Origin: Alphaproteobacteria bacterium | GTDB taxonomy: Bacteria > Pseudomonadota > Alphaproteobacteria > JACAEB01 | DNA: 64,000 nucleotides | NCBI GenBank assembly: GCA_013389075.1 | Contig: JACAEB010000217.1 | Span: 1,981 to 65,980 of the forward strand | Reading direction: 5' to 3' | Shown here: positions 1 through 64,000 of the stretch, piece by piece | Position numbering within the stretch: the stretch's first letter is position 1 | How the letters are laid out: every line of letters starts with the position of its first letter | Program-made: the position numbers and the translations under genes | The notes under the pieces: generated by a model | Databases searched by the model: none | The model's input: only the letters and a program-made list of their open reading frames with translations | What the model was told of the DNA's origin: nothing

Positions 1-1290
1 GTGCATGCGCGCTCACGCGCCCCGGCCTGGAGCGGGCTCCTCGCGGCCCGCATGACCGGCCGGCCCTTCGTCACCACCTATCACGGGACCTACCGGGCGG
101 GGAGCGCCCTCAAGCGCTGGTTCAATTCGGTGATGGTGCGCGGCGACAGCGTCATCGCCAATTCGCGTTTCATCGCCACGCGCATCGCCGCGACCTATCC
201 CCGCGCGCGGGGGCGCATCGTCACCATTCCGCGCGGCACGGACATGACCGTCTTCGATCCCGAGGCGGTCGCTCCGGGCCGCGTGACGGCCGTGCGGGAG
301 AGCTGGGGCCTGCCGCCCGAACGGGGCCTCTCGGACCCGGCCATCGTGCTCCTGCCCGGGCGCATCACGCGCTGGAAGGGCCAGGCGGTGCTCGCCGAGG
401 CGGTGGCGCGGCTCAACGCCCTCGGGCTCCGGGGCGGCGCGGACGGCGAGTTCATCTGCATCCTTGCGGGCGACGCGCAGAAGAACACCGACTACGAGCG
501 CGAGCTGCGCGGCCTCATCGAGGGCCTCGGCGTCGGCGACCAGATCCGCATCGTCGGCCATTGCGCGGACATGCCCGCCGCCTATCTCGCCGCCGATCTC
601 GTGCTCTCCACCTCGATCGAGCCCGAGGCCTTCGGGCGTGTCGCGGTCGAGGCACAGGCCATGGGCCGGCCGGTCATCGCCACCGACCATGGCGGCTCGC
701 GGGAGACCGTCGTTCCCCATGGCGAGGATTACGCGACCGGCTGGCGCATCGCGCCGGACGATCCGGACGCGCTGGCGCGGGCCCTGTCGGCGGCCCTCGC
801 CCTCGGGCCGGACGGCCGCCTCGCCATGGGGGTCCTCGGCCAGCTCCATGTCCGCGAGCGCTTCGCGCTCGAAACCATGTGCCGGGACACCATCGCCATC
901 TACCACGCGCTCGCCCATGCGCGGGGCACGCGGCGGGCGCTCGCGGTTCCCGGCGCGCGCGAGCGCGTCCTTCTCGTCGATGTCGGCGAGGGCGGCGCGG
1001 GCCTCGCCCGTCGGGCGGCCGCCATCCGCGCCGCCCACCCGGAGAGCGAGCTCACCGTCCTCACCTCGCCCGACCGGGCCGCCAGCGCCTGGGCGACGGC
1101 CGGGATCGATTCGGTGTGGCAGGACGGAACCCCCGGAAGCGCCCTCGGAGCGCTGCGGCTGCTGGGCCGGGCGCGGCGCCATCCCTTCCACGAGGTCTAT
1201 GACCTCACGGGCACGCGGGAGAGCCGCGGCCTCGTCCAGTTTCTCGGTGAGCCGCGCGCCCGACTGGAGTTGTCGGCCGAGGAGCGCTAA
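1..1290 (+). CDS. Glycosyltransferase family 4 (GT1-like), 5'-partial, with a C-terminal extension resembling the N-terminal half-domain of a GT9 heptosyltransferase
   Basis: ORF runs in from the window edge. GT4 motifs are present (EAFGRVAVEAQAMGRPVIATDHGGS; E-x7-E). The last ~110 aa (RVLLVDVGEGG...YDLTGTRESRGLVQFLGEPRAR) resemble the acceptor-side N-domain of ADP-heptose:LPS heptosyltransferases, then stop abruptly at TAA. Confidence 0.7.
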   Translation: MHARSRAPAWSGLLAARMTGRPFVTTYHGTYRAGSALKRWFNSVMVRGDSVIANSRFIATRIAATYPRARGRIVTIPRGTDMTVFDPEAVAPGRVTAVRESWGLPPERGLSDPAIVLLPGRITRWKGQAVLAEAVARLNALGLRGGADGEFICILAGDAQKNTDYERELRGLIEGLGVGDQIRIVGHCADMPAAYLAADLVLSTSIEPEAFGRVAVEAQAMGRPVIATDHGGSRETVVPHGEDYATGWRIAPDDPDALARALSAALALGPDGRLAMGVLGQLHVRERFALETMCRDTIAIYHALAHARGTRRALAVPGARERVLLVDVGEGGAGLARRAAAIRAAHPESELTVLTSPDRAASAWATAGIDSVWQDGTPGSALGALRLLGRARRHPFHEVYDLTGTRESRGLVQFLGEPRARLELSAEER

Positions 1291-1372
1291 GAGCTTGGGG
1301 GCGGAAGGCATCCGCGAGCGGGGGACGAGCGTGCCGGACGGACGGACGATCGAAAGTGTGAACGTGGTGTGC

Positions 1373-2074
1373 ATGAAGTGGGGCTCCGCCTACGGGCCCC
1401 GGGACGTGAACACGCTGCGGGCGATGGTCGGGCGCCACCTCGCCCTGCCCCACCGGTTCGTCTGCTTCACCGATGACGGCGCGGGCCTCGACCCCTCCAT
1501 CGAGGTCCAGCCCATGCCCCGGATCGAGGTGCCCGTCGAACGGCAGATCAGCCCCTGGCGCAAGATCGGCCTCTTCACGCCCGGGCTCGGCGGGCTCACG
1601 GGCCGCACACTCTTCCTCGATCTCGATGTCGTCATCGTCGGCGCCATCGATCCGCTCGTCACCTGGACCGACAAGGTGGGCATCGCCGAGAACTGGACCC
1701 AGCCCGGCGCGGGCGTGGGCAATTCATCCGTGTTCACCTATGACATCGACAAATACGCGTTCGTGCTCGACACCTACAACGCCACGCGCGGCACGCTCTT
1801 CGACACCTACCCCAATTCGCAGACCTTCATGTCGCGCACGCTGGGGCCGGAGAACATCGATTTCTTCCCGCCCGACTGGGTGGTGAGCTTCAAGCACAGC
1901 TGCATGCCCGGCGGGCTCCGGAGCTGGTTCGAGACGCCGCGACTGCCCGCCGGCGCGCGTGTCGTCGCCTTTCACGGCAATCCCAAGCCCCAGCACGCCA
2001 TCGAGGGACGCTATCCGGGCAAATGGTACAAGCATGTGCGGCGGACCCCCTGGGTCGCCGAACACTGGCGCTAG
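1373..2074 (+). CDS. Hypothetical protein, possible nucleotide-sugar transferase (DxD-like LDLDVV motif)
   Basis: ATG lies inside track ORF 464..2074, 82 nt after the preceding stop. The protein is 233 aa. LFLDLDVVIVG is a DxD-type motif. No confident family assignment from memory. Confidence 0.5.
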   Translation: MKWGSAYGPRDVNTLRAMVGRHLALPHRFVCFTDDGAGLDPSIEVQPMPRIEVPVERQISPWRKIGLFTPGLGGLTGRTLFLDLDVVIVGAIDPLVTWTDKVGIAENWTQPGAGVGNSSVFTYDIDKYAFVLDTYNATRGTLFDTYPNSQTFMSRTLGPENIDFFPPDWVVSFKHSCMPGGLRSWFETPRLPAGARVVAFHGNPKPQHAIEGRYPGKWYKHVRRTPWVAEHWR

Positions 2075-2139
2075 GCCGGATACCCGCGCCCGCGCAAGAC
2101 CGAATGCGGACACCACGATCCGCTGTATGGGAGGATGAC

Positions 2140-3102
2140 ATGCCGATGCCGCATCTGCGGGCCCTTGCCCCTGCCTGCCTCGTGACCTGCCTGCTTGCGA
2201 CCAGCCTCGCGGAACCCGTGCGCGGCGCCGAAGACTGGTACCCCTCGCCCTACGGCGCCGAGGACCGGCTCGGCGCGCTAAACAATCTGTCCACGGAGAA
2301 GACCCGCGCGGCCGCCGGTCTCGTCCGGGAGGGCAAGGTCTACGCCCTCGGCGTCATCACCGGCCGGACGACGCCCGCCTATCCGGGACGCGACTTCTCG
2401 CTGATCATGTATCCGCACGGGGACGGATCGGGCGCGGGCGTGGGGCCGGAGAATCTCGTCTCCAATGACGACTATCTTGCGACCTGGCTCGGCATCGGCA
2501 CGCAAATTGACGGCTTCGCCCATTTCGGCATCGGCCACCGCTACTACAACGGCGTGCCCGTGGCCGAGGTCTTCGACCGGGGCGGCGCCAAGCTCTTCGG
2601 CACCCATACGCTGCCGCCCATCGCCACGCGGGGGGTGCTGCTCGACATGGTCGCCCATTTCGGAGCCGATCCGGTGCCCGCCGGCACCGCCTTCAACCGC
2701 GCCGAGATCGAAGCGGCCGCATCGGCCCGGGGCATCAGCATCGGCAAGGGCGACGTCGTCCTCTTCCATACGGGCTGGCAGGCCATGGCCGCGAAGGATC
2801 CCGCGGGCTTCATCGCCGGCCAGCCGGGGCTGGGGCTCGAGGGCGCCCGCTATCTCGGCGATCTCGGCGTCGTGGCGATCGGCGCCGACACGGCGGCGCT
2901 CGAGGTCATCCCGTTCGAGGATCCGGACCGTCCGTTCCCGGTCCATCCCGAGCTTCTGACCCGGCGGGGCATCCACATTCTGGAGAACATCGACACGCGG
3001 GCCCTCGCCACGGACGGCGCGACCGACTTCCTCTTCGTGCTCGGCGTGCCGCGCTTCGAGGGTGCCGTGCAGATGGTGATCAATCCGGTCGCGATCCGCT
3101 AG
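2140..3102 (+). CDS. Cyclase family protein (kynurenine formamidase-like fold), secreted
   Basis: Start is MPMPHLRALAPACLVTCLLATSLA (signal peptide), preceded by GGGAGGA. Cyclase-family residues are present (HxGTHxD-like FAHFGIGHRYY... and HTGW). Confidence 0.75.
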   Translation: MPMPHLRALAPACLVTCLLATSLAEPVRGAEDWYPSPYGAEDRLGALNNLSTEKTRAAAGLVREGKVYALGVITGRTTPAYPGRDFSLIMYPHGDGSGAGVGPENLVSNDDYLATWLGIGTQIDGFAHFGIGHRYYNGVPVAEVFDRGGAKLFGTHTLPPIATRGVLLDMVAHFGADPVPAGTAFNRAEIEAAASARGISIGKGDVVLFHTGWQAMAAKDPAGFIAGQPGLGLEGARYLGDLGVVAIGADTAALEVIPFEDPDRPFPVHPELLTRRGIHILENIDTRALATDGATDFLFVLGVPRFEGAVQMVINPVAIR

Positions 3103-3126
3103 GCTCCGCCGGAAAGGAGAGACGCC

Positions 3127-4137
3127 ATGCCCGCACCGAAGCCGACCCCGGCCGCCTCGCGCACGGCCATCGGACACGTCCTGATCCTCGTCCTGATTCT
3201 CGCGGCGCCCTCGGCGCTTGCCGAGGACACATGGCTCTACAAGGCGGAGACCGGGCCCCATGCCGTTGCCGTCGCCGACGATCTCGGGCTCGCCGATGCC
3301 GCCCGGAACAAGACCATCCCCTACCGCGTCACCTATCCTTCGGACGCGGAGGGCACGCTTGCGGTCATCCTCTTTTCCCACGGGGCCTACGGATCGAAGT
3401 CGAATTACGTGCCGCTCGCCGGTCACTGGGCGAGCCATGGCTATGTGGTGATCCAGCCCACCCACGAAGACAGCGTCAGCCTCGGCAATCGCCTTGGCGA
3501 TCCGTCCGTGTTCACCGCGGAGATCTCGCAATCGCGCCCGCGCGACATCAGTGCCCTGATCGATGCGCTCGGCGACATCGGCGTGCCGGGGCTCGAGGGC
3601 CGGCTGGATCCGGACCGCATCGGCATGAGCGGGCATTCCTACGGCGCCGGCACGACGATGATGATCGCGGGGATGACTCTCTACAGCGCGGACGGGACCG
3701 AGCGCCTCAATCTCGGCGACCCGCGTGTCAAGGCCGCTGCGGTCCTGTCGGGCCAGGGACTGGGCGAGGGACGCACGAAGATCAGCTGGCAGAGCGTCAC
3801 CATGCCCCAGCTCGTCCTCACCGGCACGCGCGATCATTCGGGCCGCACCGGCGCCCCCTTCACCTGGCGGACCGAGCCCTTCTTCTACGGGCCGGACGAG
3901 CGGAACTACCTTTTCATCGTGGAAGGCGCCGATCACGGCTTTGGCGGCATCGCGAGCGCCAGCGAGTCGCTCGAGGGACGGCGCCCGCCCAATCCCGAGC
4001 ATGTGCGCTACGTGGAATCCGTCACGACCGCCTTCTTCGACGCCTGGCTGAACGGCTCGCAGGACGCCTGGGCCTTCTTCGACGAGGCCCGCGTCAATGG
4101 CGGATCGGAGGGTGCCGTGACGCTCGACGTGCGCTGA
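3127..4137 (+). CDS. Secreted alpha/beta hydrolase (dienelactone hydrolase / PAF-acetylhydrolase-like esterase)
   Basis: Signal peptide. GxSxG nucleophile elbow [22 protein letters not shown] upstream. Confidence 0.7.
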
Positions 4138-4145
4138 GGGGACGG

Positions 4146-4171
4146 CGGGCGGCTTTGCCTGCCGCCCGCGC
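4146..4171 (+). terminator. GC-rich hairpin (GGCGGGCGGC-tttgcct-GCCGCCCGC) between the hydrolase gene and thrS; possible terminator or thrS leader element
   Basis: Perfect 9-10 bp inverted repeat with no clear T-tract, which is usual for high-GC genomes. Confidence 0.35.
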
Positions 4172-4219
4172 AATTGCTACATAGGCGCTCCCTTTCGATC
4201 ATCCGGAGTGTGTGCCGCC

Positions 4220-6211
4220 ATGTCCGCCCCCGCCGCCCCCGCCTCAGAGGTTCGCCTGACGCTGCCCGATGGCAGCGTCCGCACCTATGGCGCGGGCGTG
4301 ACCGCCGGCAGGGTGGCGGCCGATATCGGGCCGGGCCTTGCGAAGGCGGCCATGGCCGCGCGCTTCGAAGGGACGCTGATCGACCTCGACCGGCCGCTGA
4401 CGCGGAGCGGCCGGCTCGCCATCGTCACGCGGAAGGACGAGGCGGACGCGCTCGAGCTGATCCGGCATGATTGCGCCCACCTTCTCGCCCAGGCGGTGCA
4501 GGCGCTCTTTCCCGGCACGCAGGTCACGATCGGCCCCGTGATCGAGGACGGCTTCTATTACGATTTCGCCCGCAACGAGCCCTTCTCGGTCGAGGATTTC
4601 GAGGCGATCGAGGCGAAGATGCGCGCGCTCGTCGATGCGGATCTGCCGACCCGGCGCGAGGTCTGGGACCGCGATGCCGCCATCGCCCATTTCGAGAAGC
4701 TGGGCGAGAGCTACAAGGCCGAGATCATCGCCGATCTGCCCGCGGGCGAGGACATCAGCGTCTATTTCCATGGCGACTGGCACGATCTCTGCCGGGGTCC
4801 GCATCTTCCGTCCACGAAGCACATCGGCAAGGCGTTCAAGCTGACGAAGCTCGCCGGCGCCTACTGGCGGGGGGATGCGCGCAACGCCCAGCTCCAGCGC
4901 ATCTACGGCACGGCCTGGCGCGAGGAGAAGGAGCTCGCCGCCTATCTTCACCGGATCGAGGAGGCCGAGAAGCGCGATCACCGGCGCATCGGCCGCGAGA
5001 TGGACCTTTTCCACTTCCAGGAGGAGGCGCAGGGTTCGGTCTTCTGGCACCCCAAGGGCTATGTGCTCTGGCGTCAGCTCGAGGCCTATATCCGGCGCCG
5101 GCAGGACGAGGACGGCTATGTCGAGGTGAAGACGCCCCAGCTCCTCGCCTCGAAGTTCTGGGAACAGTCCGGCCACTGGTCCAAGTTCCGCGAGAACATG
5201 TTCGTGGTGCCCGACGAGATCCCCTCCACCGAGGAGGGCGCGCCGCTCGTCACGGGCCAGGGGCAGATGATGGCGCTCAAGCCCATGAACTGCCCGGCCC
5301 ATGTCCAGATCTTCAAGCAGGGCATCAAGTCCTATCGCGACCTGCCGATCCGCATGTCCGAATTCGGCTGCTGCCACCGCAACGAGGCCCATGGCGCGCT
5401 GCACGGGCTGATGCGTGTGCGGCAGATGACGCAGGACGACGCGCACATCTTCTGCCGCGACGATCAGGTCACGGACGAAACCCTCCGCTTTCTGAGGCTG
5501 TTCGCCCGCGTCTATGGCGATTTCGGGCTGACCGACATCTCCTACCGTCTCGCGACGCGGCCCGAGGTGCGGGCCGGGTCGGACGACGTCTGGGACCGGG
5601 CCGAGGCCTCGCTCGCCCGGGCGCTCGACGCGGCGGGGCTCAGCTACGCGATCGCGGAGGGCGAAGGCGCCTTCTACGGGCCCAAGCTCGAATTCCATCT
5701 CACCGACGCCATCGGCCGGAGCTGGCAGTGCGGCACCTTCCAGCTCGACTATGTCCTGCCCGAACGGCTCGACGTCACCTATGTGGGCGAGGACGGCCAG
5801 CGCCACCGGCCGGTGATGCTGCACCGGGCGGTCTTCGGCACGTTCGAGCGCTTTGCGGGGCTGCTCATCGAGCATTTCGCCGGCCGCTTCCCGCTCTGGC
5901 TGGCGCCGGTGCAGGTGGCCGTGGCGACCATCACCTCGGACGCCGATTCGTATGCGCAGGCCCTCTCGGGCCGGCTCCGGGCGGCGGGTTTGCGCGTGGA
6001 GACCGACCTCAGGAACGAGAAAATCACCTACAAGGTGCGCGAGCACAGCCTCGCCAAGACCCCGATTCTGCTGGTCGTCGGGCGCAAGGAGGCGGCCGAA
6101 GGCACCGTCTCCCTGCGCCGGCTGGGCTCCCCGGACCAGGAAGTCCTTGCCAGCGAGGCGGCAATTGCCCAAATTACGCGCGAGGCGGCGCCACCCGACA
6201 GGGCGGCGTGA
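4220..6211 (+). CDS. thrS: Threonine--tRNA ligase
   Basis: Full-length class II aaRS: TGS-like N-terminus, editing domain, catalytic core (HRxE, motif 2/3) and anticodon-binding C-terminus. ATG at 4220 inside track ORF 4208..6211. Confidence 0.95.
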
Positions 6212-6467
6212 GACCTCGTGGCCGGCCGGCCGGTGTTCTGCCAGGATGGCGCATCCACGCAGGCACAGGCCCGCCGGACGGGCTGTGGGGGCCTTCGCAA
6301 ACGTCACCGACAGGATCGACGCTTTGAGGAACCCGCAGCTTCAACTGTGGATTAACCAAGGCTGTCGCATGGTCGGGCCGTCCGAGGCGGCCGGCGACGG
6401 GACGGACCGGCGCAAGATGCGCCCGTCCTCCGCGCCCTGAGGCAGCCCTACAGAGGAGGCGACGGAC

Positions 6468-7022
6468 ATAGCGCGCAGACCACACAATGCGAAGCCCCCG
6501 GTTCGTGACGACGGGCCTCGTGTCAATGACGAGATCACGGCCCGCGAAGTGCTGCTGATCGACGAGCAAGGCGAAAAGCGCGGCGTCGTCCCCATCGGGG
6601 AGGCATTGGCCGCCGCCGAACAGGCTGGACTCGACCTCGTCGAGATCGCCGCCGGCTCTTCCCCTCCCGTCTGCAAGCTGCTCGACTACGGGAAGTACAA
6701 GTTCCAGGCCCAGAAAAAGGCGGCCGAGGCCCGTAAGAAGCAGAAGGTCGTGGAGGTCAAGGAAATCAAGATGCGTCCGAACATCGACAAGCACGACTAC
6801 GATGTGAAGATGCGCTCCATCCAGAAATTCTTCGAGGAAGGCGACAAGGTGAAAGTCACCCTGCGCTTCCGCGGCCGCGAACTGGCGCACCAGGATCTGG
6901 GTTACCAGCTCCTGCGCCGGGTGGAGGCTGATGTCGAGGGACTGGGCAAGGTGGAAATGTCGCCCCGGCTCGAGGGGCGGCAAATGGTCATGGTGATGGC
7001 GCCGACCCGGCCGCACGCCTGA
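6468..7022 (+). CDS. infC: Translation initiation factor IF-3, starting at a non-canonical ATA codon
   Basis: Track ORF begins at GTG 6549, but the conserved IF3 N-terminus (…[19 protein letters not shown]…) continues in frame upstream to ATA 6468-6470, which sits 8 nt after GAGGAGG. An atypical AUU/AUA start is the established autoregulatory feature of infC. Confidence 0.8.
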
Positions 7023-7048
7023 CCGCCGCCCCCGACCCGATCCTGACA

Positions 7049-7085
7049 AAGCGCGAGGCTCCCCGCCTCGCGCTTTTGTGCTTTC
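7049..7085 (+). terminator. Rho-independent terminator after infC
   Basis: AAAGCGCGAGGC-tcccc-GCCTCGCGCTTTTGTGCTTT: a perfect GC stem followed by a T-tract. Confidence 0.8.
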
Positions 7086-7184
7086 CGGGGAGGTCGCGCC
7101 TCACCATGGTTGAAGGGCCATCGGAACCGCGCTAGAAGCTCGCCTTCCACTCGAGCGTCGGCCCCCGCGCCGACGACCCGGCAC

Positions 7185-7274
7185 GGAGAGGTGGCTGAGT
7201 GGTTGAAAGCACCGCACTCGAAATGCGGCATACTCGCAAGGGTATCGGGGGTTCGAATCCCCCCCTCTCCGCCA
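7185..7274 (+). tRNA. tRNA-Ser (anticodon CGA)
   Basis: 90-nt cloverleaf. Acceptor GGAGAGG/CCTCTCC+G+CCA. Anticodon stem CCGCA/TGCGG with loop CTCGAAA gives anticodon CGA. Long variable arm. T-arm GGGGG-TTCGAAT-CCCCC. Confidence 0.9.
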
Positions 7275-7285
7275 GTTGAGTCCCC

Positions 7286-8776
7286 TCACAGATCCATCAC
7301 CGCGTCGACGTCCTTCGGCAGCGGCTTGGGCCGTTCGGCGAGGGAGAGGCCGACGAACAGGATCAGCGAGCACAGGAAGGCGAGATAGCCGCCATTGACG
7401 CCATAGGGCGTGGGCAGACGGAAGAGCTCGATCCCGAAATTGACGATGAGGCTCACCGAGATCGCCGCGATGGCCGCGCGGGCGCTTGCGCGCTTCCAGT
7501 TGAGCCCGATCGCGACGACGGGGAAGATCGCCGCCGCGAAGGTGCCCCAGCCAAAGGCGCCAAGAAGAGCCACGAGCCGGTCATTGGCGAGGAGCGCCAC
7601 GCCGAAGGCGACGAGCGCGAGTGCAATCGTCGCCCAGCGTGCCCAGTAGAGCTCGTTGCCGATCGGCCGTCCACGGATGGCCTTGGGGATGTCGTGGATG
7701 ATCGCCGCCGCACCGATGTTGAGGAACGAGTCCCCCGTCGACATGATCGCGGCGAAGAGCCCGGCGAAGACGACGCCGGCAAGGAGCGGATGGGCGAAGA
7801 GGTTGAGAAAGGCCGGCGCCGCATCGTCCGGCGCGCCGAGCGGCGCCTCGACCCCGCCTACGACCGCTGCCCGCATCACGACACCCACCGACACCCACAG
7901 GAGCGCGGCCATGGCATAGCCCCCGATGGCGAGCGGGAGGATGACCCGATTGTCCGTCAGCCGACGGTTCATCATCATCTTGGTGACGAGATGGGGCTGT
8001 CCCGCAAGACCGAGCCCGAAGAGAAAGAACCAGGCAAGGCATCCCAGCATGCCGAGCGTGCCATAGGGCATGATCGATTCGGGATCGTCCGCGAGCAGAA
8101 TCGAGGAGGCCTCCGTGAAGCCGCCGTCGAAGACGGTCGCCGCCGTGAACACGACGAGCACCCCCGCCGCGATCATCACGAGCCCCTGCACGAGATCGGT
8201 GTAGACGCCCGCGATCATGCCGCCCGTGACCGAATAGAAGATGAGGACCGCCGAGGAGAGCGCCGCGCAGGTGATGAGGCCGATCCCCGCGAAGAGCTCC
8301 GTCCCCCCGAGGATCGACTGCAGCACCGTGGCCATGGCGAGGATCTGCGTCGCGAGATAGCCGAGCACGCCGAGCAGGATGGCGATGCCGGTGAGAAGGC
8401 GCGCCGTCTCGCTCGAATAGCGCGCGGCGACGATGTCGGGCAGCGAGACCGTGTCGCGCAGCTCGGCCAGCATGCGGATGCGCTTGGCGACGAGGAAGAA
8501 GCCGAGCGCGTAGCCGAGGGCCGAGATGTTGATCATCCACACCGAGCTGAGGCCCAGCGAATAGACGAGGCCCGGCCCGCCGACGAAGCCAAAGCCCGAC
8601 AGCGTGCTCGAGAAGACCGCCATGCCGACGATCAGCGGACCGAGATTGCGGCCCGCCACTAAGAAGTCGCCCACCGATTTCGTCCGGCCGACGGCCCAGA
8701 TGCCGATGCCGACGCACAGGGCCATGTAGGTGAACACCGAGCCGAGCAGGATCTCTTCGCGCCAGGCCTCCATCAC
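7286..8776 (-). CDS. Sodium:solute symporter (SSS family) large subunit
   Basis: 496-aa polytopic membrane protein with SSS-family signature regions. ATGA overlap with the upstream small membrane protein. Confidence 0.85.
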   Translation of the reverse strand: MMEAWREEILLGSVFTYMALCVGIGIWAVGRTKSVGDFLVAGRNLGPLIVGMAVFSSTLSGFGFVGGPGLVYSLGLSSVWMINISALGYALGFFLVAKRIRMLAELRDTVSLPDIVAARYSSETARLLTGIAILLGVLGYLATQILAMATVLQSILGGTELFAGIGLITCAALSSAVLIFYSVTGGMIAGVYTDLVQGLVMIAAGVLVVFTAATVFDGGFTEASSILLADDPESIMPYGTLGMLGCLAWFFLFGLGLAGQPHLVTKMMMNRRLTDNRVILPLAIGGYAMAALLWVSVGVVMRAAVVGGVEAPLGAPDDAAPAFLNLFAHPLLAGVVFAGLFAAIMSTGDSFLNIGAAAIIHDIPKAIRGRPIGNELYWARWATIALALVAFGVALLANDRLVALLGAFGWGTFAAAIFPVVAIGLNWKRASARAAIAAISVSLIVNFGIELFRLPTPYGVNGGYLAFLCSLILFVGLSLAERPKPLPKDVDAVMDL

Positions 8777-9303
8777 ATGCCCCCCCGGGTCCGGCGCCGT
8801 TCGGCGAGGAGGGCCTCGAAGCGGGCCTCATCCTCCCGCGTGAGGACGAAGCGGCGGAAACCGAAGACATAAAGACCCACGAGGATCAGAGCCGAACTCC
8901 ACACCCCGTAGATCATCCAGGCGCTGGGCGTCGGAAACCCGAGGAAGAAGGAGGTCTCGCTGCTCTGAAGATAGTGCCGATAGCTCGTATTGATCTGTAT
9001 CCAGACGAAGAGCGCGAGGCCCGCATAGAGGAGAAGGCCCGCCCAGAAGCCTTTCGAGCGCAGACGCCTTGGCACGCTCATGACCACGAGAAGCCCCACG
9101 AAGCCGATGGTCAGGCATTGCAGGAGGAACCCCGCAAAGGCGATCGGCTCCCACCGCGCGGCACCGTCGCCGCCGATGCGCATGCCCGCTATCTCGGGGG
9201 GGCCGGCGCCGGCCGAGCCGGCGATCTCGGGGGTCAGAAGTGCCATGGCAAGCAGCCCGGCAATGCCGAGCAGCAGGGCCAGCACCAGGAGGCCGCTTCG
9301 CAT
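8773..9303 (-). CDS. Small membrane protein; putative SSS-symporter small subunit (DUF4212-like)
   Basis: 176 aa with two TM segments, start MRSGLL preceded by GGGAGAGGG. Translationally coupled to the symporter. Confidence 0.6.
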   Translation of the reverse strand: MRSGLLVLALLLGIAGLLAMALLTPEIAGSAGAGPPEIAGMRIGGDGAARWEPIAFAGFLLQCLTIGFVGLLVVMSVPRRLRSKGFWAGLLLYAGLALFVWIQINTSYRHYLQSSETSFFLGFPTPSAWMIYGVWSSALILVGLYVFGFRRFVLTREDEARFEALLAERRRTRGGM

Positions 9304-9542
9304 ATCCCTCTCCCTCGCCGCGCCTCGTCTTGTCTGGGCCTCGCCGTCGCGCGGCTGCCGGTCTGCCCCAGAGGTTTCAACGCGGCAGCCCGTCCGTCGC
9401 CGACGCGGACCAGCCCGCGCGCCCGGTGGCCTCTCCACCTGCGGATGTATACGATATTCGTCGATTCCGGCCCCTGGCCCTGTGGCTTGCCACGGGCCCG
9501 CGCTCGTTATGCTTGCTGCTTCGCGCGCAGCGAGGAGCAAGA

Positions 9543-11366
9543 GTGATCGCGACGGAAGCGGGACAGCGGAACGCTTATGCGACCCAGTATCACTTCGGAA
9601 CGGCGCCCCTCGCCGCCCTCCGGCATGGACGGGTCCTTGGGCTGCGCTATGATCGCCTGGAAGCTTCGATCCTGGAGGCGATTCGGGACCCCATGGCGGC
9701 CGATCTCATGCCTGTTCCCACAGCCCGACCACGGGTCACGATCGTCATGACGCCCCGTGAGCGCTTCACGCTGACGGAACGGGCGATTGATGCCGTTCGC
9801 GCCTCCACGGCGGTCCCGTTCCGCTTCATCTTCGCCTTCGCCGATCTGCCGGACTGGCTCGCGCCACGGCTCCGGCAGAGGGCGGACAAGGGTGAGATCG
9901 AGCTGCGCCAGGTTCGGGATGCCGCCTGGCCGAATCAGATCCGCATGGCGATCGCCGCTGATCTCGATACGGACTATGTCGTTTTCCTCGACAATGACGT
10001 CGTCCCCGAACCGGGATGGCTCGAGGCGCTGCTCGCCTGCGCGGACGAAACGGGCGCGGGCATCGTCGCGCCCCTCTATCTCTGGAGCGATGGAACCGGA
10101 CCCTCCGGGCGCATCCACATGGCCGGCGGGCGGCTGACCTGGATCGAGGGGCCGGACGGCTCCTCGCTGCGCGAGGAACACGCCCACATGAACGAGGAGG
10201 CCGAGGAGCTTGGCTCCGCCCTCTCCCGTCGCCCCTGCGATTTCGGCGAATATCACTGCCTGATGATCCGGGGCGATCTCGTCCGTTCCGGGATCGTCTT
10301 TCACGAACGAATCAATGCCCTCCACGAACATATTCACGCCTCGCTCGCCGCGCGCGAGCGCGGCCTTGCGACCTGGCTCGAGCCGGCCGCCCGGGTGACC
10401 TATCTCGCCTTCGCGCCCTACACGCTGCGCGATCTCGCCTATTACAGCCACCGGTGGAGCGCCGATGGCGGGGAGGAGAGCATCGCCGCCTTCGCCGAGC
10501 GCTGGGGCGTCCAGGACGACGAGATCTCCTTCGGAGGCGTCCGCCGCTTCCTTGCGCGCCATCGGGAGGATGTGACGCTGCTGCGCGCGGATGCCCCGGC
10601 CGGGCAGCTTGCCCGCACGATGCGCCCGGAGGATCTGGCACAGTCCCGCGCGCGCCTCCTCGACCAGGCGGCCGAGGCGGGATATCCACCCGCCGCCATC
10701 GCGGGTCTCGGCCGGGCCTGCCTCGCGGCCGCCTCGCTCCTCGATGGAGCCTACCGGGCCTGCGGGCGCCCCTTCCTGAACCACCTCGTGGGAACGGCGA
10801 GCGTCCTCCTCTTCTACCGCCTCCGCATCCAGACGGTTCTGGGTGGCCTGTTTCATGCCACCTTCACCCATGCGCCGACCATGACCACCGATCCGCAGAG
10901 CCAGCTCGCGCTCGTGACACAGGCGCTGGGCGGACCGGAGAAGACCCTCTCTCGCCTCGTCCACAGCTACGCGACACGGCGCCATCGCTGGAAAGCCCTT
11001 CCGGCGGGACCGAAAGCGCTCGAGGACCTGTCGCTGCTGGATGCCGAGGTCCTTGTGATCGCGGCGGCCAATGAAGCCGAGATGTGGCTGAGCGGGGAGC
11101 TCCGCCACGCTCCGGCCGGCCGCGAGATGACACGGCCGGTCGAGACGCTCGCAAAGGAAGCGCTCGCGACGATCGGCCTGCCCGGCCTGTCCCTCCTCCT
11201 GACCCAGATCGCCGCGACCCCGCCCGCCCCCGCGCCGGCCGGCACGGCCATCGGCGCCCCGGCCGCCTTCATGTTCCGCAGCGGCGCCCTCGTGCCCGTT
11301 CCCAATCCGCTGGCGCTCGTGACCAAGGCGTCATTGAGCCATCCGACCCGCTCGGCGGCCCGCTGA
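9543..11366 (+). CDS. Glycosyltransferase family 2 fused to a C-terminal degenerate HD (SpoT/Mesh1-like) domain
   Basis: GT2 core (PRVTIVMTP…FLDNDVVPEPGWLEAL). C-terminal region GRPFLNHLVGTASVLL…LGGLFHATFTH…DAEVLVIAAANEAEM aligns with the HD-domain pattern (PYI-H-PL…LLHD…IKLADRLHNM), with catalytic D/H replaced. GTG start sits 5 nt after GAGGAG. Confidence 0.65.
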   Translation: MIATEAGQRNAYATQYHFGTAPLAALRHGRVLGLRYDRLEASILEAIRDPMAADLMPVPTARPRVTIVMTPRERFTLTERAIDAVRASTAVPFRFIFAFADLPDWLAPRLRQRADKGEIELRQVRDAAWPNQIRMAIAADLDTDYVVFLDNDVVPEPGWLEALLACADETGAGIVAPLYLWSDGTGPSGRIHMAGGRLTWIEGPDGSSLREEHAHMNEEAEELGSALSRRPCDFGEYHCLMIRGDLVRSGIVFHERINALHEHIHASLAARERGLATWLEPAARVTYLAFAPYTLRDLAYYSHRWSADGGEESIAAFAERWGVQDDEISFGGVRRFLARHREDVTLLRADAPAGQLARTMRPEDLAQSRARLLDQAAEAGYPPAAIAGLGRACLAAASLLDGAYRACGRPFLNHLVGTASVLLFYRLRIQTVLGGLFHATFTHAPTMTTDPQSQLALVTQALGGPEKTLSRLVHSYATRRHRWKALPAGPKALEDLSLLDAEVLVIAAANEAEMWLSGELRHAPAGREMTRPVETLAKEALATIGLPGLSLLLTQIAATPPAPAPAGTAIGAPAAFMFRSGALVPVPNPLALVTKASLSHPTRSAAR

Positions 11367-11369
11367 GAC

Positions 11370-11957
11370 TCAGCCGCGTCCGGTCGGTTCGTCCCGCAAC
11401 GTCAGTGCCCCAATCGCCCTCACCGTGCTCGCCTGAGGGCCGGCGGGGCTTTCGGCCTCCGCGACGGCGAGTTCGACCGGCGTGTCGGGGGAGAGATCCT
11501 CGAAGCGGGGATCCACGACGGCGTTCTTGTGAAAGTAGATCTCGCGCCCGTCCGTGGTCGCGATAAATCCGTAGTCGGAGAAAAGACGAAGAACGCGGCC
11601 TTGCAGCGGACCGGCAAGCGTCTTCACATCGCCACGCACCTTCTGGGAGTGGTGCTCGAGCTGGCGCTCCATCGCGTCGAAGGCATCGCGCACCGCAAGA
11701 TACGAATCCAAATGGGCCTCGGCACTGCCGGGGTCGCGGCTGACCACGAGTTCGCGATCGGGCACGCGCACCTCGATCCGGACGTGATAGGCCCGCGAGG
11801 CCTGAGAGGGGCTGCGATGGGGGACCTCGACCACGACGCGGCACGAATTGATGTGGCGGAAGAAGCGATGCAGCTTGTCGGCCCGCTCGCGCACCCGGGC
11901 CTCGAGGGCGGACGAGCTGTCCATATTGTGGAAGGCGATCTCGAGCGGCGTGTCCAT
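11370..11957 (-). CDS. hpf: Ribosome hibernation promoting factor, long form
   Basis: 195 aa. N-terminal RaiA/HPF domain (MDTPLEIAFHNMD…AYHVRIEVRVP…) plus a C-terminal dimerisation-type domain (GRVLRLFSDYGFIATTDGREIYFHKN). Confidence 0.8.
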   Translation of the reverse strand: MDTPLEIAFHNMDSSSALEARVRERADKLHRFFRHINSCRVVVEVPHRSPSQASRAYHVRIEVRVPDRELVVSRDPGSAEAHLDSYLAVRDAFDAMERQLEHHSQKVRGDVKTLAGPLQGRVLRLFSDYGFIATTDGREIYFHKNAVVDPRFEDLSPDTPVELAVAEAESPAGPQASTVRAIGALTLRDEPTGRG

Positions 11958-11998
11958 GGCGTTGTTCCCTTCGTGGATTGAGCCCCGGCCCCGGTCGA

Positions 11999-12652
11999 TC
12001 ACTTTGGCGCCTGCCCTTCCGCGCCGATGAGCGGCACGAATGCGACGGCATCGAAGAATGCCTGCTCCAGTTCCCCGCCCTTCCGGACGAGACTGCGGAC
12101 GAGCCGCTCCTGGCCGGGCGGACCGATCGGAGCGATGAGGCGGCCGCCAGGGGCAAGCTGGTCGAGAAGCGCTGCCGGCACATGGGGCGCCGCCGCGGCG
12201 ACGATGATCGCATCGAAGGGCGCTGCTTCCGGCCAGCCGAGGGACCCATCGCCGCACCGCAGACGGACCGTCCGTATACCGCAGTCGGCGAGCGCCCTCC
12301 GGGCGGCCTCGAGGAGGCTTGCATGCCGCTCGATGGAATAGACCTCCGCCGCTAGGCCCGCCAGAACGGCCGCGCCATAGCCTGACCCGGTTCCCACGTC
12401 GAGCACGCGGTCCTTCTGTCCGATGGCGGCGAGTTGGGCCATGCGCGCGACGATGTAGGGCTGCGAAATCGTCTGCCCCTCGCCGATGGGAAGCGGCGTG
12501 TCCGCATAGGCGCGGGCCGCCAGTTCGCGCGGCACGAACCGTTCGCGCGGGACCGCCGCCATGGCGGCCAGGACTCGTGCATCGGTGATGCCATAGGCGG
12601 CGAGCTGCGCCAGCATGGCTTTCCGCGTCGGCGAATGGGCGTCTGCGCTCAT
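11999..12652 (-). CDS. pcm: Protein-L-isoaspartate O-methyltransferase
   Basis: 217 aa. SAM-binding motif VLDVGTGSGYGAAVLA. Conserved PIMT C-terminus. Confidence 0.9.
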   Translation of the reverse strand: MSADAHSPTRKAMLAQLAAYGITDARVLAAMAAVPRERFVPRELAARAYADTPLPIGEGQTISQPYIVARMAQLAAIGQKDRVLDVGTGSGYGAAVLAGLAAEVYSIERHASLLEAARRALADCGIRTVRLRCGDGSLGWPEAAPFDAIIVAAAAPHVPAALLDQLAPGGRLIAPIGPPGQERLVRSLVRKGGELEQAFFDAVAFVPLIGAEGQAPK

Positions 12653-12735
12653 GGTCGGGTCCGGTGTCGGGTCCGGTCGTCCCGCAACGGCCGGGCCCCG
12701 AAGGGAGCACCCGCCGCGCCTCGGGGAAGCCGAGA

Positions 12736-12924
12736 TCAATATCCATACCAGAGCCCGCCCATGACCGCGAGCAGCACGAGCCCGACCAGTCCTGCGATGA
12801 ACAGGACCTGTTGCCAGGGGCGATGGAGAACCACGATCGGCCCGCGGGCCCGATCGGCCGGCTGATCGCTGCGTGAGGCCGGAGCTCGCGCGTCCCGCCC
12901 GGTGCCGTCTGCGTTGCGGTCCAT
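12736..12924 (-). CDS. Small hypothetical membrane-anchored protein (62 aa)
   Basis: Start MDRNADG. C-terminal TM VLFIAGLVGLVLLAVMGGLWYGY. Weak RBS, no homology recognised. Confidence 0.25.
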   Translation of the reverse strand: MDRNADGTGRDARAPASRSDQPADRARGPIVVLHRPWQQVLFIAGLVGLVLLAVMGGLWYGY

Positions 12925-13149
12925 CCCCTGAAAACCCTTGCCGCGACACCGGGTTGCGCTCACGTCCCACGCATCGGGAGAGGCGGAAGATCCTCCGCCC
13001 ACGTCCCCCATCCCGACGGCGAGCGGCAGCAGCACTCAGGACCGGGAACCTTGCCGGATGTCCACACTTGTCCCCATGCGCCTGCCGGCCGGACAGCCGA
13101 TGCGGGACGCGCGATCACACCCCTCTTCATGAATGACGGGAGACGCACA

Positions 13150-13509
13150 ATGCCTTCAAGACCATCCCTGCGAACGAGCGCTATCGCACTCGCCGCCGCC
13201 CTCGGTCTCGGGCTCACCGCCAGCGCCGCCAACGCGCAATGGTGGGACGACGAGGAGCTCTACGAGGACAATGCCTACTCGGAGGGCTATTACGACGACT
13301 ACGAATATGACGACTGGTACTACGACGAATACGACGAGAGCTTCTACGATGACGAGGACTGGGGCTGGAATGACGACTACGAGTACGACGACACCAGCTA
13401 CTATGACGGGTACGGATATACGCCGACCGAGGATTACAGCGACTATTACGAGCCCGACTATCTGACCGAGGACGGCGATTTCGATCGGGAGTGGTGGGAC
13501 TGGTTCTGA
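13150..13509 (+). CDS. Secreted, extremely acidic Tyr/Trp/Asp-rich low-complexity protein (about 120 aa)
   Basis: RBS GGGAGA. Signal peptide MPSRPSLRTSAIALAAALGLGLTASAANA. Mature part is QWWDDEELYEDNAYSEGYYDDYEYDDWYYDEYDESFYDDEDWGWNDDYEYDDTSYYDGYGYTPTEDYSDYYEPDYLTEDGDFDREWWDWF. Confidence 0.6.
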   Translation: MPSRPSLRTSAIALAAALGLGLTASAANAQWWDDEELYEDNAYSEGYYDDYEYDDWYYDEYDESFYDDEDWGWNDDYEYDDTSYYDGYGYTPTEDYSDYYEPDYLTEDGDFDREWWDWF

Positions 13510-13557
13510 TCCGGACACCGCCTCACCGATCTCCCACCAGACACAAGGAGGGCTCCC

Positions 13558-14421
13558 ATGCCCAGCACCTACCAGAAGACGCCGCTGAGGCTGACCAAGG
13601 TCTCATCCCTCGCGCTGCTGAGCGCCGCCCTTTTCGCCACCCCCGCCGTGGCCGGCGACAAGGGCGGTGACAGCTATGGAAAGAAGAAGAGCGGTTATGA
13701 GCAAGGCATGAAACGCCATGGCTCCGACAAGGGCGACCAAAAGAGCCAAAGGAGTGACATGAACCGCTCGCAGCAGCAGCAGCAGGCCGGCCGCACCCTG
13801 ACGGGCACCGTGGTCCAGACCAAGGAGGTCCGTCGTCGCGATACCGGCAAGACCAATCTTGTCGCGCAGATCGAGCGGCAGAACGGGGAACGGATCATCG
13901 TCGACCTCGGCAACACCGACCAGTGGTACCAGGACGATTTCCAGAATGGCGACCGTGTCTCGATATCCGGAAACCCCGGTCGCGTCGGCAACCGCCTCGT
14001 CTATTTCGCCAAGACCGCCACGATCGACAACGAGCAGGTCAAGATCGAACGCGATCCGGGAAACCGCAAGTCGAAGACCCAGAACGATTCGCGTCAGATC
14101 GAGGGGCAGGTGTCCCAGACGCGGCAGATGAACGTTCGCGGTCAGGACACGCAGACCGTCTGGGCGCTGATCACCACCGATCAGGGCAATTATGTCGTCG
14201 ATCTCGGCGAGGCGCGCGACTTCAGCGCGAGCGATCTCAACAACCAAACGGTGAGCGCGCGAGGCCGCGACGTGCGCGTGCGTGATCGCATCGTCTTTCT
14301 CACCGACCAGTTCCGCATGAACGGACAGACCTACACGGCACTCCGGCCGGCCCGTGTCATCATGGGCTATGCCCGGAATGAGTCCGCACAGTCGGGCAAT
14401 CAGCAGAGCGGTCGACGCTAG
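13558..14421 (+). CDS. Secreted protein with two tandem ~85-aa beta-rich repeats and a polar Q-rich linker
   Basis: RBS AAGGAGGG. Signal peptide. Internal repeat: GERIIVDLGNTDQW…GDRVSISG…RLVYFAKTATIDNEQVKIER versus GNYVVDLGEARDFSASDL…QTVSARGRDVRVRDRIVFLTDQF…ALRP. Confidence 0.65.
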   Translation: MPSTYQKTPLRLTKVSSLALLSAALFATPAVAGDKGGDSYGKKKSGYEQGMKRHGSDKGDQKSQRSDMNRSQQQQQAGRTLTGTVVQTKEVRRRDTGKTNLVAQIERQNGERIIVDLGNTDQWYQDDFQNGDRVSISGNPGRVGNRLVYFAKTATIDNEQVKIERDPGNRKSKTQNDSRQIEGQVSQTRQMNVRGQDTQTVWALITTDQGNYVVDLGEARDFSASDLNNQTVSARGRDVRVRDRIVFLTDQFRMNGQTYTALRPARVIMGYARNESAQSGNQQSGRR

Positions 14422-14444
14422 GACCGGCATCGTCGCCACGAGGC

Positions 14445-14476
14445 AAAGGGCTGGGCTCTTCCGAGCCCGGCCCTTT
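14445..14476. terminator. Bidirectional hairpin between convergent genes
   Basis: AAAGGGCTGGGCTC-ttcc-GAGCCCGGCCCTTT. Confidence 0.5.
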
Positions 14477-14580
14477 CATTGCGCCTCATCTTTCCGTAAG
14501 GGTCATCATCCGGCCGCACAGGAAGGCGCCCGGGCGCCTGAACGGCATCCCGGGCGCCCGATGCAAAGTCCGGCGGATGG

Positions 14581-14655
14581 TCAGGCGAGCCCGACGAGCG
14601 AGAGCACGGCCAGCACGACCACGACGAGCCCGATCACATAGAAGACATTGTACAT
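14581..14655 (-). CDS. Uncalled 24-aa hydrophobic peptide (MYNVFYVIGLVVVVLAVLSLVGLA)
   Basis: Below the ORF-track size cutoff. AAGGAGG sits 6 nt upstream of ATG. Single TM helix. Lies immediately downstream of the DUF3618 stress gene on the same strand. Confidence 0.45.
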   Translation of the reverse strand: MYNVFYVIGLVVVVLAVLSLVGLA

Positions 14656-14683
14656 TCGAACCTCCTTTTCGGAGCCAATCCGC

Positions 14684-15853
14684 CTACGGAACAGTGGATC
14701 CGGGCGGCGAGACCGAACCCGCACCATTGCCATGGCGATGGGCTTCCGCTTCGGCGCGTCCGGCGTCGATCGCCTCCTCGCCGACGCGGCGCGCCTTTTC
14801 GACGACCGAGTTCGCGGCCCGGGCGGCGTCCTCCGGCGTCAGGCCCTCGCGACGAGCCGCTTCCGAGGCGGCCTCGCCCATCCGCCCGGCCACGTCGCCC
14901 GCCGTCGTCGCCGCATCGCGGGCCGCCCCTCGCGCGGCCTCCCGGAGCTCGCTGCCGGTCTCTCCGAGCCAGCGATCTTCCGTCCGCGTGCGCGGAAGCA
15001 GGCTGCCCAGAAGAGCGCCGAGGGCAACGCCGACGGCGCCCACGACGAGCGGATGATCGTCATAGTACTGACTTGCCTGGTGCCCGAGGGCGCGGGCGCG
15101 ATCAGCGCCCGCATGCGCGGCGTGCCGGGCGCCGTCCCTCGTGCCGTGCCAGAGCCGGGCCCCCTGGGCGGCGATCCTGTGACGGGCGCGGCTCGCCCGC
15201 TCCGAAAGCGATTCGAACGCGTGGTCGACCCGCTCCCGGAAGGCGTGGACTTCTTCTTCCGCGCTCTTCTTGAGCCCGAGCGCGCCGGCCTTGGCCTCGG
15301 CAAGGCGCTCGCTGAAGCGATCCGCCATCTCGCCCGTCTCCTGGCGGACGCCGGACAAGGTCCGGTGGACGCGGTCATGATGTTCGACCGCTTCCAGATC
15401 ATCCGGATCGAGAGGTTCTTCGCGGTAATAGGCACCGTGATATCCGCGCGCGAAGCCGGTATCGCCCGATGCCGGCGTGGGGCCGATGGTCTCGTGGGGC
15501 GAGACGCCGCCCGCATCGTGCCGGGGCATGGTGGGCGCGAAGGCATTCGCGCTTCCCGATCCCGCGAACGCACCATTGCCCGAATGGCCAGCGCCCGTCC
15601 GATGACGCGCGTCCGACATCATCAGCCAGGCGACACCTGTCACCACGAGGGCGAGCGGGAGCGGATCGGCCTTCACCCGACGCGCAATGTTCTCGCCGAA
15701 CTCGGCGCCTTCCTGCCGCGCAAGGCCCAACGCCCGGTCGAGCAGCTCGCCGGGGCTGATACGATCCTTCAACGCCTCGATGGTTTCGTCCATCTCGGCG
15801 CGCGTCCCGCGGATCTCGCCTTCGAGTTCGGCGGATCGTGCATGTGCGCTCAT
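14684..15853 (-). CDS. DUF3618 domain-containing stress protein (membrane-anchored)
   Basis: N-terminal DUF3618-like coiled region (SAELEGEIRGTRAEMDETIEALKDRISPGELLD) with a TM segment. Ends at TAG. Confidence 0.7.
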   Translation of the reverse strand: MSAHARSAELEGEIRGTRAEMDETIEALKDRISPGELLDRALGLARQEGAEFGENIARRVKADPLPLALVVTGVAWLMMSDARHRTGAGHSGNGAFAGSGSANAFAPTMPRHDAGGVSPHETIGPTPASGDTGFARGYHGAYYREEPLDPDDLEAVEHHDRVHRTLSGVRQETGEMADRFSERLAEAKAGALGLKKSAEEEVHAFRERVDHAFESLSERASRARHRIAAQGARLWHGTRDGARHAAHAGADRARALGHQASQYYDDHPLVVGAVGVALGALLGSLLPRTRTEDRWLGETGSELREAARGAARDAATTAGDVAGRMGEAASEAARREGLTPEDAARAANSVVEKARRVGEEAIDAGRAEAEAHRHGNGAGSVSPPGSTVP

Positions 15854-16275
15854 TTCATCTTTTCCTTTGCGAATTTGGCGTCATCCCGGACCGTCTGGAC
15901 GGTGCGACCGGGAATGAGGTTGTAGGCGGACAGTTCCGAGCGGCCGCGCAGAACCAGCGCCAGACCGATCACGGCGACGACGCCCACGATGATTGCGGCC
16001 AGCCAGGCGGGCATCGCGCGCGCCAGGCCGTAGACGACGGCATCGAGCAGAACGATCAGCGCCGCGAGCGAGAGGATCAGGCCCGTGGCCAGCGACACGA
16101 TGCCGCCCATGACATCGCCGGCCTTCTCCGACATCTCGGCGCGCGCAAGCGCGATCTCCTGACGGAACAGCGTGCTCAGCTGTCCGACGAGGTCGCGCAG
16201 GAGCGCCCCGATGGACCTTGGGTCTTCGCGGCCATCCCTCGCATTGAGGTGGACATCGTGCGGAATATCGCTCAT
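15850..16275 (-). CDS. Phage holin family / DUF1469-like membrane protein of general-stress clusters
   Basis: 141 aa with two TM segments. RBS GGAGGAGG. ATGA-type overlap with neighbours. Confidence 0.7.
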   Translation of the reverse strand: MSDIPHDVHLNARDGREDPRSIGALLRDLVGQLSTLFRQEIALARAEMSEKAGDVMGGIVSLATGLILSLAALIVLLDAVVYGLARAMPAWLAAIIVGVVAVIGLALVLRGRSELSAYNLIPGRTVQTVRDDAKFAKEKMK

Positions 16276-16811
16276 GGCAGGCCTCCTCCTGTCTCGTCCA
16301 GTCCGGTCGGATCGGCATAGGGCGTATACGGATCGGTGTCGCGCGTCCGGCCGGCCGCTTGGCCCGCACGGGCCAGCCGGCTGAGAGCAAGGCCGAGAGC
16401 CACCGATCCGCCCAGAAACAGGGCTGGCTGGTGTCGCGCGAAATCGCTGACCTCATGCGAGAGCGCGCTCATGTTCTGTGACCGGATGTGTTCCGATGCC
16501 TGATCCACTCTGCGCGCCGCCTGCTCGGCGGCGTTCGAAATCAGGCGATCCCGGTCCTTCAACACATCGGCGGAGGCCCTGAGGCCGGCGGCGAGCGCGT
16601 CGAAATGACCGGCGATGGCGCGTTTGCCCTGCTCGGCGGCATTGCCGGCCTCGGCGCGCAGTCCCTCCGTCACCTCGTCGACCGCCTCGCGCGCGCTCTG
16701 CCGCAGAGCCTTCGGCGCTTCCCGCAGCTTCTCGACGGTTTCCTCCGTCCGGGCCGGACCGGGCTCGCCGGTCCCGGCGCCTTGGGGATGGTCGGATGGG
16801 CTTTCGGACAT
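16272..16811 (-). CDS. DUF883 (ElaB/YqjD-like) stress protein with C-terminal TM anchor
   Basis: 179 aa. Coiled N-terminus and C-terminal PALFLGGSVALGLALSRLA. RBS GAGGAGG. Confidence 0.7.
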   Translation of the reverse strand: MSESPSDHPQGAGTGEPGPARTEETVEKLREAPKALRQSAREAVDEVTEGLRAEAGNAAEQGKRAIAGHFDALAAGLRASADVLKDRDRLISNAAEQAARRVDQASEHIRSQNMSALSHEVSDFARHQPALFLGGSVALGLALSRLARAGQAAGRTRDTDPYTPYADPTGLDETGGGLP

Positions 16812-16854
16812 TACGGGCCTCCTCTTGTTGGTCGTGTGGCTCCCGGCGCGCCGG

Positions 16855-17298
16855 TCAGTCGGCCTTCAGGGACTGATAGTGAGCGCCCATTTCCTCGGCC
16901 TTCTTCTCGTCGATGACCTCCTGCGCCTGCGGAAACATCTCATCCTCCTCGTCGGAGATGTGATGCTCGAGCGCCTCCTTCAGCTCCCGGATCTTCTCGA
17001 TGAACTCGTCGGAGGTCTTGTCCATCGCCGAAAGCTCATCGAGCATGGTTTTCGCTTCCTCATGCTCGCTCAGCGCATCGCGAACTTCCTCGCGCGCCTC
17101 GCTGTCGGCCTTCTCCTTGCGGAACTGCGGATAGAACTCCTCCTCCTCGAAGCGCGTATGCACCTCGAGATCGGCCTTGATCTCCTCGAACAGCTTCTCG
17201 CGTGTCCGCTCCGCGCCGTCGGAGCTGTCCAGAATCTTGGACAGCGCAGAGGTCACCTTCTCGTGATCATCGTGCAGCATCTTGTAGATGGTCGGCAT
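16855..17298 (-). CDS. Hemerythrin HHE cation-binding domain protein
   Basis: H…HxxxE and HxxxxE spacing (MLHDDHEKV…EVHTRFEEEEFYP…LEHHISDEEDEMFP). Start at the second ATG, 6 nt after AAGGAG. Confidence 0.8.
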   Translation of the reverse strand: MPTIYKMLHDDHEKVTSALSKILDSSDGAERTREKLFEEIKADLEVHTRFEEEEFYPQFRKEKADSEAREEVRDALSEHEEAKTMLDELSAMDKTSDEFIEKIRELKEALEHHISDEEDEMFPQAQEVIDEKKAEEMGAHYQSLKAD

Positions 17299-17343
17299 GT
17301 GCATCTCCTTCAGCGGGCGGACGGCCACACGGCTTCCTGCCCT

Positions 17344-17379
17344 TCGCAGCCAAAACCCGGGGCTTGGGCAATCTGTTCC
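17344..17379 (-). promoter_or_regulatory. EcfG-type promoter-like element GGAAC-N17-GGTT upstream of the hemerythrin stress operon
   Basis: Minus-strand GGAAC (17379..17375) and GGTT (17357..17354). Shares the palindrome CTGTTCCCC-N8-GGGGAACAG (17373..17398) with the plus-strand promoter. Confidence 0.4.
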
Positions 17380-17391
17380 CCCGCCTCACGG

Positions 17392-17416
17392 GGAACAGCG
17401 GGGCTCCTTGCGCGTT
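17392..17416 (+). promoter_or_regulatory. EcfG (general stress response sigma)-type promoter GGAAC-N16-CGTT upstream of ku
   Basis: GGAAC at 17392-96, 16-nt spacer, CGTT at 17413-16. ku GTG at 17455. Confidence 0.5.
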
Positions 17417-17454
17417 TTTCCGGATCGGGCGGAGCATCGAGGAGCAAGCAAGCT

Positions 17455-18321
17455 GTGGCGGCACGCGCCTATTGGAGTGGCTATCTGCGCCTGTCCCTGG
17501 TGACGATCGGCGTGGAACTCTATTCGGCCGTCACCACACAGGCGGCGCTGCCGCTTCACCAGATCCACCGGCCATCGGGCCGGAGGGTGCGGTATGAGAA
17601 GGTGGTGCCCGGACTTGGTCCCGTGCCCTCCAAGGAGATCGTGAAGGGCTACGAGATCGAACGCGACGACTACGTCCTGCTCGAGCCGGACGATCTCGAC
17701 GCCATCAAGCTCGAGAGCCGGCGCGCCATCGATCTCGTCCAGTTCGTCGGACATGACGAGATCGACCCCCGCTACTTCGAAAAGCCCTATTACGTCGTGC
17801 CGCGCGACGGCGAGGCGGCGGAAGGATTCGCCGTCATCCGCGAGGCATAGCGCGCGGAGCGAAAGGCCGGTCTGGGGCAGATGGCCGTGCGCGGACGGGA
17901 TGCGATCGTCGCCATCAAGCCCTGCGGCAGGGGGCTGCTTCTCGAAACGCTGCGGTATGCGGACGAGATCCGCGCCAGCGACCGCATCTTCGCCGACATC
18001 GAGGATCAGGAGATCGCTCCGGACATGCTGGCGCTCGCCCGCGAGCTGATCGGGCGCAAGACCTCTCCCTTCAAGCCCGAGGCGTTTCGCTCGCACTATG
18101 CCGAAGCCCTTCGGGAGCTGATCGAGACGCGGCGCCGGAGCGGCACGATCACCGCGCCGCGCGAGGATGCGGCGAGCGACCGGTCGAACGTCGTCGACCT
18201 CATGGAGGCGCTGAAGAAGAGTCTGGCGACCGGCAAGTCCGAGGGGCCGGGCAAACCGACACGTCAGCCGTCTCCCGCCAAGGGCAAGGGACGCAGCCCC
18301 CGCAAGCGGGCGAGCGGATGA
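17455..18321 (+). pseudogene. ku: Ku protein (NHEJ) interrupted by a single in-frame TAG at 17848..17850
   Basis: Two same-frame ORFs (17455..17850 and 17881..18321) together give a colinear ~289-aa Ku: MAARAYWSGYLRLSLVT…AVIREA[TAG]RAERKAGLGQMAVRGRDAIVAIKP…LETLRYADEIR. Confidence 0.75.
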
Positions 18322-18325
18322 GGCC

Positions 18326-20689
18326 ATGGCAGGCAGCACCGACGATCCGCTGACGATCTATCGGGCGAAGCGCGACTTCGCGCGGACCCCGGAGCCCTCG
18401 GGCAGTGGCGAGAAGCGCCGCGGCGGGCCGCCGGTGTTCGTGGTTCAGGAGCACCGTGCGCGGCGGCTCCACTACGATCTGCGCCTCGAACTCGACGGCG
18501 TCCTCAAGAGCTGGGCGGTGACGCGCGCGCCCGATCTTCCGCCTGCGGGCAAGCGCCTCGCCATCCGGACGGAGGATCACCCGCTCTCCTATGCCCGCTT
18601 CGAGGGAGAGATACCGGAAGGCTATGGCGCGGGAGAGGTACGCATCTGGGATCACGGCACCTGGACGCCGACATCGGATGCGGCGAAGGGGCTGTCCGAC
18701 GGTCATCTCGGGTTCCGGCTCGATGGCCAGCGACTGACCGGCCGCTTCGCGCTCGTCCGTATCGAGACGGACAAGCGCGGCAAGGAGAGCTGGCTCCTCG
18801 TCCGCCCGCGAAAGGACACGAACAGGGCCGCCGGCCCGCCCGCCTTCGTCCCCCCGCAGCTCGCGAGCCTTGCGGAAACTCCGCCCGAAGGGGCGGACTG
18901 GGTTCACGAGATCAAGTTCGACGGCTACCGCATCCAGGCGCAGCTTGGCGGCGAGGCGCCGCGTCTCTTCACGCGAAGCGGCAGGGACTGGACGGATCGC
19001 TATCCCTCGATCGTGAACGCGCTCGCGGAGGTGCGGGCCGAGAGTGCCCTGATCGACGGCGAGCTCGTAGCGCTCGACCCGGGCGGCCAGACCCGGTTCG
19101 ACTATCTTCAGTCACAGGACGATGCAGCCGAGCTCGTCTATTACGCCTTCGACCTCCTCTTCCTCGACGGCGAGGATCTGCGCACGCGCAGCCTGCGGGA
19201 CCGCAAGGCCGCGCTCCTGCGGATCCTGCCCCGAAATGCACGGCGCCTGCGCCTGAGCGAGGATCATGCCGGCCCGGGGGGCGCCGTTCTGGCGGCCGCC
19301 TGCCGGATGGGCCTTGAGGGCATCGTCTCCAAGCGGGCGAGCGCCCCCTATCGCTCCGGGCGCGGAGAGGACTGGCGGAAATCGAAATGCGTCGGCCGGG
19401 ACGAGTTCGTGATCGTGGGCTACCGGCGCTCGACGGTTCCGGGCAAGGCCTTCGCCTCCCTCCTCCTCGCCGCGCGGAAGGGAGGCGCGCTCGCCTATTG
19501 CGGGCGAGTGGGGACGGGCTTCGACGAGCGGGAGGCGGAGCGGCTGGCAGAACGCATGGCGCGGCTGGTGCGGACCCAGCCCGCCCTCCCCGTCCCCGCC
19601 GACGCGCGCCGCGAGGCGGTGTGGCTGTCCCCTCGCCTCGTGGCGGAGATCGGGTACACGGAGTATACGGCCGACGGGCGTCTGCGCCATCCGCGCTTTC
19701 TCGGCCTGCGCGAGGACAAGCCTGCCGAGGAGGTCGACATGCCACCTGCCCGCCCCGGCTTGCCCGAAGGTCCGTCCGCTCCCGGAGCGCAGACGGTCGC
19801 CGGCGTCCGGCCCACCCATCCGGACCGGCTCCTCTATCCGGGCCAGGGCCTGACGAAACGTCAGCTTGCCGAGTACTATCTCGCTCGCGCGGACGACATC
19901 CTGCCCCATCTCGCCGGCCGCCCCCTCAGCCTCGTGCGCTGTCCGCGCGGGGAAGGCGAACCCTGCTTCTTCCAGAAACATCACACGGCCTCGACACCGG
20001 ACTCCCTCGACAGCCTCGCCATCACCGAAGGGTCGGGGACAAAGGCCAGCTATCTCGTCATCCGCACGCTCGAGGGTCTCGTGGCGACGGCGCAGATGGG
20101 CGCGCTCGAGCTGCATGTCTGGGGTGCGCGCCGCGACCGGATCGAAGCGCCCGAACGGATCGTCTTCGATCTCGATCCGGCCCCTGACCTTCCGTTCACC
20201 GAGGTGAAGTTCGCGGCCGTCGAGCTGCGGGCCGTTCTGGAGACGCTGGACCTCGTCTCGTTTCCGCTCCTGACCGGCGGCAAGGGCATCCATGTCGTGG
20301 TGCCGATCGCCCGACGCTCGGGCTGGCCGGAGGTGAAGGCGTTCGCGCGCGGCCTCGCCCGGCGTCTTGCCGCCGTGGCCCCCGAACGCTATCTCGCGAC
20401 GGCCTCCAAGGCCGAGCGCGCCGGGCGGATCTTCATCGACTGGATGCGCAACGAAAGGGGCGCCACCGCCATCTGCCCGTTCTCGCCCCGCGCCCGCCCC
20501 GGGGCGCCGGTCGCGACGCCGGTATCGTGGTCCGAGCTGCCGGAGCTCGACAGCGCCTCGGCCTTCACGATCCTCACCCTGCGCCAGCGGCTCTCCCGCC
20601 TTCGCCGCGATCCGTGGGCGGATTATTTTTCGACCCGGCAGTACCTGACCACATCGCGTATCGCCGCCGTCACGAAGGCCCGGCCATGA
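18326..20689 (+). CDS. ligD: ATP-dependent DNA ligase LigD, multidomain (phosphoesterase - ligase - polymerase/primase)
   Basis: N-terminal PE domain (VFVVQEHRARRLHYDLRLE), ligase KxDG motif (EIKFDGYR) and C-terminal Prim-Pol domain. Starts 5 nt after ku. Confidence 0.9.
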   Translation: MAGSTDDPLTIYRAKRDFARTPEPSGSGEKRRGGPPVFVVQEHRARRLHYDLRLELDGVLKSWAVTRAPDLPPAGKRLAIRTEDHPLSYARFEGEIPEGYGAGEVRIWDHGTWTPTSDAAKGLSDGHLGFRLDGQRLTGRFALVRIETDKRGKESWLLVRPRKDTNRAAGPPAFVPPQLASLAETPPEGADWVHEIKFDGYRIQAQLGGEAPRLFTRSGRDWTDRYPSIVNALAEVRAESALIDGELVALDPGGQTRFDYLQSQDDAAELVYYAFDLLFLDGEDLRTRSLRDRKAALLRILPRNARRLRLSEDHAGPGGAVLAAACRMGLEGIVSKRASAPYRSGRGEDWRKSKCVGRDEFVIVGYRRSTVPGKAFASLLLAARKGGALAYCGRVGTGFDEREAERLAERMARLVRTQPALPVPADARREAVWLSPRLVAEIGYTEYTADGRLRHPRFLGLREDKPAEEVDMPPARPGLPEGPSAPGAQTVAGVRPTHPDRLLYPGQGLTKRQLAEYYLARADDILPHLAGRPLSLVRCPRGEGEPCFFQKHHTASTPDSLDSLAITEGSGTKASYLVIRTLEGLVATAQMGALELHVWGARRDRIEAPERIVFDLDPAPDLPFTEVKFAAVELRAVLETLDLVSFPLLTGGKGIHVVVPIARRSGWPEVKAFARGLARRLAAVAPERYLATASKAERAGRIFIDWMRNERGATAICPFSPRARPGAPVATPVSWSELPELDSASAFTILTLRQRLSRLRRDPWADYFSTRQYLTTSRIAAVTKARP

Positions 20690-20769
20690 CCATGCCCGGG
20701 TCACACCAGAACCTGCGCGGGGGAGGAACGCCCTCCGCCCGGCCACGCCACGGAAAGGAGCCAGATCCC

Positions 20770-20928
20770 ATGGACATTCTCAGGATCATCGTCGCCATTC
20801 TGCTGCCGCCCCTCGGGGTCTTCCTCCAGGTTGGACTCGGCGCGCAATTCTGGCTGAATATCCTCCTCACCCTCCTGGGCTACATACCGGGGATCGTGCA
20901 TGCCATCTGGATCATCGCCCGCCGATGA
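20770..20928 (+). CDS. YqaE/Pmp3 family stress-induced membrane peptide (52 aa)
   Basis: MDILRIIVAILLPPLGVFLQVGLGAQFWLNILLTLLGYIPGIVHAIWII. RBS AAAGGAG. Confidence 0.8.
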   Translation: MDILRIIVAILLPPLGVFLQVGLGAQFWLNILLTLLGYIPGIVHAIWIIARR

Positions 20929-21277
20929 GGACGCGCTTCTGGCGGACGCGGAACGGCTTGCCGACTGGCTCGACCGGCGCTTCGTCCTTCCGGGAACGAG
21001 GATCCGCTTCGGCTTCGACTCGCTGCTTGGGCTGGTGCCCGGCATTGGCGACAGCCTGACCGCCGCGATCGGGGTCTATGTGATCGTGCGCGCGCACGAG
21101 GCGGGCGCGCCGCCGCTTCTTCTCCTGCGCATGGGCGGCAACCTGCTGCTCGACGCCCTCGTGGGATCGATCCCGCTCCTGGGCGATGCCTTCGACGTCG
21201 TCTTCAAGGCCAATGCGCGCAATGCCCGCCTCCTGCGGCGGCACGTGGAGCGCCGCCGCAGCCGCATGCCGTCCTGA
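20900..21277 (+). CDS. DUF4112 domain membrane protein
   Basis: …RIRFGFDSLLGLVPGIGDSLTAAIGVYVI… Start overlaps the Pmp3 gene by 29 nt, so the start is uncertain. Confidence 0.55.
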   Translation: MPSGSSPADEDALLADAERLADWLDRRFVLPGTRIRFGFDSLLGLVPGIGDSLTAAIGVYVIVRAHEAGAPPLLLLRMGGNLLLDALVGSIPLLGDAFDVVFKANARNARLLRRHVERRRSRMPS

Positions 21278-21284
21278 TCTCGCC

Positions 21285-21983
21285 TCAACCGCCCATGTCG
21301 ATGACGACGATTTCGGAGGGCGTTAGAGCAAGGATGTCGAGCGAGCCTTCATCCGTAAGCCCCGCCCCATCGCCGGCCTCGAGGCGCGCCCCGCCCAGCT
21401 CCACCGATCCGCCGGCGACCTGCACCCAGACGCGCCGTCCGGCGTGAACCGGCAGGCTGGCACGCTCACCGGGCGCCAGAACGCCCGCGAGAAAATCCGC
21501 ATCCTGATGAAGCGGGATCGTGCCGTCGCGTCCCTCGCCCGAGGCGAGCAGCCGCAATCGCCCCGCCCGCTCGGCCAGCGGCACATGGATCTGCCCATAC
21601 CGCGGCGCATGGCCCGCGCGGTCCGGAAGGATCCAGATCTGGAGGAAGTGGACGGGTTCCGCCGCCGACCCGTTGAACTCGGAATGCACGATGCCGGTCC
21701 CCGCGCTCATGTGCTGGATGTCGCCGGGGCGGATGATCGAGCCGTTGCCGAGCGAGTCCCGGTGAGCGAGCGCGCCCGACAGGACGATCGTCACGATCTC
21801 CATGTCGCGGTGCCCGTGCGCCGCGAACCCCGCCCCGCCGCGCACATGGTCCTCGTTCAGCACGCGCAAGGGGCCGAAGCCCATATGGTCCGGATCGAAA
21901 TAGTCGCCGAAGGAAAAGCTGTGGTGCGAGTCGAGCCAATCGAGACGGGTGCGGCCGCGCGCGGCCGATGGGCGGATCATCAT
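21285..21983 (-). CDS. Pirin family protein (cupin)
   Basis: Conserved pirin N-domain HxH…E…H metal motif (HGHRDMEIVTIVLSG…HSE). Confidence 0.85.
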   Translation of the reverse strand: MMIRPSAARGRTRLDWLDSHHSFSFGDYFDPDHMGFGPLRVLNEDHVRGGAGFAAHGHRDMEIVTIVLSGALAHRDSLGNGSIIRPGDIQHMSAGTGIVHSEFNGSAAEPVHFLQIWILPDRAGHAPRYGQIHVPLAERAGRLRLLASGEGRDGTIPLHQDADFLAGVLAPGERASLPVHAGRRVWVQVAGGSVELGGARLEAGDGAGLTDEGSLDILALTPSEIVVIDMGG

Positions 21984-22083
21984 GACACTCTCCCTCGCCC
22001 GCCGATGTCGTCCGGGCGGACTGGAGATATGGCGTCATTCGCCCGGGAGAAAAGGAGGGGGCGGACCGCCGGCCCGTGCGGCG

Positions 22084-22407
22084 TCAGAGAGCTTCCCGGG
22101 CGGCCGGACAATACAGCTCGTAGAGGAGACGGACCACCGCCTCCGCCTCCGGGCTCGCCAGCCGGTAATGGATGACCTGTCCCGCACGCCGTGACGCCAC
22201 GAGCCCCTCGCGCCTGAGGAGCCCGAGCTGCTGCGACATCGCCGCCTGGCGCATGCCGAGGCGCTTGGCGAGCGCGCCGACGCTGAGTTCGCCCTCGGCC
22301 AGATGACACAGGATCCTGAGCCGTCCCGGATGGGACAGGCTCGCCATCAGGGCGACGGCACGCTCGGACGCCGCTTCCATCACCGACATGTCCATCTCAA
22401 TATTCAT
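22084..22407 (-). CDS. ArsR-family 2-Cys persulfide-sensing repressor (BigR/SqrR type)
   Basis: wHTH (LRILCHLAEGELSVGALAKRLGMRQAAMSQQL) with Cys in ILCHL and LYCPA, matching the BigR/SqrR Cys pair. Divergent from the blh operon. Start codon chosen at the predicted TSS (leaderless), so uncertain by a few codons. Confidence 0.7.
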   Translation of the reverse strand: MNIEMDMSVMEAASERAVALMASLSHPGRLRILCHLAEGELSVGALAKRLGMRQAAMSQQLGLLRREGLVASRRAGQVIHYRLASPEAEAVVRLLYELYCPAAREAL

Positions 22408-22414
22408 GCTTGCG

Positions 22415-22443
22415 CATATACGAATGTTTGCATATATTGTCAA
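22415..22443 (-). promoter_or_regulatory. Near-consensus sigma70 promoter TTGACA-N17-TATATG for the ArsR/BigR gene; overlapping imperfect inverted/direct repeats form the likely operator
   Basis: Minus-strand TTGACAATATATGCAAACATTCGTATATG. AT-rich island in a 70% GC genome. ATG 22407 lies ~7 nt after the -10, which predicts a leaderless mRNA. Confidence 0.55.
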
Positions 22444-22489
22444 CTGGCGGGAGCGGTCTGCCGCTCCCATCCCGTTCAAGGAGGCCGGC

Positions 22490-23353
22490 ATGAAGCCCGA
22501 GGTCACATCCTTCTTCGACGAGGCGACCTACACGATCACCCATGTGGTCGCCGATCCGAAGACACGGCGGGCGGCCATCATCGATCCGGTGCTCGACTAC
22601 GACCCGAAGTCGGGCCGGACCGCCACCCGCTCGGCGGACCGCGTCATCGCCCATGTCCGAGAGGCCGGTCTGACCATCGACTGGATCCTCGAAACCCATG
22701 CGCATGCAGATCATCTGAGCGCCGGTCCCTATCTAAAATCGGCACTGGGCGGAAAGACGGGCATCGGCGCGCACATCACCGATGTTCAGGAGGTGTTCGG
22801 CACGCTGTTCAACGCGGAGCCCGACTTTGCCCGCGACGGCTCCCAGTTCGACCAGCTGTTCGAGGACGGCGCACGCTTTGCGATCGGCGGTCTCGAGGCG
22901 CGCGTGATGCACACGCCCGGCCACACCCCGGCCTGCGTCACCTATGTCGTCGGCGACGCGGCCTTCGTGGGCGACACGCTCTTCATGCCCGACTATGGCA
23001 CGGCCCGCTGCGACTTTCCGCGCGGCGATGCCGCGACACTGTACCGGTCGATCCGCAGGATCTTCTCCCTCCCGGACGAGACGCGCCTCTTCCTCTGTCA
23101 CGACTACAAGGCCCCCGGGCGCGACAGCTATGTGTGGGAGACCACGGTCGGCGCGGAAAAGGCCGGCAACGTGCATGTGCATGAGGGGGTCAGCGAGGCC
23201 GAGTTCGTCGCCATGCGGACGGCCCGCGACCGCACGCTGGGAATGCCGGTTCTGCTTCTTCCCGCGGTGCAGGTGAACATGCGGGCGGGTGCCTTTCCTC
23301 CGCCCGAGGACAATGGGATCCGCTATCTGAAGATTCCGCTCGACGCCGTTTGA
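22490..23353 (+). CDS. blh: MBL-fold hydrolase Blh (persulfide dioxygenase / ETHE1-like)
   Basis: HxHxDH motif (ETHAHADHLSAG) plus downstream His/Asp ligands. RBS AAGGAGG. Genomic context is BigR-regulated. Confidence 0.8.
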   Translation: MKPEVTSFFDEATYTITHVVADPKTRRAAIIDPVLDYDPKSGRTATRSADRVIAHVREAGLTIDWILETHAHADHLSAGPYLKSALGGKTGIGAHITDVQEVFGTLFNAEPDFARDGSQFDQLFEDGARFAIGGLEARVMHTPGHTPACVTYVVGDAAFVGDTLFMPDYGTARCDFPRGDAATLYRSIRRIFSLPDETRLFLCHDYKAPGRDSYVWETTVGAEKAGNVHVHEGVSEAEFVAMRTARDRTLGMPVLLLPAVQVNMRAGAFPPPEDNGIRYLKIPLDAV

Positions 23354-23363
23354 GGATACGCAC

Positions 23364-23789
23364 ATGGAGAGCTTCGATCCTGTTACCGCCCTTGCAGGGG
23401 GCGCGCTGATCGGTCTTGCGGCCACGCTGCTGATGGCCGGGCTCGGCCGCATCGCCGGCGCGAGCGGCATCTTGATGGGTGTGCTCGCCCCGCCCGGCGG
23501 CGAGGCTCCCTGGCGGCTCGAATTCGTCGCGGGGCTCGTCGCCGCGCCCTTCCTCATGGCCCTGATGACCGGCGGTCTGCCCGAGATCCATGTGGAGGCC
23601 GGACTTCCCGCCCTGGCTGCCGCTGGTCTACTCGTCGGCATCGGAACCCAGATCGGGAGCGGCTGCACGAGCGGGCACGGTGTCTGCGGTCTTGCGCGCC
23701 TGTCGCCCCGCTCGCTGGTCGCGACGCCGGTCTTCATGGCCAGTTGCGCCCTGACCGTCTATGTCACGCGCCATCTGTTGGGAGGCTGA
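23364..23789 (+). CDS. YeeE/YedE family (DUF395) sulfur-compound transporter half
   Basis: 141 aa, 4 TM, conserved GSGCTSGHG motif. Confidence 0.75.
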   Translation: MESFDPVTALAGGALIGLAATLLMAGLGRIAGASGILMGVLAPPGGEAPWRLEFVAGLVAAPFLMALMTGGLPEIHVEAGLPALAAAGLLVGIGTQIGSGCTSGHGVCGLARLSPRSLVATPVFMASCALTVYVTRHLLGG

Positions 23790-23792
23790 TCA

Positions 23793-24269
23793 ATGCGCTC
23801 GCCCGCCTTCATCCGCGCCTGGTCGTTCGGCACCGGTCTTCTGTTCGGGCTCGGGCTCGTCCTCTCCGAGATGATCGACCCCGCCCGCGTGCTCGGCTTC
23901 TTCGACGTGGCCGGCACGTGGGACCCGACGCTCGGCTTCGTCATGGCCGGCGCGCTCGCCGTCACGGTGCCGGGCTATCGGCTCGTCCTGGCCCGCAAGG
24001 GGCCCCTCCTCGACACGCGCTTTCATCTGCCCACGCGCCACGATATCGACGCCCGCCTCGTCGGAGGCGCCGTTCTTTTCGGCATCGGCTGGGGCCTTGC
24101 GGGCTATTGCCCTGCGCCTGCCATGGCCTCTCTGGGCCTCGGCTCCGTGAAGGCGGCGGTCTTCCTCGCCTGCATGATCGTTGGTATGCTGATCTATCGG
24201 GCCTGGCTTTCTCCGGCGGCCCGGCAAAGGGGTCCTGCGTCCGGCGCTGCCGGGGGAGCGGCTTCGTGA
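23793..24269 (+). CDS. YeeE/YedE-family second half (DUF6691-like)
   Basis: 158 aa membrane protein with GYCPAPA motif, paired with the upstream half. Confidence 0.7.
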   Translation: MRSPAFIRAWSFGTGLLFGLGLVLSEMIDPARVLGFFDVAGTWDPTLGFVMAGALAVTVPGYRLVLARKGPLLDTRFHLPTRHDIDARLVGGAVLFGIGWGLAGYCPAPAMASLGLGSVKAAVFLACMIVGMLIYRAWLSPAARQRGPASGAAGGAAS

Positions 24270-26029
24270 GAGGCGAGCGCCTCCTCCCCGCGCTCGCCTG
24301 GCTGCGAGGCTATGGCCGTGAGGAGGCCCTCTCCGACACCATCGCCGCATCCATCGTGACGGTGATGCTGATCCCGCAGAGCCTTGCCTATGCCATGCTG
24401 GCGGGACTTCCGCCCGAGGTGGGCCTTTATGCCTCCATCGCGCCGCTGATCGCCTATGCCGCCTTCGGGTCGAGCCGCACGCTATCGGTCGGTCCCGTGG
24501 CGGTGATCTCGCTGATGACGGCCACGGCGACGGCAGAGGCGAGCGCGCGCACGGGGGCCGACCCGGTCGGCGTCGCCCTGGCGCTCGCCTTCCTGTCGGG
24601 GCTGTTTCTCGTCGGCATGGGGCTCCTGCGGCTCGGCTTTCTCGCCAATCTCCTCAGTCACCCGGTGATCTCGGGTTTCATCACCGCCTCGGCGATCCTC
24701 ATCACCGTGAGCCAGCTTCCCGCGCTGCTGGGACTGTCCGTATCCGGACACGGATTCCCCGAGCTCGTCGTCGCGATATCCGCTTCGCTGCCGGCCCTGC
24801 ACCTGCAAACACTCGCTCTGGGCCTCGCCGCCCTGGTGCTGCTCCTCCTCGCGCGGCAATATCTGCGCGGCACGCTCCGCCGTCTGAGGCTTTCCGCCAC
24901 CCTCGCCGATGGCCTTGCCCGGGCTGCGCCCATGGCGGTCGTGATCCTGTCCATTCTCGCCGTGCAGGGGCTCGACCTCGAGGCTGCGGGCGTGCGCACG
25001 GTCGGCACCATTCCGCCGGGCCTGCCCCCGCTCACACTCACCCTGCCCTCGTCCGCGCTTCTGCTCGAGCTCCTGCCGGCGGCCGTGCTCATCAGCGTGG
25101 TCGGTTTCGTGGAATCGGTCTCCGTCGCCCAGACGCTGGCGGCGCGTCAGCGTCAGCGGATCGATCCGAACCAGGAGCTTGTGGGCCTGGGCGCCGCCAA
25201 TCTCGCGGCCTCCGCCACGGGCGGCTTTCCGGTGACGGGCGGATTTGCCCGGTCGGTCGTCAATTTCGACGCCGGGGCCCGAACGCCCATGGCGGGCGTC
25301 CTCACGGCCCTCGGCATCGCCCTGACCGCGCTCGTGCTGACGCCGCTCTTCGCGGCGCTGCCGCGCGCGACCCTCGCCGCGACGATCATCGTCGCCGTGC
25401 TTTCTCTCGTCGACATCGGGGCGATCCGGCGCGCCTTCGCCTATTCACGGGTCGACTTCGCGGCCCAGGCCGGCACCATTGCCGTGACGCTCGCGGCAGG
25501 CGTCGAGCCCGGCATCCTCGCCGGCATCGTCCTGTCGCTGCTCCTGCACATCTGGCGGACCAGCCGACCCCATTATGCCATCGTGGGACAGGTTCCGGGG
25601 ACGGAGCATTTCCGCAACGTGCTGCGCCACGCGGTTCTGACGAGCCCGCACGTGCTCTCGATCCGGATCGACGAAAGCCTCTATTTCGCCAACGCCCGCT
25701 TCCTCGAGGATCTCATCGGAAGGCTCGTGGCCGAGCGCCCGCAGCTGCGCCACGTCGTCCTCATGTGCTCCGCCGTCAACCTCATCGACGCGAGCGCTCT
25801 CGAGAGCCTTGAGGCGATCAACGAACGCCTGCACTCGGCGGGCATCGATCTTCATCTGTCGGAGGTGAAGGGACCGGTCATGGACCGTCTCCGCCGGACG
25901 GATTTCCCCGGCCGCCTGACCGGCCGGGTGTTCCTGTCGCAATATGACGCGGTCCGCGCGCTCGATCCGGCGAGCCTCGGTCCCGCGCGGCCCGAAGGGG
26001 TCCGCGAGGGCGCGCCTCAGAGCGGATAG
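24266..26029 (+). CDS. SulP family anion permease with C-terminal STAS domain
   Basis: GTG start overlapping the upstream stop (GTGA). Sulfate-transporter N-terminus LRGYGREEALSD…PQSLAYAMLAGLPP. C-terminal STAS domain. Confidence 0.85.
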   Translation: MRGERLLPALAWLRGYGREEALSDTIAASIVTVMLIPQSLAYAMLAGLPPEVGLYASIAPLIAYAAFGSSRTLSVGPVAVISLMTATATAEASARTGADPVGVALALAFLSGLFLVGMGLLRLGFLANLLSHPVISGFITASAILITVSQLPALLGLSVSGHGFPELVVAISASLPALHLQTLALGLAALVLLLLARQYLRGTLRRLRLSATLADGLARAAPMAVVILSILAVQGLDLEAAGVRTVGTIPPGLPPLTLTLPSSALLLELLPAAVLISVVGFVESVSVAQTLAARQRQRIDPNQELVGLGAANLAASATGGFPVTGGFARSVVNFDAGARTPMAGVLTALGIALTALVLTPLFAALPRATLAATIIVAVLSLVDIGAIRRAFAYSRVDFAAQAGTIAVTLAAGVEPGILAGIVLSLLLHIWRTSRPHYAIVGQVPGTEHFRNVLRHAVLTSPHVLSIRIDESLYFANARFLEDLIGRLVAERPQLRHVVLMCSAVNLIDASALESLEAINERLHSAGIDLHLSEVKGPVMDRLRRTDFPGRLTGRVFLSQYDAVRALDPASLGPARPEGVREGAPQSG

Positions 26030-26283
26030 TCGCGCGCGGGGTCGATGCCGCAGCCTTCGAGGAACTTGCGGAACTGGATGACCTCTTCCTTGGGCAGGCT
26101 GTGATGCCCGTGGGCGAAGCTGGCGCTGTGGCCTTTCAGCCTGGCGTGGAGGCGCCCCGAATGGGCGTGGTCGAGCTCGGCACCGAGTTCGCGCAGCACG
26201 CTTTCGACGTCCTTCATCGCGATGTTGGCGCTGATCGGATGCGCGAAGAGGGCGTGAAGGATCTTGCGGTGATGATGGTTCAT
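26017..26283 (-). CDS. Hypothetical small protein, possibly HicA-like (88 aa)
   Basis: MNHHHRKILHALFAHP…KDVESVLRELGAEL…GSH-rich segment is loosely reminiscent of HicA toxins. No partner gene. Confidence 0.35.
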   Translation of the reverse strand: MNHHHRKILHALFAHPISANIAMKDVESVLRELGAELDHAHSGRLHARLKGHSASFAHGHHSLPKEEVIQFRKFLEGCGIDPARDYPL

Positions 26284-26363
26284 GGCGGCCTCGCTGTTGC
26301 TTGCCCTGAGCATTCGACGGCGGCGGGGCCGGACTTGCAACGGGCAATCTGCCGCATTGGGGC

Positions 26364-27461
26364 TCAGCGCCGCTCGAGGGCCTCGGCGAGGGCGGAAAGG
26401 TCGAGCGTCCATGTGAGGTCCGAGGGGCCCCGCCAGGCGTCGAGCCCGCCCCCGGAGATGACGAGCGTGTCGCCCACCACACCCGCGCCGGTCGCGTAGA
26501 GTTCGCGCGGCAGCGTCTGCAGCTCGCGCCAGGTCCCGTCGGCGATCCTGTAGCTGAGGAAGACGTCGAGGCCCCGGTCGTCGAGGCCCGCGACCTCCTC
26601 CCAGATCTCGACGAACAGTCCGGGCTCGTTGTTCCGGCCGCCAAGCGTCCAGATGCGGCCCCCATAGGCGAAGGTCGACCCTTCCATGTGGGAGCGGGGA
26701 GCCGGCAGGCGAGGGATCTCCTCCCAGCTGTCCGACTGCGGATCGTATCGATGGGCGAGATCGAGGTCGTCGCGATTGAGCGTCACACCGTCGAGCCCGT
26801 CATGATGATGGATGCCCCCGAGCACATAGATCTTTCCGTTGGCGACGGCGGCGGCGAAATGGGCGCGTGGCTCGGGCATCGGCGCGGCGGGAACCCAGGC
26901 CGCCGGAGCGCGCGGATCGAGCGTCCAGTGCTCCGGGTACGACACATGGCGTTCGAGCCCGGCCCCGCCGAAGAAATGCAGCCGGCCGTTCACGTGGACG
27001 AGGGCGCCGGAGGCCCGCGGCGCGGGAAGCGGGACCTGCTCCTCCCAGCGCTCGGTCACGGTATCGTAGCGGAAGACGGCATCGGTGGCCGTGCCCGGAT
27101 GGCTGCCCCGGAAGCCCCCGGCGATCCAGATATAGCGGTCCTCGACCACGGCCGGCATCACGTGATTGGTCCCCACCGGCATGTCCGGGTGGGTCCGCCA
27201 TTCGTCCGCCTTCGGGTCGTAGGAATAGATCTCGAGGGTTTCCCGCAGGCGCGGGTCGGCAAAGCCGCCGAGGAAGTAGATCCGCTCCCCCACCACGGCC
27301 GGCGCGCTGGCAATGCGGGCCATGGGCTGCGGCGCGGCCGGGACGAAGGCGGTCTCGGGCGGGGCCTCGCCACAGGCGGCGAGCAGAAGCGCAAGCCCGG
27401 CCGCCGCCCACAGATTCGCAGGGCGCCGCGACGCGCCCGCTCCCCCCGCCCCTGATCTCAT
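26364..27461 (-). CDS. Kelch-repeat beta-propeller lipoprotein (galactose-oxidase/NanM-like fold)
   Basis: Lipobox LLLAAC. Multiple Kelch repeats (IYFLGGF…, IWIAGGF…, LHFFGGA…, IYVLGGI…, IWTLGGR…). Start overlaps the GT4 stop (ATGA). Confidence 0.75.
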   Translation of the reverse strand: MRSGAGGAGASRRPANLWAAAGLALLLAACGEAPPETAFVPAAPQPMARIASAPAVVGERIYFLGGFADPRLRETLEIYSYDPKADEWRTHPDMPVGTNHVMPAVVEDRYIWIAGGFRGSHPGTATDAVFRYDTVTERWEEQVPLPAPRASGALVHVNGRLHFFGGAGLERHVSYPEHWTLDPRAPAAWVPAAPMPEPRAHFAAAVANGKIYVLGGIHHHDGLDGVTLNRDDLDLAHRYDPQSDSWEEIPRLPAPRSHMEGSTFAYGGRIWTLGGRNNEPGLFVEIWEEVAGLDDRGLDVFLSYRIADGTWRELQTLPRELYATGAGVVGDTLVISGGGLDAWRGPSDLTWTLDLSALAEALERR

Positions 27462-28660
27462 TTCCGCCGCCTCGTCTTCTCGCCGCCGCGCGACAGGACC
27501 TCGTTCAGCCCCTCGATCACGGAGGCGACCCAATGATCCCAGGTCAGGCACTGATCGAACCGTTCCCGCGCGCCGCTGACGAGCCTGCCATAGCGGGCCT
27601 CGTCCTGCATCAGGGAGCGGATGGCGGTCGCGAAGGCGGCTCCGTCGGCGTCGAGGGGCAGGACGAGCCCCGTCCGGCCGTCGATGACGGCGCTCGACAC
27701 GCCGCCCGTATCGGCGGCGATGGCCGGCAGGGCGTTGGCCGCCGCCTCGCAATAGACGGCGCCGAAGGTCTCCCCGCGCGAGGGCAGCAGGAACAGGCTC
27801 GCCTCCGCCCACAGACGATCGTAGAGAGCCCGGTGGTCGGGTCGTGACTTGTTCAGGAAGCCATGGCAGGTGAACCACGGCGCCTCGATGGGCTCGGCCG
27901 GGCCCGCGCCGATCACGTCGAGACGGCAGTCGATACCCTCCGCCACCAGGCGCTCGGCCGCCGCCGCGGCGATGGGACCGCCCTTCCTGTCCCAGTCCCC
28001 GCCCACGAAAAGGAGGCGGACGTGGCCCTCGCGCCAGGCAGCCTGCCGTGCCGCCACGCAGTCGGTGGAGGGCGGTTCGAACAGATTGGCGCCGTAGGGG
28101 ATCACGCGCACGCGGTTGGGATCGGCCCCGTACAGGGAAACGGCAAGGTCGCGCGCCCAGTCTGACGGATAGACCGTCAGCGTGGCGGTGCGGATCGCGC
28201 GCCGGCAGATGTCGTGGCCGGCCCGCTCCGCGAACGGAAGGAGATCCGTGAAATCCGGATAGTAGTCGACCATCCCGGCGAAGGTGGTGTCCGAGGTGTG
28301 GATCACCGGAACGTCCGTCCTCAGATAGCGCAGGCACTGATCCGAGGTGATCGACAGGACGGCGTCCACCTTGTGCCGGGCGATCCCGGCGCGGATGGAT
28401 TGCGCGGCAAGGGCATTGCGGAGAGCGAAATACTTGGGGAGGAAGCGCCGGCCGGACCGTTCATGGACCCAGTCGTTCAGCTTGCGCAGCCCGCCCGTCA
28501 CCGAACGGTTCTCGGCCGGCAGCCACACCGCGCGATAGCCGGCGGCCTCGAGCGCCCTGACGATGAAGAAGGGCACCCCGGACCAGGTGCGCACCTCGCG
28601 CGGATCGCCGGGCGCTACGATGCCGATCGTGGCTCCCGCCGCAATGGCCCGAAATCGCAT
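27458..28660 (-). CDS. Glycosyltransferase family 4
   Basis: 400 aa, GT4 E-x7-E region (ETFGAVYCEAAANALPAIAADTGG). RBS GGAAGG. Confidence 0.8.
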   Translation of the reverse strand: MRFRAIAAGATIGIVAPGDPREVRTWSGVPFFIVRALEAAGYRAVWLPAENRSVTGGLRKLNDWVHERSGRRFLPKYFALRNALAAQSIRAGIARHKVDAVLSITSDQCLRYLRTDVPVIHTSDTTFAGMVDYYPDFTDLLPFAERAGHDICRRAIRTATLTVYPSDWARDLAVSLYGADPNRVRVIPYGANLFEPPSTDCVAARQAAWREGHVRLLFVGGDWDRKGGPIAAAAAERLVAEGIDCRLDVIGAGPAEPIEAPWFTCHGFLNKSRPDHRALYDRLWAEASLFLLPSRGETFGAVYCEAAANALPAIAADTGGVSSAVIDGRTGLVLPLDADGAAFATAIRSLMQDEARYGRLVSGARERFDQCLTWDHWVASVIEGLNEVLSRGGEKTRRRK

Positions 28661-28865
28661 GGCGCCTTCCCTTGCCGGCTCGGCCAGGAGGCCGACCGTC
28701 CCAACCATTGGACCTTGCTGTAGTCTTGCTGACGATTCTCTTCCGAACATGGTGGCTTACACTCGTTCGGTCCATGCCGACCCGGATGGATCGACGCGGC
28801 CCCATTCGCATTCCGGATACGCGCCTTCTGCTTTGCACATTTTCCCACATCAAAGAGTTAAGGCA

Positions 28866-28888
28866 CTGCAAATGAAAATCGATTGCAG
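28866..28888. promoter_or_regulatory. Palindrome CTGCAAAT-N8-ATTGCAG in the AT-rich 349-bp intergenic region between the GT4/Kelch operon and purD
   Basis: Inverted repeat in a divergent promoter region; candidate regulator binding site. Confidence 0.3.
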
Positions 28889-29009
28889 AAGTCGCGTCGT
28901 CTTGTCACTCCGTGCCTGACCCCTTAAACCCTTGGCAATTGCTGAAGCTCCCGCCTGCCGAGCCGGCGGGCGCGGTCCCCTCCTCACAGCGCAATCCCTG
29001 GCGATTGGC

Positions 29010-30329
29010 ATGACCCCCACGGCCGACCGGAACCTCACCCTTCTCATCGTCGGTAGCGGCGGGCGAGAGCACGCGCTGGCCTGGCGCCTCGCTCAGAGCC
29101 CGAGCGTGAGACGGGTCGTCGCGGCGCCGGGGAATCCCGGCATCGCCCGCGATGCCGAGTGCGTCGATGTCGATCCGATGGACTTTCCCGCCCTGACGCG
29201 GCTCGCGCAGGAGATCGCCGCGGATCTCGTGATCGTGGGTCCGGAAGCCCCGCTCGCCGCCGGTCTCGTCGATCATCTTGCCGCCGCCGGCATCCTCGCC
29301 TTCGGCCCGACCGCGGCGGCGGCCCGGCTCGAGAGCTCGAAGGCCTTCACCAAGGCGCTCTGCCGCCAGGCCGGCATTCCGACCGCGGACTATGCCGACT
29401 TCACCGATGCCGGCGAGGCCCTCGCCTATCTCGCGGCTCGCGAGGCTCCATTCGTTCTGAAAGCTGACGGACTCGCCGCCGGCAAGGGCGTGGTCATCGC
29501 CGCCACCCGCGCCGAAGCCGAGGACGCCGTTCGCGGCATGCTCGGCGGCCGCTTCGGGGAGGCGGGCCGTCGTCTCGTGATCGAGGACTTTCTCGAAGGC
29601 GAGGAGGCGAGCCTGTTTGCCCTCACCGACGGCGAGCGGCTGTGCCTTCTGCCGAGCGCCCAGGATCACAAGCGCGCCTTCGACGGGGACGAGGGTCCCA
29701 ACACCGGAGGGATGGGAGCCTATTCGCCCGCGCCCGTCATGACACCGGCTCTGATCGAGACCGTCCGCACACGCATCTTCGAGCCGACCTTGCGCGCCAT
29801 GGCGGCCCAGGGGACGCCCTATCGGGGGGTTCTCTATGCGGGGCTCATGCTCACGGCGAAGGGGCCCTGCCTCATCGAGTACAATGTCCGCTTCGGCGAC
29901 CCGGAAGCGCAGGTGCTCTTGATGCGCCTTCAGGGCGATCCCGTGCCGGCCTTCCTTGCGGCGGCGCGAGGCATGCTCGCAGGCGAGACCCTCGCCTTCG
30001 ACGAGCGGCCGGCGCTGACCGTCGTCATGGCCGCCAAGGGCTATCCCGGCCCCTACGAGTCGGGGACGCCGATCACCGGGGTCGACGCCCTCCAGTCCCG
30101 GCCCGATCTGAAGATCTTCCATGCGGGCACCGCCATGCGCGAGGGGCGGCTCGTGGCGCGCGGGGGGCGCGTTCTCAACGTGACGGCGCTTGGACGCACT
30201 GTCGCCGAGGCGCAGGCCCGCGCCTATGATGCCGTGGACCGGATCGACTGGCCGGAGGGGTTCTGCCGCCGCGACATCGGCTGGCGCGCCGTGGCCCTCG
30301 AGGCCGAGACAAACCTGAAAGGGAGTTGA
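29010..30329 (+). CDS. purD: Phosphoribosylamine--glycine ligase
   Basis: LLIVGSGGREHALAWRL…, ATP-grasp domain, full length. Confidence 0.92.
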   Translation: MTPTADRNLTLLIVGSGGREHALAWRLAQSPSVRRVVAAPGNPGIARDAECVDVDPMDFPALTRLAQEIAADLVIVGPEAPLAAGLVDHLAAAGILAFGPTAAAARLESSKAFTKALCRQAGIPTADYADFTDAGEALAYLAAREAPFVLKADGLAAGKGVVIAATRAEAEDAVRGMLGGRFGEAGRRLVIEDFLEGEEASLFALTDGERLCLLPSAQDHKRAFDGDEGPNTGGMGAYSPAPVMTPALIETVRTRIFEPTLRAMAAQGTPYRGVLYAGLMLTAKGPCLIEYNVRFGDPEAQVLLMRLQGDPVPAFLAAARGMLAGETLAFDERPALTVVMAAKGYPGPYESGTPITGVDALQSRPDLKIFHAGTAMREGRLVARGGRVLNVTALGRTVAEAQARAYDAVDRIDWPEGFCRRDIGWRAVALEAETNLKGS

Positions 30330-30331
30330 CG

Positions 30332-31423
30332 ATGACCACGACCGACAACGCGAACCGCCAGGAGATGTTCAGCGGCACCAAGGACGTGGCCGACGCCTTG
30401 CGCTTCGACGAGAGCCGCCTTGCGGCCTATCTCGCCGACACGGTCGAGGGCTTCAAGGGTCCGCTCACCGTGCGCCAGTTCAAGGGCGGGCAGTCGAACC
30501 CCACCTACCAGCTCGTGACACCCTCGAAGAAGTACGTGCTGCGCCGCAAGCCGCCCGGCAAGCTCCTGCCCTCGGCCCATGCCGTGGACCGTGAGCACCG
30601 GGTCATCAGCGCGCTGCACAAGGTGGGCTATCCCGTGCCCCGCCCCTACGTCCTCTGCGAGGATGAAGGCATCACCGGCACGATGTTCTACGTCATGGAC
30701 ATGGTGGAGGGCCGTGTGCTCTGGGAGCCCACCCTGCCGGGCATGAGCCCGAAGGAGCGCGCCGGCATCTACGACGCCATGAACGACACCATCTCCCGGC
30801 TCCACACGATCGACTATGCCGCCATCGGGCTCGGCGATTTCGGAAAGCCCGGCAACTACTTCGCCCGGCAGATCGGCCGCTGGAGCAAGCAGTACAAGCT
30901 CGCCGAAACCGAAGTCATTCCGGAGATGGACAAGCTCATCGCGTGGCTTCCGGAAAACATTCCCCATGACGAGACGTCGAGCATCGTCCATGGCGATTTC
31001 CGGATCGACAACATGATCTTCCACCCGACCGAGCCGCGCGTCATCGCGGTCCTCGACTGGGAGCTGTCGACGATCGGCCATCCGCTCGCCGACTTCACCT
31101 ATCATCTCATGCAGTGGTACAGCCCCGCCCCCGATGGCAGCGGCAAGGCCTTCCGCGAACTCGATCTCGGCGCGCTCGGCATTCCGACGGCCGAAGCCTA
31201 TGTCGACGCCTATTGCCGCCGTACGGGCCGAATCGGGCTGCCGCAGCTCGACTTCTACTTCGCCTACAATCTCTTCCGGTCCGCGGGCATCCTTCAGGGG
31301 ATCGTCAAGCGCGTCCTCGACGGCACCGCCGCCAGCGCGAACGCCTATGATTCGGCCGACCATACCCGGCAGATCGCCGTGCGGGCCTGGGCGTTCGCCA
31401 AGGCTGCGGGCGCGCGTGACTGA
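30332..31423 (+). CDS. Phosphotransferase (APH/choline-kinase-like) family protein, ACAD10/11 N-terminal-domain type
   Basis: Brenner motif HGDFRIDNMIF and DWE motif. RBS AAAGGGAG 8 nt upstream of ATG 30332. Confidence 0.8.
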   Translation: MTTTDNANRQEMFSGTKDVADALRFDESRLAAYLADTVEGFKGPLTVRQFKGGQSNPTYQLVTPSKKYVLRRKPPGKLLPSAHAVDREHRVISALHKVGYPVPRPYVLCEDEGITGTMFYVMDMVEGRVLWEPTLPGMSPKERAGIYDAMNDTISRLHTIDYAAIGLGDFGKPGNYFARQIGRWSKQYKLAETEVIPEMDKLIAWLPENIPHDETSSIVHGDFRIDNMIFHPTEPRVIAVLDWELSTIGHPLADFTYHLMQWYSPAPDGSGKAFRELDLGALGIPTAEAYVDAYCRRTGRIGLPQLDFYFAYNLFRSAGILQGIVKRVLDGTAASANAYDSADHTRQIAVRAWAFAKAAGARD

Positions 31424-31589
31424 GGCGAGCGGCCCGGCGGATGGATCTCCGCCCGTCAAGCCCCGATTAACGGAACACTCGCATACTCATGCGCGGACAG
31501 GCCTGCCCCTCCGGACAGGCCGGCGCGGCATGGGGTGAAGACGGCACGGCCGCCGATCGCACCCGGGTTCGGGAACCAGGCGGCAGCTC

Positions 31590-33515
<1,926 letters not shown>

Positions 33516-33533
33516 GATCATCCGCGTCGAGGA

Positions 33534-34763
<1,230 letters not shown>

Positions 34764-34860
34764 GGTTCACTCCCGCTCCTTTGCTTTCGATGCCGCGATC
34801 TTACGCCCGCCCGCAGCCTCGGAAACGGGCCGAATTGGCGCACCCGCCCAAAGCGGGGGG

Positions 34861-35331
34861 CTAGCGCCGCGCGGCGAAGAACGCCTTGAGGAGCGCGCCG
34901 GCCGCCGCCGCCTCGGCCGCGCCGCCCCGGGCCACCTCCGGCCGGTGGTGGCAGGTCGGCTGGTCGAAGACGCGCGCACCATGGGCGACACCGCCACCCT
35001 TGGGATCCGTCGCCCCATAGACGAGCCGGGCCACGCGCGCGAGGGAGATCGCCCCCGCGCACATGGCGCAGGGCTCGAGGGTCACGAAGAGGCGCGTGCC
35101 GATCAGCCGTTCATTGCCGAGCCGCGCGGCACCCGCGCGCAGCACCAGCATTTCGGCATGGGCCGTGGGATCGCGCAGCTCCCGGATCCGGTTGCCGTCC
35201 GCCGCGAGGAGGCCGCCCCCGGCATCGAGCAGCGCGGCGCCGACCGGCACCTCGCCGCGCCGGGCCGCGGCTTCGGCCTCGGCCAGGGCACGGGCGAGCG
35301 CATCCTCCTCGGTCAGCGGCGGCTCCGTCAT
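34861..35331 (-). CDS. tadA: tRNA-specific adenosine deaminase
   Basis: CDA zinc motifs HAEMLVL and PCAMCAGA. Confidence 0.88.
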   Translation of the reverse strand: MTEPPLTEEDALARALAEAEAAARRGEVPVGAALLDAGGGLLAADGNRIRELRDPTAHAEMLVLRAGAARLGNERLIGTRLFVTLEPCAMCAGAISLARVARLVYGATDPKGGGVAHGARVFDQPTCHHRPEVARGGAAEAAAAGALLKAFFAARR

Positions 35332-35424
35332 CTCCTCGGCCTGCTCCTGGCTATCGCGGGCGCGGCGAGAATGTCATAAGAGCAGCCATCCGCGAACAGG
35401 CCCAACCCCGAACCCGCGACCGCC

Positions 35425-36204
35425 ATGGCTCCGCCCCCTGCCCCGCCTCCCGCCGCCGAACGAATCGCCAAGGTGCTCGCCCGGCGCGGCGTCGCCTCGA
35501 GCCGCGCAGCCGAGGAGCTGATCGCGGCGGGCCGGGTCGAGGTGGAGGGCGAGACGGTCACCTCCCCCGCCACCAGGATCGCCCCGGATGCCGCCATCCG
35601 CGTCGACGGAGCGCCGGTCGCGGCCGCGGAGGCGGCGCGGCTCTGGCGCTATCACAAGCCCGCGGGCCTCGTGACAACGCACAAGGACCCGCAGGGTCGG
35701 CCGACCGTGTTCGAGCGCCTGCCGCCGGAGCTGCCCCGGGTGATCTCGATCGGCCGGCTCGACCTGACCTCGGAGGGGCTCCTCCTTCTCACCAATGATG
35801 GCGCCCTCGCCCGCACGCTCGAGCTGCCGGCCACCGGCTGGACGCGCCGCTACCGGGTGCGACTCTATGGCCGGCTGACGCCCGCGGACATTGCGCGCCT
35901 CGCCGAGGGCATCACCGTCGAGGAGGTGCGCTACGGGCCGGTCGAGGTGACGGTCGAGCGTGAGACCCCCTCCCATGTCTGGGCGCAGGTCGGCCTGAAG
36001 GAAGGCAAGAACCGGGAGATCCGCCGGCTGATGGAGCATCTGGGCCTGCGCGTGGGACGCCTCATCCGCATCGCCTACGGACCGTTCCAGCTCGGCAATC
36101 TCGCCCCCGGCGCGATCGAGGAGGTGAACCCCAAGGTGCTGCGCGACCAGCTCGGGCGGCGCCTCGGGGCCCCCGCACCCGCGCCCGCGGGCGGGCGGCG
36201 CTGA
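35425..36204 (+). CDS. Pseudouridine synthase, RsuA/RluB family
   Basis: S4 domain followed by the catalytic GRLDLTSEGLLLLTNDG motif. Confidence 0.85.
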   Translation: MAPPPAPPPAAERIAKVLARRGVASSRAAEELIAAGRVEVEGETVTSPATRIAPDAAIRVDGAPVAAAEAARLWRYHKPAGLVTTHKDPQGRPTVFERLPPELPRVISIGRLDLTSEGLLLLTNDGALARTLELPATGWTRRYRVRLYGRLTPADIARLAEGITVEEVRYGPVEVTVERETPSHVWAQVGLKEGKNREIRRLMEHLGLRVGRLIRIAYGPFQLGNLAPGAIEEVNPKVLRDQLGRRLGAPAPAPAGGRR

Positions 36205-36207
36205 ACG

Positions 36208-36789
36208 GTGCGGATCGTCGCCGGACGCCATGGCGGTCGCACCCTCGTGGTGCCGAAGGGCATGGCGACCCGGCCCACCAGCGAACGCACGCGCGGCGCC
36301 ATCTTCAACATTCTCGACCATGCGCTCCTGCCCGAGCTCGGGCGGAGCCTTGCGGGCGCGCGCGTGCTGGACCTCTTTGCGGGCTCGGGCGCCCTCGGCC
36401 TCGAGGCGCTCTCGCGGGGCGCGGCGCAGGTGCTGTTCGTCGACGATGCCGCCGCCGCGCGCGCGGCCATACGCGAGAACATCGAGGCCCTCGGCGAAAC
36501 CGGCCGCACGCGGATCTTCCGCCGCGACGCGCGCCGGCTCGGGGCGCGGCCGGGCACGCTGGGGCCGCCCTTCGATCTCGTCTTCTGCGACGCGCCCTAC
36601 CATACGGGGGCCCACCTCGAGGCGCTGGACGGCGCGGCGCGGCAGGGCTGGCTCGCGCCCGGCGCGCTGATCGTCCTCGAGACGGCCGCCGACGAGACCG
36701 CGCCGCTGCCGGAGGAATTTTCCTTGCGGGAAGAGCGCGCCTACGGGGCCGCGCGCGTGCGCTTCCTCCACTATCGCCCCGCCGGCTGA
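36208..36789 (+). CDS. rsmD: 16S rRNA (guanine966-N2)-methyltransferase
   Basis: RTRGAIFNIL…VLDLFAGSGALGLEALSRGA…DPPY-like FCDAPY motif. GTG start. Confidence 0.88.
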   Translation: MRIVAGRHGGRTLVVPKGMATRPTSERTRGAIFNILDHALLPELGRSLAGARVLDLFAGSGALGLEALSRGAAQVLFVDDAAAARAAIRENIEALGETGRTRIFRRDARRLGARPGTLGPPFDLVFCDAPYHTGAHLEALDGAARQGWLAPGALIVLETAADETAPLPEEFSLREERAYGAARVRFLHYRPAG

Positions 36790-36867
36790 GGGGAGGCGCC
36801 CGCCTTTTGCGGGAGCGGAGTCGAACCGGTATGGTTAACGGCCTTGAAGGAACCAGGGGGCACCGGC

Positions 36868-38025
36868 ATGGCACGCGGGACGATGCGCAGGACGGCGGAC
36901 GGGCAGCGGACGGGCACGGGCGGGCGAGCCCGCTCCGGGCGCCGGGCCGCCATCGGCCTTGCGGCGGCGCTGTGTCTTGGGACGGTGGACGCGGGCGCAC
37001 CGGCCGCCGCCCAGTCGCTCCATGTGCAGCGCGTCGACATCATCGACCCGAACGGCTTCGAGAAGCCGCTCGTCGCCTCGACCATCCTGGTCCCGATGGG
37101 GTGGCGGTCGGCGGGCGGGGTCGTCTGGAACCCCAACACGCCCTGTGGCGGCGCGGGCTACAATTTCGACTGGCAGGCGGGCGCGCCCGACGGCAGCTCC
37201 GGTGTCCAGATCCTGCCGATGCGGCAGTGGATGTGGGACTCGGCCGGCTACAGCGCCATGTCGAGCTGCCCCTCGGCGCGGATCAGACGGGTTGCGGACT
37301 TCCTCGCCGCCCTCGTCCAGGAGATCCGCCCCGGCGCGCGCATTCTCGATTTCCGTCCGCGTCCGGACATTTCGAAGGATTACGAGCAGCTGAACCAGAC
37401 GACGCCCATGCCCATGGGCGAGATCCGCAGCTGGGTCGAGGCCGGCGAGGTGCTGATCGCCTATGGCCAGAACGGCGTCGACATGCGCGAATCGGTTTCG
37501 GCGCTGGTGCTGTTCTCGCTCAACCGCATGCAGGGCATGGCCGGCATGCCGGGCATGGATTTCTATTCCGGCGTGAGCTTTCCCGCCTTCGCCTCCCGAG
37601 CGCCGAACGGACAGCTCGACTTCCGGATGACGGAGATGATCCGCAAGTCGATCACGCCCGCCCCCGAATGGAGCGCCCGCATCGCCGAACACCACCGCAA
37701 GATCGCCGGCATCAACGCCAAGGGCGCGCAGGACCGGTCACGGATCATCGCGCAGACCGGCGAGGACATCCGCCAGATGCAGGCAGAGTCCTGGCGGCGC
37801 CAGCAGGACTCGAGCGACCGCATCGCCCGCGAGACCTCCGAGGCCATTCGCGGCGTCGAGACCTATGCCGACCCCAATTCGGCGACCGGCACGGTCGAGC
37901 TCGACAATACCTACAATCAGGCCTGGCGGCTCAATGACGGCACCTATGTCCTCACCGACGACGCCAGTTTCAATCCGAACGCGACCTTCGGCATGGACGG
38001 AACCCAGCTCGGCGTCGCCCAATAG
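36868..38025 (+). CDS. Hypothetical secreted protein (386 aa)
   Basis: Signal peptide …AAIGLAAALCLGTVDAGAPAAAQS. No family recognised. Ends at TAG followed by RBS and start of the next gene. Confidence 0.55.
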   Translation: MARGTMRRTADGQRTGTGGRARSGRRAAIGLAAALCLGTVDAGAPAAAQSLHVQRVDIIDPNGFEKPLVASTILVPMGWRSAGGVVWNPNTPCGGAGYNFDWQAGAPDGSSGVQILPMRQWMWDSAGYSAMSSCPSARIRRVADFLAALVQEIRPGARILDFRPRPDISKDYEQLNQTTPMPMGEIRSWVEAGEVLIAYGQNGVDMRESVSALVLFSLNRMQGMAGMPGMDFYSGVSFPAFASRAPNGQLDFRMTEMIRKSITPAPEWSARIAEHHRKIAGINAKGAQDRSRIIAQTGEDIRQMQAESWRRQQDSSDRIARETSEAIRGVETYADPNSATGTVELDNTYNQAWRLNDGTYVLTDDASFNPNATFGMDGTQLGVAQ

Positions 38026-38039
38026 GACAGGAGATCCGC

Positions 38040-39017
38040 ATGCGTCCCACCTTCCTTCCGCTCGCGATGGCTGCGGCGGCCCTGGCCTTCGGTACAGCCT
38101 CGGCGCAGGACAGTTTCGGCGGCGCCCAGGGGCAAGGTCCCGCCTACGGGCAGCAGCAGATGCCCCCAGAGCAGGGCTATCCGCAACAGGGCTACCCGCA
38201 GCAAGGCTATCCCCAGCAAGGCGGCTATCCGCAGCAAGGGGGCTACCCGCAGCAGGGCGGCACGCCGCAGGGCCAGATGCCCCCGCAAGGCTTTCCCCAG
38301 CAGGGTGGCTACCCCCAGCAAGGCGGCTACCCGCAGCAGGGCGGCTTTCCGCAAGGCCAGATGCCGCCCCAGAGCCAGATGCCCCCGCAAGGCCAGATGC
38401 CGTCCCAACAGGGAGGCTATCCGCAGCAGGGCGGCGTGTCCGGCGGCCAGCCTGGCGCGCCGCAACAGCTCGGCATGCCGAACGGCCCCGCGCCTGGCGC
38501 ACCGTCAGGATTTGGGGGCCAGCCGGGCGGCGATCTCGATCAGCTCTCGCAGATGGAGCGCCAGGATTTCGGCGTGGCCCCGCAGGCCACGCTGCATGAC
38601 GGGGCGATGCACGGGCCGACGCCCGCCAGCATCCCGGGCGGGCAGGTCATCACCACCAAGGGGCTCTTGTCGCTGATGCAGGGGCAGCAGGCTCCGTACC
38701 TCCTTTTCGACGTGCTCGGAGGACCGGAAATCATTCCGGGGGCGCTGTCGGCCGTGCCGGCGCACCAGCCCGGCAGCTTCACCGACCGGACACAGCAGGA
38801 ATTCGGCGCCTATCTGCAGCAGGCGACGCAGGGCAACAAGGAGATGCCGCTCGTCTTCTACTGCCAGTCCAACCAGTGCTGGATGTCCTACAACGCCGCC
38901 CTGCGCGCGATCCAGCTCGGCTACACCAATGTGCTCTGGTATCGCGGCGGCGTCGAGGCCTGGGCCGCCGCCGGGCAGCGGCTCCAGCCCCTGCAGCAGG
39001 GATATGGCGGACCCTGA
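38040..39017 (+). CDS. Secreted protein: Q/G/Y/P tandem-repeat region plus C-terminal rhodanese-like domain (CX4CW loop)
   Basis: Signal peptide. About 20 copies of QGYPQQGG-like units. C-terminal rhodanese fold with YCQSNQCWMS active-site loop. RBS GGAGA. Confidence 0.7.
   Translation: MRPTFLPLAMAAAALAFGTASAQDSFGGAQGQGPAYGQQQMPPEQGYPQQGYPQQGYPQQGGYPQQGGYPQQGGTPQGQMPPQGFPQQGGYPQQGGYPQQGGFPQGQMPPQSQMPPQGQMPSQQGGYPQQGGVSGGQPGAPQQLGMPNGPAPGAPSGFGGQPGGDLDQLSQMERQDFGVAPQATLHDGAMHGPTPASIPGGQVITTKGLLSLMQGQQAPYLLFDVLGGPEIIPGALSAVPAHQPGSFTDRTQQEFGAYLQQATQGNKEMPLVFYCQSNQCWMSYNAALRAIQLGYTNVLWYRGGVEAWAAAGQRLQPLQQGYGGP
38170..38440 (+). repeat. In-frame tandem DNA repeats (units of ~24-27 nt) encoding QGYPQQGG
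   Basis: Repeated cagggctatccgca(a/g)ca(a/g)ggc units. Potential length-variable region. Confidence 0.7.
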
Positions 39018-39041
39018 CGATCCCCGCCGGCCGGGCGCCGC

Positions 39042-39815
39042 CTAGCCCGGCTTGCAGGACCCGTGCAGGTCGAAGACCCGGCGCGAGCTGATGTCCGGGC
39101 GGTTCTGTCCATCCGCCCGCATCCAGGCGATGTGATAGGCGCGGGCCCAGCCGGCGCGATCCTCTCCGAGCCCCTTCGCCATGCACAGGCAGTAGGCATC
39201 CGCCCCTTCCGCCGGCCAGTCCGCGAAGGTCTTGCCCGCCGTCTGGCTGCAGACCTTGACATAGGTGCCGGGATCGGTGAGCGGCCAGTCGGAGCTGCGC
39301 GCGAGATAGGACGGCGCATTGTCGGTCACGAAGCCGGTGACGAAACGCTGGCTCTCCTCGATCACGAAGGAGGACCGCTGAAACATCGCATTGGCCATGC
39401 GCAGGAACGTCTCGTCATCCTCGCCCCGCGCCCAGGGCTCGCGCGTCGCCTCCCAGTGCTCGAAGCTCTCGTAATGCGTGATCATGTGGATCGTGTCCAC
39501 ATCGGTCTCCGGCTCGCCCGGAAGCGGCGTCTCCAGCCAGAAGGCGATGTTCCGTGCGCCGATCTTCTCGTAGAACGGCCAGATGTAGACCTGACTGAGG
39601 CGAAGCATCTCCTCGAAGGAGCCCTTCCGCGCCTTGAAGGTCCGCCAGGAAAAGACGCCATCGCTGAGCTTCGCCTCGCCCCGGGAGAGGTCCATTCCCA
39701 CGGCCTCCTCGGCCCGGACAGCGCTCGGGGCCGAGCCAAGCCCGATCGCGAGACCCACCAGAAGGAGCGCCGCTGCCAGATCTCGTCGCGGCCGTGCGTT
39801 TCCTGTCCCTGCCAT
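39042..39815 (-). CDS. Hypothetical secreted protein (257 aa)
   Basis: Signal peptide MAGTGNARPRRDLAAALLLVGLAIGLGSAPSAVRA. RBS GGGAGA. No family recognised. Confidence 0.55.
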   Translation of the reverse strand: MAGTGNARPRRDLAAALLLVGLAIGLGSAPSAVRAEEAVGMDLSRGEAKLSDGVFSWRTFKARKGSFEEMLRLSQVYIWPFYEKIGARNIAFWLETPLPGEPETDVDTIHMITHYESFEHWEATREPWARGEDDETFLRMANAMFQRSSFVIEESQRFVTGFVTDNAPSYLARSSDWPLTDPGTYVKVCSQTAGKTFADWPAEGADAYCLCMAKGLGEDRAGWARAYHIAWMRADGQNRPDISSRRVFDLHGSCKPG

Positions 39816-39900
39816 CGCTGCGTCTCCCGCTTGTTCTGTGAAGAAATGACATCTACAGGAGCGCGGCCGGCCTGTCACCCCGTCCGGCCGGAGCGCGCCC

Positions 39901-41817
39901 TCAGCGCCGGCCGAACAGGCGCTCGATATCGGCCCGGGCGAGCTCCACATAGGTGGGCCGCCCGTGATTGCACTGGCCCGAATGCGGCGTGCGCTCCATC
40001 TCGCGAAGGAGCGCATCCATCTCGGCGAGAGACAGCACGCGGCCCGCACGCACGGACGAGTGACAGGCCATGGTGCCCGCGACCTCCCCGAGCCTCTCCC
40101 TGAGCGAGAGCGCCTCCCCGCCCTCGCTCACCTCGTCGCTGAGATCGCGCACGAGCCCCGCCACGTCGAGGCGGGGCAGCATGGCCGGCACCTCCCGCAC
40201 AAGAACCGTGCCGCCTCCGAAGGGTTCGATCACGAGCCCGAGGTCGGCGAGTTCGTCCGCATGCCGAAGGAGCGCGCGCGCCTCCCCCTCGCCGAGATCG
40301 ACGACCTCGGGCATGAGGAGAGCCTGCCGCGCGATCCCGCCGGAGGCGAGCGCCGCCTTCATGCGCTCATAGACGAGGCGCTCATGCGCCGCATGCTGAT
40401 CGACGAGCACGAAGCCCGTTTCCGTCTCGGCGACGATGTAGGTCGCATGAAGCTGGGCCCGGGCTCGGCCGAGCGGATAGATCTCGCCCGTGTCCTCATC
40501 CGTGCCGGCCGGTGCGGGCGGGATCGCGGGCTCCTCTGTATCGTTGGCGGGAGCACCGAGCGAGGGACGGCGGGCCTCGAATCCGCCCCTCCCGTCCTCG
40601 AGCCCGGCGCGAGCGGCCTCGGCGGGATGGGGCAGATAGGGCGCGCGCGTGAGACCGGGCAGCCCCGCCGGCCGCACGGCCTCGCCGCCGGCGCGGAAGC
40701 GGCCGAGCGCGAATTCGGCGACGCTGGTCGATGCGCGGTGTCCCGCCTCGCCCAATGCATGGCGGAGCCCCGAGACGATCAGGCCCCGGACGATCCCGGC
40801 ATCGCGGAACCGTACCTCGGTCTTGGCCGGATGGACGTTCACATCCACGAACACGGGATCGGCCTCCAGAAACAGGACGGCCTCGGGATGGCGGTCGCGG
40901 GCGAGGAAGTCGGCATAGGCGCCGCGCAGGGCGCCCTGGAGGAGCCTGTCGCGGACCGGCCGTCCGTTCACGAACAGATACTGATGGGTGGAGCTGCCCC
41001 GGGCATGGGTCGGCAGGCCCGCATATCCCGTGAGCTTGAGGGGCAGAAAGCCCTCCATCGTGCGCTCCGCCCGGACCTGTACCGAATTCTCGATGAAGCC
41101 CCGCGCAAGGAGCTCGTCGAGGCGGCGCGGGAGCGCCTCCTCGCCCTCGCCGGCGGACAGATCGAGCAGCGTCCGCCCGTCATGAACGAGCCTGAAGGCG
41201 ACATCGGGGTGGGCCATGGCAAGCCGCTTCACCGTGTCGGTGAGCCCCATGGCCTCGGCCCGTTCGGATTTGAGGAATTTCAGCCGGGCGGGGGTCGCGA
41301 AGAAGAGATCGCAGACCTCGACACGCGTGCCGCCGATCCGGGGGGCCGGCTCGACCGGACCCACGCTGCCGCCGGCCACCGTGATCCGGAACGCGGAGCC
41401 CGCGCCCGACGCTTCGGAGGTGAGCGTCAGCCGGGCGACCGCGCCGATCGAGGGCAGCGCCTCGCCCCGGAATCCGAGCGTGTGGATGTTCAGAAGATCC
41501 ACCCCGTCCTGCGGATCGGGAACGAGCTTGGAGGTCGCATGGCGCTCGACGGCGACGGCGAGCTCATCGCCCGGAATGCCGTGGCCGTCATCTGTGACGA
41601 CGAGGCGTGCGATGCCGCCGCGTTCGGCATGGATCTCGATGCGCCGCGCGCCGGCGTCGAGCGCGTTCTCGGCGAGCTCCTTCACCACCGATGCCGGCCG
41701 CTCGACCACCTCGCCGGCGGCGATGCGGTTCACCGCCGCCTCGGGCAGGCGCCGGATGGCGCGGCGGCCCGCGATCGGCGGGCTCTTGTCCAGTCGGGCG
41801 ATCGGGTCGGCCATCAC
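39901..41817 (-). CDS. mutL: DNA mismatch repair protein MutL
   Basis: GHKL ATPase N-terminus ([14 protein letters not shown]…VTDDGHGI), transducer domain and C-terminal dimerisation domain. Confidence 0.92.
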
Positions 41818-41901
41818 GCGGGCAACACCTGGCTTCGGGGCTCGCGGCCGGGCCCCGTGCCCGCCCCTGCTCCGGCGACCGAGTGTAGCGGAGTCGCGGG
41901 A

Positions 41902-43263
41902 TCAGCGCGTGGGGGACAGGCCCTCGGGCCGGCCGACGGCGACGACGAGCAGCGCGGGATCGGCAAGCAGGCGCCGCGCGACCCGGGCGATGTCCTCCTG
42001 CGTCACCGCCTCGATGAGCTCGTTGCGGACATTGATGTAGCCGATGCCGAGATCGTCGATCTGGATGTCGAGGAGTTCGCGCGCGATCTTGGCGTTCGAA
42101 TCGAAGCGCAGCGGATAGGAACCGGTGAGATAGAGCTTGGCGCCCTCGAGCTCCTCCTCGCCCACGCCGGCCTCGCCCATGCGGGCGAACTCGGCGGCGA
42201 TGAGGCGGAGCGATTCGGCCGCACTCGCATTCTCCGTCCCCACACGGGCGATCAGCACGCCCGCATGCTTGAGCGCCACAAGACCGCTCGAGACGGAGTA
42301 GGCGAGCCCCCGCTTCTCACGGACCTCCTCCATCAGGCGTGAGGCGAAGCCCCCGCCGCCGAGCATGTAGTTCATGACGAAGGCCGGCACGAAGTCCGGA
42401 TCGTCACGCTTGATGCCGCGCGTGCCGACATAGGCGACCGTCTGCGGATTGTCGGCGAGATCGACGACGACCTCTCCGAGATTGCGCAGCTCGGCTTCGG
42501 GAATGGAGGGACGCGGCGCGCCCGCGGGCAGCTGGCCGAAGGTCGCGTCGATCAGCGCCGCAACGGCCTCGGCCTCGAGATTTCCGACCACGGAGATCTT
42601 GAGCCCCTCGCGCGTCAGCATGTCGGCGGCGAAGGCCTTGAGATCGGCCGGCGTGATGGCGGCGATGGACTGCGCCGTGCCGATGGTCGGCCGGCCATAG
42701 GGGTGATCGCCGAAGAGGGACTTGAAGAAGAGCAGCGAGGCCCGCTGGGCGGGGTCTTCCTCCGCCCGCGCGATCTGCACCAACAGCTGGCTGCGGATGC
42801 GCGAGATGGGCTCGGCGTCGAAGCGCGCCTTCGTCAGGGCGAGCGCCAGAAGCTCCGTCGCCAGATCGACATTGGTCGGCAGCGTGGTGAGCGTGACATA
42901 GGTGGCGTCGCGATCGGCCGAGAAGGACAGGCCGATCGAATTGTCCTCAAGCAGCGTGCGGAAGGCGAGGCTGTCATGAGGGCCGGCGCCCTCGTCGAGC
43001 AGAGCCGCGGTGAACACGGCGAGCCCTTCCCTGCCCGCCGGGTCGCGCGCCGACCCGTGGGGGAAGGCCGCCTCGACCACGATCACGGGAACGCTCTCCT
43101 CGCGCACCATCCAGGCCTCGAGCCCCATTGGCGTCGTGATCGCCTCGACCGGGACTGTCGTCTCGGCGGCCCGGGCGGGGGCTCCGGCCAGCGGCGCGAT
43201 GAGCGCGGCCGCCAGGGCCAGCGTCATCGCCCCCCGCCGGGTGAGTGCGGTGAGCGGGGTCAC
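41902..43263 (-). CDS. M16 family peptidase, non-catalytic (HxxEH-less) subunit, secreted
   Basis: Signal peptide, M16 fold without the zinc motif. ATGA-type overlap with the upstream M16 gene. Confidence 0.8.
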   Translation of the reverse strand: MTPLTALTRRGAMTLALAAALIAPLAGAPARAAETTVPVEAITTPMGLEAWMVREESVPVIVVEAAFPHGSARDPAGREGLAVFTAALLDEGAGPHDSLAFRTLLEDNSIGLSFSADRDATYVTLTTLPTNVDLATELLALALTKARFDAEPISRIRSQLLVQIARAEEDPAQRASLLFFKSLFGDHPYGRPTIGTAQSIAAITPADLKAFAADMLTREGLKISVVGNLEAEAVAALIDATFGQLPAGAPRPSIPEAELRNLGEVVVDLADNPQTVAYVGTRGIKRDDPDFVPAFVMNYMLGGGGFASRLMEEVREKRGLAYSVSSGLVALKHAGVLIARVGTENASAAESLRLIAAEFARMGEAGVGEEELEGAKLYLTGSYPLRFDSNAKIARELLDIQIDDLGIGYINVRNELIEAVTQEDIARVARRLLADPALLVVAVGRPEGLSPTR

Positions 43264-44681
43264 GGGCGGGCCTCCTCTGCGGGCGCGGGGCGCAGCGTTC
43301 CGGTCACGGAGCGATTGGGGACGAGGACCTTGCGCGCGGCCTCCATCACCGCCTCGGGGGTGACGCCGGCAAGGCGCACCGGCCAGGCTTCGATGTCCTC
43401 GAGCGTGCGGCCCGTGGTCAGCGCGGACCCGTAGAGGCGCGTCATGGCGTACTGGCTGTCCTTGGCGTAGAGCGCATCGGAGAGGATGCGCCGCTTGGCC
43501 GCGCGCACCTCCTCCTCGCTCACGCCATCGCTCAGAAGCGTGGCGATGACGCGGTCGATGCCCGCCTCCAGCGCTTCCAGCGACACGCCCTCGCGCGGCA
43601 GGGCCGAGATCGAGAAGCGCGTCGCGTTGAGCGCATCGACCCAGTACCAGGTGCCCGCCGTGGCGGCGAGCGCCTCGTCGATCACGAGCGCCTTGTAGAG
43701 CCGCGAGGTCGAGCGGGCCCCGAGAATGTCCTCGAGCACGACCAGCGCCTCGGCCTCGCCCGGCGCGGCGGTGGCGTAGCTGGGCGCGAGATAGCGCCGC
43801 TCGATCAGCGCGGTGCGGGCGCGGGCATCGACCATCTCCACCCGGCGGGCGGCATGGGGCTCCGGCTCGCTCGGGCGCACCCGCTCGGGCACGGGGCGGG
43901 CCTTGATGCGCCCATAGGTCCGCTCGGCGAGGGCGCGGACCTCGTCCGCCGCCACGTCGCCGGCGACGATCAGGATGGCGTTCGAGGGCGTGTAGTGGGC
44001 CTCGTAGAAGGCGATCGCATAGTCGCGCGAGAGCGCCCGCATCTCGTGCTCCCAGCCGATGATCGGGATGCCGTAGGGATGGTTGAGAAACAGCGCGGCG
44101 TCGATTTCCTCGTCGAGCTGGGCCTGCGGATCGTTGTCGACCCGCATGCTCCGCTCCTAGAGGATGACGGCGCGCTCGGGCACGATCACCTCGTCGGTGA
44201 GGACAAGACCGGTCATCCGGTCCGCCTCCATCTTCATGACGATGGGCAGGCGATCGACGGCGATCCGCTGGAAATAGGCCGTGTAGTCATAGGAGGTGAA
44301 GGCGTTGTCCTGGCCGCCATTGCGGGCGACGATCTTCGAGAACTCCCCGGGCTCCATGTCGCGCGTGCCCTTGAACATCAGATGCTCGAAGAAATGCGCG
44401 ATGCCGGAGCGGCCCCAGGGCTCGTCGGCCGCGCCTGTGCGGTACCACACCATGTGCGTGACCACCGGCATCCGGGGATCGGGGATGACCACGACCTGCA
44501 TGCCGTTGCGCAAGGTGAAGGTCTCGGCGCGCATCGCCTCCTGAAGCTCGCGCGCGAGCGCCTCGATCTCGGGGTCCGGCACCGCGGCGAGGGCGGGCCG
44601 CGGGGCGGCGCAGGCGATCGCCAGCGCAAAGGCGAGCCCGGCAAGCCAGGCCCGGCGGGGGGCGGAACTCAGTGGTGCCAT
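43260..44681 (-). pseudogene. M16 family zinc peptidase (HxxEH catalytic subunit) interrupted by a single in-frame TAG at 44157..44159
   Basis: N-part (44157..44681) carries [11 protein letters not shown]. The C-part (43260..44147) continues colinearly: …ERAVIL[TAG]ERSMRVDNDPQ…, equivalent to …VLEERRLRVDN… in intact homologues. Same reading frame. Confidence 0.75.
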
Positions 44682-44712
44682 GACGACGTCCCGGTTCGGG
44701 CCGCCCGGGGCC

Positions 44713-45261
44713 TTAGAACAGGCCGCCCGCGCGACGCGTGATGGTGGGGGTCTCCTGACCCGTGACGGTCTCGCCCCGCGCGCGCGTCTCGCGGATGCGC
44801 TCGGCTTCGGCTGCGGCGTTCACCACCTCTTCGGGCAGCTCCGGCTTGTTCCAGAAGAGGATCTTGTTGGCGACGGTCTGCTCCTTCTCGAGCAGGGCCG
44901 TGGTCTCTTCGGTGATGACGCGCCGGATGTCGGGATTGGCGGCGTCCGCTCCGGTCCGGGCGATGAGGGTCGCCTCGGCCGAGGACACGCCGCTCGCCGT
45001 GCGCCCCGCCGAGTCGAACACGAGGCTGCGGGCGCGGTTCGCGGGGGTCTCTTCCTGCGGCCGGGGCGCGCCCGGCTGAGGCGGCTTCAGCGTGTAGTCC
45101 GGCGGCAGGACCAGCGGCGCCTTGGTCACGATGGCGAACTCGTCCGGTGGATCCTTCGTGATCCCCAGCGCCGAGCCGACGCTCGAGCACGCTCCCAGCG
45201 AGAGCATCATGACTGCGCTGCCCGCAAGGGCTGTGAGCCTGATCATGGTCCGGTTCGTCAT
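44713..45261 (-). CDS. Lipoprotein (DUF3035-like, assignment uncertain)
   Basis: Signal/lipobox [25 protein letters not shown]. Lies upstream of lspA. Confidence 0.6.
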
Positions 45262-45280
45262 GGTCCGTCCTTCGCCCAAA

Positions 45281-45805
45281 TCAGCGCCCCTCCCCGATGA
45301 AGGAGACATATAGCAACCCGGCGACGCCCAAAACAATCGCGCTGTCGGCCACGTTGAACACGTACCAGTGGTAGCCGAAGGCGTGGAATTCGAAAAAGTC
45401 GACGACGGCCGCGTAGGTGAGCCGGTCCACGAGATTGCCGATCGCCCCGCCGATCACCGCCCCCACCGCAAGGGCCGTCACCCGGTCGGCCGCACGCCTC
45501 AGCCAGAGAACGAGTCCCCCCGCCACGACCAGGGAAAAGAGAATGAGCAGCCAGCGCTGCCATTCCGCCTCGCCCTGAAAGAGCCCGAAGCTCACGCCCC
45601 GGTTCCACACGAGCGAGAGGTTGAAGAACGGGAAGACCTCGACCGACGGGCCGGGAAAGAAGCTGTCTGGCCGGGTATAGGGCGCATAGCCGAAGCCGAG
45701 GATGACGGCGAGCTTCGTCAGCTGGTCGAGCAGGAACACGCCGAGCGCGAGCCCCGCGCCCGCTCGCGCATACGTGCCCTCGCGGGGCGCACTCCCCTCG
45801 CTCAT
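45281..45805 (-). CDS. lspA: Lipoprotein signal peptidase (signal peptidase II)
   Basis: Conserved LspA TM core (FFNLSLVWNRGVSFG…NVADSAI). Confidence 0.88.
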   Translation of the reverse strand: MSEGSAPREGTYARAGAGLALGVFLLDQLTKLAVILGFGYAPYTRPDSFFPGPSVEVFPFFNLSLVWNRGVSFGLFQGEAEWQRWLLILFSLVVAGGLVLWLRRAADRVTALAVGAVIGGAIGNLVDRLTYAAVVDFFEFHAFGYHWYVFNVADSAIVLGVAGLLYVSFIGEGR

Positions 45806-45890
45806 GCGGCGACCTCTCCGCTCGCGCCTCCCCATCCCGGACGGCAAGGCGTCCTATCAGGGGCCGCCCGGAATGGCAATCTTCGTTCCC

Positions 45891-48758
45891 TCACCCCGCT
45901 TCGACCACGCCATGGCAGCGGGCGCAGAGATTGGGATCGGCATGGCTGCCCACATCGGGCAGGTGCTTCCAGCAGCGCTCGCAGCGCGCGCCCTCGGCCC
46001 GCGCGAAGCCGACTGCGATGCCCGGCATGTCCTCGAGCCGGTAGGCGTCCGCCGGTCCCTCGCCCTCCGCGAGCGTCAGGCCCGAGACGATGGCGATGTC
46101 GGCCCAGTCGTCCGCGCCCATCAGCGCCCGGTCGCCGGCGTCGGCGAGGTAGAGCGTGGGCGCGGCCTCGAGGCTCGCCCCGATCACCCGCTCGCGGCGC
46201 TGAAGCTCGAGCGCGCCCGTCAGTACACGGCGGATGTCGCGGATGCGCTGCCAGCGGCCGGCAAGATCCTCATCGGCCCAGTCCCGGGGCAGGTCGGGGA
46301 ACTGGCGCAGATGGACCGAGCCCACGGCGTCGCCAGCCTCGCCATGCCGGCACAGATGCGCCTCCTCGGCGGTGAAGACGAGGACGGGCGCGAGCCAGGC
46401 CGTGAGGCAGCCGAGCAGGTCATCGAGCACGGTGCGCGCGGCCCGCCGGCGAAGCGATCCGGGACCGTCGCAATAAAGGACGTCCTTGCGGATGTCGAAA
46501 TAGAAGGCCGACAGATCGTTCGTCATGAACTCGATCAGCCCGTGCATGACGCGCGCGAAATCATAGGCGCCGTAGCCCGCGCGCACGCGCTCGTCCATCG
46601 CCGCGAGGCGCGCGAGCACATAGCGCTCGAGTTCGGGCATCTCGGCATATGGCACGCTTTCGGCCTCGGAGAAGCCCGCGAGGCTGCCGAGGAGGAAGCG
46701 CAGCGTGTTGCGCAGCTTCCTGTACTGATCGACCGTGCCCTTGAGGATCTCGGGGCCGATCCGATGGTCCTCGGAATAGTCGAGCGTAGCGGCCCAAAGG
46801 CGCAGGATCTCCGCACCGTTCTGCTGGATGACCTTCTCTGGATCGACGACGTTTCCGAGGGATTTGGACATCTTCCGCCCGCGTTCGTCGAGCGTGAAGG
46901 CGTGGGTGATGACCCCGTCATAGGGGGCCCGGCCGCGCGTGCCGCAGGCCTCGAGCAGCGAGGACTGGAACCAGCCGCGATGCTGGTCCGAGCCTTCGAG
47001 ATAGATGTCCGCGGGCCATTTGAGATCGGGACGGGCCTCGAGCACGAAGGCGTGGGTGCAGGCCGAGTCGAACCAGACATCGAGAATGTCGTCGATCTTC
47101 TCGTAATCCGCAGGCTGATGATCCGGCGCGAGGAACCGCGCGCCGTCCGCGCTCGCGAACCAGGCCTCGATGCCTTCGGCCTCGATCGCCCCGGCGATGC
47201 GCGCATTGACCGCCGCATCGCGCAGGATTTCGCCCGACCGGCGATCGACGAAGAGGCCGAGCGGCACGCCCCACACCCGCTGACGCGAGAGCACCCAGTC
47301 GGGCCGGTTCTGGACCATGGAGCGGATGCGGTTGCGCCTCTGGGGCGGGTAGAAGGCCGTCGAATCGATGGCGGCGAGTGCCGCCTCGCGCAGGCCGGTC
47401 TCGTCGAGCGCCACGAACCATTGCGGCGTGGCGCGGAAGATCACCGGCGCCTTCGAGCGCCAGGAATGGGGATACTGGTGCTCGAGCTTGCCGCGCGCGA
47501 GCAGCGCCCCCGCCCCGACCAGCGCCTCCATCACCGCGCCGTTCGCATCGCCCTCCTTGCCGTCGGGCCGCAGGACGCGGGCGGCCTGCCGGCCCCCGGC
47601 CGCTCCGAAGCCCGGCACGGTGTCGTAATAGCGGCCATCGGGACCGACCGTCTGCGGAACATCGATGCCGTGCGCCTTGCAGAGCGCGAAGTCGTCCTCG
47701 CCATGGCCGGGGGCGAGATGAACGAAGCCCGTGCCCTGTTCGGCCGTGACGAACGCGCCGGGCAGGAGCGGAATGCCCCGTTCGGGCCGGTAGAAAACTC
47801 CCAGATCCGAGAAGGGATGGGCACAGACGGTTCCGGCGGGATCGGCATCGCCAAGACGCGTCCAGCTCACGATCCGTGCCGCCGCCTTCACGCTTTCGGC
47901 GAGATCGTCGCAGAGCAGGAGGCGCTCGCCCGCCCGGGCAAGGCTGCCCTCGGCGAGGGTGCCGACCTCGTAGAGGCCGTAGCGCAGATCGGGGCCGTAG
48001 CCGATGGCGCGGTTGCCCGGCAGCGTCCAGGGCGTCGTCGTCCAGATGACGACCGACGCGCCCTCCAACGTCCCGGCCGTGACGACCCTGAAGCGCACGA
48101 AGACCGTGGTCGAGACATGGTCCTGATACTCGACCTCGGCCTCGGCGAGCGCGGTCTTCTCGACGACGGACCACATGACCGGCTTGAAGCCCCGATAGAG
48201 CGCGCCGGACATGAGGAACTTGTGCAGTTCACGGAGGATCGCCGCCTCCGAGGCGGGCTTCATGGTGAGGTAGGGATTGTCCCAGTCGCCGACGATGCCG
48301 AGCCGCTTGAAGCCCGCACGCTGACGGTCGATCCATTTCGAGGCGAAAGCCCGGCATTCGCCGATGAAGTCGGTGACCTTCACCTCGTCCTTGTTGCGCT
48401 TCTGCTTGCGGAACTCCTGCTCGACCGCCCATTCGATGGGCAGGCCGTGGCAGTCCCAGCCCGGAACGTAATTGGCGTCGAAGCCGGTCATCTGCTTCGA
48501 GCGGATCACGATGTCCTTCAGCACCTTGTTGAGGACGTGGCCGGCATGGATGTCGCCATTGGCATAGGGCGGGCCGTCATGGAGGACGAAGCGCGGCCGG
48601 CCCCGCGCGTCCGCCCTGAGGCGGGCGTAAAGATCCATCGCCTCCCAGCGCGCGAGCCATTCGGGCGCGCGCTGGGGCAGGCCGGCCTTCATCGGGAAGG
48701 GCGTCTCGGGAAGAAACACCGTGGAGCGGTAATCACGCGCCGTGTCGTCACTGGCCAT
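45891..48758 (-). CDS. ileS: Isoleucine--tRNA ligase
   Basis: HIGH (PYANGDIHAGH) and KMSKS motifs, editing domain and Zn-finger C-terminus. Track ORF trimmed to MASDD start. Confidence 0.95.
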   Translation of the reverse strand: MASDDTARDYRSTVFLPETPFPMKAGLPQRAPEWLARWEAMDLYARLRADARGRPRFVLHDGPPYANGDIHAGHVLNKVLKDIVIRSKQMTGFDANYVPGWDCHGLPIEWAVEQEFRKQKRNKDEVKVTDFIGECRAFASKWIDRQRAGFKRLGIVGDWDNPYLTMKPASEAAILRELHKFLMSGALYRGFKPVMWSVVEKTALAEAEVEYQDHVSTTVFVRFRVVTAGTLEGASVVIWTTTPWTLPGNRAIGYGPDLRYGLYEVGTLAEGSLARAGERLLLCDDLAESVKAAARIVSWTRLGDADPAGTVCAHPFSDLGVFYRPERGIPLLPGAFVTAEQGTGFVHLAPGHGEDDFALCKAHGIDVPQTVGPDGRYYDTVPGFGAAGGRQAARVLRPDGKEGDANGAVMEALVGAGALLARGKLEHQYPHSWRSKAPVIFRATPQWFVALDETGLREAALAAIDSTAFYPPQRRNRIRSMVQNRPDWVLSRQRVWGVPLGLFVDRRSGEILRDAAVNARIAGAIEAEGIEAWFASADGARFLAPDHQPADYEKIDDILDVWFDSACTHAFVLEARPDLKWPADIYLEGSDQHRGWFQSSLLEACGTRGRAPYDGVITHAFTLDERGRKMSKSLGNVVDPEKVIQQNGAEILRLWAATLDYSEDHRIGPEILKGTVDQYRKLRNTLRFLLGSLAGFSEAESVPYAEMPELERYVLARLAAMDERVRAGYGAYDFARVMHGLIEFMTNDLSAFYFDIRKDVLYCDGPGSLRRRAARTVLDDLLGCLTAWLAPVLVFTAEEAHLCRHGEAGDAVGSVHLRQFPDLPRDWADEDLAGRWQRIRDIRRVLTGALELQRRERVIGASLEAAPTLYLADAGDRALMGADDWADIAIVSGLTLAEGEGPADAYRLEDMPGIAVGFARAEGARCERCWKHLPDVGSHADPNLCARCHGVVEAG

Positions 48759-48765
48759 GCAAGCC

Positions 48766-49749
48766 TCAGCCTTTTTCGTCGGTCTGCGGATGGTTGTCCC
48801 GGTCCGAGAGCCAGGCCCGCGCCGCGTCCGCATCGCGGGCGATCTGCGCCTTGAGCGCGTCGAGCCCGTCGAACTTCCGCTCGGGCCGCAGGAAATGGAG
48901 CAGGCGAACGGCGAGAGAGTGCCCGTAGAGGTCCTCGTCCACCTCGAAGAGATGGGCCTCCACCACCGGCTCGGGTCCGCCGTTCACCGTCGGCCGCACG
49001 CCGACATTGGCAACGCCCGGCAGCAGGCGGCGCGGCTCCCCCGCCCCGTGCTCGACCTCGACCGCATAGACCCCGAAGGCCGGATGCTGATAGTCGGCGA
49101 GCGGCAGATTGGCCGTGGGAAAGCCGATCGTGCGCCCGCGCCTGTGGCCCGCCGCGACGCGGCCATCGACCACGAAGGGCGCGCCGAGGAAGCGGGCGGC
49201 CTCCTCCATCCGTCCCGCCGCGATCAGCCGGCGGATGACCGAGGAGGAGAGCACCCGGCGCCCGCCTTCGGCCTCGACCTCGAAGGGCGGGACGACCGTG
49301 AGGCCGAAGCCCTCCATCTCGCCGCTGTAGCCGAGCACGCCGGTGTCGCCGCTGCGGGCCCGGCCGAAGCGGAAGCCCTCGCCCACCACGACATGCAGGA
49401 CGGCGATGCCGGTGACGAGCACGTCCATGATGAAATCGGAGGCGTCCTTCCCTGCCAGCGCGGCATCGAAGGGCAGCGCATAGAGCACGTCGACGCCCAG
49501 CGCCTCGAGCCGTCGCGCCTTGGTCTCGAAGGAGGTCAGCCGGAAGGGTTCGCCCTCGGGATTGAAGAAGCTGCGCGGATGGGGCTCGAAGGTCATCACG
49601 CCGAGCGGCGCGCCGATCTCCGCCGCCCTCCGGGCCGCCTCGCCGATGACGTGGCGATGGCCCAGATGCACGCCGTCGAAATTGCCGATGGCGACGACCG
49701 CCCCACGGCAGGTGGACGGCAGATCGGTATGACGGGAGACGATTCGCAT
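48766..49749 (-). CDS. ribF: Bifunctional riboflavin kinase / FMN adenylyltransferase
   Basis: VVAIGNFDGVHLGH motif and C-terminal riboflavin kinase domain. Conserved ribF-ileS-lspA order. Confidence 0.9.
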   Translation of the reverse strand: MRIVSRHTDLPSTCRGAVVAIGNFDGVHLGHRHVIGEAARRAAEIGAPLGVMTFEPHPRSFFNPEGEPFRLTSFETKARRLEALGVDVLYALPFDAALAGKDASDFIMDVLVTGIAVLHVVVGEGFRFGRARSGDTGVLGYSGEMEGFGLTVVPPFEVEAEGGRRVLSSSVIRRLIAAGRMEEAARFLGAPFVVDGRVAAGHRRGRTIGFPTANLPLADYQHPAFGVYAVEVEHGAGEPRRLLPGVANVGVRPTVNGGPEPVVEAHLFEVDEDLYGHSLAVRLLHFLRPERKFDGLDALKAQIARDADAARAWLSDRDNHPQTDEKG

Positions 49750-49920
49750 GAACGGCGTGGCTCTTCGGGCAGGGCTCTGGCGGAAGGGCCCCCGCCCGGC
49801 GCACCCGCCCCGGGGACCCACCGGAGCGTTACGGGAAAGCGCCGCACCGCGCAACCGCCCGCGCGGGACACAGATGATCGTTGGGGACCGGGGCCGCCGC
49901 GATCCGGGCCGGGCGAGGCG

Positions 49921-50283
49921 TCAGGGCTTCTTCACCCAGCTTCCGTCGGCCTTGCGGAAATACTCGCCCGAGGGTGTGCGGTCGAAGAGCTGCTGGCCGA
50001 AAATGGCCTCGACCGCTTCGAGCGTGGAATTGGTCTTGCGGGCGGTGTCGCGATAGAGCTCGCGGCGCTTGAGATTGACCTCGTCGATCTGACGCTGGAC
50101 CTCGGGCGAGACCGCGCCCACCGCCGCCATGTAGCCGCTGGCGGTGTCGCCCACGAGCCCCGCCCGCCGCTCGGCATCGAGCACCCGGGCCGCGTTCGAG
50201 CTGGTGGGCAGAAGGCTCGCGCCGACGGCGATGAGGAAGGCGAGGGCTGCGAGCAGTCCGCGTTTGGTGATCGGGGTCGCCAT
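49921..50283 (-). CDS. ydbL: YdbL family periplasmic protein (DUF1318)
   Basis: Signal peptide. DUF1318-like core (GLVGDTASGYMAAV…EVNLKRRELY). RBS AAGGAG 6 nt upstream. Confidence 0.7.
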   Translation of the reverse strand: MATPITKRGLLAALAFLIAVGASLLPTSSNAARVLDAERRAGLVGDTASGYMAAVGAVSPEVQRQIDEVNLKRRELYRDTARKTNSTLEAVEAIFGQQLFDRTPSGEYFRKADGSWVKKP

Positions 50284-50307
50284 GGCGCGCTCCTTCGTCA
50301 TCTGCGG

Positions 50308-50532
50308 TCAGAACAGGTCCGGATTGGCGGCGATGGCCTCTTCGGCCTCCCGCTCGATCTTCACCCGGACCTCCTGCGTGATGTTCACGTTGAGATTGAT
50401 CTCGATGGGCTTGTCGGGCGCCTGCACCTTCACGGTGGGCTGGCAAGCGGACACGAGCAGTCCCGTGCCGAAAAGGGCTGCGCCCAGAAGGGGCGCGGCC
50501 GCGCCCTGCCTTGCCGTCCTGTCCTGCCGCAT
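50308..50532 (-). CDS. ynbE: YnbE family lipoprotein
   Basis: 74 aa, lipobox LVSAC, beta-rich. Lies between ydbH and ydbL as in Enterobacteria. Confidence 0.65.
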   Translation of the reverse strand: MRQDRTARQGAAAPLLGAALFGTGLLVSACQPTVKVQAPDKPIEINLNVNITQEVRVKIEREAEEAIAANPDLF

Positions 50533-50576
50533 CGGCACCTCCGTCCGGCGCATCCTCGCCGGCAATTGGGGAAATC

Positions 50577-53500
50577 TCATGGCGCGGCCTCGCGGCCCCG
50601 CTCGATCAGGTCCTGCACCCGGAAGCCCACCGTTCCCTCCCGCAGGAGTTCGGCGAAGGCGCCGCTCGTGCGGATGCGAATCTTGAAGGGATAGCCGTCA
50701 TAGACGGACGGATTGGCCCCCAGCAGCTCGACCCCCACATCGAGCCGGCCATCCACCGCCCCGTCGAGCGTCAGCGCCAGCTCCTCCCATTCGAAGTTAT
50801 CAAGGGCGCGGAACAAAAGCGAGGTTTGTTCGTTGCCGGCCTCCGCCGCCGCCGCGCCCTCGCCCCTGTAGGACAGGATGCCCCCGGGCGGGCTGCGTCC
50901 CGTGAGGCGGCCATCGACGATGCGGGCGCCGTCCGGCCTCACCACCACCGGCACCCGGCCATCGAGACGGCCGCTCCCGCTCAGCCCCGGCAGACGCAGG
51001 AGCGGCAGCACCTCGGCAAGATCGAGCCCGTCGGCCCGGAAGACCACGTCCCGCTCGACCGTGTCCGGCGCGAAGGAGAGGCGCGCATCGCGCACGCCAA
51101 CCTCGCCCCCCGCGAAGGGCCAGATCGCCCTGTCGAGGGCCAGCATCGCGTCGGGCTCGAGGGCGAAGACGATCTCGCCGTTCTCGAGCGGCACCGGCCC
51201 GTCGATCCGCGCGACCCGGGCCGTCTGGAGGCCCTCGGTCAGCGGCGGCAGGAGGCTCTTCAGCCGAATGTCCGCATCGAGACCTTCGACCGGCGCGAGA
51301 TAGGAGAGGAACTCGATGCCCGCAAGGCTGAACGCGCCGCGCGTCGAAAGCCGCCCGCCGCCCCAGTCGGCATGGGCCGAGCCCCCCGCCCGGCCCGCGA
51401 CCTCCGCCACGAGGCCGCGCAAGGCAGGCACGAGCGTCTGAGGCTGGAGCCCGTTCGGGGTGAAGACGAGATCAGCGAGGGTGATGTCGGCGGCGCCCTT
51501 GCCCGTTTTGAGCGCGTGACGTCCCGAGAAGTCCCCGAGCCTGCGCCCCTCCGCCTCCAGCGTGCCGGAGAAGCGGGCCTGCCCCGCCTCGATCTGCGCC
51601 GTGCCGGCGGCGAGCACGGGCGCATAGCGGGCGGGCCGTGCGAGGTCGGCGACGCCGAGGCGCGGGACGGTCAGCGTGCCGGAGAGGATGGCGCTGCCCG
51701 TGCCCGACAGGGTGGCCGTCAGGGCGAGCGGGCTCAGCACGGCAAGATCGGGCAGCGCCCGCATCTGCCCGCCCTCGGTCTCGAAGGCGAGCTGCCAGGT
51801 CTCCGCCTCCGGCGCATAGGAGAGCGCGAACCGGGTCTCCGGCAGGGTCCCCTCGAGCGCCGGCAGGCCCTTGGCATCGGGCGGACCCTCGAGCCGCACG
51901 CCGCGCGCGGGCAGCGCGCCGGCGAGAACCAGCGCCGGCCGGTCGTCCGCCTGCGGCGCGAAGCTGAGGAAGGGCACGGCATCGCCCCGGTCGCAGAGCG
52001 AGAAACCCTCCGGTCCCGGATGGATGGCGATTTCCGCAAAATCGATGCGCCTCGCCCGGAGCGTGCCGCACGGCCCCTCTCCCGAGCCGAGCCGCAGCGC
52101 GAAGGCCTCCGGCTCGCGTGTGAAGCTCGCCGGCAGGACGAGGGCCGTATCGGCCAGCGTGAGCCAGGAGAAAAAGGCCCCGTCGGCCTCGGCGTCGATG
52201 GCGACCTGCCCGGCGTAACGCTGCGGCGTTCCGCGGGCGGAGAGGCCGAAGGCGCGCGGCGCCAGCGAGAGGCCGCCTGCCCGCCACGGGCCGCCCTCGA
52301 GGGCGAGCCGGTCGAGCGCGAAGCGCTCGACGCGGAGCGCGCCGTTCTCGCCCACCGGGGCAAGGCTGAGCGCGGCATCGAGTTCGGCCGTGAGCGTCAC
52401 CGGATCCGCCCGCCGCAGCACGAGCGCGGCGCCCGCGCGCACGGATGCCTCCGCGCCGTCCGCATCGAGCCTCAGCGCGAGGCCGCCCTGCTCGGGATCG
52501 ACATAGGTCCCCACGGGCAGCCCGGCCCTCTCCGGCGCCGCCTCCCCGCCCGGCTCCCAGACGAGCGAGAGGAAGGCGCCCTCGGCGGACGCCGTCTCGG
52601 GAGCCAGAACGGCGACCCCCGTGCTCCGCCAACCCTCTTCGCCGCCGTGGGAGACATCGGCGTCGAGCACGAGGCGGGCGCCCCCGCCGAGCGCGCCGAA
52701 GGCGCCGAGGAGATCGTCCCGGAAGGGACGGACCGCATCGAGCTCGAGCGCGGCCCGCGTCGAGGGCGCGAGCGTCCCGAGCGCGCGATCGAAGACCGGC
52801 GGCGGCAGCGACAGCGCCGTCACGTCGAGGCGGACATGACCCGACCCGTTCGCCCCTGCCCCGTCATACCGGGCGGAAAGGACCGCCTCCCCCGCCGCAG
52901 CCTCCGCGAGGGCGAGATCGGCGAGACGCGCCGTGACCGCCCCCTCGAGGCGCCCGCGCGTGAGGCGCATCTCGCCCGTGAGCGCGGCGAGCGAAAAGCG
53001 CTCCGACAAAGGCTCCGTCCCCGGACGATCGAGATCGAGGTCGAGATCGAGCACGCCCTCGCGTATGCGCACGGTCGCGGTTCCGGCGATGGAGCGCTCG
53101 GGCGCGCCGCCACGCGCGATGACGAGGTCGGGACTCGCACCGAGGCCGCCCTCCCCGTCGGGCGCCAGCGCGCCGTCGAGCCGGATCGTGAACGGACCGT
53201 CGGGTGTCTCGAGGTCGAGTTCGGCCTCGCGCAGGGTGATGGGCGGCAGGCTGGCGGGATCAAATCCCGCGCCCCCGCCTCCGCCCGCCGGCAGGGGCAG
53301 CACCAGGCCCGCGCCCGCGCTGTCGAGACGTGCGCCAAGGCGCAGCCCGTCGATGCGGACGCTCCCGAGCCGGCCGCCGAGGAGACCGAGCGGGGTCCAG
53401 CCGATCTCGGCCCCGGCGAGCGACAGCGCACCGGGCGGGCCGAGAGAGCTCTCGCCGAGTCGCAGACCGAAGAGGCCTGCCCGCTCCACCGTGAGGCGCG

Positions 53501-53681
53501 CGGGGTGAAGGCCCGCCCGCGCCGCGGCACCTTCGAGGAGCGGCTCGAGGATGGACGGCCGGGTGAGGAGGAACACGGCGCAGGCGCTCAGGCCCGCAAG
53601 GGCGCCAAGCCCGACGAGCCCGCGCCGCGCCCAGCGCAGGCTTGCCCGCCCCGCCCCCCTCTCGTCTCCGGTCCGGGCCAC
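50577..53681 (-). CDS. ydbH: YdbH-like AsmA-family intermembrane (phospholipid transport-type) protein
   Basis: 1034 aa, N-terminal TM anchor, long repetitive beta-rich periplasmic region. Forms a ydbH-ynbE-ydbL operon. Confidence 0.75.
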   Translation of the reverse strand: MARTGDERGAGRASLRWARRGLVGLGALAGLSACAVFLLTRPSILEPLLEGAAARAGLHPARLTVERAGLFGLRLGESSLGPPGALSLAGAEIGWTPLGLLGGRLGSVRIDGLRLGARLDSAGAGLVLPLPAGGGGGAGFDPASLPPITLREAELDLETPDGPFTIRLDGALAPDGEGGLGASPDLVIARGGAPERSIAGTATVRIREGVLDLDLDLDRPGTEPLSERFSLAALTGEMRLTRGRLEGAVTARLADLALAEAAAGEAVLSARYDGAGANGSGHVRLDVTALSLPPPVFDRALGTLAPSTRAALELDAVRPFRDDLLGAFGALGGGARLVLDADVSHGGEEGWRSTGVAVLAPETASAEGAFLSLVWEPGGEAAPERAGLPVGTYVDPEQGGLALRLDADGAEASVRAGAALVLRRADPVTLTAELDAALSLAPVGENGALRVERFALDRLALEGGPWRAGGLSLAPRAFGLSARGTPQRYAGQVAIDAEADGAFFSWLTLADTALVLPASFTREPEAFALRLGSGEGPCGTLRARRIDFAEIAIHPGPEGFSLCDRGDAVPFLSFAPQADDRPALVLAGALPARGVRLEGPPDAKGLPALEGTLPETRFALSYAPEAETWQLAFETEGGQMRALPDLAVLSPLALTATLSGTGSAILSGTLTVPRLGVADLARPARYAPVLAAGTAQIEAGQARFSGTLEAEGRRLGDFSGRHALKTGKGAADITLADLVFTPNGLQPQTLVPALRGLVAEVAGRAGGSAHADWGGGRLSTRGAFSLAGIEFLSYLAPVEGLDADIRLKSLLPPLTEGLQTARVARIDGPVPLENGEIVFALEPDAMLALDRAIWPFAGGEVGVRDARLSFAPDTVERDVVFRADGLDLAEVLPLLRLPGLSGSGRLDGRVPVVVRPDGARIVDGRLTGRSPPGGILSYRGEGAAAAEAGNEQTSLLFRALDNFEWEELALTLDGAVDGRLDVGVELLGANPSVYDGYPFKIRIRTSGAFAELLREGTVGFRVQDLIERGREAAP

Positions 53682-53917
53682 GCCGCCGCCCTTTCCTGTT
53701 GCCCCGTCGCCGGATGATGGGCAGCTCGCCCCTCATCGTCAAACGGGGAATGCGGGATGACGCGCCTCAAGCGCGCGGGAACCGGCCGTGGTAGAAAGGC
53801 GTTGCTGTTCCTGATGGGCGCCCTCGCGCCCCCAGGGATCACAACGCGGGATCCGGTCCGGCCAAGACGCCCTGTCGCGGCCGGACGGTCGTCCGCCTGA
53901 GATGGGAAACGCAGACC

Positions 53918-54535
53918 ATGATGACCAAGACAGTCCCCGCCCCGGCTCCCTTCTGGATCCGCTGCCTGACGGGGTTCGCGGCGCTGCTCGCCGCCGCCGC
54001 TCTCACCGTGCCGGGATCCGCGCGCGCCCAGGACGAACCGGCGGCGTCCGAGGACACGTTCGCGGAAGACGAGATCGTGAGCGCCGTCGCCGAGTTCTTC
54101 GGCGTCACAGCGGAAGCGGCCGGCGAGGCCGTGGAACGGATCTTTGCCGACAATGGCCGCCCGAACGGCTACATCAAGGGTGAGGAAGCGGCCGGCGCCA
54201 TCGGCGTGGGTCTGCGCTATGGCGAGGGCACGCTCTACATGAAGAGCGGCGCGACGCGGCAGGTCTTCTGGCAAGGCCCCTCGATCGGCTGGGACTTCGG
54301 GGGCAATGCCGCCAAGACCTTCACCCTCGTCTACAACCTCCAGCGCGTCGACGACATCTACCAGCGCTTTCCCGGGGTCGAGGGCTCGGCCTATTTCATC
54401 GGCGGGATCGGCGTGAATTATCAGCGCGCGAACAACATCACCCTCGCGCCCATGCGGGCGGGTGTCGGCTTCCGCCTCGGCGCGAATGTCGGCTATCTCG
54501 CTTATTCGCGTCAGCGCAACTGGCTTCCCTTCTGA
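53918..54535 (+). CDS. DUF1134 (EipA-like) periplasmic envelope-integrity protein
   Basis: Signal peptide. Conserved GYIKGEE…GLRYGEGTLY…WQGPSIGWDFGG…IGGIGVNY core. Confidence 0.7.
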   Translation: MMTKTVPAPAPFWIRCLTGFAALLAAAALTVPGSARAQDEPAASEDTFAEDEIVSAVAEFFGVTAEAAGEAVERIFADNGRPNGYIKGEEAAGAIGVGLRYGEGTLYMKSGATRQVFWQGPSIGWDFGGNAAKTFTLVYNLQRVDDIYQRFPGVEGSAYFIGGIGVNYQRANNITLAPMRAGVGFRLGANVGYLAYSRQRNWLPF

Positions 54536-54776
54536 GGCAGCCCGCCCGGGCCCTCTGACGAGCCTCCACGCCGCCCGGCCGGGTCCACCCGCGCCGGGCG
54601 GTCTGCGTTTTGATCGCCCGCGCTCTGCGGGTACGGCGCATTGCACGCCAAGGCGTCCCCGCGCTATTGCTCTCCCCGCCGCGCCCGACCCGGCACAGGG
54701 TTTCCGGGAGCATCCCGTTGAGGGGCAGGGCAGGGCAGGGCAGGCCGGTACGGGACCAGAGCAGGGCGGTGGGTGA

Positions 54777-56561
54777 ATGACCAGCACGAACGAGACCTTT
54801 CCGGTTGACGCTTACGATTCCCACGTCGCGGAAATCCTCACCCGTCACGGCGAGATCGAGTCGACGCGGCCGGCGACCGTGCCGCAGATGCTGGCCCGCA
54901 ATGCGGCCCTGATGCCCAACAAGGTCGCGGTCCTGTTCGAGGGACGCAGCTGGACCTATGCCGAACTCAATGGCCTTGCCAACCGCTATGCGCGCTGGGC
55001 GATGGCGAAGGGCTACCGCAAGGGCGACACGCTGGCGCTCTTCATGGAGAACCGGCCCGAATTCTATGCCGCGACCTACGGGCTCGGCCGGGCGGGCATC
55101 GCCATTGCGATGATCAATTCGGCCCTCACCGGACACGGCTTCGCCCACTGCCTCGCCGTGGCCGAAGCCAAGGGCGTCATCGTCGACGCCGCCCTTGCCG
55201 GCCTCTTCCAGGACGCGCGACCGCATCTGCCGGTGGACATGCCCGCCTGGGCCACGGGCGGAGCGGTCGTGGGCGCCTCCGACCTCGATTCGGAGCTCGA
55301 GGCCTGCTCGCCCGCCTATATTCCGGTGGCCGAGCTGCCGGTCTGCACGGCGCTCGACACGTTTGTCCACATCTATACGAGCGGCACGACCGGCCTGCCC
55401 AAGGCCGTGCCCCAGACCCATGCGCGCGTCTTCGGCGGCGCGGTCATGTGGGCGGCGATGGGTCAGGCCACCCACGAGGACCGGATGTACCTCGTCATGC
55501 CGCTCTATCATGGCGCGGCGTTCAACTGTGCCTCGGGCTCGATGTTCATCGTGGGCGGATCGATCGCGCTCCGCCGGAAGTTTTCCGCGCGCGCCTTCTG
55601 GGCCGACTGCGTGGAGACGCGCTCCACCATGTTCGAATATATCGGCGAGCTGTGCCGCTATCTCGTGAACACCCCCGAGGACCCGATGGAGAAGCGGCAT
55701 TCCATCCGCTGCTGCATCGGCAATGGTCTGCGGGCGGATGTCTGGCCGGCCTTCAAGGCCCGTTTCCGCATTCCGCGCGTCGTCGAGTTCTATGGCGCGA
55801 CGGAAGGCAATGTCTTTCTGTGGAACTTCGACGGCACCGAAGGGGCGATCGGCCGGCTGCGTCCCCACTACAAGGCCATGTCGAACGCCCGCGTCGTGCG
55901 GTTCGACATCGAGCGCGAGGAGCCCATCCGGAATGCCGCCGGCCGGTGCATCGAAGTGGAGACGGGCGAGGTCGGCGAGGCGATCGGCGCCATTTCCGAC
56001 GCCAACCGCTTCGACGGCTACACCTCTGCGGAAGCCACCCGCAAGAAGATCCTGCGCGACGTGTTCACGCCCGGCGATGCCTGGTACCGCACCGGCGACC
56101 TCATGCGGCTCGATGCGGAAGGCTATGTCTATTTCGTCGACCGGATCGGCGACACCTTCCGCTGGAAGGGCGAGAACGTGGCGACGGGCGAAGTCGCCGA
56201 AGTGATGACGGCCGTCCCCGGCGTCAAGGAAGCCAATGTCTACGGCGTCGCCGTTCCGGGGGCGGACGGACGGTGCGGCATGGCCTGCCTGACCGCGGAC
56301 GAGACGCTCGACCTTGCGGCCCTCTTCGCCCATCTCACCGAGGAGCTGCCCGCCTATGCCCGTCCCCTTTTCCTCCGGCTGCGGTCCGAACAGGAGCTGA
56401 CGGGCACCTTCAAGCACCGCAAGGTCAATCTGGTCACGGACGGATTTGATCCCTCGAAGGTGAAGGATCCGCTCTACTTCGCCCATCCCGAAAAGGGCTG
56501 CTATGTGAAGCTGGACGAGGCCCTCTTCCGCGACATCGTCGCGGGGCGGCACAAGCTCTGA
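54777..56561 (+). CDS. Long-chain/very-long-chain acyl-CoA synthetase (FATP/SLC27-like AMP-binding enzyme)
   Basis: AMP-binding motif IYTSGTTGLPKAV, plus the FATP-like C-terminus. Confidence 0.85.
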   Translation: MTSTNETFPVDAYDSHVAEILTRHGEIESTRPATVPQMLARNAALMPNKVAVLFEGRSWTYAELNGLANRYARWAMAKGYRKGDTLALFMENRPEFYAATYGLGRAGIAIAMINSALTGHGFAHCLAVAEAKGVIVDAALAGLFQDARPHLPVDMPAWATGGAVVGASDLDSELEACSPAYIPVAELPVCTALDTFVHIYTSGTTGLPKAVPQTHARVFGGAVMWAAMGQATHEDRMYLVMPLYHGAAFNCASGSMFIVGGSIALRRKFSARAFWADCVETRSTMFEYIGELCRYLVNTPEDPMEKRHSIRCCIGNGLRADVWPAFKARFRIPRVVEFYGATEGNVFLWNFDGTEGAIGRLRPHYKAMSNARVVRFDIEREEPIRNAAGRCIEVETGEVGEAIGAISDANRFDGYTSAEATRKKILRDVFTPGDAWYRTGDLMRLDAEGYVYFVDRIGDTFRWKGENVATGEVAEVMTAVPGVKEANVYGVAVPGADGRCGMACLTADETLDLAALFAHLTEELPAYARPLFLRLRSEQELTGTFKHRKVNLVTDGFDPSKVKDPLYFAHPEKGCYVKLDEALFRDIVAGRHKL

Positions 56562-56601
56562 CCGACTGCCCGGCCGGGCGGCGCGACGGGGCGCCGAGCC
56601 G

Positions 56602-57486
56602 TCAGAGCTCCTGCCGCAGTTCCTCGAAGATGCCCGAGAAATCCCGCCCGCCATGGCCGGCCTCGTGCATGGCCGTGTAGAGCCGCTCGGCGAGGCGGCC
56701 GAGCGGCAGCCCGCCCTCTCCGGCCGCGGCGAGCGCAAGGCGGACGTCCTTCAGCATCATGGATGCGGCAAAGCCCGGCGCATAGCCGCGGTTGGACGGC
56801 GCGGCGGGCACGGGGCCGGGAACGGGGCAATAGCTCGTCAGCGACCAGCACTGGCCGGAGGAGGTCGAGGCGACGTCGAAGAGCGTCTGGTCGGGAAGGC
56901 CCATCCGACGCGCGAGCGCGAAGGCCTCGCTCACGCCGATCATCGAGATGGCGAGGATCAGATTGTTGCAGATCTTCGCGGCCTCGCCATTGCCGGCGCC
57001 CCCGCAATGGACGATGCGCTTGCCCATCGCCTCGAGGAGCGGCCGGGCGCGCTCGAGCGCCGCCGCCGCGCCGCCCACCATGAAGGTGAGCGTGCCCGCC
57101 TCGGCGCCGCCGACACCGCCCGAGACGGGGGCGTCCAGCATTGGGAGCCCCGCCTCCGCCGCCCGGCCGGCCACCCCGCGCGCCGTGTCGACGTCGATGG
57201 TGGAGCAGTCGATCACGAGCGTGCCCTTCGGCAGGAGGCCGAACACGCCGTCCGGCCCCTCGAATGCGGCTCTCACATGCCGGCCTTCGGGCAGCATGCT
57301 GATCACGACCTCCGCACCCTGAACGGCTTCGCGCAGATTGGGCGCCGTCCGCCCGCCCTTGGCGAGGAACCGGTCGCGCGGGGCGGTATCGAGATCGAAT
57401 CCGCACACGGCATGGCCGGCCTTGACGAGATTGGCCGCCATCGGCAACCCCATGTTTCCAAGGCCGATGAAGGTGATCTTGCTCAC
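56602..57486 (-). CDS. mmsB: 3-hydroxyisobutyrate dehydrogenase
   Basis: GTG start 7 nt after AAGGGAG. N-terminal NAD Rossmann ITFIGLGNMG. Conserved HIBADH catalytic region. Confidence 0.88.
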   Translation of the reverse strand: MSKITFIGLGNMGLPMAANLVKAGHAVCGFDLDTAPRDRFLAKGGRTAPNLREAVQGAEVVISMLPEGRHVRAAFEGPDGVFGLLPKGTLVIDCSTIDVDTARGVAGRAAEAGLPMLDAPVSGGVGGAEAGTLTFMVGGAAAALERARPLLEAMGKRIVHCGGAGNGEAAKICNNLILAISMIGVSEAFALARRMGLPDQTLFDVASTSSGQCWSLTSYCPVPGPVPAAPSNRGYAPGFAASMMLKDVRLALAAAGEGGLPLGRLAERLYTAMHEAGHGGRDFSGIFEELRQEL

Positions 57487-57509
57487 GGTTTCACTCCCTT
57501 GATTGGCCC

Positions 57510-58580
57510 TCACCCGGCGAAGGAGAGATCCTCTCCCCACGGACCGAATGCGGCGGCAACCGCCTCTCCCGTCAGGCCGTCCAGCGTGGACGGCGACCAG
57601 CGGGGGGTCTTGTCCTTGTCGATCAGGAGCGCACGCACGCCCTCGTGAAAATCGGGCGCGGTGGCGAGATGGCTCGCCACGCGCAGCTCCATGCGCATCG
57701 TCTCGCGGAAGGAGAGCCCCCGCGCCCGGCGCAGCGCCTCGAAGGTGACGCCGAGCGAGCGCGGAGACTTGGTTCGCAGAAGGGCGAGCTGGTCCCTCGC
57801 CCAGGGATCGTCCGATCCGGCGAGGCCCGCGAGGATTGCGGCGAGGCTGTCCTTGCCGAAGAAATGATCGATCCGCTCCCGGACGGCCGACAGAGAGCCG
57901 GCGCCCGGATCCGTGGCGCCCGCGGCAAGACAGGTCTCGATCGCGGAGGCGTCCGGCGCGTCGAGGCGCGCGAGCGCGGCGAGAAGAGCCTCCATCGCCG
58001 CATGGGGCACATAGTGGCTCGCAAGACCGAGGGCCGCGCAGTCCGCGCCGTCGATGGAGGCACCGGTGAGCCCGAGCCAGATCCCGGTTCCCCCCGGCAG
58101 TCGCGAGAGGACGTACGTCCCGCCCACATCGGGGAAGTAGCCGATGCCGGTCTCGGGCATGGCAAGGCGCGTGCGCTCGCTCGCCACGCGGAACCGGCCG
58201 TGTACGGAAATGCCGACGCCTCCGCCCATGGTGATGCCGTCGATGAGCGCCACATAGGGCTTCTCGAACTCGCGGATCGCCGTGTTGAGACGGAACTCGG
58301 TCTCGAAAAAGGTGCGCCAGTCGCCCGTTCCCGCCTTCGCCGAGCGGGCCAGCATGACGACATCGCCCCCCGCGCAGAAGGCCCGCTCGTGCCGCGACAG
58401 CACCACCACGGCGGCGATCTCCGGATCGTCCCGCCACTGAGCGAGCTGATCCAGGAACGAGGCGCACATGCCGGTCGTCAGCGCATTCAGCGCCCGTGGC
58501 CGATCGGGAATGACGAGGCCGAGCCGTCCGTTGCGCTCGAAGCGGATCTCTTCGGGCGGTGCGGCCGCGGGGTCGGACAT
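57510..58580 (-). CDS. 3-hydroxyisobutyryl-CoA hydrolase (enoyl-CoA hydratase/isomerase family)
   Basis: Crotonase fold with HIBCH-type C-terminal extension. RBS AAAGGAG. Confidence 0.85.
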   Translation of the reverse strand: MSDPAAAPPEEIRFERNGRLGLVIPDRPRALNALTTGMCASFLDQLAQWRDDPEIAAVVVLSRHERAFCAGGDVVMLARSAKAGTGDWRTFFETEFRLNTAIREFEKPYVALIDGITMGGGVGISVHGRFRVASERTRLAMPETGIGYFPDVGGTYVLSRLPGGTGIWLGLTGASIDGADCAALGLASHYVPHAAMEALLAALARLDAPDASAIETCLAAGATDPGAGSLSAVRERIDHFFGKDSLAAILAGLAGSDDPWARDQLALLRTKSPRSLGVTFEALRRARGLSFRETMRMELRVASHLATAPDFHEGVRALLIDKDKTPRWSPSTLDGLTGEAVAAAFGPWGEDLSFAG

Positions 58581-58599
58581 CGAGGCTCCTTTCAGCGGG

Positions 58600-59733
58600 T
58601 CAGTCGAGAAGACGGCGGGCGATGATGACGCGCATGATCTCGTTCGTCCCCTCGAGGATCTGGTGAACACGGAGATCGCGCAAGAGCCGCTCGAGCGGAT
58701 AATCGGCGAGGTAGCCATAGCCTCCATGAAGCTGCAGCGCCTCGTTGACGACCTTGAATCCGGTGTCGGTGGCAAAGCGCTTGGCCTTGGCGGCGGCCAT
58801 GGTGGCATCCGGCGCGCCGGCCGTCAGCTTCTCGGCCGCCGTATACAGAAGAAGGCGTGCCGCTTCGAGTTCGGTCGCCATGTCGGCGAGGCGGAACTGG
58901 GTTGCCTGGAACTCGGCGATGGGCCGGCCGAACTGGCGGCGTTCCTTCACATAGGAAAGGGCGGCGTCGAGCGCGGCCCCCGCTCCGCCCAGCGAGCAGG
59001 CGCCTATATTGATCCGCCCGCCGTCGAGCCCGGCCATGGCGATGCGGAACCCCTCGCCTTCCGCGCCGATGCGATTGCCCGCAGGCACGCGCACCCTGTC
59101 GAAATGCACCATGGCCGTGGGCTGGGAGTGCCAGCCGAGCTTGCGCTCGGGCGCGCCGAAGCTCAGCCCCTCGCTGCCCTCCTCGACGAGAAGACAGGAA
59201 ATGCCCTTCGGGCCCGCCTCACCCGTCCGCACCATGACGAGATAGACATCCGACAGGCCGGCGCCGGATATGAAGGCCTTGGTGCCGGAGACGATGTAGC
59301 TGTCGCCCTCACGCTCCGCGCGGGTGGCGAGGGCGGCGGCGTCCGAGCCGGCCCCGGGCTCGGTGAGGCAGTAGGAGGCGACGAGATCGAACGTCGCGAG
59401 GCGGGGCAGCCAGCGCGCGCGCTGTTCGTCCGTACCGAACCGGTCGATCATCCAGCTTGCCATGGTGTGGATCGACAGGAACGCCGCCGTCGAGGGGCAG
59501 GCGCGCGCCAGCTCCTCGAAGACGAGCGCCGCCTCGAGCCGCCCGAGCCCGCAGCCGCCATGCGCCTCCGAGATGTAGATGGAGGCAAAGCCGAGCCGGG
59601 CCGCCTCCCTCAGCACATCGAGCGGCAGATGATGCTCGCTGTCCCAGCGCGCGGCATGCGGGGCCATCCGCTCGGCGGCGAAGGCGCGCGCGGTCTCGCA
59701 AATGGCGCGCTGGTTCGGGGTAAGCTCCAGCAC
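58600..59733 (-). CDS. Acyl-CoA dehydrogenase (isobutyryl-CoA dehydrogenase-like)
   Basis: 377 aa ACAD with catalytic Glu region. Context is valine catabolism. Confidence 0.88.
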   Translation of the reverse strand: MLELTPNQRAICETARAFAAERMAPHAARWDSEHHLPLDVLREAARLGFASIYISEAHGGCGLGRLEAALVFEELARACPSTAAFLSIHTMASWMIDRFGTDEQRARWLPRLATFDLVASYCLTEPGAGSDAAALATRAEREGDSYIVSGTKAFISGAGLSDVYLVMVRTGEAGPKGISCLLVEEGSEGLSFGAPERKLGWHSQPTAMVHFDRVRVPAGNRIGAEGEGFRIAMAGLDGGRINIGACSLGGAGAALDAALSYVKERRQFGRPIAEFQATQFRLADMATELEAARLLLYTAAEKLTAGAPDATMAAAKAKRFATDTGFKVVNEALQLHGGYGYLADYPLERLLRDLRVHQILEGTNEIMRVIIARRLLD

Positions 59734-59736
59734 GGC

Positions 59737-61245
59737 CTACCCGTTCAGCGTGGGGATCTTGAAGTCCGCGCCGGCGCGGATGCCCGTGGGCCAGCGGGAG
59801 GTGACCGTCTTGATCCGGGTGAAGAACTTCACCCCCTCCATGCCGTGCTGATTGGTGTCGCCGAAGGCGGAATCCTTCCAGCCGCCGAAGGTGTGGAAGG
59901 ACAGCGGCACGGGGATGGGCACGTTGACGCCCACCATGCCCACTTCCACCTTGTCCACGAAGTCGCGGGCCGCGTCTCCGTCGCGCGTGAAGATGGAGAC
60001 GCCATTGCCATAGCGGTGCCGGGTGGGCAGCGCCGCGGCCTCCTCGAAGCTCTCGGTACGGAGCACCTGAAGGACCGGCCCGAAGATCTCGTCCTGATAG
60101 GCCCTGTGCTCGGGCTTCACCCGGTCGAACAGCGACCCGCCGAGATAGAAGCCGTTCTCATAGCCCTGGGCCGTGCAGCGGAACCTTCGCCCGTCGACCA
60201 CGAGCTCGGCGCCCTCGCGCACGCCCATGTCGATATAGGAGCGCACCTTGTCCCGGTGCGCCGCCGTGACGAGCGGCCCCATCTCGCTGTCCGCCGCGAG
60301 CGGGGGCCCGATGCGCAGCGCCTCGACTCGGGGCTTCAGCCGGCGGACGATTTCGTCGGCGAGCTTGTCGCCCACTGCAACCGCGGCGGAGATCGCCATG
60401 CAACGCTCGCCCGCCGAGCCATAGGCCGATCCGATCAGCGCGTCGGTCACCTGGTCGAGATCGGCATCGGGCAGGATGATCATGTGGTTCTTGGCCCCGC
60501 CCATGGCCTGAACGCGCTTTCCGTGGGACGTGCCGGTCGCGTAGACGTGATGGGCGACGGGCGTCGAGCCGACGAAGCTCACGGCCCGTATGCGGGGATG
60601 GGCGAGGATGGCGTCGACGGCGACCTTGTCGCCGTTCACGACGTTGAGCACCCCGGCGGGCGCCCCGGCCTCCAGCATCAGCTCGGCGAGCCGCAGCGGC
60701 ACGCTCGGATCGCGCTCGGAGGGCTTGAGGAGGAAGGCGTTGCCGCAGGCGATGGCGACCCCGAACATCCACATGGGCACCATGGCGGGGAAGTTGAACG
60801 GGGTGATGCCGGCGACGACGCCAAGCGGCTTGCGCATCGAGTAGAGGTCGATTCCCGTGGCGACATTGTCGGAGAACTCGCCCTTCATCAGATGCGGAAT
60901 GCCGCAGGCGAATTCGATGACCTCGAGCCCCCGCTGAACGTCGCCCTTGGCGTCCTCGAAGGTCTTGCCGTGCTCGCTCGACAGGAGACGCGCGAGATGA
61001 TCTTTCTCGGCTGTCGCGAGCTCGAGGAAGCGCATCATCACCCGTGCCCGGCGGACGACCGATTGCTGCAACCATTCCTCGAAGGCCGCAGCGGCGTCGG
61101 CCACGGCCGCATCGAGCTCGTCGGGGCTGGCGAGCGCCACCCGCGCGGCGATCTCACCGGTCGCGGGGTTGAAGACGTCGCCGAACCGGCCGCTCGAGCC
61201 GGCAATGCGCTCGCCTCCGATGAAGTGTCCGATCTCAGCGGGCAA
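59737..61245 (-). CDS. mmsA: CoA-acylating methylmalonate-semialdehyde dehydrogenase
   Basis: ALDH fold, catalytic Cys (GERCMA), MMSDH-specific features. Confidence 0.92.
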   Translation of the reverse strand: MPAEIGHFIGGERIAGSSGRFGDVFNPATGEIAARVALASPDELDAAVADAAAAFEEWLQQSVVRRARVMMRFLELATAEKDHLARLLSSEHGKTFEDAKGDVQRGLEVIEFACGIPHLMKGEFSDNVATGIDLYSMRKPLGVVAGITPFNFPAMVPMWMFGVAIACGNAFLLKPSERDPSVPLRLAELMLEAGAPAGVLNVVNGDKVAVDAILAHPRIRAVSFVGSTPVAHHVYATGTSHGKRVQAMGGAKNHMIILPDADLDQVTDALIGSAYGSAGERCMAISAAVAVGDKLADEIVRRLKPRVEALRIGPPLAADSEMGPLVTAAHRDKVRSYIDMGVREGAELVVDGRRFRCTAQGYENGFYLGGSLFDRVKPEHRAYQDEIFGPVLQVLRTESFEEAAALPTRHRYGNGVSIFTRDGDAARDFVDKVEVGMVGVNVPIPVPLSFHTFGGWKDSAFGDTNQHGMEGVKFFTRIKTVTSRWPTGIRAGADFKIPTLNG

Positions 61246-61315
61246 TGGACATCCTCCTTCCCTGCTGTTTCAGATGCCTGACGTTGGATTTACGATAATT
61301 TTCGAACGCACTGTG

Positions 61316-61334
61316 CAGGCGCGGACCGCGCCTG
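61316..61334. promoter_or_regulatory. Perfect 19-bp palindrome CAGGCGCGG-a-CCGCGCCTG between mmsA and the divergent oxygenase gene
   Basis: 9-bp arms. Candidate operator for the valine-catabolism operon. Position may be off by 1 nt. Confidence 0.4.
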
Positions 61335-61408
61335 TCAAAGCCGAAATGCCGATGCTCCCCGAGGGGTCGATCTGCTAGCATCGGACGGTTTCATGGAAAG
61401 GATACACC

Positions 61409-62476
61409 ATGCCCGTCGATTCCGCTGCCGTTCCCGCCCTCGGGATCGGCGACACGCTGCCGCCGGTGACGCTTCGCGACAGCCATGGCGAGGAGATCTT
61501 CTTCCGCAGCGACCGGCTCGCGGGCAATCCCATCGTGATCGCCCTCTGCGCGGATGCTGCATCGGAAACCGCTCGGATGCTGCTCGCCCGGCTCGGCGAG
61601 ACCATGAAGGGCCTGCGGGACCCCCTTGTCTGCGCCTTCCTCGTCGCCCCCGCGCCCTGGCCCGAGGGGCTCGTGCCGGGGATCGACACGCGGCGGAATC
61701 TGCGCCTCCTGACCGACCCGGGAACGCTTCTCCGTGTACGGACGCGGTCCGGCGCCGAGCATGCACCGGCCTATCTGCTGGTCGCGGGGCCCGACGGCCG
61801 CATCATACGCGGCCATGCCCTCACGCCCGAGACGCTCGAGACACGGATCGGCGAAGCGATCGACGCGGCGCGCGGCGCGGTGACGCGGGCCGAGCCCGTC
61901 GCGGCCGTCCCTCACCCCCCGGTCATTCCCATTCCGCTCGTGCTCGAGCCCTCGCTTGCCCGGGCGCTGATCGATCATTTCAACACCGATGTTCCGATCT
62001 GGCCGAAGACGGGGCTGAAGAGCGCGGGTTTCGATGCGGAGAGGGGCGATTTCAAGGTGCGCGAGGAAGGGCCGGGCGGCCGGCTGACCGAATTCGTGCT
62101 GCGGAGCGAGGGCCTCGTGTCCGCCCTCTCCGAGCGCTTCCGGACCCGCGTCGTGCCGGAGATCGCCAAGGCGTTCGGCATGACCGTGAGCCGCCAGGAA
62201 CCGTTCCGGATCGTGCGCTATGAGGGCCTCGAGGGCGGTCACGTTCTGCCTCATCGCGACACCGGAGCTCCGGGCACGGAGCACCGGAAGTGCACGATCT
62301 CCATCGTGCTCAACACCGGCGATTTCGAAGGCGGCTGGCTGCGCTTTCCCGAATACGGGCCACAGGCCTATGCGCTGCCCGTGGGCACCGGCGTCGTCTG
62401 GTCGGCCCAGCTCCTGCACGAGGTGACGCCCGTCACGCGCGGCGAGCGCTACATGCTGGGCGCGCACCTCTTCTAA
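61409..62476 (+). CDS. Fusion protein: N-terminal redoxin/AhpC-like domain (no CxxC) plus C-terminal 2OG-Fe(II) oxygenase (prolyl 4-hydroxylase-like)
   Basis: N-terminus GDTLPPVTLRDSHGEEIFFRSDRLAGNPIVIALC. C-terminus HRDTG (HxD)…LHEV (H)…RGERY (2OG-binding R). Confidence 0.7.
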   Translation: MPVDSAAVPALGIGDTLPPVTLRDSHGEEIFFRSDRLAGNPIVIALCADAASETARMLLARLGETMKGLRDPLVCAFLVAPAPWPEGLVPGIDTRRNLRLLTDPGTLLRVRTRSGAEHAPAYLLVAGPDGRIIRGHALTPETLETRIGEAIDAARGAVTRAEPVAAVPHPPVIPIPLVLEPSLARALIDHFNTDVPIWPKTGLKSAGFDAERGDFKVREEGPGGRLTEFVLRSEGLVSALSERFRTRVVPEIAKAFGMTVSRQEPFRIVRYEGLEGGHVLPHRDTGAPGTEHRKCTISIVLNTGDFEGGWLRFPEYGPQAYALPVGTGVVWSAQLLHEVTPVTRGERYMLGAHLF

Positions 62477-62483
62477 GGTGCGC

Positions 62484-64000
62484 TCAGGCTCCGCCGGGCT
62501 CGTAAGCGAGATTGGGCGCAAGCCAGCGCTCCGCCTCCGCAAGGCTCATGCCCTTGCGGCCGGCATAGTCCTCGACCTGATCGCGCCCGATCCGGCCCAC
62601 ACCGAAATAGGCCGCCTGCGGATGGCTGAAATAAAGGCCGCTAACGGACGATCCGGGGTGCATGGCATAGCTTTCCGTCAGCCGCACGCCGATGCGCGGC
62701 TCGGCCTCGAGAAGGCGGAAGAGCGTACCCTTCTCCGTGTGATCGGGGCAGGCGGGGTAGCCCGGCGCGGGGCGGATGCCGCGATAGGCTTCGGCGATCA
62801 GCTCCTCGTTGCTCAGCCGCTCCCCGGGCGCATAGGCCCAGAACTCGCGCCGGACGCGTTCGTGCAGGTGCTCGGCGAACGCCTCGGCGAGGCGGTCGGC
62901 CAGTGCCTTGAGCATGATCGCGCTGTAATCGTCGTGCGCGGCTTCGAACACCGCCGCCCGGGCCTCCTCGCCTATGCCGGTCGTGACCACGAAGCCGCCG
63001 ACATAATCGGCCTTGCCGCTGTCCTTCGGAGCGAGGAAATCGGCGAGCGCGAGATTGGGCCGCCCCGCCTCGCGCGCCATCTGCTGACGGAGGGAATGCA
63101 TGGTGGCGAGGGGCGTCGTCCGCGCCTCGTCCGCATAAAGCTCCCAATCGTCCGCCCCCGTCCGATTGGCCGGCCAGAAGCCGATGACCGCACGTGCCTC
63201 GAGCCATTTCTCCTCGACGATGGTCTTCAGCATGGCTTCGGCATCGCGCATGAGGCTGCGCGCGGCTTCGCCGACGGTCTCGTCCTCGAGGATCATGGGA
63301 TAGCGGCCCGTGAGCTCCCAGGTCTGGAAGAAAGGCGTCCAGTCGATGTAGGGCACGAGCGTCGCCAGGTCATAATTCTCGAATGTCTTCAGCCCAAGGA
63401 AGGTCGGGCGCGGGGGGGCATAGGCGGCCCAGTCCGTCGCGAGCGCGTTCGCCCGCGCTTCGGCCAGCGGAGTGCGGCTGCGTTCCCGGTCGCCGCGCGC
63501 ATGGCGTTCGCGCATGACCGCGTAATCCTCCCGGATGGCGGCGACATAGCTCTCCCGGTCCCGCGACAGGAGCTGGCTCACCACGCCCACGGCGCGCGAT
63601 GCGTCGGGGACGTAGACCGCCTGTCCGCGCCGGTACTGCGGACTGATCTTGACCGCCGTGTGCACCTTGGAGGTGGTCGCCCCGCCGATCAGAATGGGGA
63701 TGTCGAAGCCTTCCCGTTCGGCCTCGGCCGCGAGCGTCACCATCTCGTCGAGGCTCGGGGTGATGAGGCCCGACAGGCCGATGATGTCGCACTTCCTCTC
63801 CTTCGCGGTCGCGAGGATCTTCTGTGCGGGAACCATCACTCCGAGGTCGATCACCTCGAAATTGTTGCACTGGAGCACCACGCCCACGATGTTCTTCCCG
63901 ATGTCGTGGACATCGCCCTTGACCGTCGCCATGAGGATGCGGCCCTCGGCTTCATGGGCGCCGCCTGCGGCCTCCCGCTCCGCGTCCATGAAGGGCTCGA
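62484..64000 (-). CDS. metH: Methionine synthase (cobalamin-dependent), 3'-portion; gene continues past the window end
   Basis: B12-binding domain ([14 protein letters not shown]) and AdoMet reactivation domain. No start codon within the window. Confidence 0.88.

Follow-up and report, generated by a model that had tools for sequence, protein, structure and literature searches.

What does a bacterial protein do that joins a GT2 glycosyltransferase to a domain resembling an alarmone hydrolase, in which the residues expected to hold the metal have been replaced? The gene for such a protein lies in a 64,000-nucleotide stretch of DNA from an Alphaproteobacteria bacterium (contig JACAEB010000217.1), referred to here as the window. 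A first-pass annotation described the product as a GT2 enzyme fused to a degenerate, inactive SpoT/Mesh1-like HD domain, which might act as a nucleotide-sensing (pppGpp?) regulator of polysaccharide synthesis. Our analysis supports this interpretation in part.

The fusion gene and its glycosyltransferase domain

9543 to 11366, + strand: open reading frame encoding the fusion, with its stop codon at 11364-11366; 607 aa when read from GTG 9543, the form used in the first-pass annotation
9726 to 10592, + strand: GT2 / GT-A glycosyltransferase domain and helical linker, residues ~62-350, from Pfam PF00535, AF2 and Foldseek
9990 to 9998, + strand: DxD motif D150-N151-D152 (DND), translation checked

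The reading frame does encode a GT2 domain followed by an HD-like domain, as had been claimed, and we tentatively describe its product as a soluble two-domain enzyme. The N-terminal part carries all the hallmarks of GT2 membership: PF00535 scores 27.4 bits (E=3.7e-6), above the gathering threshold of 23.3, a DxD motif is present, with D150 and D152 invariant among aligned homologues (sets of 35 and 63), and the fold is GT-A. The full-length AF2 model has a pLDDT of 92 and a pTM of 0.90, the latter suggesting a fixed packing between the two domains. The top Foldseek matches for the glycosyltransferase part are B4GALNT1, the ppGalNAc-T family and AvpGT (E~1e-9 to 1e-10).

The domain shares the GT-A fold and a DxD-type motif with GT27 polypeptide GalNAc-transferases, B4GALNT1, AvpGT and MftF over ~300 Foldseek columns, but identity to these enzymes is just 13-19%, and the fusion has no lectin domain. 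Similarity to MftF in NCBIfam is weak (E=5.6e-9, far under the MftF cut-off). The fusion family has conserved glycosyltransferase motifs of its own, namely IHMAGG, EYHC and HEHI. GT-A enzymes transfer a sugar from a nucleotide-sugar donor with the use of a divalent cation, and the glycosyltransferase half of the fusion would be expected to do likewise.

Homology and fold of the C-terminal domain

10605 to 11222, + strand: HD-fold domain of the RelA/SpoT (HD_4) / DUF6817 lineage, residues ~355-560, from profile, AF2, Foldseek and hhalign
11268 to 11297, + strand: C-terminal beta hairpin, residues 576-585 (family motif S-Y-R-I, here FMFR), seen as DSSP strands in both AF2 models

Scanned as a single sequence, the C-terminal region gave sub-threshold matches only, to HD_4 (E=0.15), DUF6817 (E=0.03) and the NCBIfam SpoT model PRK11092 (E=0.0015). 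As these Pfam and NCBIfam scans left homology unsettled, a family profile was needed, and this was built from 35 family members. The profile matches Thermus thermophilus Rel (6s2t/7ohg) with E=7.3e-10 (profile 330-505 against chain 21-194), and also Bacillus subtilis Rel (3.5e-8), SpoT (1e-6) and RelSeq (3e-4), the matches to solved Rel/SpoT hydrolase domains spanning the entire domain. A HMMER comparison with HD_4 had been proposed as a check on the original claim; the single sequence falls under the PF13328 gathering score (12.3 vs 27.2 bits), and it is the family profile that gives a significant match to Rel/SpoT.

Structure prediction gives the same picture. The AF2 model of residues 352-607 (pLDDT 92, pTM 0.90) was searched against the PDB with Foldseek, and the best 29 matches are all Rel/SpoT/RelSeq/Mesh1/RelH hydrolase domains (prob 1.0), with cyclic-nucleotide phosphodiesterases below them in the list. 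The order of helices is the same as in RSH hydrolases (Rel, SpoT, RelSeq, Mesh1, RelH) over a ~175-residue core. The C-terminal domain, helical and ~200 aa long, is genuinely homologous to HD domains of the SpoT/Mesh1 type. An HD domain had rightly been placed in the C-terminal part of the protein, but its extent, originally given as residues 420-607, is ~355-560 with the hairpin in addition. The hairpin is missing from Rel/SpoT hydrolase domains, and S575 is nearly invariant across homologues.

An altered and conserved metal site

10755 to 10784, + strand: RACGRPFLNH, with the HD1 Arg (R405) and HD2 His (H414), aligning to R-x-S-G-E-P-Y-I-x-H
10848 to 10871, + strand: LFHATFTH, with the HD3 His (H438), Ala in place of Asp, and T442-H443 in place of the HD4 Glu-Asp, aligning to LLHDxxED
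11061 to 11084, + strand: AAANEAEM, with N510 in place of the HD5 Asp and M514 in place of the HD6 Asn, aligning to KLADRLHN

The motifs HD1-HD6 are used here as defined in PMC9293644; this nomenclature is not used in Atkinson 2011. Motif alignments were made with HMMER and MAFFT, and conservation was counted over 120 homologues. Both methods reproduced the three motif correspondences to SpoT/Mesh1 that had been proposed, and the substitutions of metal and catalytic residues (HD to HA, ED to TH and DRLHN to NEAEM) are present as described.

The fusion resembles RSH hydrolases in its Rel/SpoT type of HD fold and in retaining the HD1 Arg, the HD2 His and the His of HD3. Unlike them, it has Ala for the Asp of the HD3 dyad (H438-A439), Thr-His for the Glu-Asp of HD4 (T442-H443), Asn-Glu for the HD5 Asp and the Arg/Lys that follows it (N510-E511), and Met for the Asn of HD6 (M514). 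The synthetase, TGS and ACT domains of RSH proteins are also missing, and a glycosyltransferase is attached. Judged from its residues by the RSH family's own criteria, the domain is no (p)ppGpp hydrolase, since the HD3 Asp, HD4 Glu-Asp, HD5 Asp and HD6 Asn have all been replaced.

The replacements are as constant as the residues that were kept. R405, C407, G408, R409, F411 and H414 are invariant in 120/120 homologues, as are H438, H443 and A509. Position 439 is A/S/T in every one of the 120 and never Asp, position 442 is T/S, position 513 is D/E in 120/120, and N510 is found in 118/120. Because the replacement residues are near-invariant and the same signature recurs in standalone relatives, the variant site is, on this sequence evidence, under selection rather than decaying. 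The label of a degenerate, inactive domain does not fit residues fixed in 118-120 of 120 homologues, common to standalone proteins and matching the ligand columns of the active enzyme SmaX (see below).

RelA offers a partial parallel. Its pseudo-hydrolase domain (PMC8012599) has likewise kept an RSH-type HD fold and lost the residues for ppGpp hydrolysis. That domain is a regulatory portion of a ppGpp synthetase, whereas the fusion has a conserved alternative site in common with an active iron enzyme. The direct comparison with RelA consists of weak PDB matches (8fr8 and 5iqr).

Membership of the diiron HD oxygenases was also considered and rejected, as position 439 is Ala, position 510 is Asn and the ligands are absent. 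The fusion's domain belongs to the HD superfamily, as do these oxygenases, which break a bond beside a hydroxyl group with the help of iron and O2; PhnZ and TmpB catalyse the second step in a cascade of two enzymes (PMC12186529). The two irons of diiron HD oxygenases are held by four His and two Asp, whereas the fusion domain is without the second ligand set. None of the best 50 Foldseek matches is a diiron HD oxygenase structure.

Comparison with SmaX

SmaX, reported in 2025 from a Stenotrophomonas graspetide cluster, and so from a peptide natural-product setting, was the first HD-domain protein found without the metal-binding Asp, and is the sole characterised DUF6817 protein (PMC12186529). 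It is an HD-fold oxygenase with a single Fe(II), which cleaves a C-C bond of an alpha-hydroxy acid in an O2-dependent reaction. H39, H63 and N143 are the predicted ligands of this iron; the measured content is 0.8 Fe per protein, activity is seen only with Fe2+, and the variants H39A, H63A and N143A are inactive (PMC12186529).

The SmaX sequence was obtained from Stenotrophomonas forensis by a scan with the back-translated published core peptide, and its numbering agrees with the paper at H31, H39, H63, T68, R104, N143 and Q147. SmaX is a strong member of DUF6817 (E=3e-25, 88.6 bits). Alignment of the family profile with SmaX by hhalign (prob 86%, E=5e-6) pairs H39 with H414 and H63 with H438, and in the MAFFT alignment SmaX A142-N143 lines up with A509-N510 and with the HD5 Asp of Rel. 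The fusion therefore has, by alignment, the same set of two His and one Asn (H414/H438/N510), with no Asp after the second His. Both proteins have an HD fold of the HD_4/DUF6817 lineage with ligands arranged as His...His-[Ser/Ala]...Asn, both have a 24-residue spacing from His to His, and in both an acid follows three residues past the Asn (SmaX E146, fusion E513). SmaX is the partner of a second enzyme too, and is sometimes fused to it (PMC12186529).

The two are nevertheless distant. Overall similarity is low, and the family HMM scores SmaX at 16.6 bits vs 35-41 bits for T. thermophilus Rel. The fusion reaches 13-14.8 bits against DUF6817 (PF20680), under the gathering score of 25.2, while standalone relatives reach 37-46 bits. 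The HD1 Arg is kept in the fusion family and missing from SmaX, as are the N-terminal helices and the C-terminal hairpin. The substrate-contact residues H31, T68 and Q147 of SmaX are not kept, corresponding to A406, H443 and M514 in the fusion, with the equivalent of R104 uncertain. The partner of SmaX is an Fe/2OG hydroxylase encoded in peptide natural-product clusters, whereas that of the fusion domain is a GT2, without such a cluster.

Fused and split forms, and their genomic context

A search with the domain profile yields 1,573 cluster representatives (50% identity clusters), 885 of them at E<=1e-10. Members of the family occur commonly among Proteobacteria from soil and water, such as Rhodanobacteraceae, Casimicrobiaceae and Nitrotoga. 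Standalone relatives of ~250 aa carry the same signature, R-x-G-[RK]-[PT]-F-x-x-H ... H-[AS] ... A-N-E-x-[ED], and score above the Pfam gathering scores for DUF6817 and HD_4; the HD_4 score is also exceeded by some fused relatives. Literature searches for the combination of GT2 with an HD-like domain found nothing, which agrees with the earlier statement that it had not been described; the pairing of PF00535 with PF13328 or PF20680 is, however, already visible in the precomputed Pfam annotation of homologues.

In two loci a standalone HD-like gene directly follows a gene for a GT2 of the same subfamily. In L026 a 303-aa GT2, 33% identical to the fusion's GT2 domain (E=6e-39), overlaps the HD-like gene by 4 nt, and in L031 a GT2 with 35% identity (E=1e-39) ends 17 nt before it, the pair being flanked by two further GT2 genes. 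As these split-gene versions exist, the pairing of GT2 and HD-like domain is functional. A third standalone relative adjoins GT2, carrier-protein and GT4 genes. Many others, e.g. a tandem pair in L025, have no adjacent GT2 on their contig. The Nitrotoga homologues carry added TPR and SEC-C motifs; a divergent 266-aa GT2 in L006 was compared with the additional N-terminal GT2 that these proteins have, and is not homologous to it.

Around six fused homologues neither a conserved partner gene nor a polysaccharide locus is seen, and these contexts gave no hint of the substrate. Genes nearby are ppsA, an M48/TPR peptidase, MgtE, a second GT2 with a PKMT-like methyltransferase, and a glyoxalase. In Rhodanobacteraceae the fusion gene directly follows ppsA (PEP synthase), a linkage confined to this one lineage. 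PADLOC gave no match, so the fusion is not a known defence component. In the window the fusion gene is next to pcm and to a gene for a ribosome-hibernation factor, two genes with stationary-phase functions. As the neighbourhood is not conserved across lineages, this adjacency is probably accidental.

Proposed function and alternatives

We lean, with some hesitation, towards a bifunctional enzyme in which a glycosyltransferase is joined to a mono-iron catalytic domain. The C-terminal half descends from the RelA/SpoT-type hydrolase lineage and falls in a DUF6817-like branch, where the His...His-Asp...Asp Mn site is exchanged for His...His-[Ala/Ser]...Asn. H414, H438 and N510 may together hold a single metal ion, Fe(II) being the likeliest, in a pocket lined by the invariant H443 and E513. 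The domain might then act, as an oxygenase or through other catalysis, on the acceptor or product of the glycosyltransferase, coupling the two activities in a two-step reaction. Points against the iron are the distance to SmaX, the changed substrate-contact residues, and the finding that no Fe(II)/2OG hydroxylase partner is encoded near the gene in the window or in the six homologue contexts.

Other accounts of the domain differ in what they make of the same residues. A dead alarmone-hydrolase relic that binds (p)ppGpp or another guanine nucleotide and regulates the glycosyltransferase allosterically, close to what was first proposed, would explain why sequence and fold are nearest to Rel/SpoT hydrolase domains. 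R405 and F411 are kept at positions through which Rel enzymes contact the base of the nucleotide, so that nucleotide binding is conceivable: R405 is invariant and the HD1 Arg touches the guanine base in RSH hydrolases (PMC9293644), and an aromatic residue is invariant at the Tyr position. Regulatory pseudo-hydrolase domains exist in RelA (PMC8012599), and the stationary-phase genes adjoin the gene in the window. Against this, the other base-contacting residue, the HD6 Asn, is Met, and replacement residues conserved equally to the retained ones are not expected of a relic. The variant site is also found in standalone proteins that have no enzyme to regulate, an identical ligand set is catalytically active in SmaX (PMC12186529), and the HPF/pcm neighbourhood varies between lineages. 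We consider such a sensor very improbable; nothing in the analyses run points to ppGpp binding, and the step from an HD-to-HA change to a sensor relic finds no support, because the altered site is conserved and the same ligand set is active in SmaX.

A non-canonical metal-dependent phosphohydrolase, which would take a phosphate or diphosphate group off the acceptor, product or released nucleotide, seems improbable to us as well. It would follow the logic of a glycosyltransferase plus a phosphatase seen in compatible-solute pathways, e.g. trehalose-6-phosphate synthase/phosphatase. The nearest solved folds are pyrophosphohydrolases and then cyclic-nucleotide phosphodiesterases, most characterised members of the HD superfamily are phosphohydrolases or phosphodiesterases (PMC12186529), and ppsA upstream in Rhodanobacteraceae could hint at a phosphorylated three-carbon acceptor, but that linkage is limited to a single lineage. 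All the acidic metal ligands are gone, as is the Glu-Asp pair that in RSH hydrolases is the proposed activator of water, and no HD phosphohydrolase without the Asp of the HD dyad is known according to PMC12186529. Somewhat easier to entertain, though still unlikely, is a non-catalytic module for acceptor binding, oligomerisation or scaffolding of this GT2 subfamily, in which the His and Asn residues hold a structural metal or a ligand. The high two-domain pTM and the overlapping or near-abutting split genes agree with a stable complex, small alarmone hydrolases exist as obligate dimers (PMC9293644), and the TPR and SEC-C motifs in Nitrotoga suggest protein-protein contacts. The invariant residues, however, gather at ancestral active-site positions and not in an interface-like surface patch, and many standalone relatives have no neighbouring GT2 on the contig, as in the L025 tandem pair.

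If the mono-iron reading is extended to the family as a whole, the GT2 and HD-like pair could represent a widespread and unrecognised two-step pathway in Proteobacteria, with a 2-His-1-Asn iron HD enzyme performing O2 chemistry on a sugar, glycoside or alpha-hydroxy-acid acceptor; this wider proposal is possible and rather doubtful. Were it true, the enzyme would be the first HD-fold mono-iron oxygenase in glycoconjugate synthesis and would provide the second characterised chemistry of the DUF6817 branch. Should the domain prove to be an iron enzyme, the bacterial metabolism of glycoconjugates or small-molecule glycosides would contain a reaction still to be explored. The ligand set of SmaX is fixed in a far larger family, of >1,500 clusters at 50% identity, and in a major branch the domain is linked to one GT2 subfamily, through fusion or through adjacency of the genes. 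For annotation, a change from HD to HA in the DUF6817-like lineage should not be equated with a dead alarmone hydrolase.

Translation start

9626 to 9653, + strand: sigma-70-like promoter match (TGGACG-16-TATGAT) upstream of ATG 9693/9708, a consensus match only

The translation start of the fusion gene is uncertain. The longest form of the reading frame is 9240 to 11366 on the + strand, and alternative starts at ATG 9693 and ATG 9708 would give 557 aa and 552 aa. GTG 9543 has GAGGAG 5 nt upstream, yet the first 50 aa of this form are without conservation in homologues and contain the promoter-like site, and the 100% identical protein in NCBI is called at 552 aa, matching the start at ATG 9708. 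One promoter-like site of this kind was found, vs 0.1 expected in shuffles.

The fused gene and its glycosyltransferase domain

The fusion of a GT2 glycosyltransferase to a C-terminal relative of the RelA/SpoT/Mesh1 hydrolase domain (the HD-like domain) is encoded by a single long ORF:

9543-11366, plus strand: fusion ORF, ending at 11366; 607 aa if begun at GTG 9543

Residues are numbered from this GTG, which has GAGGAG 5 nt ahead of it. The true start is probably 9693 or 9708, because the ~50 N-terminal residues of the 607-aa form are conserved in no homologue, a sigma-70-like match lies within them (9626-9653), and an identical database protein from an Alphaproteobacteria MAG (P0001) has 552 aa, equivalent to a start at ATG 9708. 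The choice of start leaves the finding of a GT2 joined to an HD-like domain unchanged. PF00535 (GT2) exceeds its gathering score in a Pfam scan, in agreement with the standard GT2 domain of the first-pass annotation. The nearest solved folds to this domain are B4GALNT1, polypeptide GalNAc-transferases and AvpGT; such matches are GT-A similarity and do not fix its specificity.

Homology of the C-terminal domain

Scanned as a single sequence, the C-terminal 250 aa gave hints only (DUF6817 E=0.03, HD_4 E=0.15, NCBIfam SpoT E=0.0015). More than 300 full-length homologues (~540 aa, 40-49% identity) occur, for the most part in Gamma-, Beta- and Alphaproteobacteria, and a profile of 35 homologues matches solved Rel/SpoT hydrolase domains over the entire HD-like domain. 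T. thermophilus Rel (E=7.3e-10; profile 330-505 against chain residues 21-194) is followed by B. subtilis Rel, S. aureus Rel, SpoT, M. tuberculosis Rel and RelSeq, with Mesh1 weaker; a profile from the C-terminal region alone gave the identical list of Rel/SpoT structures. AF2 modelled residues 352-607 with high confidence (pLDDT 92, pTM 0.90); in a Foldseek search of the PDB with this model, alarmone hydrolase domains take all of the first 29 places, followed by phosphodiesterases of the same superfamily. Profile search and structure comparison thus bear out the proposed homology to the HD (p)ppGpp-hydrolase fold, and the HMMER alignment reproduces its three motif correspondences exactly. The HD-like region is present as claimed, but its span is residues ~355-560, followed by a short beta hairpin.

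RSH hydrolase motifs HD1-HD6 (PMC9293644) and the corresponding residues of the fusion protein
HD1: Arg, guanine base contact; R405, retained
HD2: His, Mn ligand; H414, retained
HD3: His-Asp, Mn ligands; H438-A439, Asp gone
HD4: Glu-Asp, nucleophilic attack; T442-H443
HD5: Asp-Arg/Lys, Mn ligand; N510-E511
HD6: Asn, guanine base contact; M514

By the defining features of that class, the HD-like domain is not a ppGpp hydrolase. Metal and catalytic residues are substituted at HD3-HD6, as first reported, but the description of the domain as degenerate is not supported. All of 120 homologues have H438, H443 and A509, and 118 have N510; positions 439 and 513 are throughout Ala, Ser or Thr and Asp or Glu, respectively. 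The replacements are not random; a decaying site would not be so conserved.

A predicted metal site shared with SmaX

A literature search for DUF6817 found a single paper, on SmaX, an HD-fold Fe(II) enzyme of a Stenotrophomonas graspetide cluster (PMC12186529). SmaX is an atypical HD-domain enzyme with HHpred matches limited to DUF6817 and HD_4, ~1 Fe per protein and predicted Fe ligands H39, H63 and N143, and is described by its authors as the first HD protein to lack the Asp that binds metal (PMC12186529). We obtained its sequence by a genome scan with the back-translated published core peptide GDGDGIPTL. In Stenotrophomonas forensis (locus L014), a precursor, an ATP-grasp gene and 2OG oxygenases accompany a 199-aa protein whose numbering agrees with every residue named in PMC12186529 and which matches DUF6817 at E=3e-25. 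The loci are:

L014, NZ_CP082270.1, 168-3262: sma graspetide cluster, with a 2OG oxygenase, SmaX (773-1369), a second 2OG-like gene, an ATP-grasp gene and a precursor ending ...GGGDGDGIPTL...
L023, Luteimonas sp., 1940-3139: ORF for a SmaX-2OG oxygenase fusion, as reported for some clusters (PMC12186529)

Alignment of the family profile with SmaX by hhalign (probability 86%, E=5e-6) pairs SmaX G33-R34...H39 with G408-R409...H414 of the fusion family, H63-S64 with H438-A439, and T68 with H443. When the query was aligned by MAFFT with family members, standalone relatives, SmaX and two Rel enzymes, SmaX A142-N143, fusion-family A509-N510 and the A-D of Rel (HD5) fell into one column. By these pairings and this column, the three predicted iron ligands of SmaX are exactly the three residues conserved in the fusion family. 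SmaX is distant: the family HMM gives it 16.6 bits, compared with 35-41 for Rel. Its substrate-contact residues are not shared by the fusion family; judged from these residues, the substrate of the HD-like domain must therefore differ.

Standalone relatives and split genes

Run against 1.84 billion cluster representatives, the domain profile gave 1,573 matches (885 at E<=1e-10). Among them are GT2 fusions of ~520-560 aa, in which the HD-like domain occupies residues ~300-530; standalone proteins, 230-290 aa long, are numerous, and some proteins carry two copies. The standalone relatives exceed the Pfam gathering scores of DUF6817 and HD_4 alike, and share the signature R-x-G-[RK]-[PT]-F-x-x-H ... 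H-[AS] ... A-N-E-x-[ED] with the fusion family. A tandem pair of DUF6817-like standalone genes (269 and 271 aa; locus L025, 441-2067) and ~585-aa proteins with the domain twice (P0149, P0168, P0170) suggest that it may work as a (hetero)dimer.

In locus L026, a 303-aa GT2 with the family motifs of the fusion's GT2 domain (33% identity, E=6e-39) is encoded by a gene that runs 4 nt into a standalone HD-like gene. In L031 a GT2 gene (35% identity, E=1e-39) ends 17 nt ahead of another standalone HD-like gene, with two more GT2 genes in the same orientation, and a third standalone relative adjoins GT2, carrier-protein and GT4 genes. Gene order in the split forms, GT2 then HD-like, is the domain order of the fusion. 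No GT2 lies on the short contigs of other standalone relatives, one being the tandem pair. AF2 modelled the full-length fusion protein with high confidence overall (pLDDT 92, pTM 0.90), which suggests a fixed arrangement of the two domains.

Possible functions

The best supported reading, although we place it slightly short of an even chance, is a bifunctional enzyme: H414, H438 and N510 would hold one metal ion, probably Fe(II), and the HD-like domain would catalyse a second step on the acceptor or product of the glycosyltransferase. A non-catalytic binding or scaffold subunit seems unlikely, and a non-canonical phosphohydrolase distinctly more so. The inactive, ppGpp-sensing regulatory module originally proposed is disfavoured, and we consider it marginally less probable again: the retention of R405 and F411 supports it, whereas the loss of HD6, the conserved replacements, the existence of standalone relatives and the SmaX precedent argue against it.

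The domain combination had been thought undescribed, and our literature search found no paper on the fusion. However, the domain pair, PF00535 with PF13328 or PF20680, is visible in the precomputed Pfam annotation of some homologues; the architecture is therefore catalogued, with no function assigned. By sequence, the fusion is a variant joining known kinds, a GT2 and a putative SmaX-type HD-fold iron enzyme.

Gene neighbourhoods

Within the window the fusion gene stands alone, with a divergent symporter and small membrane protein upstream, infC and tRNA-Ser farther upstream, and the HPF+CSD gene and pcm convergent downstream:

6549-7022, plus strand: infC (IF-3)
7185-7274, plus strand: tRNA-Ser(CGA), just after infC; sole tRNA of the 64-kb window
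7286-8776, minus strand: SSF sodium:solute symporter, starting at the end of the small membrane protein gene (4-nt overlap, 8773-8776)
8773-9303, minus strand: small membrane protein, without Pfam match
11370-11990, minus strand: HPF+CSD gene, for a ribosome hibernation factor domain (S30AE, E=6e-16) with a cold-shock domain (CSD, E=6e-7) joined at its C-terminal side
13051-13509, plus strand: 152-aa ORF, signal-peptide-like N-terminus, then an extremely Asp/Glu/Tyr/Trp-rich low-complexity region YYDDYEYDDWYYDEYDESFYDDEDWGW; without Pfam match
13558-14421, plus strand: 287-aa predicted secreted protein, apparently with two internal repeats (...V..L...DQ/GN..VDLG...); without Pfam match

The small membrane protein and symporter look like a small-subunit/transporter pair. 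Long HPFs usually have a dimerisation domain in the C-terminal place.

The contexts of six fused homologues have nothing in common, their neighbours being ppsA (Rhodanobacteraceae), an M48/TPR peptidase, MgtE, a second GT2 with a PKMT-like methyltransferase, and a glyoxalase; no polysaccharide locus, 2OG oxygenase or obvious precursor peptide lies near the fusion genes in these contexts. In Rhodanobacteraceae (L001/L002/L007-L009) the start of the fused gene lies <=8 nt from the end of ppsA, the PEP synthase gene, and in L002 the two genes overlap. Downstream of the fused gene come a TetR regulator and an operon for fatty-acid beta-oxidation. The ppsA linkage is kept in several genomes of this lineage, and not outside it. 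On a betaproteobacterial contig (L006), a divergent 266-aa GT2 lies 5' of the fused gene and a 530-aa methyltransferase (10142-11734) 3' of it; its domains, PF10119 and PF21782, belong to the protein-lysine methyltransferase family. Candidatus Nitrotoga homologues (P0025, P0054, P0056, P0113; L005, 8001-10856) reach ~950 aa. Their GT2 and HD-like unit follows a further GT2 at the N-terminus, TPR repeats and a SEC-C zinc motif CPCGSGRRFKECCG, an architecture that suggests machinery for multi-step or protein-directed glycosylation.

Follow-up and report, generated by a model that had tools for sequence, protein, structure and literature searches.

Two adjacent genes lie on the forward strand of the 64-kb stretch of alphaproteobacterial DNA that we analysed ("the window"), and both encode predicted secreted proteins (Table 1). 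Gene 1 encodes a small hyper-acidic protein that is rich in aromatic residues. Gene 2, which starts 48 nt past the end of gene 1, encodes a basic protein with two OB-fold repeats. The placement of the pair between pcm-hpf and a general-stress operon is as the first-pass annotation of this DNA had described it. Ku and LigD are also encoded near the gene pair. We considered a link between isoaspartate repair (pcm) and the Asp-rich gene 1 and dropped it, because the adjacency of pcm is not conserved in other loci. A search of genome contigs seeded with pcm reached a best identity of 60%; it found no close relatives of the organism and did not help to establish synteny.

Table 1. Features of the gene pair and its surroundings (positions within the window)
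Feature	Position	Strand	Description
HPF-CSD fusion	11370-11990	-	Same side of the pair as pcm
pcm	11999-12655	-	Neighbour on one side of the pair
Candidate EcfG (general stress sigma) promoter	13045-13069	+	GGAAC-N16-ACTT, at -105 from the gene 1 ATG
Gene 1 Shine-Dalgarno	13138-13142	+	GGGAG, from sequence
Gene 1	13150-13509	+	119 aa, secreted hyper-acidic aromatic protein; standalone form of the "DDW[YF]YD" acidic module
Gene 1 Sec-type signal peptide	13150-13236	+	Residues 1-29, predicted cleavage between ANA and QWW, from sequence
Gene 1 core motif	13309-13326	+	DDWYYD, residues 54-59, family signature
Gene 1 C-terminal acidic-Trp motif	13489-13506	+	EWWDWF-COOH; aligns with the second DDW[FY] of other homologues
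Gene 2 Shine-Dalgarno	13547-13551	+	GGAGG, 6 nt before the ATG, from sequence
Gene 2	13558-14421	+	287 aa, secreted, basic, two OB-fold repeats
Gene 2 signal peptide	13558-13653	+	Residues 1-32, predicted cleavage between AVA and GDK, from sequence
Gene 2 linker	13654-13791	+	Residues 33-78, basic, polar, Q-rich, net charge +4, contains SQQQQQAG
Gene 2 OB-fold repeat 1	13792-14058	+	Residues 79-167
Gene 2 OB-fold repeat 2	14092-14352	+	Residues 179-265
Hairpin after gene 2	14440-14487	+	Perfect 14-bp core (14445-14476), no U-tract
DUF3618 / holin-X / hemerythrin cluster	14684-17328	-	Other side of the pair

By inspection, the signal peptide of gene 1 has no cysteine/lipobox and no twin-arginine motif. 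The mature protein (89-90 aa) has a net charge of -36 and is composed of 41.6% D/E, 34.8% Y/W/F, and 1% K/R/H. The first-pass annotation had described it as hyper-acidic and aromatic, as bracketed by QWWDDEE and REWWDWF, and as unlike any characterised family. Indeed, the mature protein starts and ends with those sequences, and searches of our copies of Pfam-A and NCBIfam, and of PDB sequences, gave no match to gene 1. The annotation had also proposed a signal peptide followed by about 120 amino acids; the signal peptide stands, but 119 amino acids is the length of the entire protein.

The GC3 of gene 1 (0.79) is in line with the coding bias of the genome. When 10 standalone homologues were aligned, G46, W56, Y58, D59, and Y96 were invariant, as was A29; A27 and Q30 were nearly invariant (at least 90%), and W115 was kept in at least 90% of the sequences. 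Comparisons of gene 1 to orthologous upstream ORFs gave z = 11.8, 8.6, and 4.5 over shuffles that, like our other shuffle controls, preserve composition (and not local dipeptide periodicity). Judged by its sequence, gene 1 is more than chance low complexity. The ordered, conserved motifs weaken the earlier suggestion that this is a disordered protein, and we found nothing in support of another suggestion, that it mimics sulfotyrosine.

As previously annotated, gene 2 has its own ribosome binding site and encodes a secreted protein with a Q-rich linker and two repeats. Its net charge is +11. BLASTP self-comparison did not detect the internal repeat. By Smith-Waterman alignment, the two repeats score 71, versus 31 ± 6 when the composition is kept and the sequence is shuffled 2000 times (z = 6.6, with no shuffle scoring as high), so we consider the repeat to be real. 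In an AlphaFold model, the block-mean pLDDT is mostly 84-97 over both domains, while the linker is modelled with low confidence and is probably disordered. (AlphaFold run on the single sequence gave a pLDDT of 46 and was uninformative.) Each modelled domain is a closed barrel of five beta strands in which a helix or loop joins strand 3 to strand 4, and this is the definition of an OB fold. The closest structural matches are OB folds that bind ssDNA or dsDNA and tandem-OB DNA binders. Across 350 domains of the family, basic residues are conserved at positions R1, K11, R16, R64, R68, and R87, and the family consensus lacks the conserved aromatics that ssDNA-binding OB folds typically have in strands 2-3. 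Searches with gene 2 gave nothing above threshold in NCBIfam or in a copy of Pfam without PF26390, and nothing among PDB sequences.

The candidate EcfG promoter of gene 1 has a perfect -35 element and an imperfect -10 element (2 of 4 bases matching). At L084, which is the closest orthologous locus, the site is a perfect GGAAC-N16-CGTT and lies at -108, and L085 has GAAAC-N17-CGTT at -135. Among the seven paired loci that we scanned, there was no EcfG-type site upstream of the pair in L083 (within 350 nt), L093, or L095; L092 also lacked a match, but its upstream sequence is too short to tell. EcfG-type promoter motifs are also found at 17354-17416, among consensus-type sites elsewhere in the window. 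We propose EcfG control of the pair because of the site at -105, the L084 site at -108, and the neighbouring stress genes with EcfG-type promoters. Downstream of gene 2, the hairpin has a z of -5.1 against 200 shuffles, all of which folded less well, and its predicted folding energy is -39.8 kcal/mol. It was previously annotated as a terminator. The strong hairpin is confirmed and it is probably a transcription terminator, but there is no run of U and a simple terminator scan did not call it.

When we searched an index of 5.8 billion sequences with gene 1 or with gene 2, each matched only itself. A profile of the gene 2 repeats matched 980 cluster representatives at E ≤ 1e-3 (456 at E ≤ 1e-10), with 2-5 tandem OB copies per representative. 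On the strength of these sequence comparisons, the self-only matches are an artefact of limited sensitivity, and neither gene is an orphan. In all 9 of the other unfused contexts that we examined, the OB gene is preceded, at a distance of 34-159 nt, by an ORF for a small, secreted, aromatic-rich protein. In 8 of these 9 contexts, the upstream ORF is hyper-acidic and has the ordered motifs of gene 1, including the invariant DDW[YF]YD. For the relatives P0004, P0014, P0051, P0037, P0070, P0035, P0023, and P0044, a secreted ORF of 101-129 amino acids lies 34-77 nt upstream on the same strand, and its mature part is 31-42% D/E and 20-38% Y/W/F. We define a "DDW[YF]YD acidic partner" family whose members have a signal peptide and a hyper-acidic, aromatic mature part, carry a central [DN]DW[YF]YD and an acidic Trp/Phe motif at the C-terminus, and either lie directly upstream of tandem OB repeats or are fused to them. 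Gene 1 has all of these features. The family appears to be new, as it is unmatched in the copies of Pfam-A and NCBIfam that we searched, and our literature searches turned up neither the pair nor the motif.

In other proteins the two parts are joined. Among the top 150 relatives of gene 2, about 28 have an acidic module fused N-terminally to the OB repeats, and Dx[DN]xDG calcium-loop motifs are frequent in these proteins. About 25 of the fused proteins are non-redundant, with an acidic/aromatic N-terminal module of 170-290 amino acids that is followed by 2-4 OB repeats. A metagenome scan that was seeded with the gene 1 alignment also found three single ORFs in which a part similar to gene 1 precedes two OB repeats. 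The unfused pair is found in Alphaproteobacteria and in other lineages, and the fused form is found in Planctomycetota-type proteins. Cultured carriers of the pair include Microvirga sp. (locus L083) and the bacterium with genome CP069338.1 (L100). The motif [DEN][DN]W[YF]YD is present in 21 of the 25 fused N-terminal modules, versus 0.1 expected from shuffles. When a profile of 10 standalone proteins was run with composition correction off, the fused modules exceeded their own shuffles by a median z of 5.1, and 20 of 29 modules beat all 100 of their shuffles. With HMMER's composition correction, an HMM of the fused N-terminal modules did not separate gene 1 from its shuffles. Pairwise comparisons of gene 1 to the fused modules gave z mostly of 0-2, and only P0019 reached 4.9. 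Over the whole module, the similarity of gene 1 to the fused N-terminal modules is thus weak, and the link is drawn from the motifs and the correction-off profile.

Because the pair recurs in several bacterial phyla and because an acidic module is fused to OB repeats elsewhere, we consider genes 1 and 2 to be one conserved module, and they almost certainly act together. The first-pass annotation had already suggested a single secreted module and had set co-occurrence in other genomes as the test of it. The pair does co-occur, with its order and spacing kept in 9 of 9 other unfused contexts, and its parts are fused in other lineages, so the suggestion withstood this test. The charges of the two proteins are also complementary. 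For the six of eight acidic pairs for which we computed net charges, the small protein ranges from -25 to -36 and the OB protein from +4 to +19. There is also an inverted pair, in which the OB protein has a charge of -20 and its small aromatic partner +5; this is a single case, and the small protein is not established as a homologue of gene 1.

Our best explanation builds on what the sequences and the model show: the genes are paired here and fused elsewhere, gene 2 has OB folds, the motifs are conserved, and the charges are opposite. We propose that each gene encodes one half of a conserved extracytoplasmic module. Both proteins would be exported by Sec to the periplasm or envelope. The acidic module has two conserved acidic Trp motifs, DDW[YF]YD in the centre and ..DW[FW]..F at the C-terminus. 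We infer that this module, as a polyanionic and aromatic partner, docks directly on the basic OB folds, with one Trp-centred acidic motif per OB fold, and that it would occupy the face that other OB folds use to bind polyanions. Ca2+ or other divalent cations would probably be held by the dense carboxylates and would modulate the complex. EcfG probably activates the pair in this alphaproteobacterium, where it may serve in envelope protection or in the handling of cations. Taken as a whole, from docking to calcium, EcfG, and an envelope role, we judge this explanation to be about equally likely to be right or wrong.

The proposed role for Ca2+ comes from the charge density of gene 1 and from its relatives. 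Fused homologues of the acidic module contain 2-3 Dx[DN]xDG loops with an exact spacing of 15 residues, and Dx[DN]xDG is an established Ca2+-binding linear motif (PMC3123361). Furthermore, P0053 has a C-terminal pair of EF hands, and in L098/L099 genes for a TSP_C protein and for a secreted protein with EF hands come after the pair. Canonical Dx[DN]xDG and EF-hand loops are absent from gene 1 and from its alphaproteobacterial orthologues, and the nearest stretch in gene 1 is TEDGDFD. The earlier suggestion of a high-capacity cation binder is thus supported indirectly, by the fused homologues and by other members with EF hands, but not by a canonical loop in gene 1 itself. A role for lanthanides, which had also been suggested, found no support, and we dropped it because gene 1 has no EF hands and the window has no XoxF- or PQQ-type genes. 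Neither gene 1 nor gene 2 matched lanmodulin (NCBIfam LanM). Two of 59 members of the OB family have weak NCBIfam matches to lanmodulin and XopAW, via unrelated EF-hand tails.

If the acidic protein binds cations, it might do so without binding its neighbour. Gene 1 could be a calsequestrin-like sponge with low affinity and high capacity, or an inhibitor of carbonate or phosphate precipitation in the envelope, while the OB protein binds another polyanion such as a glycan, LPS, or polyphosphate. This would fit the composition of gene 1 (42% D/E and a net charge of -36 when mature), the loops and EF hands of its relatives, and the Ca-binding neighbours in L098. The GYGY and other Y-rich stretches of gene 1 also seem to resemble mineral-interacting peptides such as statherin. 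The source of the DNA, a carbonate-hosted hot-spring swamp, is consistent with it as well (PMC8027834). However, the strict gene order, the close spacing, the repeated fusion, and the sign-matched opposite charges point to a physical partnership. Also, a simple ion sponge has no need of conserved, ordered Trp motifs, and gene 1 lacks canonical Ca2+ loops. Overall, co-function without mutual binding seems unlikely.

The relatives of gene 2 suggest another alternative. Precomputed matches to PF26390 (MamS_MamX) include an unmarked match (E ≤ 1e-5) on P0132, a fused protein of 354 amino acids which the gene 2 repeat profile reaches with E = 9e-19; a weak match on P0005; and faint matches on P0004, P0023, P0035, P0037, and P0044. 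From these matches, with none on record for gene 2, the gene 2 family appears to be related to the MamS/MamX domain. Deletion of MamS or MamX leads to defective magnetite crystals, and their beta domains have been modelled as OB folds (PMC3905215, PMC3847676). Thus, the pair might be a biomineral system in which the acidic partner acts like Mms6 or MamJ on the nucleation or growth of an extracytoplasmic mineral. But there are no mam genes in the window or in the related loci that we examined, nor any iron or mineral genes in the examined loci. Where MamS and MamX are described as having an N-terminal membrane anchor, gene 2 has a predicted cleavable signal peptide, and with 980 representatives the family is far wider than the magnetotactic bacteria. 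We think that a biomineral role is improbable.

The structural matches of gene 2 raise the idea that the OB protein binds nucleic acid, either DNA in the extracellular matrix or DNA that is crossing the periplasm, and that the acidic protein regulates or blocks it by mimicking DNA. The OB protein is basic, its partner joins dense negative charge with aromatic rings, and Ku and LigD are nearby. But matches of OB folds to SSB are generic, and the family consensus lacks the strand 2-3 aromatics of ssDNA binders. Furthermore, both proteins are predicted to be exported, and the proximity to Ku and LigD is not conserved in other loci. We find this reading highly doubtful. Finally, there is next to no chance that gene 1 is a low-complexity accident or the shadow of an antisense V/I-rich ORF of 120 amino acids (13156-13518): despite its extreme composition and a standard homology search that returned only itself, it has a signal peptide, a Shine-Dalgarno sequence, a coding-like GC3, orthologues with ordered motifs (z up to 11.8), and a module that, in fused proteins, continues in frame into OB repeats, which together refute this reading.

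If genes 1 and 2 do form a docking pair, then the consequences extend well beyond this locus. Close to 1000 cluster representatives, spread over several phyla, have tandem OB folds of this family. The members that we examined come with a hyper-acidic Trp/Tyr-rich type of partner, adjacent or fused, and this suggests a hypothesis for the whole family: the OB fold would have an acidic ligand and would bind it in a Ca2+-dependent way. The pair is also a lead on the MamS/MamX magnetosome domain. More speculatively, the DDW[YF]YD module and the MamS/MamX-type OB fold might be a widespread and unrecognised envelope docking pair that is driven by charge and Ca2+, which might polymerise or form coacervates in its fused multi-repeat forms, and the MamS/MamX domain would then grip acidic mineral-binding polypeptides; we consider this extension unlikely. 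More generally, small proteins of biased composition can pass for orphans in billion-sequence searches, and synteny and motif-aware statistics can recover the family.

Several known systems share features with this pair. Unlike MamS and MamX, gene 2 has two tandem copies and neither a magnetochrome domain nor a magnetosome gene cluster around it; the magnetosome context is absent, as gene 2 has a predicted signal peptide in place of a membrane anchor and there are no mam neighbours in the window or in related loci. Also, no obligatory acidic partner like that of gene 2 has been described for MamS or MamX. MamS was once modelled on YgiW (PMC3905215), which is one of the BOF stress proteins. Like gene 2, these are small secreted OB folds that are linked to stress, but they are single-domain proteins without an acidic partner. 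Neither gene 2 nor 18 relatives that we scanned matched BOF from Pfam (E ≤ 1 or E ≤ 0.01), and these scans gave only sub-threshold matches, to TOBE and tRNA_anti-like. Compared to SSB, PriB, RPA, Stn1, the tandem-OB HIN-200 proteins, and Teb1, gene 2 is predicted to be exported, is just 10-18% identical, and lacks the aromatics that stack on ssDNA. Whereas these OB polyanion binders bind nucleic acid, the ligand of gene 2 would be a protein.

Gene 1 shares extreme carboxylate density with Dx[DN]xDG and EF-hand modules, lanmodulin, and calsequestrin-type buffers. In contrast to these, it has no canonical loop, it is 35% aromatic (none of them is), and its conserved Trp/Tyr motifs are not Ca2+ ligand positions. 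The pair also recalls dockerin and cohesin, where docking of the small acidic module depends on Ca2+, although there is no relation in sequence or fold, the acidic module carries no cargo enzyme, and it is a putative binder of its partner here. The likeness is an analogy of architecture: in both systems, a short acidic module with a duplicated motif is matched with a partner made of tandem beta domains.

The 64-kb window contains two adjacent genes for secreted proteins, as the first-pass annotation had proposed; both ORFs have signal peptides. Gene 1 had been described as a signal peptide plus about 120 aa. The signal peptide stands, but the whole protein is 119 aa and its acidic part is about 90 aa. 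By composition count, Asp/Glu make up 41.6% and Tyr/Trp/Phe 34.8% of the mature protein, which has a net charge of -36, one Arg, and no Lys, His, or Cys. The spacing, ribosome-binding site, and two repeats ascribed to gene 2 were borne out. Its product comprises a signal peptide (AVA/G), a basic Q-rich linker, and repeats at residues 79-167 and 179-265, and it ends in a short basic tail; in mature form its net charge is +11 and its pI is 10. The internal repeat was not detected by BLASTP; its Smith-Waterman score was 6.6 standard deviations above 2000 composition-preserving shuffles. The hairpin reported after gene 2 is present, and it lacks a U-tract. An antisense ORF over gene 1 encodes a Val/Ile-rich "protein" that mirrors the GAC/TAC codon runs of gene 1 and could mislead gene callers.

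Features of the window (positions and strands on the 64,000-nt stretch)
Feature	Position	Strand	Description
HPF-cold-shock fusion	11370-11990	-	206 aa; Ribosomal_S30AE (E 6e-16) and C-terminal cold-shock domain CSD (E 6e-7)
Putative ORF between pcm and gene 1	12736-13035	-	99 aa; gene call also on the Logan contig
Gene 1	13150-13509	+	119 aa; Sec-type signal peptide ending ANA/Q, then 90-aa mature protein
Antisense ORF over gene 1	13156-13518	-	120 aa
Gene 2	13558-14421	+	287 aa; starts 48 nt 3' of gene 1, preceded by GGAGG ribosome-binding site
Hairpin	14440-14487		-39.8 kcal/mol structure enclosing a perfect 14-bp core
Short ORF	14581-14733	-	49-50 aa; single hydrophobic helix (MYNVFYVIGLVVVVLAVLSLVGLA)
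EcfG-type motif	17354-17379	-	GGAAC-N17-GGTT; back-to-back with the next motif
EcfG-type motif	17392-17416	+	GGAAC-N16-CGTT
DUF1318 gene	49921-50301	-
Long ORF	50511-53717	+	1068 aa; GC1 0.87; translation R/E/G/A-rich
GGAAC-N17-CGTT	53778-53803	+	about 115 nt upstream of the EipA gene
EipA gene	53918-54535	+	envelope integrity protein A (E 1.5e-72)

Neither protein matched Pfam or NCBIfam, and a word-indexed search of 5.8 billion proteins returned only self matches for both. These came from the NCBI MAG "Alphaproteobacteria bacterium" (locus tag HXY25_12185) and from Logan assemblies of SRR10095373/4; these runs sample the carbonate-hosted thermal swamp of Liard River Hot Springs (PMC8027834). 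The two genes are only apparent orphans. With a profile of gene 2's two repeats, an exhaustive HMMER search reached 980 cluster representatives at E ≤ 1e-3; of these, 456 pass E ≤ 1e-10 and 28 pass E ≤ 1e-30. All of them carry the domain in tandem, in 2-5 copies. The closest relatives, the database proteins P0004 and P0014, have the two-repeat architecture of gene 2 and are about 37-40% identical to it. Elsewhere in the family, the OB repeats are joined to a PDZ domain and an acidic/aromatic tail at the C-terminus (P0007), to PRC-barrel domains (P0039 and P0060), or to a pair of EF-hands at the C-terminus (P0053).

We retrieved the contexts of nine other unfused members of this OB family. In 9 of 9, a small secreted aromatic-rich ORF lies upstream on the same strand, at a distance of 34-77 nt in the eight cases where it is acidic and of 159 nt in a variant. 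The eight hyper-acidic proteins have 101-129 aa, and their mature parts are 31-42% Asp/Glu and 20-38% aromatic. Gene 1 aligned to acidic partners with z = 11.8, 8.6, and 4.5, and 0 of 2000 shuffles did as well. An alignment of ten sequences has ordered blocks: QWW[DE]..(E)LYE, EGYYD, [DN]DW[YF]YD, (Y)EDY(S/G)xYY, and, at the C-terminus, an acidic Trp/Phe motif. The third block is invariant (W56, Y58, D59), and W115 of the last is conserved in at least 90%. The family so aligned gave no match in Pfam and no relative in the PDB.

Contexts of the nine other unfused OB-family members
Protein	Locus	Source
P0004	L084	Logan metagenome assembly
P0014	L085-87	Rhodothalassiaceae MAG
P0051	L083	Microvirga sp.
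P0037	L092	NCBI assembly GCA_030154625.1
P0070	L093/94	Logan metagenome assemblies
P0035	L097	Logan metagenome assembly
P0023	L098/99	Logan and JGI metagenome assemblies
P0044	L100	complete genome, 12.7 Mb
P0091	L095/96	ENA and Logan metagenome assemblies

In the variant (L095/96), the OB protein carries a long Q/E acidic tail and a net charge of -20, while the small protein upstream is Arg-rich, with a net charge of +5. This charge-inverted pair (L095 2479-2841 and 3001-4032; also in L096) has a secreted Arg/Tyr/Trp-rich partner that is 34% aromatic. Net charges were opposite in sign in all 7 pairs for which they were computed, so that the two signs switch together. No other neighbor was conserved across the loci examined, and the module therefore appears to be self-contained.

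The two parts also occur within single polypeptides. Among the top 150 matches, about 25 non-redundant proteins have a signal peptide, an acidic/aromatic region of 170-290 aa, and 2-4 OB repeats; several are in clusters named Planctomycetota. The fused regions contain, in order, PYYEDDAWYD(I/V)TEWFDGNDYNPTDE, DDWFYDY(Y/W)DDGY, and 2-3 Dx[DN]xDG loops spaced exactly 15 residues apart. The motif [DEN][DN]W[YF]YD is found in 21 of 25 fused modules, against 0.1 expected from shuffles. Scanning metagenomes with only the gene 1 alignment as seed yielded three single ORFs with a gene 1-like N-terminal part (FYEDRY.LDDWYYDFYD) and two OB repeats, and one more standalone small protein at a contig end. 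With HMMER's composition correction on, gene 1 scored like shuffles against the fused modules, and pairwise z was mostly 0-2. When the correction was turned off and each target was judged against its own shuffles, the profile built from the ten standalone proteins scored the fused modules at 5.1 in median z, with 20 of 29 above all 100 shuffles; those that failed are of a distinct "EWYDPTDWFDGNN...GWHYEWD" type. These comparisons, whose shuffle controls keep composition and not local periodicity, indicate that gene 1 is the acidic N-module of the fused proteins in free-standing form. Because the pair is kept in every context examined and is fused elsewhere, the earlier view of gene 1 and gene 2 as one secreted module holds. 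Orthologues, ordered motifs, and in-frame fusions rule out that gene 1 is a spurious ORF. P0041 (416 aa), in which a Microvirga-type acidic partner is merged with the downstream OB protein and the second signal peptide is retained mid-protein, probably arose from a frameshift, or from read-through by the gene caller, and not from true fusion.

The neighbors are as first described: pcm and an HPF-cold-shock fusion, divergently transcribed, on one flank, and a DUF3618/holin-X/hemerythrin cluster, followed by Ku and LigD, on the other. The fusion gene adjoins pcm, and an identical architecture is called on the Logan contig. EcfG-type motifs (GGAAC-N16/17-(C/G)GTT) lie between the hemerythrin gene and Ku. 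Because this back-to-back pair separates the stress cluster from Ku-LigD, it suggests that the NHEJ genes and the hemerythrin/holin-X/DUF3618 cluster both belong to the general stress regulon. Stress control of gene 1 and gene 2 is suggested rather than established: upstream of gene 1, at a distance of 105 nt, is GGAAC-N16-ACTT, whose -10 element is imperfect; the closest orthologous locus has a perfect GGAAC-N16-CGTT at -108; and the site is missing upstream of the pair in other loci. The putative 99-aa ORF has a hydrophobic C-terminal segment and ends 9 nt before the putative gene 1 promoter, and the 49-50-aa ORF lies shortly after the hairpin, where the stress cluster ends; neither has a Pfam match. 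The long ORF that adjoins the DUF1318 gene likewise lacks a Pfam match; it resembles the shadow ORF of a genuine gene encoded on the opposite strand.

Divalent cations may be involved: canonical calcium loops of the Dx[DN]xDG type (a motif reviewed in PMC3123361) occur in the fused modules, and one family member ends in a pair of EF-hands, whereas gene 1 itself has no canonical calcium loop. In L098 (3989-5165; also in L099), a secreted 99-aa EF-hand protein and a TSP_C (thrombospondin C-terminal-like) protein are encoded directly 3' of the pair, forming a local cluster of calcium-binding proteins. That the module is purely a cation sponge or mineral inhibitor, with no contact between the two proteins, seems unlikely to us.

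An AlphaFold2 model of gene 2 (from a 59-sequence alignment) has block-mean pLDDT of mostly 84-97 over both repeats. Its best Foldseek matches are tandem two-OB proteins: the HIN-200 domains of AIM2/IFI16, Teb1, RPA70, and Thermus SSB. Over 350 family domains, the polar positions that are conserved best are all basic, six in number (R1, K11, R16, R64, R68, and R87). Precomputed annotations place Pfam PF26390 (MamS_MamX) on relatives, with P0132 unmarked (E ≤ 1e-5), P0005 weak, and five others faint. Membership of gene 2 in PF26390 is likely, not proven, because gene 2 itself has no match on record and the Pfam copy searched lacks this model. We know of no biochemistry for this OB domain, which is catalogued in Pfam. 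MamS and MamX, whose beta domains earlier work modelled as OB folds, are magnetosome proteins, and their loss leads to defective magnetite crystals (PMC3905215, PMC3847676). By analogy, the pair could have a biomineral role, but this is improbable, as no mam or iron genes lie alongside it. A nucleic-acid binder with a DNA-mimic partner is also improbable: both proteins are exported, and the family does not conserve the aromatics that stack on ssDNA.

We found no description of the acidic partner family or of its obligatory pairing in Pfam, NCBIfam, the PDB, or the literature searched, in line with the first-pass remark that the acidic protein has no characterised family. What is new is a conserved acidic partner for a secreted OB-fold family whose domain was already catalogued (as MamS_MamX). 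The data establish a module kept as a gene pair or as a fusion, signals for export on each part, an OB fold whose basic positions are conserved, and net charges of opposite sign. We infer that the acidic partner binds the OB protein directly: its two acidic motifs, each centred on a Trp, would dock onto the pair of basic OB folds in the way that polyanions bind other OB folds.

Follow-up and report, generated by a model that had tools for sequence, protein, structure and literature searches.

Predicted back-to-back σEcfG-type promoters between ku-ligD and a hemerythrin gene unit in an uncultured alphaproteobacterium

Control of NHEJ genes by the general stress sigma factor σEcfG has been described in several Alphaproteobacteria. 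In S. meliloti, reporter fusions and an rpoE2 mutant revealed that ku3-ku4 and ligD4 depend on RpoE2 (EcfG), a dependence that raises end-joining activity under stress, and a putative EcfG box is found upstream of a ku gene in ~90% of ku-bearing Alphaproteobacteria (Dupuy et al., NAR 2019; PMC6379672). Likewise, ku-ligD (SGRAN_4136/4135) of Sphingopyxis granuli TFA belongs to the direct general stress response (GSR) regulon. In that organism the AAC of the -35 box is nearly invariant, with GGAAC and GCAAC the commonest forms, while 14 different -10 boxes occur; the EcfG holoenzyme transcribes promoters carrying CGTT, TGTT, CATT or GGTT in vitro (PMC7083833). The EcfG consensus is GGAAC-N16-CGTT (PMC7083833, PMC3892343), written by Francez-Charlot et al. 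in 2016 as GAAC-N16,17-C/GGTT (PMC4814048). At the core GSR locus, nepR-ecfG and phyR are usually divergent, with EcfG-dependent promoters on both units (PMC4814048). A different divergent arrangement is the symmetric bidirectional promoter, described as having key elements that coincide on opposite strands, with one polymerase binding event excluding the other (Warman et al., bioRxiv 10.1101/2020.01.31.928960; PMC12825309). Our literature search found no paper linking EcfG with a bidirectional promoter, and neither ligD nor hemerythrin comes up in the S. melonis regulon paper.

We analysed a 64-kb stretch of DNA (the window, meaning this whole stretch) from a metagenome-assembled genome (MAG) labelled as alphaproteobacterial. 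Within it, a 156-bp gap separates ku-ligD on the plus strand from a hemerythrin-domain gene and its downstream neighbours on the minus strand. The features of this locus are as follows.

14684-15853, minus strand: gene for a DUF3618 protein (Pfam), with a 4-nt overlap with the Holin-X gene
15850-16275, minus strand: gene for a Holin-X / Phage_holin_3_6 (PF07332) membrane protein (Pfam), with a 4-nt overlap with the 179-aa gene
16272-16811, minus strand: gene for a helical protein of 179 aa whose C-terminal part includes a hydrophobic segment; the gene has its own RBS and starts 43 nt past the hemerythrin stop
16855-17298, minus strand: hemerythrin-domain gene (PF01814, E 5.7e-19), first of its unit; most likely start ATG 17298, with AGGAG 6 nt upstream
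17354-17357, minus strand: GGTT, predicted -10 box of the hemerythrin-operon promoter, after a 17-nt spacer; a documented functional -10 variant
17375-17379, minus strand: GGAAC, predicted -35 box of the hemerythrin-operon promoter; located at -81 relative to the ATG and contained in the left palindrome arm (17373-17381)
17392-17396, plus strand: GGAAC, predicted -35 box of the ku-ligD promoter; located at -63 relative to the ku start and contained in the right palindrome arm (17390-17398)
17413-17416, plus strand: CGTT, predicted -10 box of the ku-ligD promoter, after a 16-nt spacer; matches the consensus GGAAC-N16-CGTT
17455-18321, plus strand: ku (Pfam Ku), GTG start, AGGAG at 17440-17444, TAG in frame at 17848-17850
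18326-20689, plus strand: ligD, with phosphoesterase, ligase and primase-polymerase domains (Pfam), starting 4 nt past ku

Pfam confirmed the Hemerythrin, Holin-X, DUF3618, Ku and LigD identities that had been proposed in an earlier reading of the sequence alone (the sequence-only reading), while its DUF883 label for the 179-aa protein was not supported by Pfam, even at E<=10. A four-gene minus-strand unit is plausible because no terminator-like site was found in the 43-nt gap between the hemerythrin and 179-aa genes and because the genes downstream overlap by 4 nt, so that hemerythrin, the 179-aa gene, Holin-X and DUF3618 may be co-transcribed. Several smaller features accompany this unit. 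A perfect 12-nt palindrome, CCGGCGCGCCGG, lies directly after the hemerythrin stop at 16843-16854 and has no T-run. A relaxed motif, GGAAC-N16-CATT, at 15913-15937 (minus strand) falls within the Holin-X gene, 60 nt 5' of the DUF3618 start, and is possibly an internal promoter or a chance match. Just 3' of the DUF3618 gene, an ORF at 14581-14655 (minus strand) encodes a small hydrophobic peptide, MYNVFYVIGLVVVVLAVLSLVGLA, and may be the final gene of the unit.

The gap between the two units, measured from ATG 17298 to GTG 17455, contains an inverted repeat made up of CTGTTCCCC at 17373-17381 and GGGGAACAG at 17390-17398, with 9-bp arms that are 100% complementary and a loop of 8 nt. Direct reading of the sequence and a repeat finder both recovered it, in agreement with the palindrome, the gap length and the motif positions that the sequence-only reading had given. 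Each arm holds one GGAAC. On the plus strand, GGAAC (17392-17396) is followed by N16 and CGTT (17413-17416); on the minus strand, GGAAC (17379 to 17375) is followed by N17 and GGTT (17357 to 17354). Both strands thus carry a GGAAC -35 box, a spacer of 16-17 nt and an accepted -10 box (CGTT or GGTT), as expected of an EcfG promoter. A distance of 12 bp separates the two -35 boxes, the spacers and -10 boxes are likewise distinct, and no sigma-70-like promoter was found in the 156-bp gap. Scans of the 64-kb window gave 3 exact GGAAC-N16/17-CGTT matches compared with 0.70 expected (3 of 100 shuffles reach 3), and one match to the GGTT form compared with 0.46 expected, which is not significant alone. 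The chance of finding both motifs, correctly oriented, in one 156-bp gap is <1e-5, a rough estimate from the motif scans. We consider that the gap probably contains two independent, back-to-back σEcfG (ECF15 group) promoters.

On the ku-ligD side, we compared 80 alphaproteobacterial ku loci, taken as one genome per species, in which the N-terminal part of Ku is 56-72% identical. In nearly all of these loci ku is followed by ligD. GGAAC is present on the ku strand 32-150 nt upstream in 45 of the 80, usually with CGTT, GGTT, CATT or GATT 16-17 nt later and then often GA. The full pattern GGAAC-N16/17-[CGT][GA]TT was found upstream of ku in 27/80 loci, compared with 1/80 on the opposite strand and 0/80 in two coding controls. 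Distances from the start codon cluster between -48 and -66, a range that includes the window site at -63. Five Erythrobacteraceae ku loci (L023, L031, L044, L068 and L079) lack GGAAC; by eye, these carry a conserved GAAACC...GCT(T/G) at the same position, ~40-60 nt upstream, which is possibly a lineage-specific -35/-10 variant. In several of these genomes, hemerythrin and ku form a divergent pair in which GGAAC is absent and a GAAAC-type -35 is apparent by eye.

On the hemerythrin side, the window protein matched 29 relatives, the best of them 74% identical, and the nearest named species was Caenispirillum salinarum. No close relative of the locus was found in the collections searched, where the best Ku was 72% identical. 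We examined the genomic context of 10 distinct hemerythrin relatives (58-74% identity) and found NNAAC-N16/17-[CG][GA]TT between -54 and -77 relative to the start codon in 10/10. The individual forms included GGAAC-N16-CATT (L082, L085 and L088), GCAAC-N16-CGTT (L089 and L090) and GGAAC-N16-GGTT in a Rhodospirillaceae MAG (L091), which has the form GGAACA...GGTT in common with the window. None of the 10 relatives has ku as a neighbour, and their neighbours vary. The motif therefore follows the hemerythrin gene and not its neighbourhood, as expected of a dedicated promoter.

These comparisons bear on whether only the ku-ligD promoter is truly EcfG-type, with the minus-strand GGAAC-N17-GGTT a chance match and the hemerythrin operon transcribed from another, unrecognised promoter. 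The absence of enrichment for the GGTT form in the window is in keeping with that account, as is the window motif's position at -81, which is slightly outside the range of the relatives and farther from the start than in any of them. Yet an EcfG-type motif precedes the gene in every relative examined, GGTT is a validated -10 variant, the gap offers no sigma-70-like alternative, and the correctly oriented pair is very improbable by chance; we thus regard a spurious minus-strand motif as unlikely. With motifs at similar distances in 27/80 ku loci and 10/10 hemerythrin relatives, the earlier proposal that both are σEcfG-type promoters is very probably correct.

If both promoters operate as predicted, stress would act through the established pathway in which phosphorylated PhyR sequesters NepR and frees σEcfG. 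The σEcfG polymerase would then transcribe ku-ligD rightward from GGAAC-N16-CGTT, and the hemerythrin, 179-aa, Holin-X and DUF3618 genes leftward from GGAAC-N17-GGTT. Transcription is predicted to start near 17423 (plus strand) for ku-ligD and near 17347 (minus strand) for the hemerythrin operon; the latter replaces the previously suggested 17335, given the usual 6-9 nt from -10 box to start. Two holoenzymes would thus initiate divergently, ~76 bp apart, with core footprints (-40 to +20) predicted to nearly abut at 17383-17387. Independent firing would be the default expectation, and mild interference or coupling through supercoiling would be possible. We infer EcfG dependence of both units in the window organism by analogy with the described systems; ecfG, nepR and phyR were not among the ~35 window ORFs scanned.

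The locus resembles the symmetric bidirectional promoters introduced above in having divergent promoters in a locally symmetric region. In that system the shared element is reportedly the sigma-70 -10 box, with start sites ~18 bp apart. The 156-bp gap has no such common element: 12 bp lie between its -35 boxes, each strand has a -10 box of its own, and ~76 bp lie between the predicted start sites. We therefore rejected a symmetric bidirectional promoter with a shared -10 box. For the same reason, the claim of the sequence-only reading that one shared control element governs both units was not sustained, since -35 box, spacer and -10 box are all present separately for the two promoters.

The palindrome could nevertheless be a unit in its own right. 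It might bind a dimeric transcription factor as an operator, or be a designed symmetric element, and co-regulate the two gene units in addition to EcfG or in its place, for instance through mutually exclusive polymerase binding in the two directions. The arms are symmetric for 2 bp past GGAAC on either side, which extends the 5-bp pentamer to a 9-bp arm, and the four flank positions would agree by chance with ~1% probability. Both arms also have an A directly after GGAAC, a base found there in 1/31 comparable sites, and interference between polymerases is conceivable where their predicted core footprints nearly abut. This oddity of the flanks is weak evidence, as it was the palindrome that drew attention to the site in the first place. 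Against an operator, the palindrome does not recur in the 64-kb window even with 3 mismatches, and its 43 exact copies in a metagenome collection are heterogeneous in loop, GC content and context. Many of those copies are coding or lie inside longer hairpins; no copy is flanked by a -10 box on each side or has a ku or hemerythrin homolog nearby. We therefore rejected a recurrent operator.

A LexA (SOS) operator was also considered. The alphaproteobacterial LexA box is a direct repeat, GTTC-N7-GTTC. The gap instead has the inverted repeat GTTC-N14-GAAC, and this candidate was rejected.

Other back-to-back promoters offered a further comparison. In 767 kb of sequence unselected for the palindrome, we searched for the pattern (-10 box)-N16/17-GTTCC-N0..40-GGAAC-N16/17-(-10 box) and found 5 full pairs, the window included, compared with 0 in 40 Markov shuffles. 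The full pairs outside the window, and one further pair with another -10 variant (L072), were as follows.

L066, Glacieibacterium: 17 nt between the -35 boxes; PAS histidine kinase / ku
L014 and L015, Hyphobacterium and a related MAG: 0 nt between the -35 boxes; FMN reductase / small membrane protein
L091, Rhodospirillaceae MAG: 36 nt between the -35 boxes; DUF3008 / hemerythrin
L072, Polymorphobacter: 14 nt between the -35 boxes; another -10 variant

The most compact pair seen is that of L014 and L015, at 3687-3736 just upstream of ku, where the -35 boxes abut (GTTCCGGAAC) with a -10 box on both sides. Back-to-back pairs thus occur in four other lineages, and the divergent partner genes are unrelated to each other. 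In L066 and L014/L015, the pairs whose arms were compared base by base, there is no match beyond the pentamer save for one additional base pair in L014. The sequence-only reading had asked whether a palindromic dual layout recurs; back-to-back pairs do, while the extended symmetry is absent from L066 and L014/L015. With spacings of 0, 14, 17 and 36 nt elsewhere and no conserved symmetry in those flanks, the idea that the palindrome acts as a unit did not survive. An operator or designed symmetric element is accordingly very unlikely. We assign a similarly slight probability to the narrower proposal that the 9-bp symmetry (GGGGAACAG on both strands, with the atypical A) is itself selected, with EcfG holoenzymes competing or cooperating at the 26-bp core or a dimeric co-regulator as yet unknown acting there; if true, the symmetric core might fix the ratio of NHEJ to membrane-stress unit expression. 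The geometry of a pair of inverted -35 pentamers spaced by 12 bp, with four matching flank bases added, accounts for the palindrome, and the four extra matches are most likely a coincidence.

A 9-bp perfect stem could instead act as a nucleic-acid structure, such as a hairpin terminator, an RNA element or a cruciform, and 17398-17411 (plus strand) scored as a weak terminator-like site. However, terminator-like calls are at background frequency, and the folding energy of -9.5 kcal/mol (z = -1.6) is equalled by 15/200 shuffles. The stem has no T-run after it, and 17200-17560 has no Rfam match. The palindrome also lies upstream of both predicted start sites, between divergent starts and away from any gene end, and so would be transcribed by neither unit. 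We rejected an intrinsic terminator on these grounds (no T-run, no gene end, folding z of -1.6), and consider a structural role of any kind extremely improbable.

With two independent σEcfG-type promoters as the preferred reading, the locus can be set beside the described systems. As at S. meliloti ku3-ku4/ligD4 (PMC6379672), an EcfG-type box lies upstream of NHEJ genes; unlike the separate ku and ligD units of S. meliloti, one predicted promoter would serve a ku-ligD operon, a second predicted EcfG-type promoter stands back-to-back with it, and ku has a stop codon. S. granuli TFA likewise has a ku-ligD operon with a GGAAC-N16-CGTT-type box and flexible -10 boxes that include GGTT and CATT, but it belongs to a different order from the Rhodospirillales-like MAG of the window and has a different divergent neighbour gene. 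As predicted for the 156-bp gap, the phyR / nepR-ecfG core locus has two divergent units served from one intergenic region by EcfG-type promoters in both directions; its genes are regulators, whereas those of the window are effectors.

Thus, of the interpretation put forward by the sequence-only reading, two EcfG-type promoters are supported and the shared element is not, nor is the regulatory link new. Published work has placed NHEJ genes under EcfG/RpoE2 (PMC6379672, PMC7083833), and divergent EcfG pairs are typical of the core locus (PMC4814048), so that both the regulatory link and the divergent-pair layout are already established. As stress-sigma control of ku-ligD is documented in Alphaproteobacteria, the window pair is an ordinary example: one further predicted case, in an uncultured Rhodospirillales-like lineage, of the published rule that alphaproteobacterial ku-ligD is under the general stress response. 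The five genomes with pairs suggest that head-to-head general-stress genes often acquire back-to-back -35 boxes, 0 to 36 nt apart, a layout that helps regulon annotation and leaves current understanding unchanged.

The ku gene itself is interrupted. Its in-frame TAG at 17848-17850 divides the Ku beta-barrel domain into segments matching Pfam profile positions 2-126 and 129-188. The corresponding codon specifies Leu in 69/73 homologs and Met in 4/73, and TTG or ATG is a single substitution away from TAG. A Logan assembly of SRR10095374 (L081), identical base for base to window positions 15374-21061, carries the same TAG and is not necessarily independent of the MAG. The TAG probably marks a recent pseudogene or an error of assembly or consensus. 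The stop may have left the NHEJ arm non-functional, in which case the candidate promoter may now drive a defective gene; this suggests that the arm may be decaying in the lineage while its promoter is still intact. Downstream of ligD, an 80-nt gap precedes a Pmp3/YqaE proteolipid gene (20770-20928, plus strand) that overlaps a DUF4112 gene (20900-21277, plus strand), and these two genes may be co-transcribed with ku-ligD. A GGAAC in this gap, at 20725-20729, has no recognisable -10 box.

Elsewhere in the window, a third exact motif, GGAAC-N17-CGTT at 53778-53803 (plus strand), is intergenic and correctly oriented ~115 nt 5' of 53918-54535, a gene of the EipA family (envelope integrity protein A, PF06577) that is possibly a further general-stress target. 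A match at 50810 is within a YdbH-like coding region and is probably due to chance. Two relaxed motifs were left uncounted: one at 6328 is upstream of infC (IF-3), not an obvious stress gene, and one at 12957 to 12933 (minus strand) is ~1 kb from the real start of a gene that combines an HPF domain with a cold-shock domain (CSD). That gene, an ORF at 11373-11957 (minus strand) of ~195 aa, joins a Ribosomal_S30AE hibernation factor domain and a C-terminal cold-shock domain in a single frame; GC3 suggests that its real start is at MDTPLEIAF, and it looks like an unusual stress-type fusion. Finally, 13051-13509 and 13558-14421 (both plus strand) encode two apparently secreted proteins with no Pfam match, one extremely acidic with short repeats rich in Tyr, Trp, Asp and Glu (YYDDYEYDDWYYDEYDE...) and the other 287 aa long and rich in Gln and Arg.

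Follow-up and report, generated by a model that had tools for sequence, protein, structure and literature searches.

A premature TAG at an invariant leucine splits ku within the ku-ligD operon of an uncultured alphaproteobacterium

The ku gene of an uncultured alphaproteobacterium from a 19 C sediment of Liard River is interrupted by an in-frame TAG directly upstream of an intact ligD. Among the relatives examined this stop is unique to the lineage, and it sits at an invariant site of a gene that is otherwise nearly intact. In our assessment the split most likely goes back to a recent nonsense mutation in ku, and the population that carries it is probably NHEJ-deficient. The analysis covered one stretch of 64 kb (64,000 nucleotides, the window) of a metagenome contig, and all coordinates given below are positions within it.

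One ku reading frame in two halves

Translation of positions 17455-18321 on the forward strand gives 131 codons, one stop and then 156 codons. The TAG at 17848-17850 shares its frame with the GTG at 17455 (393 nt before it), the ATG at 17881 and the final TGA (18319-18321), and the preliminary description, which spoke of a single in-frame TAG splitting ku, was right on this point. The GTG is backed as the start by a Shine-Dalgarno-like GAGGAG (17440..17445, forward strand, read from the sequence 9 nt 5' of the GTG) and by the N-terminus MAARAYW, which is the same in homologues. Along the forward strand, the N-terminal piece (codons 1-131, 17455..17847, with the GTG start) is followed by the stop, by ten in-frame and Ku-colinear codons (RAERKAGLGQ, 17851..17880) that would be translated only upon readthrough, and by the ORF of the C-terminal piece (146 aa plus stop, 17881..18321).

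The same description held that the halves are colinear, and the profile check that we have run bears this out. Without any repair, the N piece covers positions 1-128 of TIGR02772 and the C piece positions 141-259, while the Pfam profile PF02735 is matched from 2 to 126 before the stop and from 129 to 188 after it. When the stop is replaced by leucine, TIGR02772 (Ku_bact, an equivalog) gives a single match over its whole length (1-259 of 259, 282.8 bits with a cutoff of 150) and PF02735 gives 157.8 bits, uninterrupted over 2-188 of 190. The Leu-repaired protein is therefore a full-length and colinear member of the bacterial Ku family by its profile match. The gene as it stands does not hold the core and the C-terminal arm in one unbroken frame, the interruption being the TAG at codon 132, and the C-piece ORF alone reaches 100 bits with TIGR02772, under the cutoff of 150. 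This 3' ORF contains the remaining core, the conserved C-terminal motif NVVDLMEALKKS and a basic, Lys/Arg-rich tail; motif and tail align with those of homologues and are found in the C piece only. Two published reports describe the minimal C-terminal region and the basic tail of Ku as binding LigD and DNA (PMC9638933, PMC4889933). Frame and profile together show that each ORF is one half of the same Ku, in exact colinearity and with a single codon swapped for a stop, and the most likely reading of the 3' ORF of 146 codons is that of a remnant of ku and not of a separate gene. The 64-kb window was found to contain no second copy of ku or ligD.

The stop is present in the sampled DNA

The window belongs to an alphaproteobacterial MAG, obtained when nine metagenomes of sediments from Liard River Hot Springs were co-assembled with MegaHit (PMC8027834). 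An origin of the TAG in sequencing, assembly or consensus building, with a sense codon as the true state, had been left as an option by the preliminary description, and there are reasons to take it seriously: the window is a contig from a nine-library co-assembly, the authors themselves caution about the erroneous assembly of many MAGs, and one study and one platform stand behind all of the data. We have examined the Logan assemblies, which are made per run with a pipeline different from the co-assembly of the authors and which represent here two separate sediment libraries. The assembly of SRR10095374 (LIARD_Cool_Sed_1, 19 C) has a contig of 5,688 bp with 100% identity to the window, and that of SRR10095373 (LIARD_Cool_Sed_2, 19 C) has a contig of 3,060 bp with one SNP with respect to the window; the TAG is present in both. 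Two per-library assemblies and the co-assembly thus all carry the premature stop. Since the same TAG appears in the assemblies of two libraries, the stop belongs to the DNA of a population that was sampled twice.

Other observations speak against an artefact as well. The TAG lies within long unbroken contigs from the two samples, the change in ku is a substitution and not a homopolymer indel, and no high-identity protein spanning the ku stop site is found among 5.8 billion protein clusters (best, 77%). On this assembly-level evidence the ku TAG is real and not a consensus error, a sequencing or assembly error as its origin is largely excluded, and we regard a true sense codon at this position as extremely improbable.

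The records at NCBI have a bearing on the same question. The LigD of this contig (82.5 kb in full) is recorded as NWG47294.1, "MAG: DNA ligase D [Alphaproteobacteria bacterium]", and neither Ku piece is recorded along with it. The missing Ku pieces are consistent with the annotation pipeline having flagged a pseudogene.

The interrupted codon is an invariant leucine

In order to place the stop within the family, we have used an alignment of the 120 best database homologues of ku (57-68% identity) and a set of 80 related ku loci from GTDB species-representative genomes (48-63% identity), among which the source MAG is not included. The column of the stop is leucine in all 120 homologues and in all 80 loci, in agreement with the earlier claim that homologues have a sense codon here. 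None of the 80 related loci has an internal stop in ku, and the two stops reported there by tblastn are the natural C-terminal ends of the proteins. The premature TAG (17848..17850, forward strand) would then have replaced Leu132, by our inference through a change of TTG to TAG, with T>A at 17849. The codon TTG is rare in the usage of this genome (18 of 1,166 leucine codons), but it stands at precisely this position in 16 of the 80 relatives, which makes an origin in a single T>A step plausible. The site therefore presents a conserved sense codon, one substitution away from the stop, and a stop that is absent from relatives, as expected of a nonsense pseudogene.

The codon directly 5' of the TAG is GCA, a rare alanine codon (57 of 1,572), where 73 of the 80 relatives have GCG or GCC. 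The string GCA TAG at 17845-17850 could maybe reflect more than one change. A two-step origin of the stop, suggested by the rarity of TTG together with GCA, was considered and set aside in view of the TTG found here in 16 of the 80 relatives.

We have also looked for an intact allele or a sister strain with the repaired Ku and with a 222-aa probe across both stop sites (that of ku and that of a second split gene, see below), and found none among the 5.8 billion protein clusters, where identity did not exceed 77%. The nearest relative of ku itself in these clusters has 68% identity.

Structural position of the break and a Ku made in two pieces

The position of the break was mapped by sequence alignment to solved structures of bacterial Ku (9vnq, 8v53 and 9i91). 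For a homologue (P0005) an AF2 monomer was modelled as well, but its quality was too low (pLDDT 43.5) for use in a fold search. By this alignment the break appears to fall at the end of helix alpha2 (in the naming of the Bacillus subtilis Ku). The dimer interface of the Ku of Mycobacterium tuberculosis is made of a bridge (residues 23-91), a pillar helix and a sling (residues 167-227) (PMC12784962), and by alignment to this protein the N piece contains the beta-hairpins of the bridge, residues 23-91.

A break at this point invites the question of whether the two pieces, one of 131 aa and another of 146 aa re-initiated at the ATG at 17881, could assemble into a functional, non-covalent ring. 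The end of a helix, as a boundary between interface elements, might be a permissive place for a split, to the extent that a low-confidence structure model allows it to be judged, and conserved sequence is retained in both pieces. Furthermore, the ATG lies 30 nt past the stop, within range for post-termination re-initiation, which in bacteria does occur at such distances. The preliminary description had seen in it a start of the C piece's own. The ATG is indeed there, and no in-frame ATG, GTG or TTG precedes it after the stop, but its role as a start finds no support. Its methionine is conserved in 108 of the 120 homologues, so that it is an internal residue of Ku rather than a new start, and the ATG must predate the stop. 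Neither is it preceded by a usable, well-spaced Shine-Dalgarno sequence (GGAG, AAAGG and GGGG are found 21, 14 and 3 nt upstream, respectively). A protein re-initiated here would lack ten residues, the invariant L140, G141 and Q142 among them, and a SNP is segregating at an invariant residue, Ala143, whose codon would directly follow the start of the putative C piece. Finally, not one split was found in the 80 related loci or in the 120 homologues, and the arrangement has consequently not been selected anywhere else. A functional Ku in two pieces is, all this considered, highly improbable, and a deliberately two-piece Ku finds no support in these sequences.

Translation through the stop and a second split gene

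Readthrough of the TAG, partial or complete and owing to either an amber-suppressor tRNA or leaky termination, would allow the cell to go on making full-length Ku. What gives some substance to this idea is a second gene of the window in the same condition, to which it would equally apply. We have scanned every stop in the window with 60 stop-free codons on both sides and a coding-type GC3. Eight sites were obtained, of which six are ordinary gene junctions according to Pfam, leaving as split genes only ku and an M16 (pitrilysin/insulinase) peptidase with an HFFEH motif (43260-44681, reverse strand, stop at 44157-44159). In the latter the TAG cuts the Peptidase_M16 domain at position 110 of 149 of the profile, and the frame runs on into Peptidase_M16_C. 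The residue replaced is a glutamate that is invariant in 120 of 120 homologues (GAG>TAG, with G>T at 44159, ERAVIL before the stop and ERSMRV after it), the remainder of the gene is intact, and so is the gene of the partner M16 subunit (41902-43263). A second assembly for the TAG of the peptidase was sought, and the nearest Logan contig ends about 800 bp short of it; neither piece of this protein is on record.

In-frame TAGs in two conserved and otherwise intact genes among the approximately 50 of the window, both nearly free of other lesions, are what tolerance of the codon would produce. The ku TAG is in addition followed by C, and a C after the stop makes a weaker termination context in Escherichia coli. 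Against this, the residues replaced are different, leucine in ku and glutamate in the peptidase, and hence no single suppressor would restore both genes. TAG is also the terminator of about 18% of those ORFs of the window that are long and coding-like, for example those of an aldehyde dehydrogenase and of a cyclase-family gene, and efficient suppression would fuse the aldehyde dehydrogenase to an acyl-CoA dehydrogenase that follows in the same frame 3 nt on. No tRNA with a CUA anticodon is encoded in the 64-kb window, where the sole tRNA is Ser(CGA), and a search for Rfam recoding elements in the window returned the tRNA only. The 120 nt past the ku stop were checked for RNA structure and show less of it than shuffled controls do (z = +1.34). 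With the stop absent from 80 of 80 relatives, no RNA element and no CUA tRNA in the window, the marks of programmed readthrough or recoding are missing from this locus. Moreover, 66% of the one-step nonsense mutations possible under this codon usage give TAG, and that both stops are TAG is thus expected by chance (p ~0.44).

Along the same lines, a reassignment or general suppression of the codon was rejected as a candidate, six of the eight scanned stops being normal junctions and TAG an ordinary terminator in the window. We consider it unlikely that the TAG is read through and that full-length Ku, and the M16 peptidase likewise, are still produced. A broader alternative, in which Ku function persists either by tolerance of in-frame TAG (a suppressor tRNA or leaky UAG) or by a non-covalent two-piece Ku arising from re-initiation, appears very unlikely from the evidence of this section and the preceding one. 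Natural amber suppression would be indicated, and the observation would gain in significance, if in-frame TAGs were numerous at conserved positions of the whole genome. Two nonsense-split genes among some 50 exceed the expectation for a typical free-living bacterium and may indicate a pseudogene load that is higher than usual.

Age of the mutation and signs of decay

A recent nonsense mutation remains the reading that we strongly favour among those initially put forward: the leucine is invariant, the stop is absent from relatives and little else in ku is damaged. The last of these points can be quantified. Of 83 columns with a conservation of 97% or more among homologues, ku departs from the consensus in three, by the stop, by the deletion of one residue (Val) and by a conservative substitution, K226R. 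Intact homologues have at the same 83 columns a median of 0 deviations with a 95th percentile of 3. The gene, being otherwise nearly undamaged and within the range of intact homologues, thus points to a recent event.

The missing valine lies near codons 120-121 (17812-17820), where the sequence reads RDGE-AAEGF as opposed to DDEVAAEGF. The deleted position is Val in 118 of 120 close homologues and Ile in the other two, and its loss may be either a lineage-specific change in the length of a loop or a second in-frame lesion. The SNP mentioned above, at 17884 on the forward strand, has G in the window and T in SRR10095373 (Ala143Ser). Located 34 nt past the stop, it is the only site within 3,060 bp at which the assemblies of the two libraries differ, and Ala143 is invariant in 120 of 120 homologues. 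As a single observation it gives a weak hint of relaxed constraint. Apart from the stop, the marks of relaxed constraint in ku are therefore the Val deletion, K226R and this one segregating SNP, as seen from a nearest relative with only 68% identity. With so little further decay, the gene may still function through some rescue route.

The operon and its surroundings

Downstream of the broken gene, ligD (787 aa, 18326..20689, forward strand) is intact. The preliminary description gave it three domains, which our searches bear out: the single ORF carries the PE, ligase and polymerase domains, with Pfam matches to LigD_N, DNA_ligase_A_M, DNA_ligase_A_C and LigD_Prim-Pol, and passes the cutoffs of TIGR02776 (630.7 bits, cutoff 373.2) and NF004628 (919.3 bits, cutoff 895). 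The motifs KFDG, DLD and HYDLRLE are seen in its translation. The spacing has to be corrected, since 4 nt (18322-18325), and not 5, separate the stop of ku from the ATG of ligD. The second gene is probably translationally coupled to the first.

Upstream, a GGAAC-N16-CGTT motif of the EcfG/RpoE2 type (17392..17416, forward strand) lies 38 nt upstream of the start of ku. The window contains three occurrences of GGAAC-N16/17-CGTT where 0.7 are expected, and 3 of 100 shuffles attain this number. In Sinorhizobium meliloti ku3-ku4 and ligD4 are governed by RpoE2, and EcfG boxes are found before ku genes of alpha-proteobacteria (PMC6379672). We regard the motif as a probable, still putative, general-stress-response promoter of ku-ligD. 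Another occurrence (53778-53803, forward strand) is located about 115 nt upstream of the gene of EipA (envelope integrity protein A, 53918-54535), and the third (50810-50834, forward strand) is inside a gene of the opposite strand and is probably there by chance.

Divergent from ku there is a cluster of small, stress-type genes (14684-17328, reverse strand) that code for a hemerythrin (16855-17328), a 179-aa protein with no Pfam match, a membrane protein of the Phage_holin_3_6 family (15850-16275) and a DUF3618 protein (14684-15853), all of them on the reverse strand. On the 3' side ligD is followed by genes of Pmp3, DUF4112 and pirin. The GC content shows no anomaly across the ku-ligD locus.

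Further on, at 22084-26029, a sulfur-related cluster ends with a SulP/STAS sulfate permease. It includes a small putative regulator ORF that we take to be ArsR-like, and an ORF (22388-23353) that presumably encodes an MBL-fold protein. Two YeeE/YedE-type ORFs (Sulf_transp and DUF6691) are adjacent and in the same frame, with a TGA between them in what is apparently a normal junction. At the other side of ku, between 8.8 and 13.5 kb, the coding signature is weaker than elsewhere in the window. A 708-aa ORF there (9240-11366, forward strand) has just a short partial match to Glycos_transf_2 (profile 71-123 of 168) and may represent either a wrongly called frame or a gene in decay.

Proposed course of events and consequences

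The sequence of events that we propose starts with a leucine codon at position 132, most likely TTG, that would have become TAG by one T>A transversion, recently in evolutionary terms. Translation from the GTG would stop after 131 residues. The resulting fragment is predicted to keep the DNA-encircling hairpins of the bridge, whereas the sling would be missing, as would the entire C-terminal arm, through which LigD is recruited and stimulated. With the dimer interface of the sling and the C-terminal arm lost, no working Ku ring would be left to load LigD. Of the operon there would remain ligD, intact, and the probable stress-response promoter; the expression of ligD may nevertheless drop owing to the loss of translational coupling and to polarity. 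In this way the population would have become effectively LigD-only, at an early stage in the loss of NHEJ. The loss of Ku function, the recency of the event and the polarity on ligD are what we infer from the state of the locus.

For annotation, this means that the MAG should be scored as NHEJ-deficient (LigD-only) rather than as NHEJ-proficient, and that the 146-aa ORF should not be counted as a separate gene. From a wider perspective, the locus offers a natural snapshot of the loss of NHEJ at its first step, and it does so in a wild sediment population rather than in a laboratory strain.

Comparison with known systems

In most respects the locus is a canonical alphaproteobacterial ku-ligD operon. 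The order of the genes is the usual one, with about 76 of the 80 related genomes also having ligD right after ku. In its conceptual form Ku reaches full length and has the LigD-binding motif and the basic tail, and LigD has its three domains. The stress-sigma-type promoter motif before ku is also found in other alpha-proteobacteria (PMC6379672). The difference is that ku is here broken by a TAG at the invariant Leu132, a condition seen in no relative examined.

Adjacent ku ORFs within one operon, with a box of the EcfG/RpoE2 type, are also known from S. meliloti, in which Ku3 and Ku4 form a putative heterodimer (Dupuy et al., 2019, PMC6379672). Those are, however, two full-length paralogues, whereas the ORFs described here are the N- and C-terminal halves of one Ku (TIGR02772 profile 1-128 and 141-259). 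A two-gene Ku of the Ku3/Ku4 type was accordingly discarded as a candidate, since neither ORF spans the whole Ku profile and the stretches that they cover do not overlap.

A further parallel is found in genomes that have kept LigD only. NHEJ has been repeatedly gained and lost in bacteria, and LigD-only genomes are common (Sharda et al., 2020, PMC7719229). The population of the Liard River sediment shares with them the inactivation of one NHEJ component while ligD is kept. It differs in the stage that has been caught, apparently the first step, with a single nonsense codon in a gene that is still there, seen at the level of a population and in two samples. The split ku is most likely an ordinary young pseudogene, the first step of the frequent loss of NHEJ.
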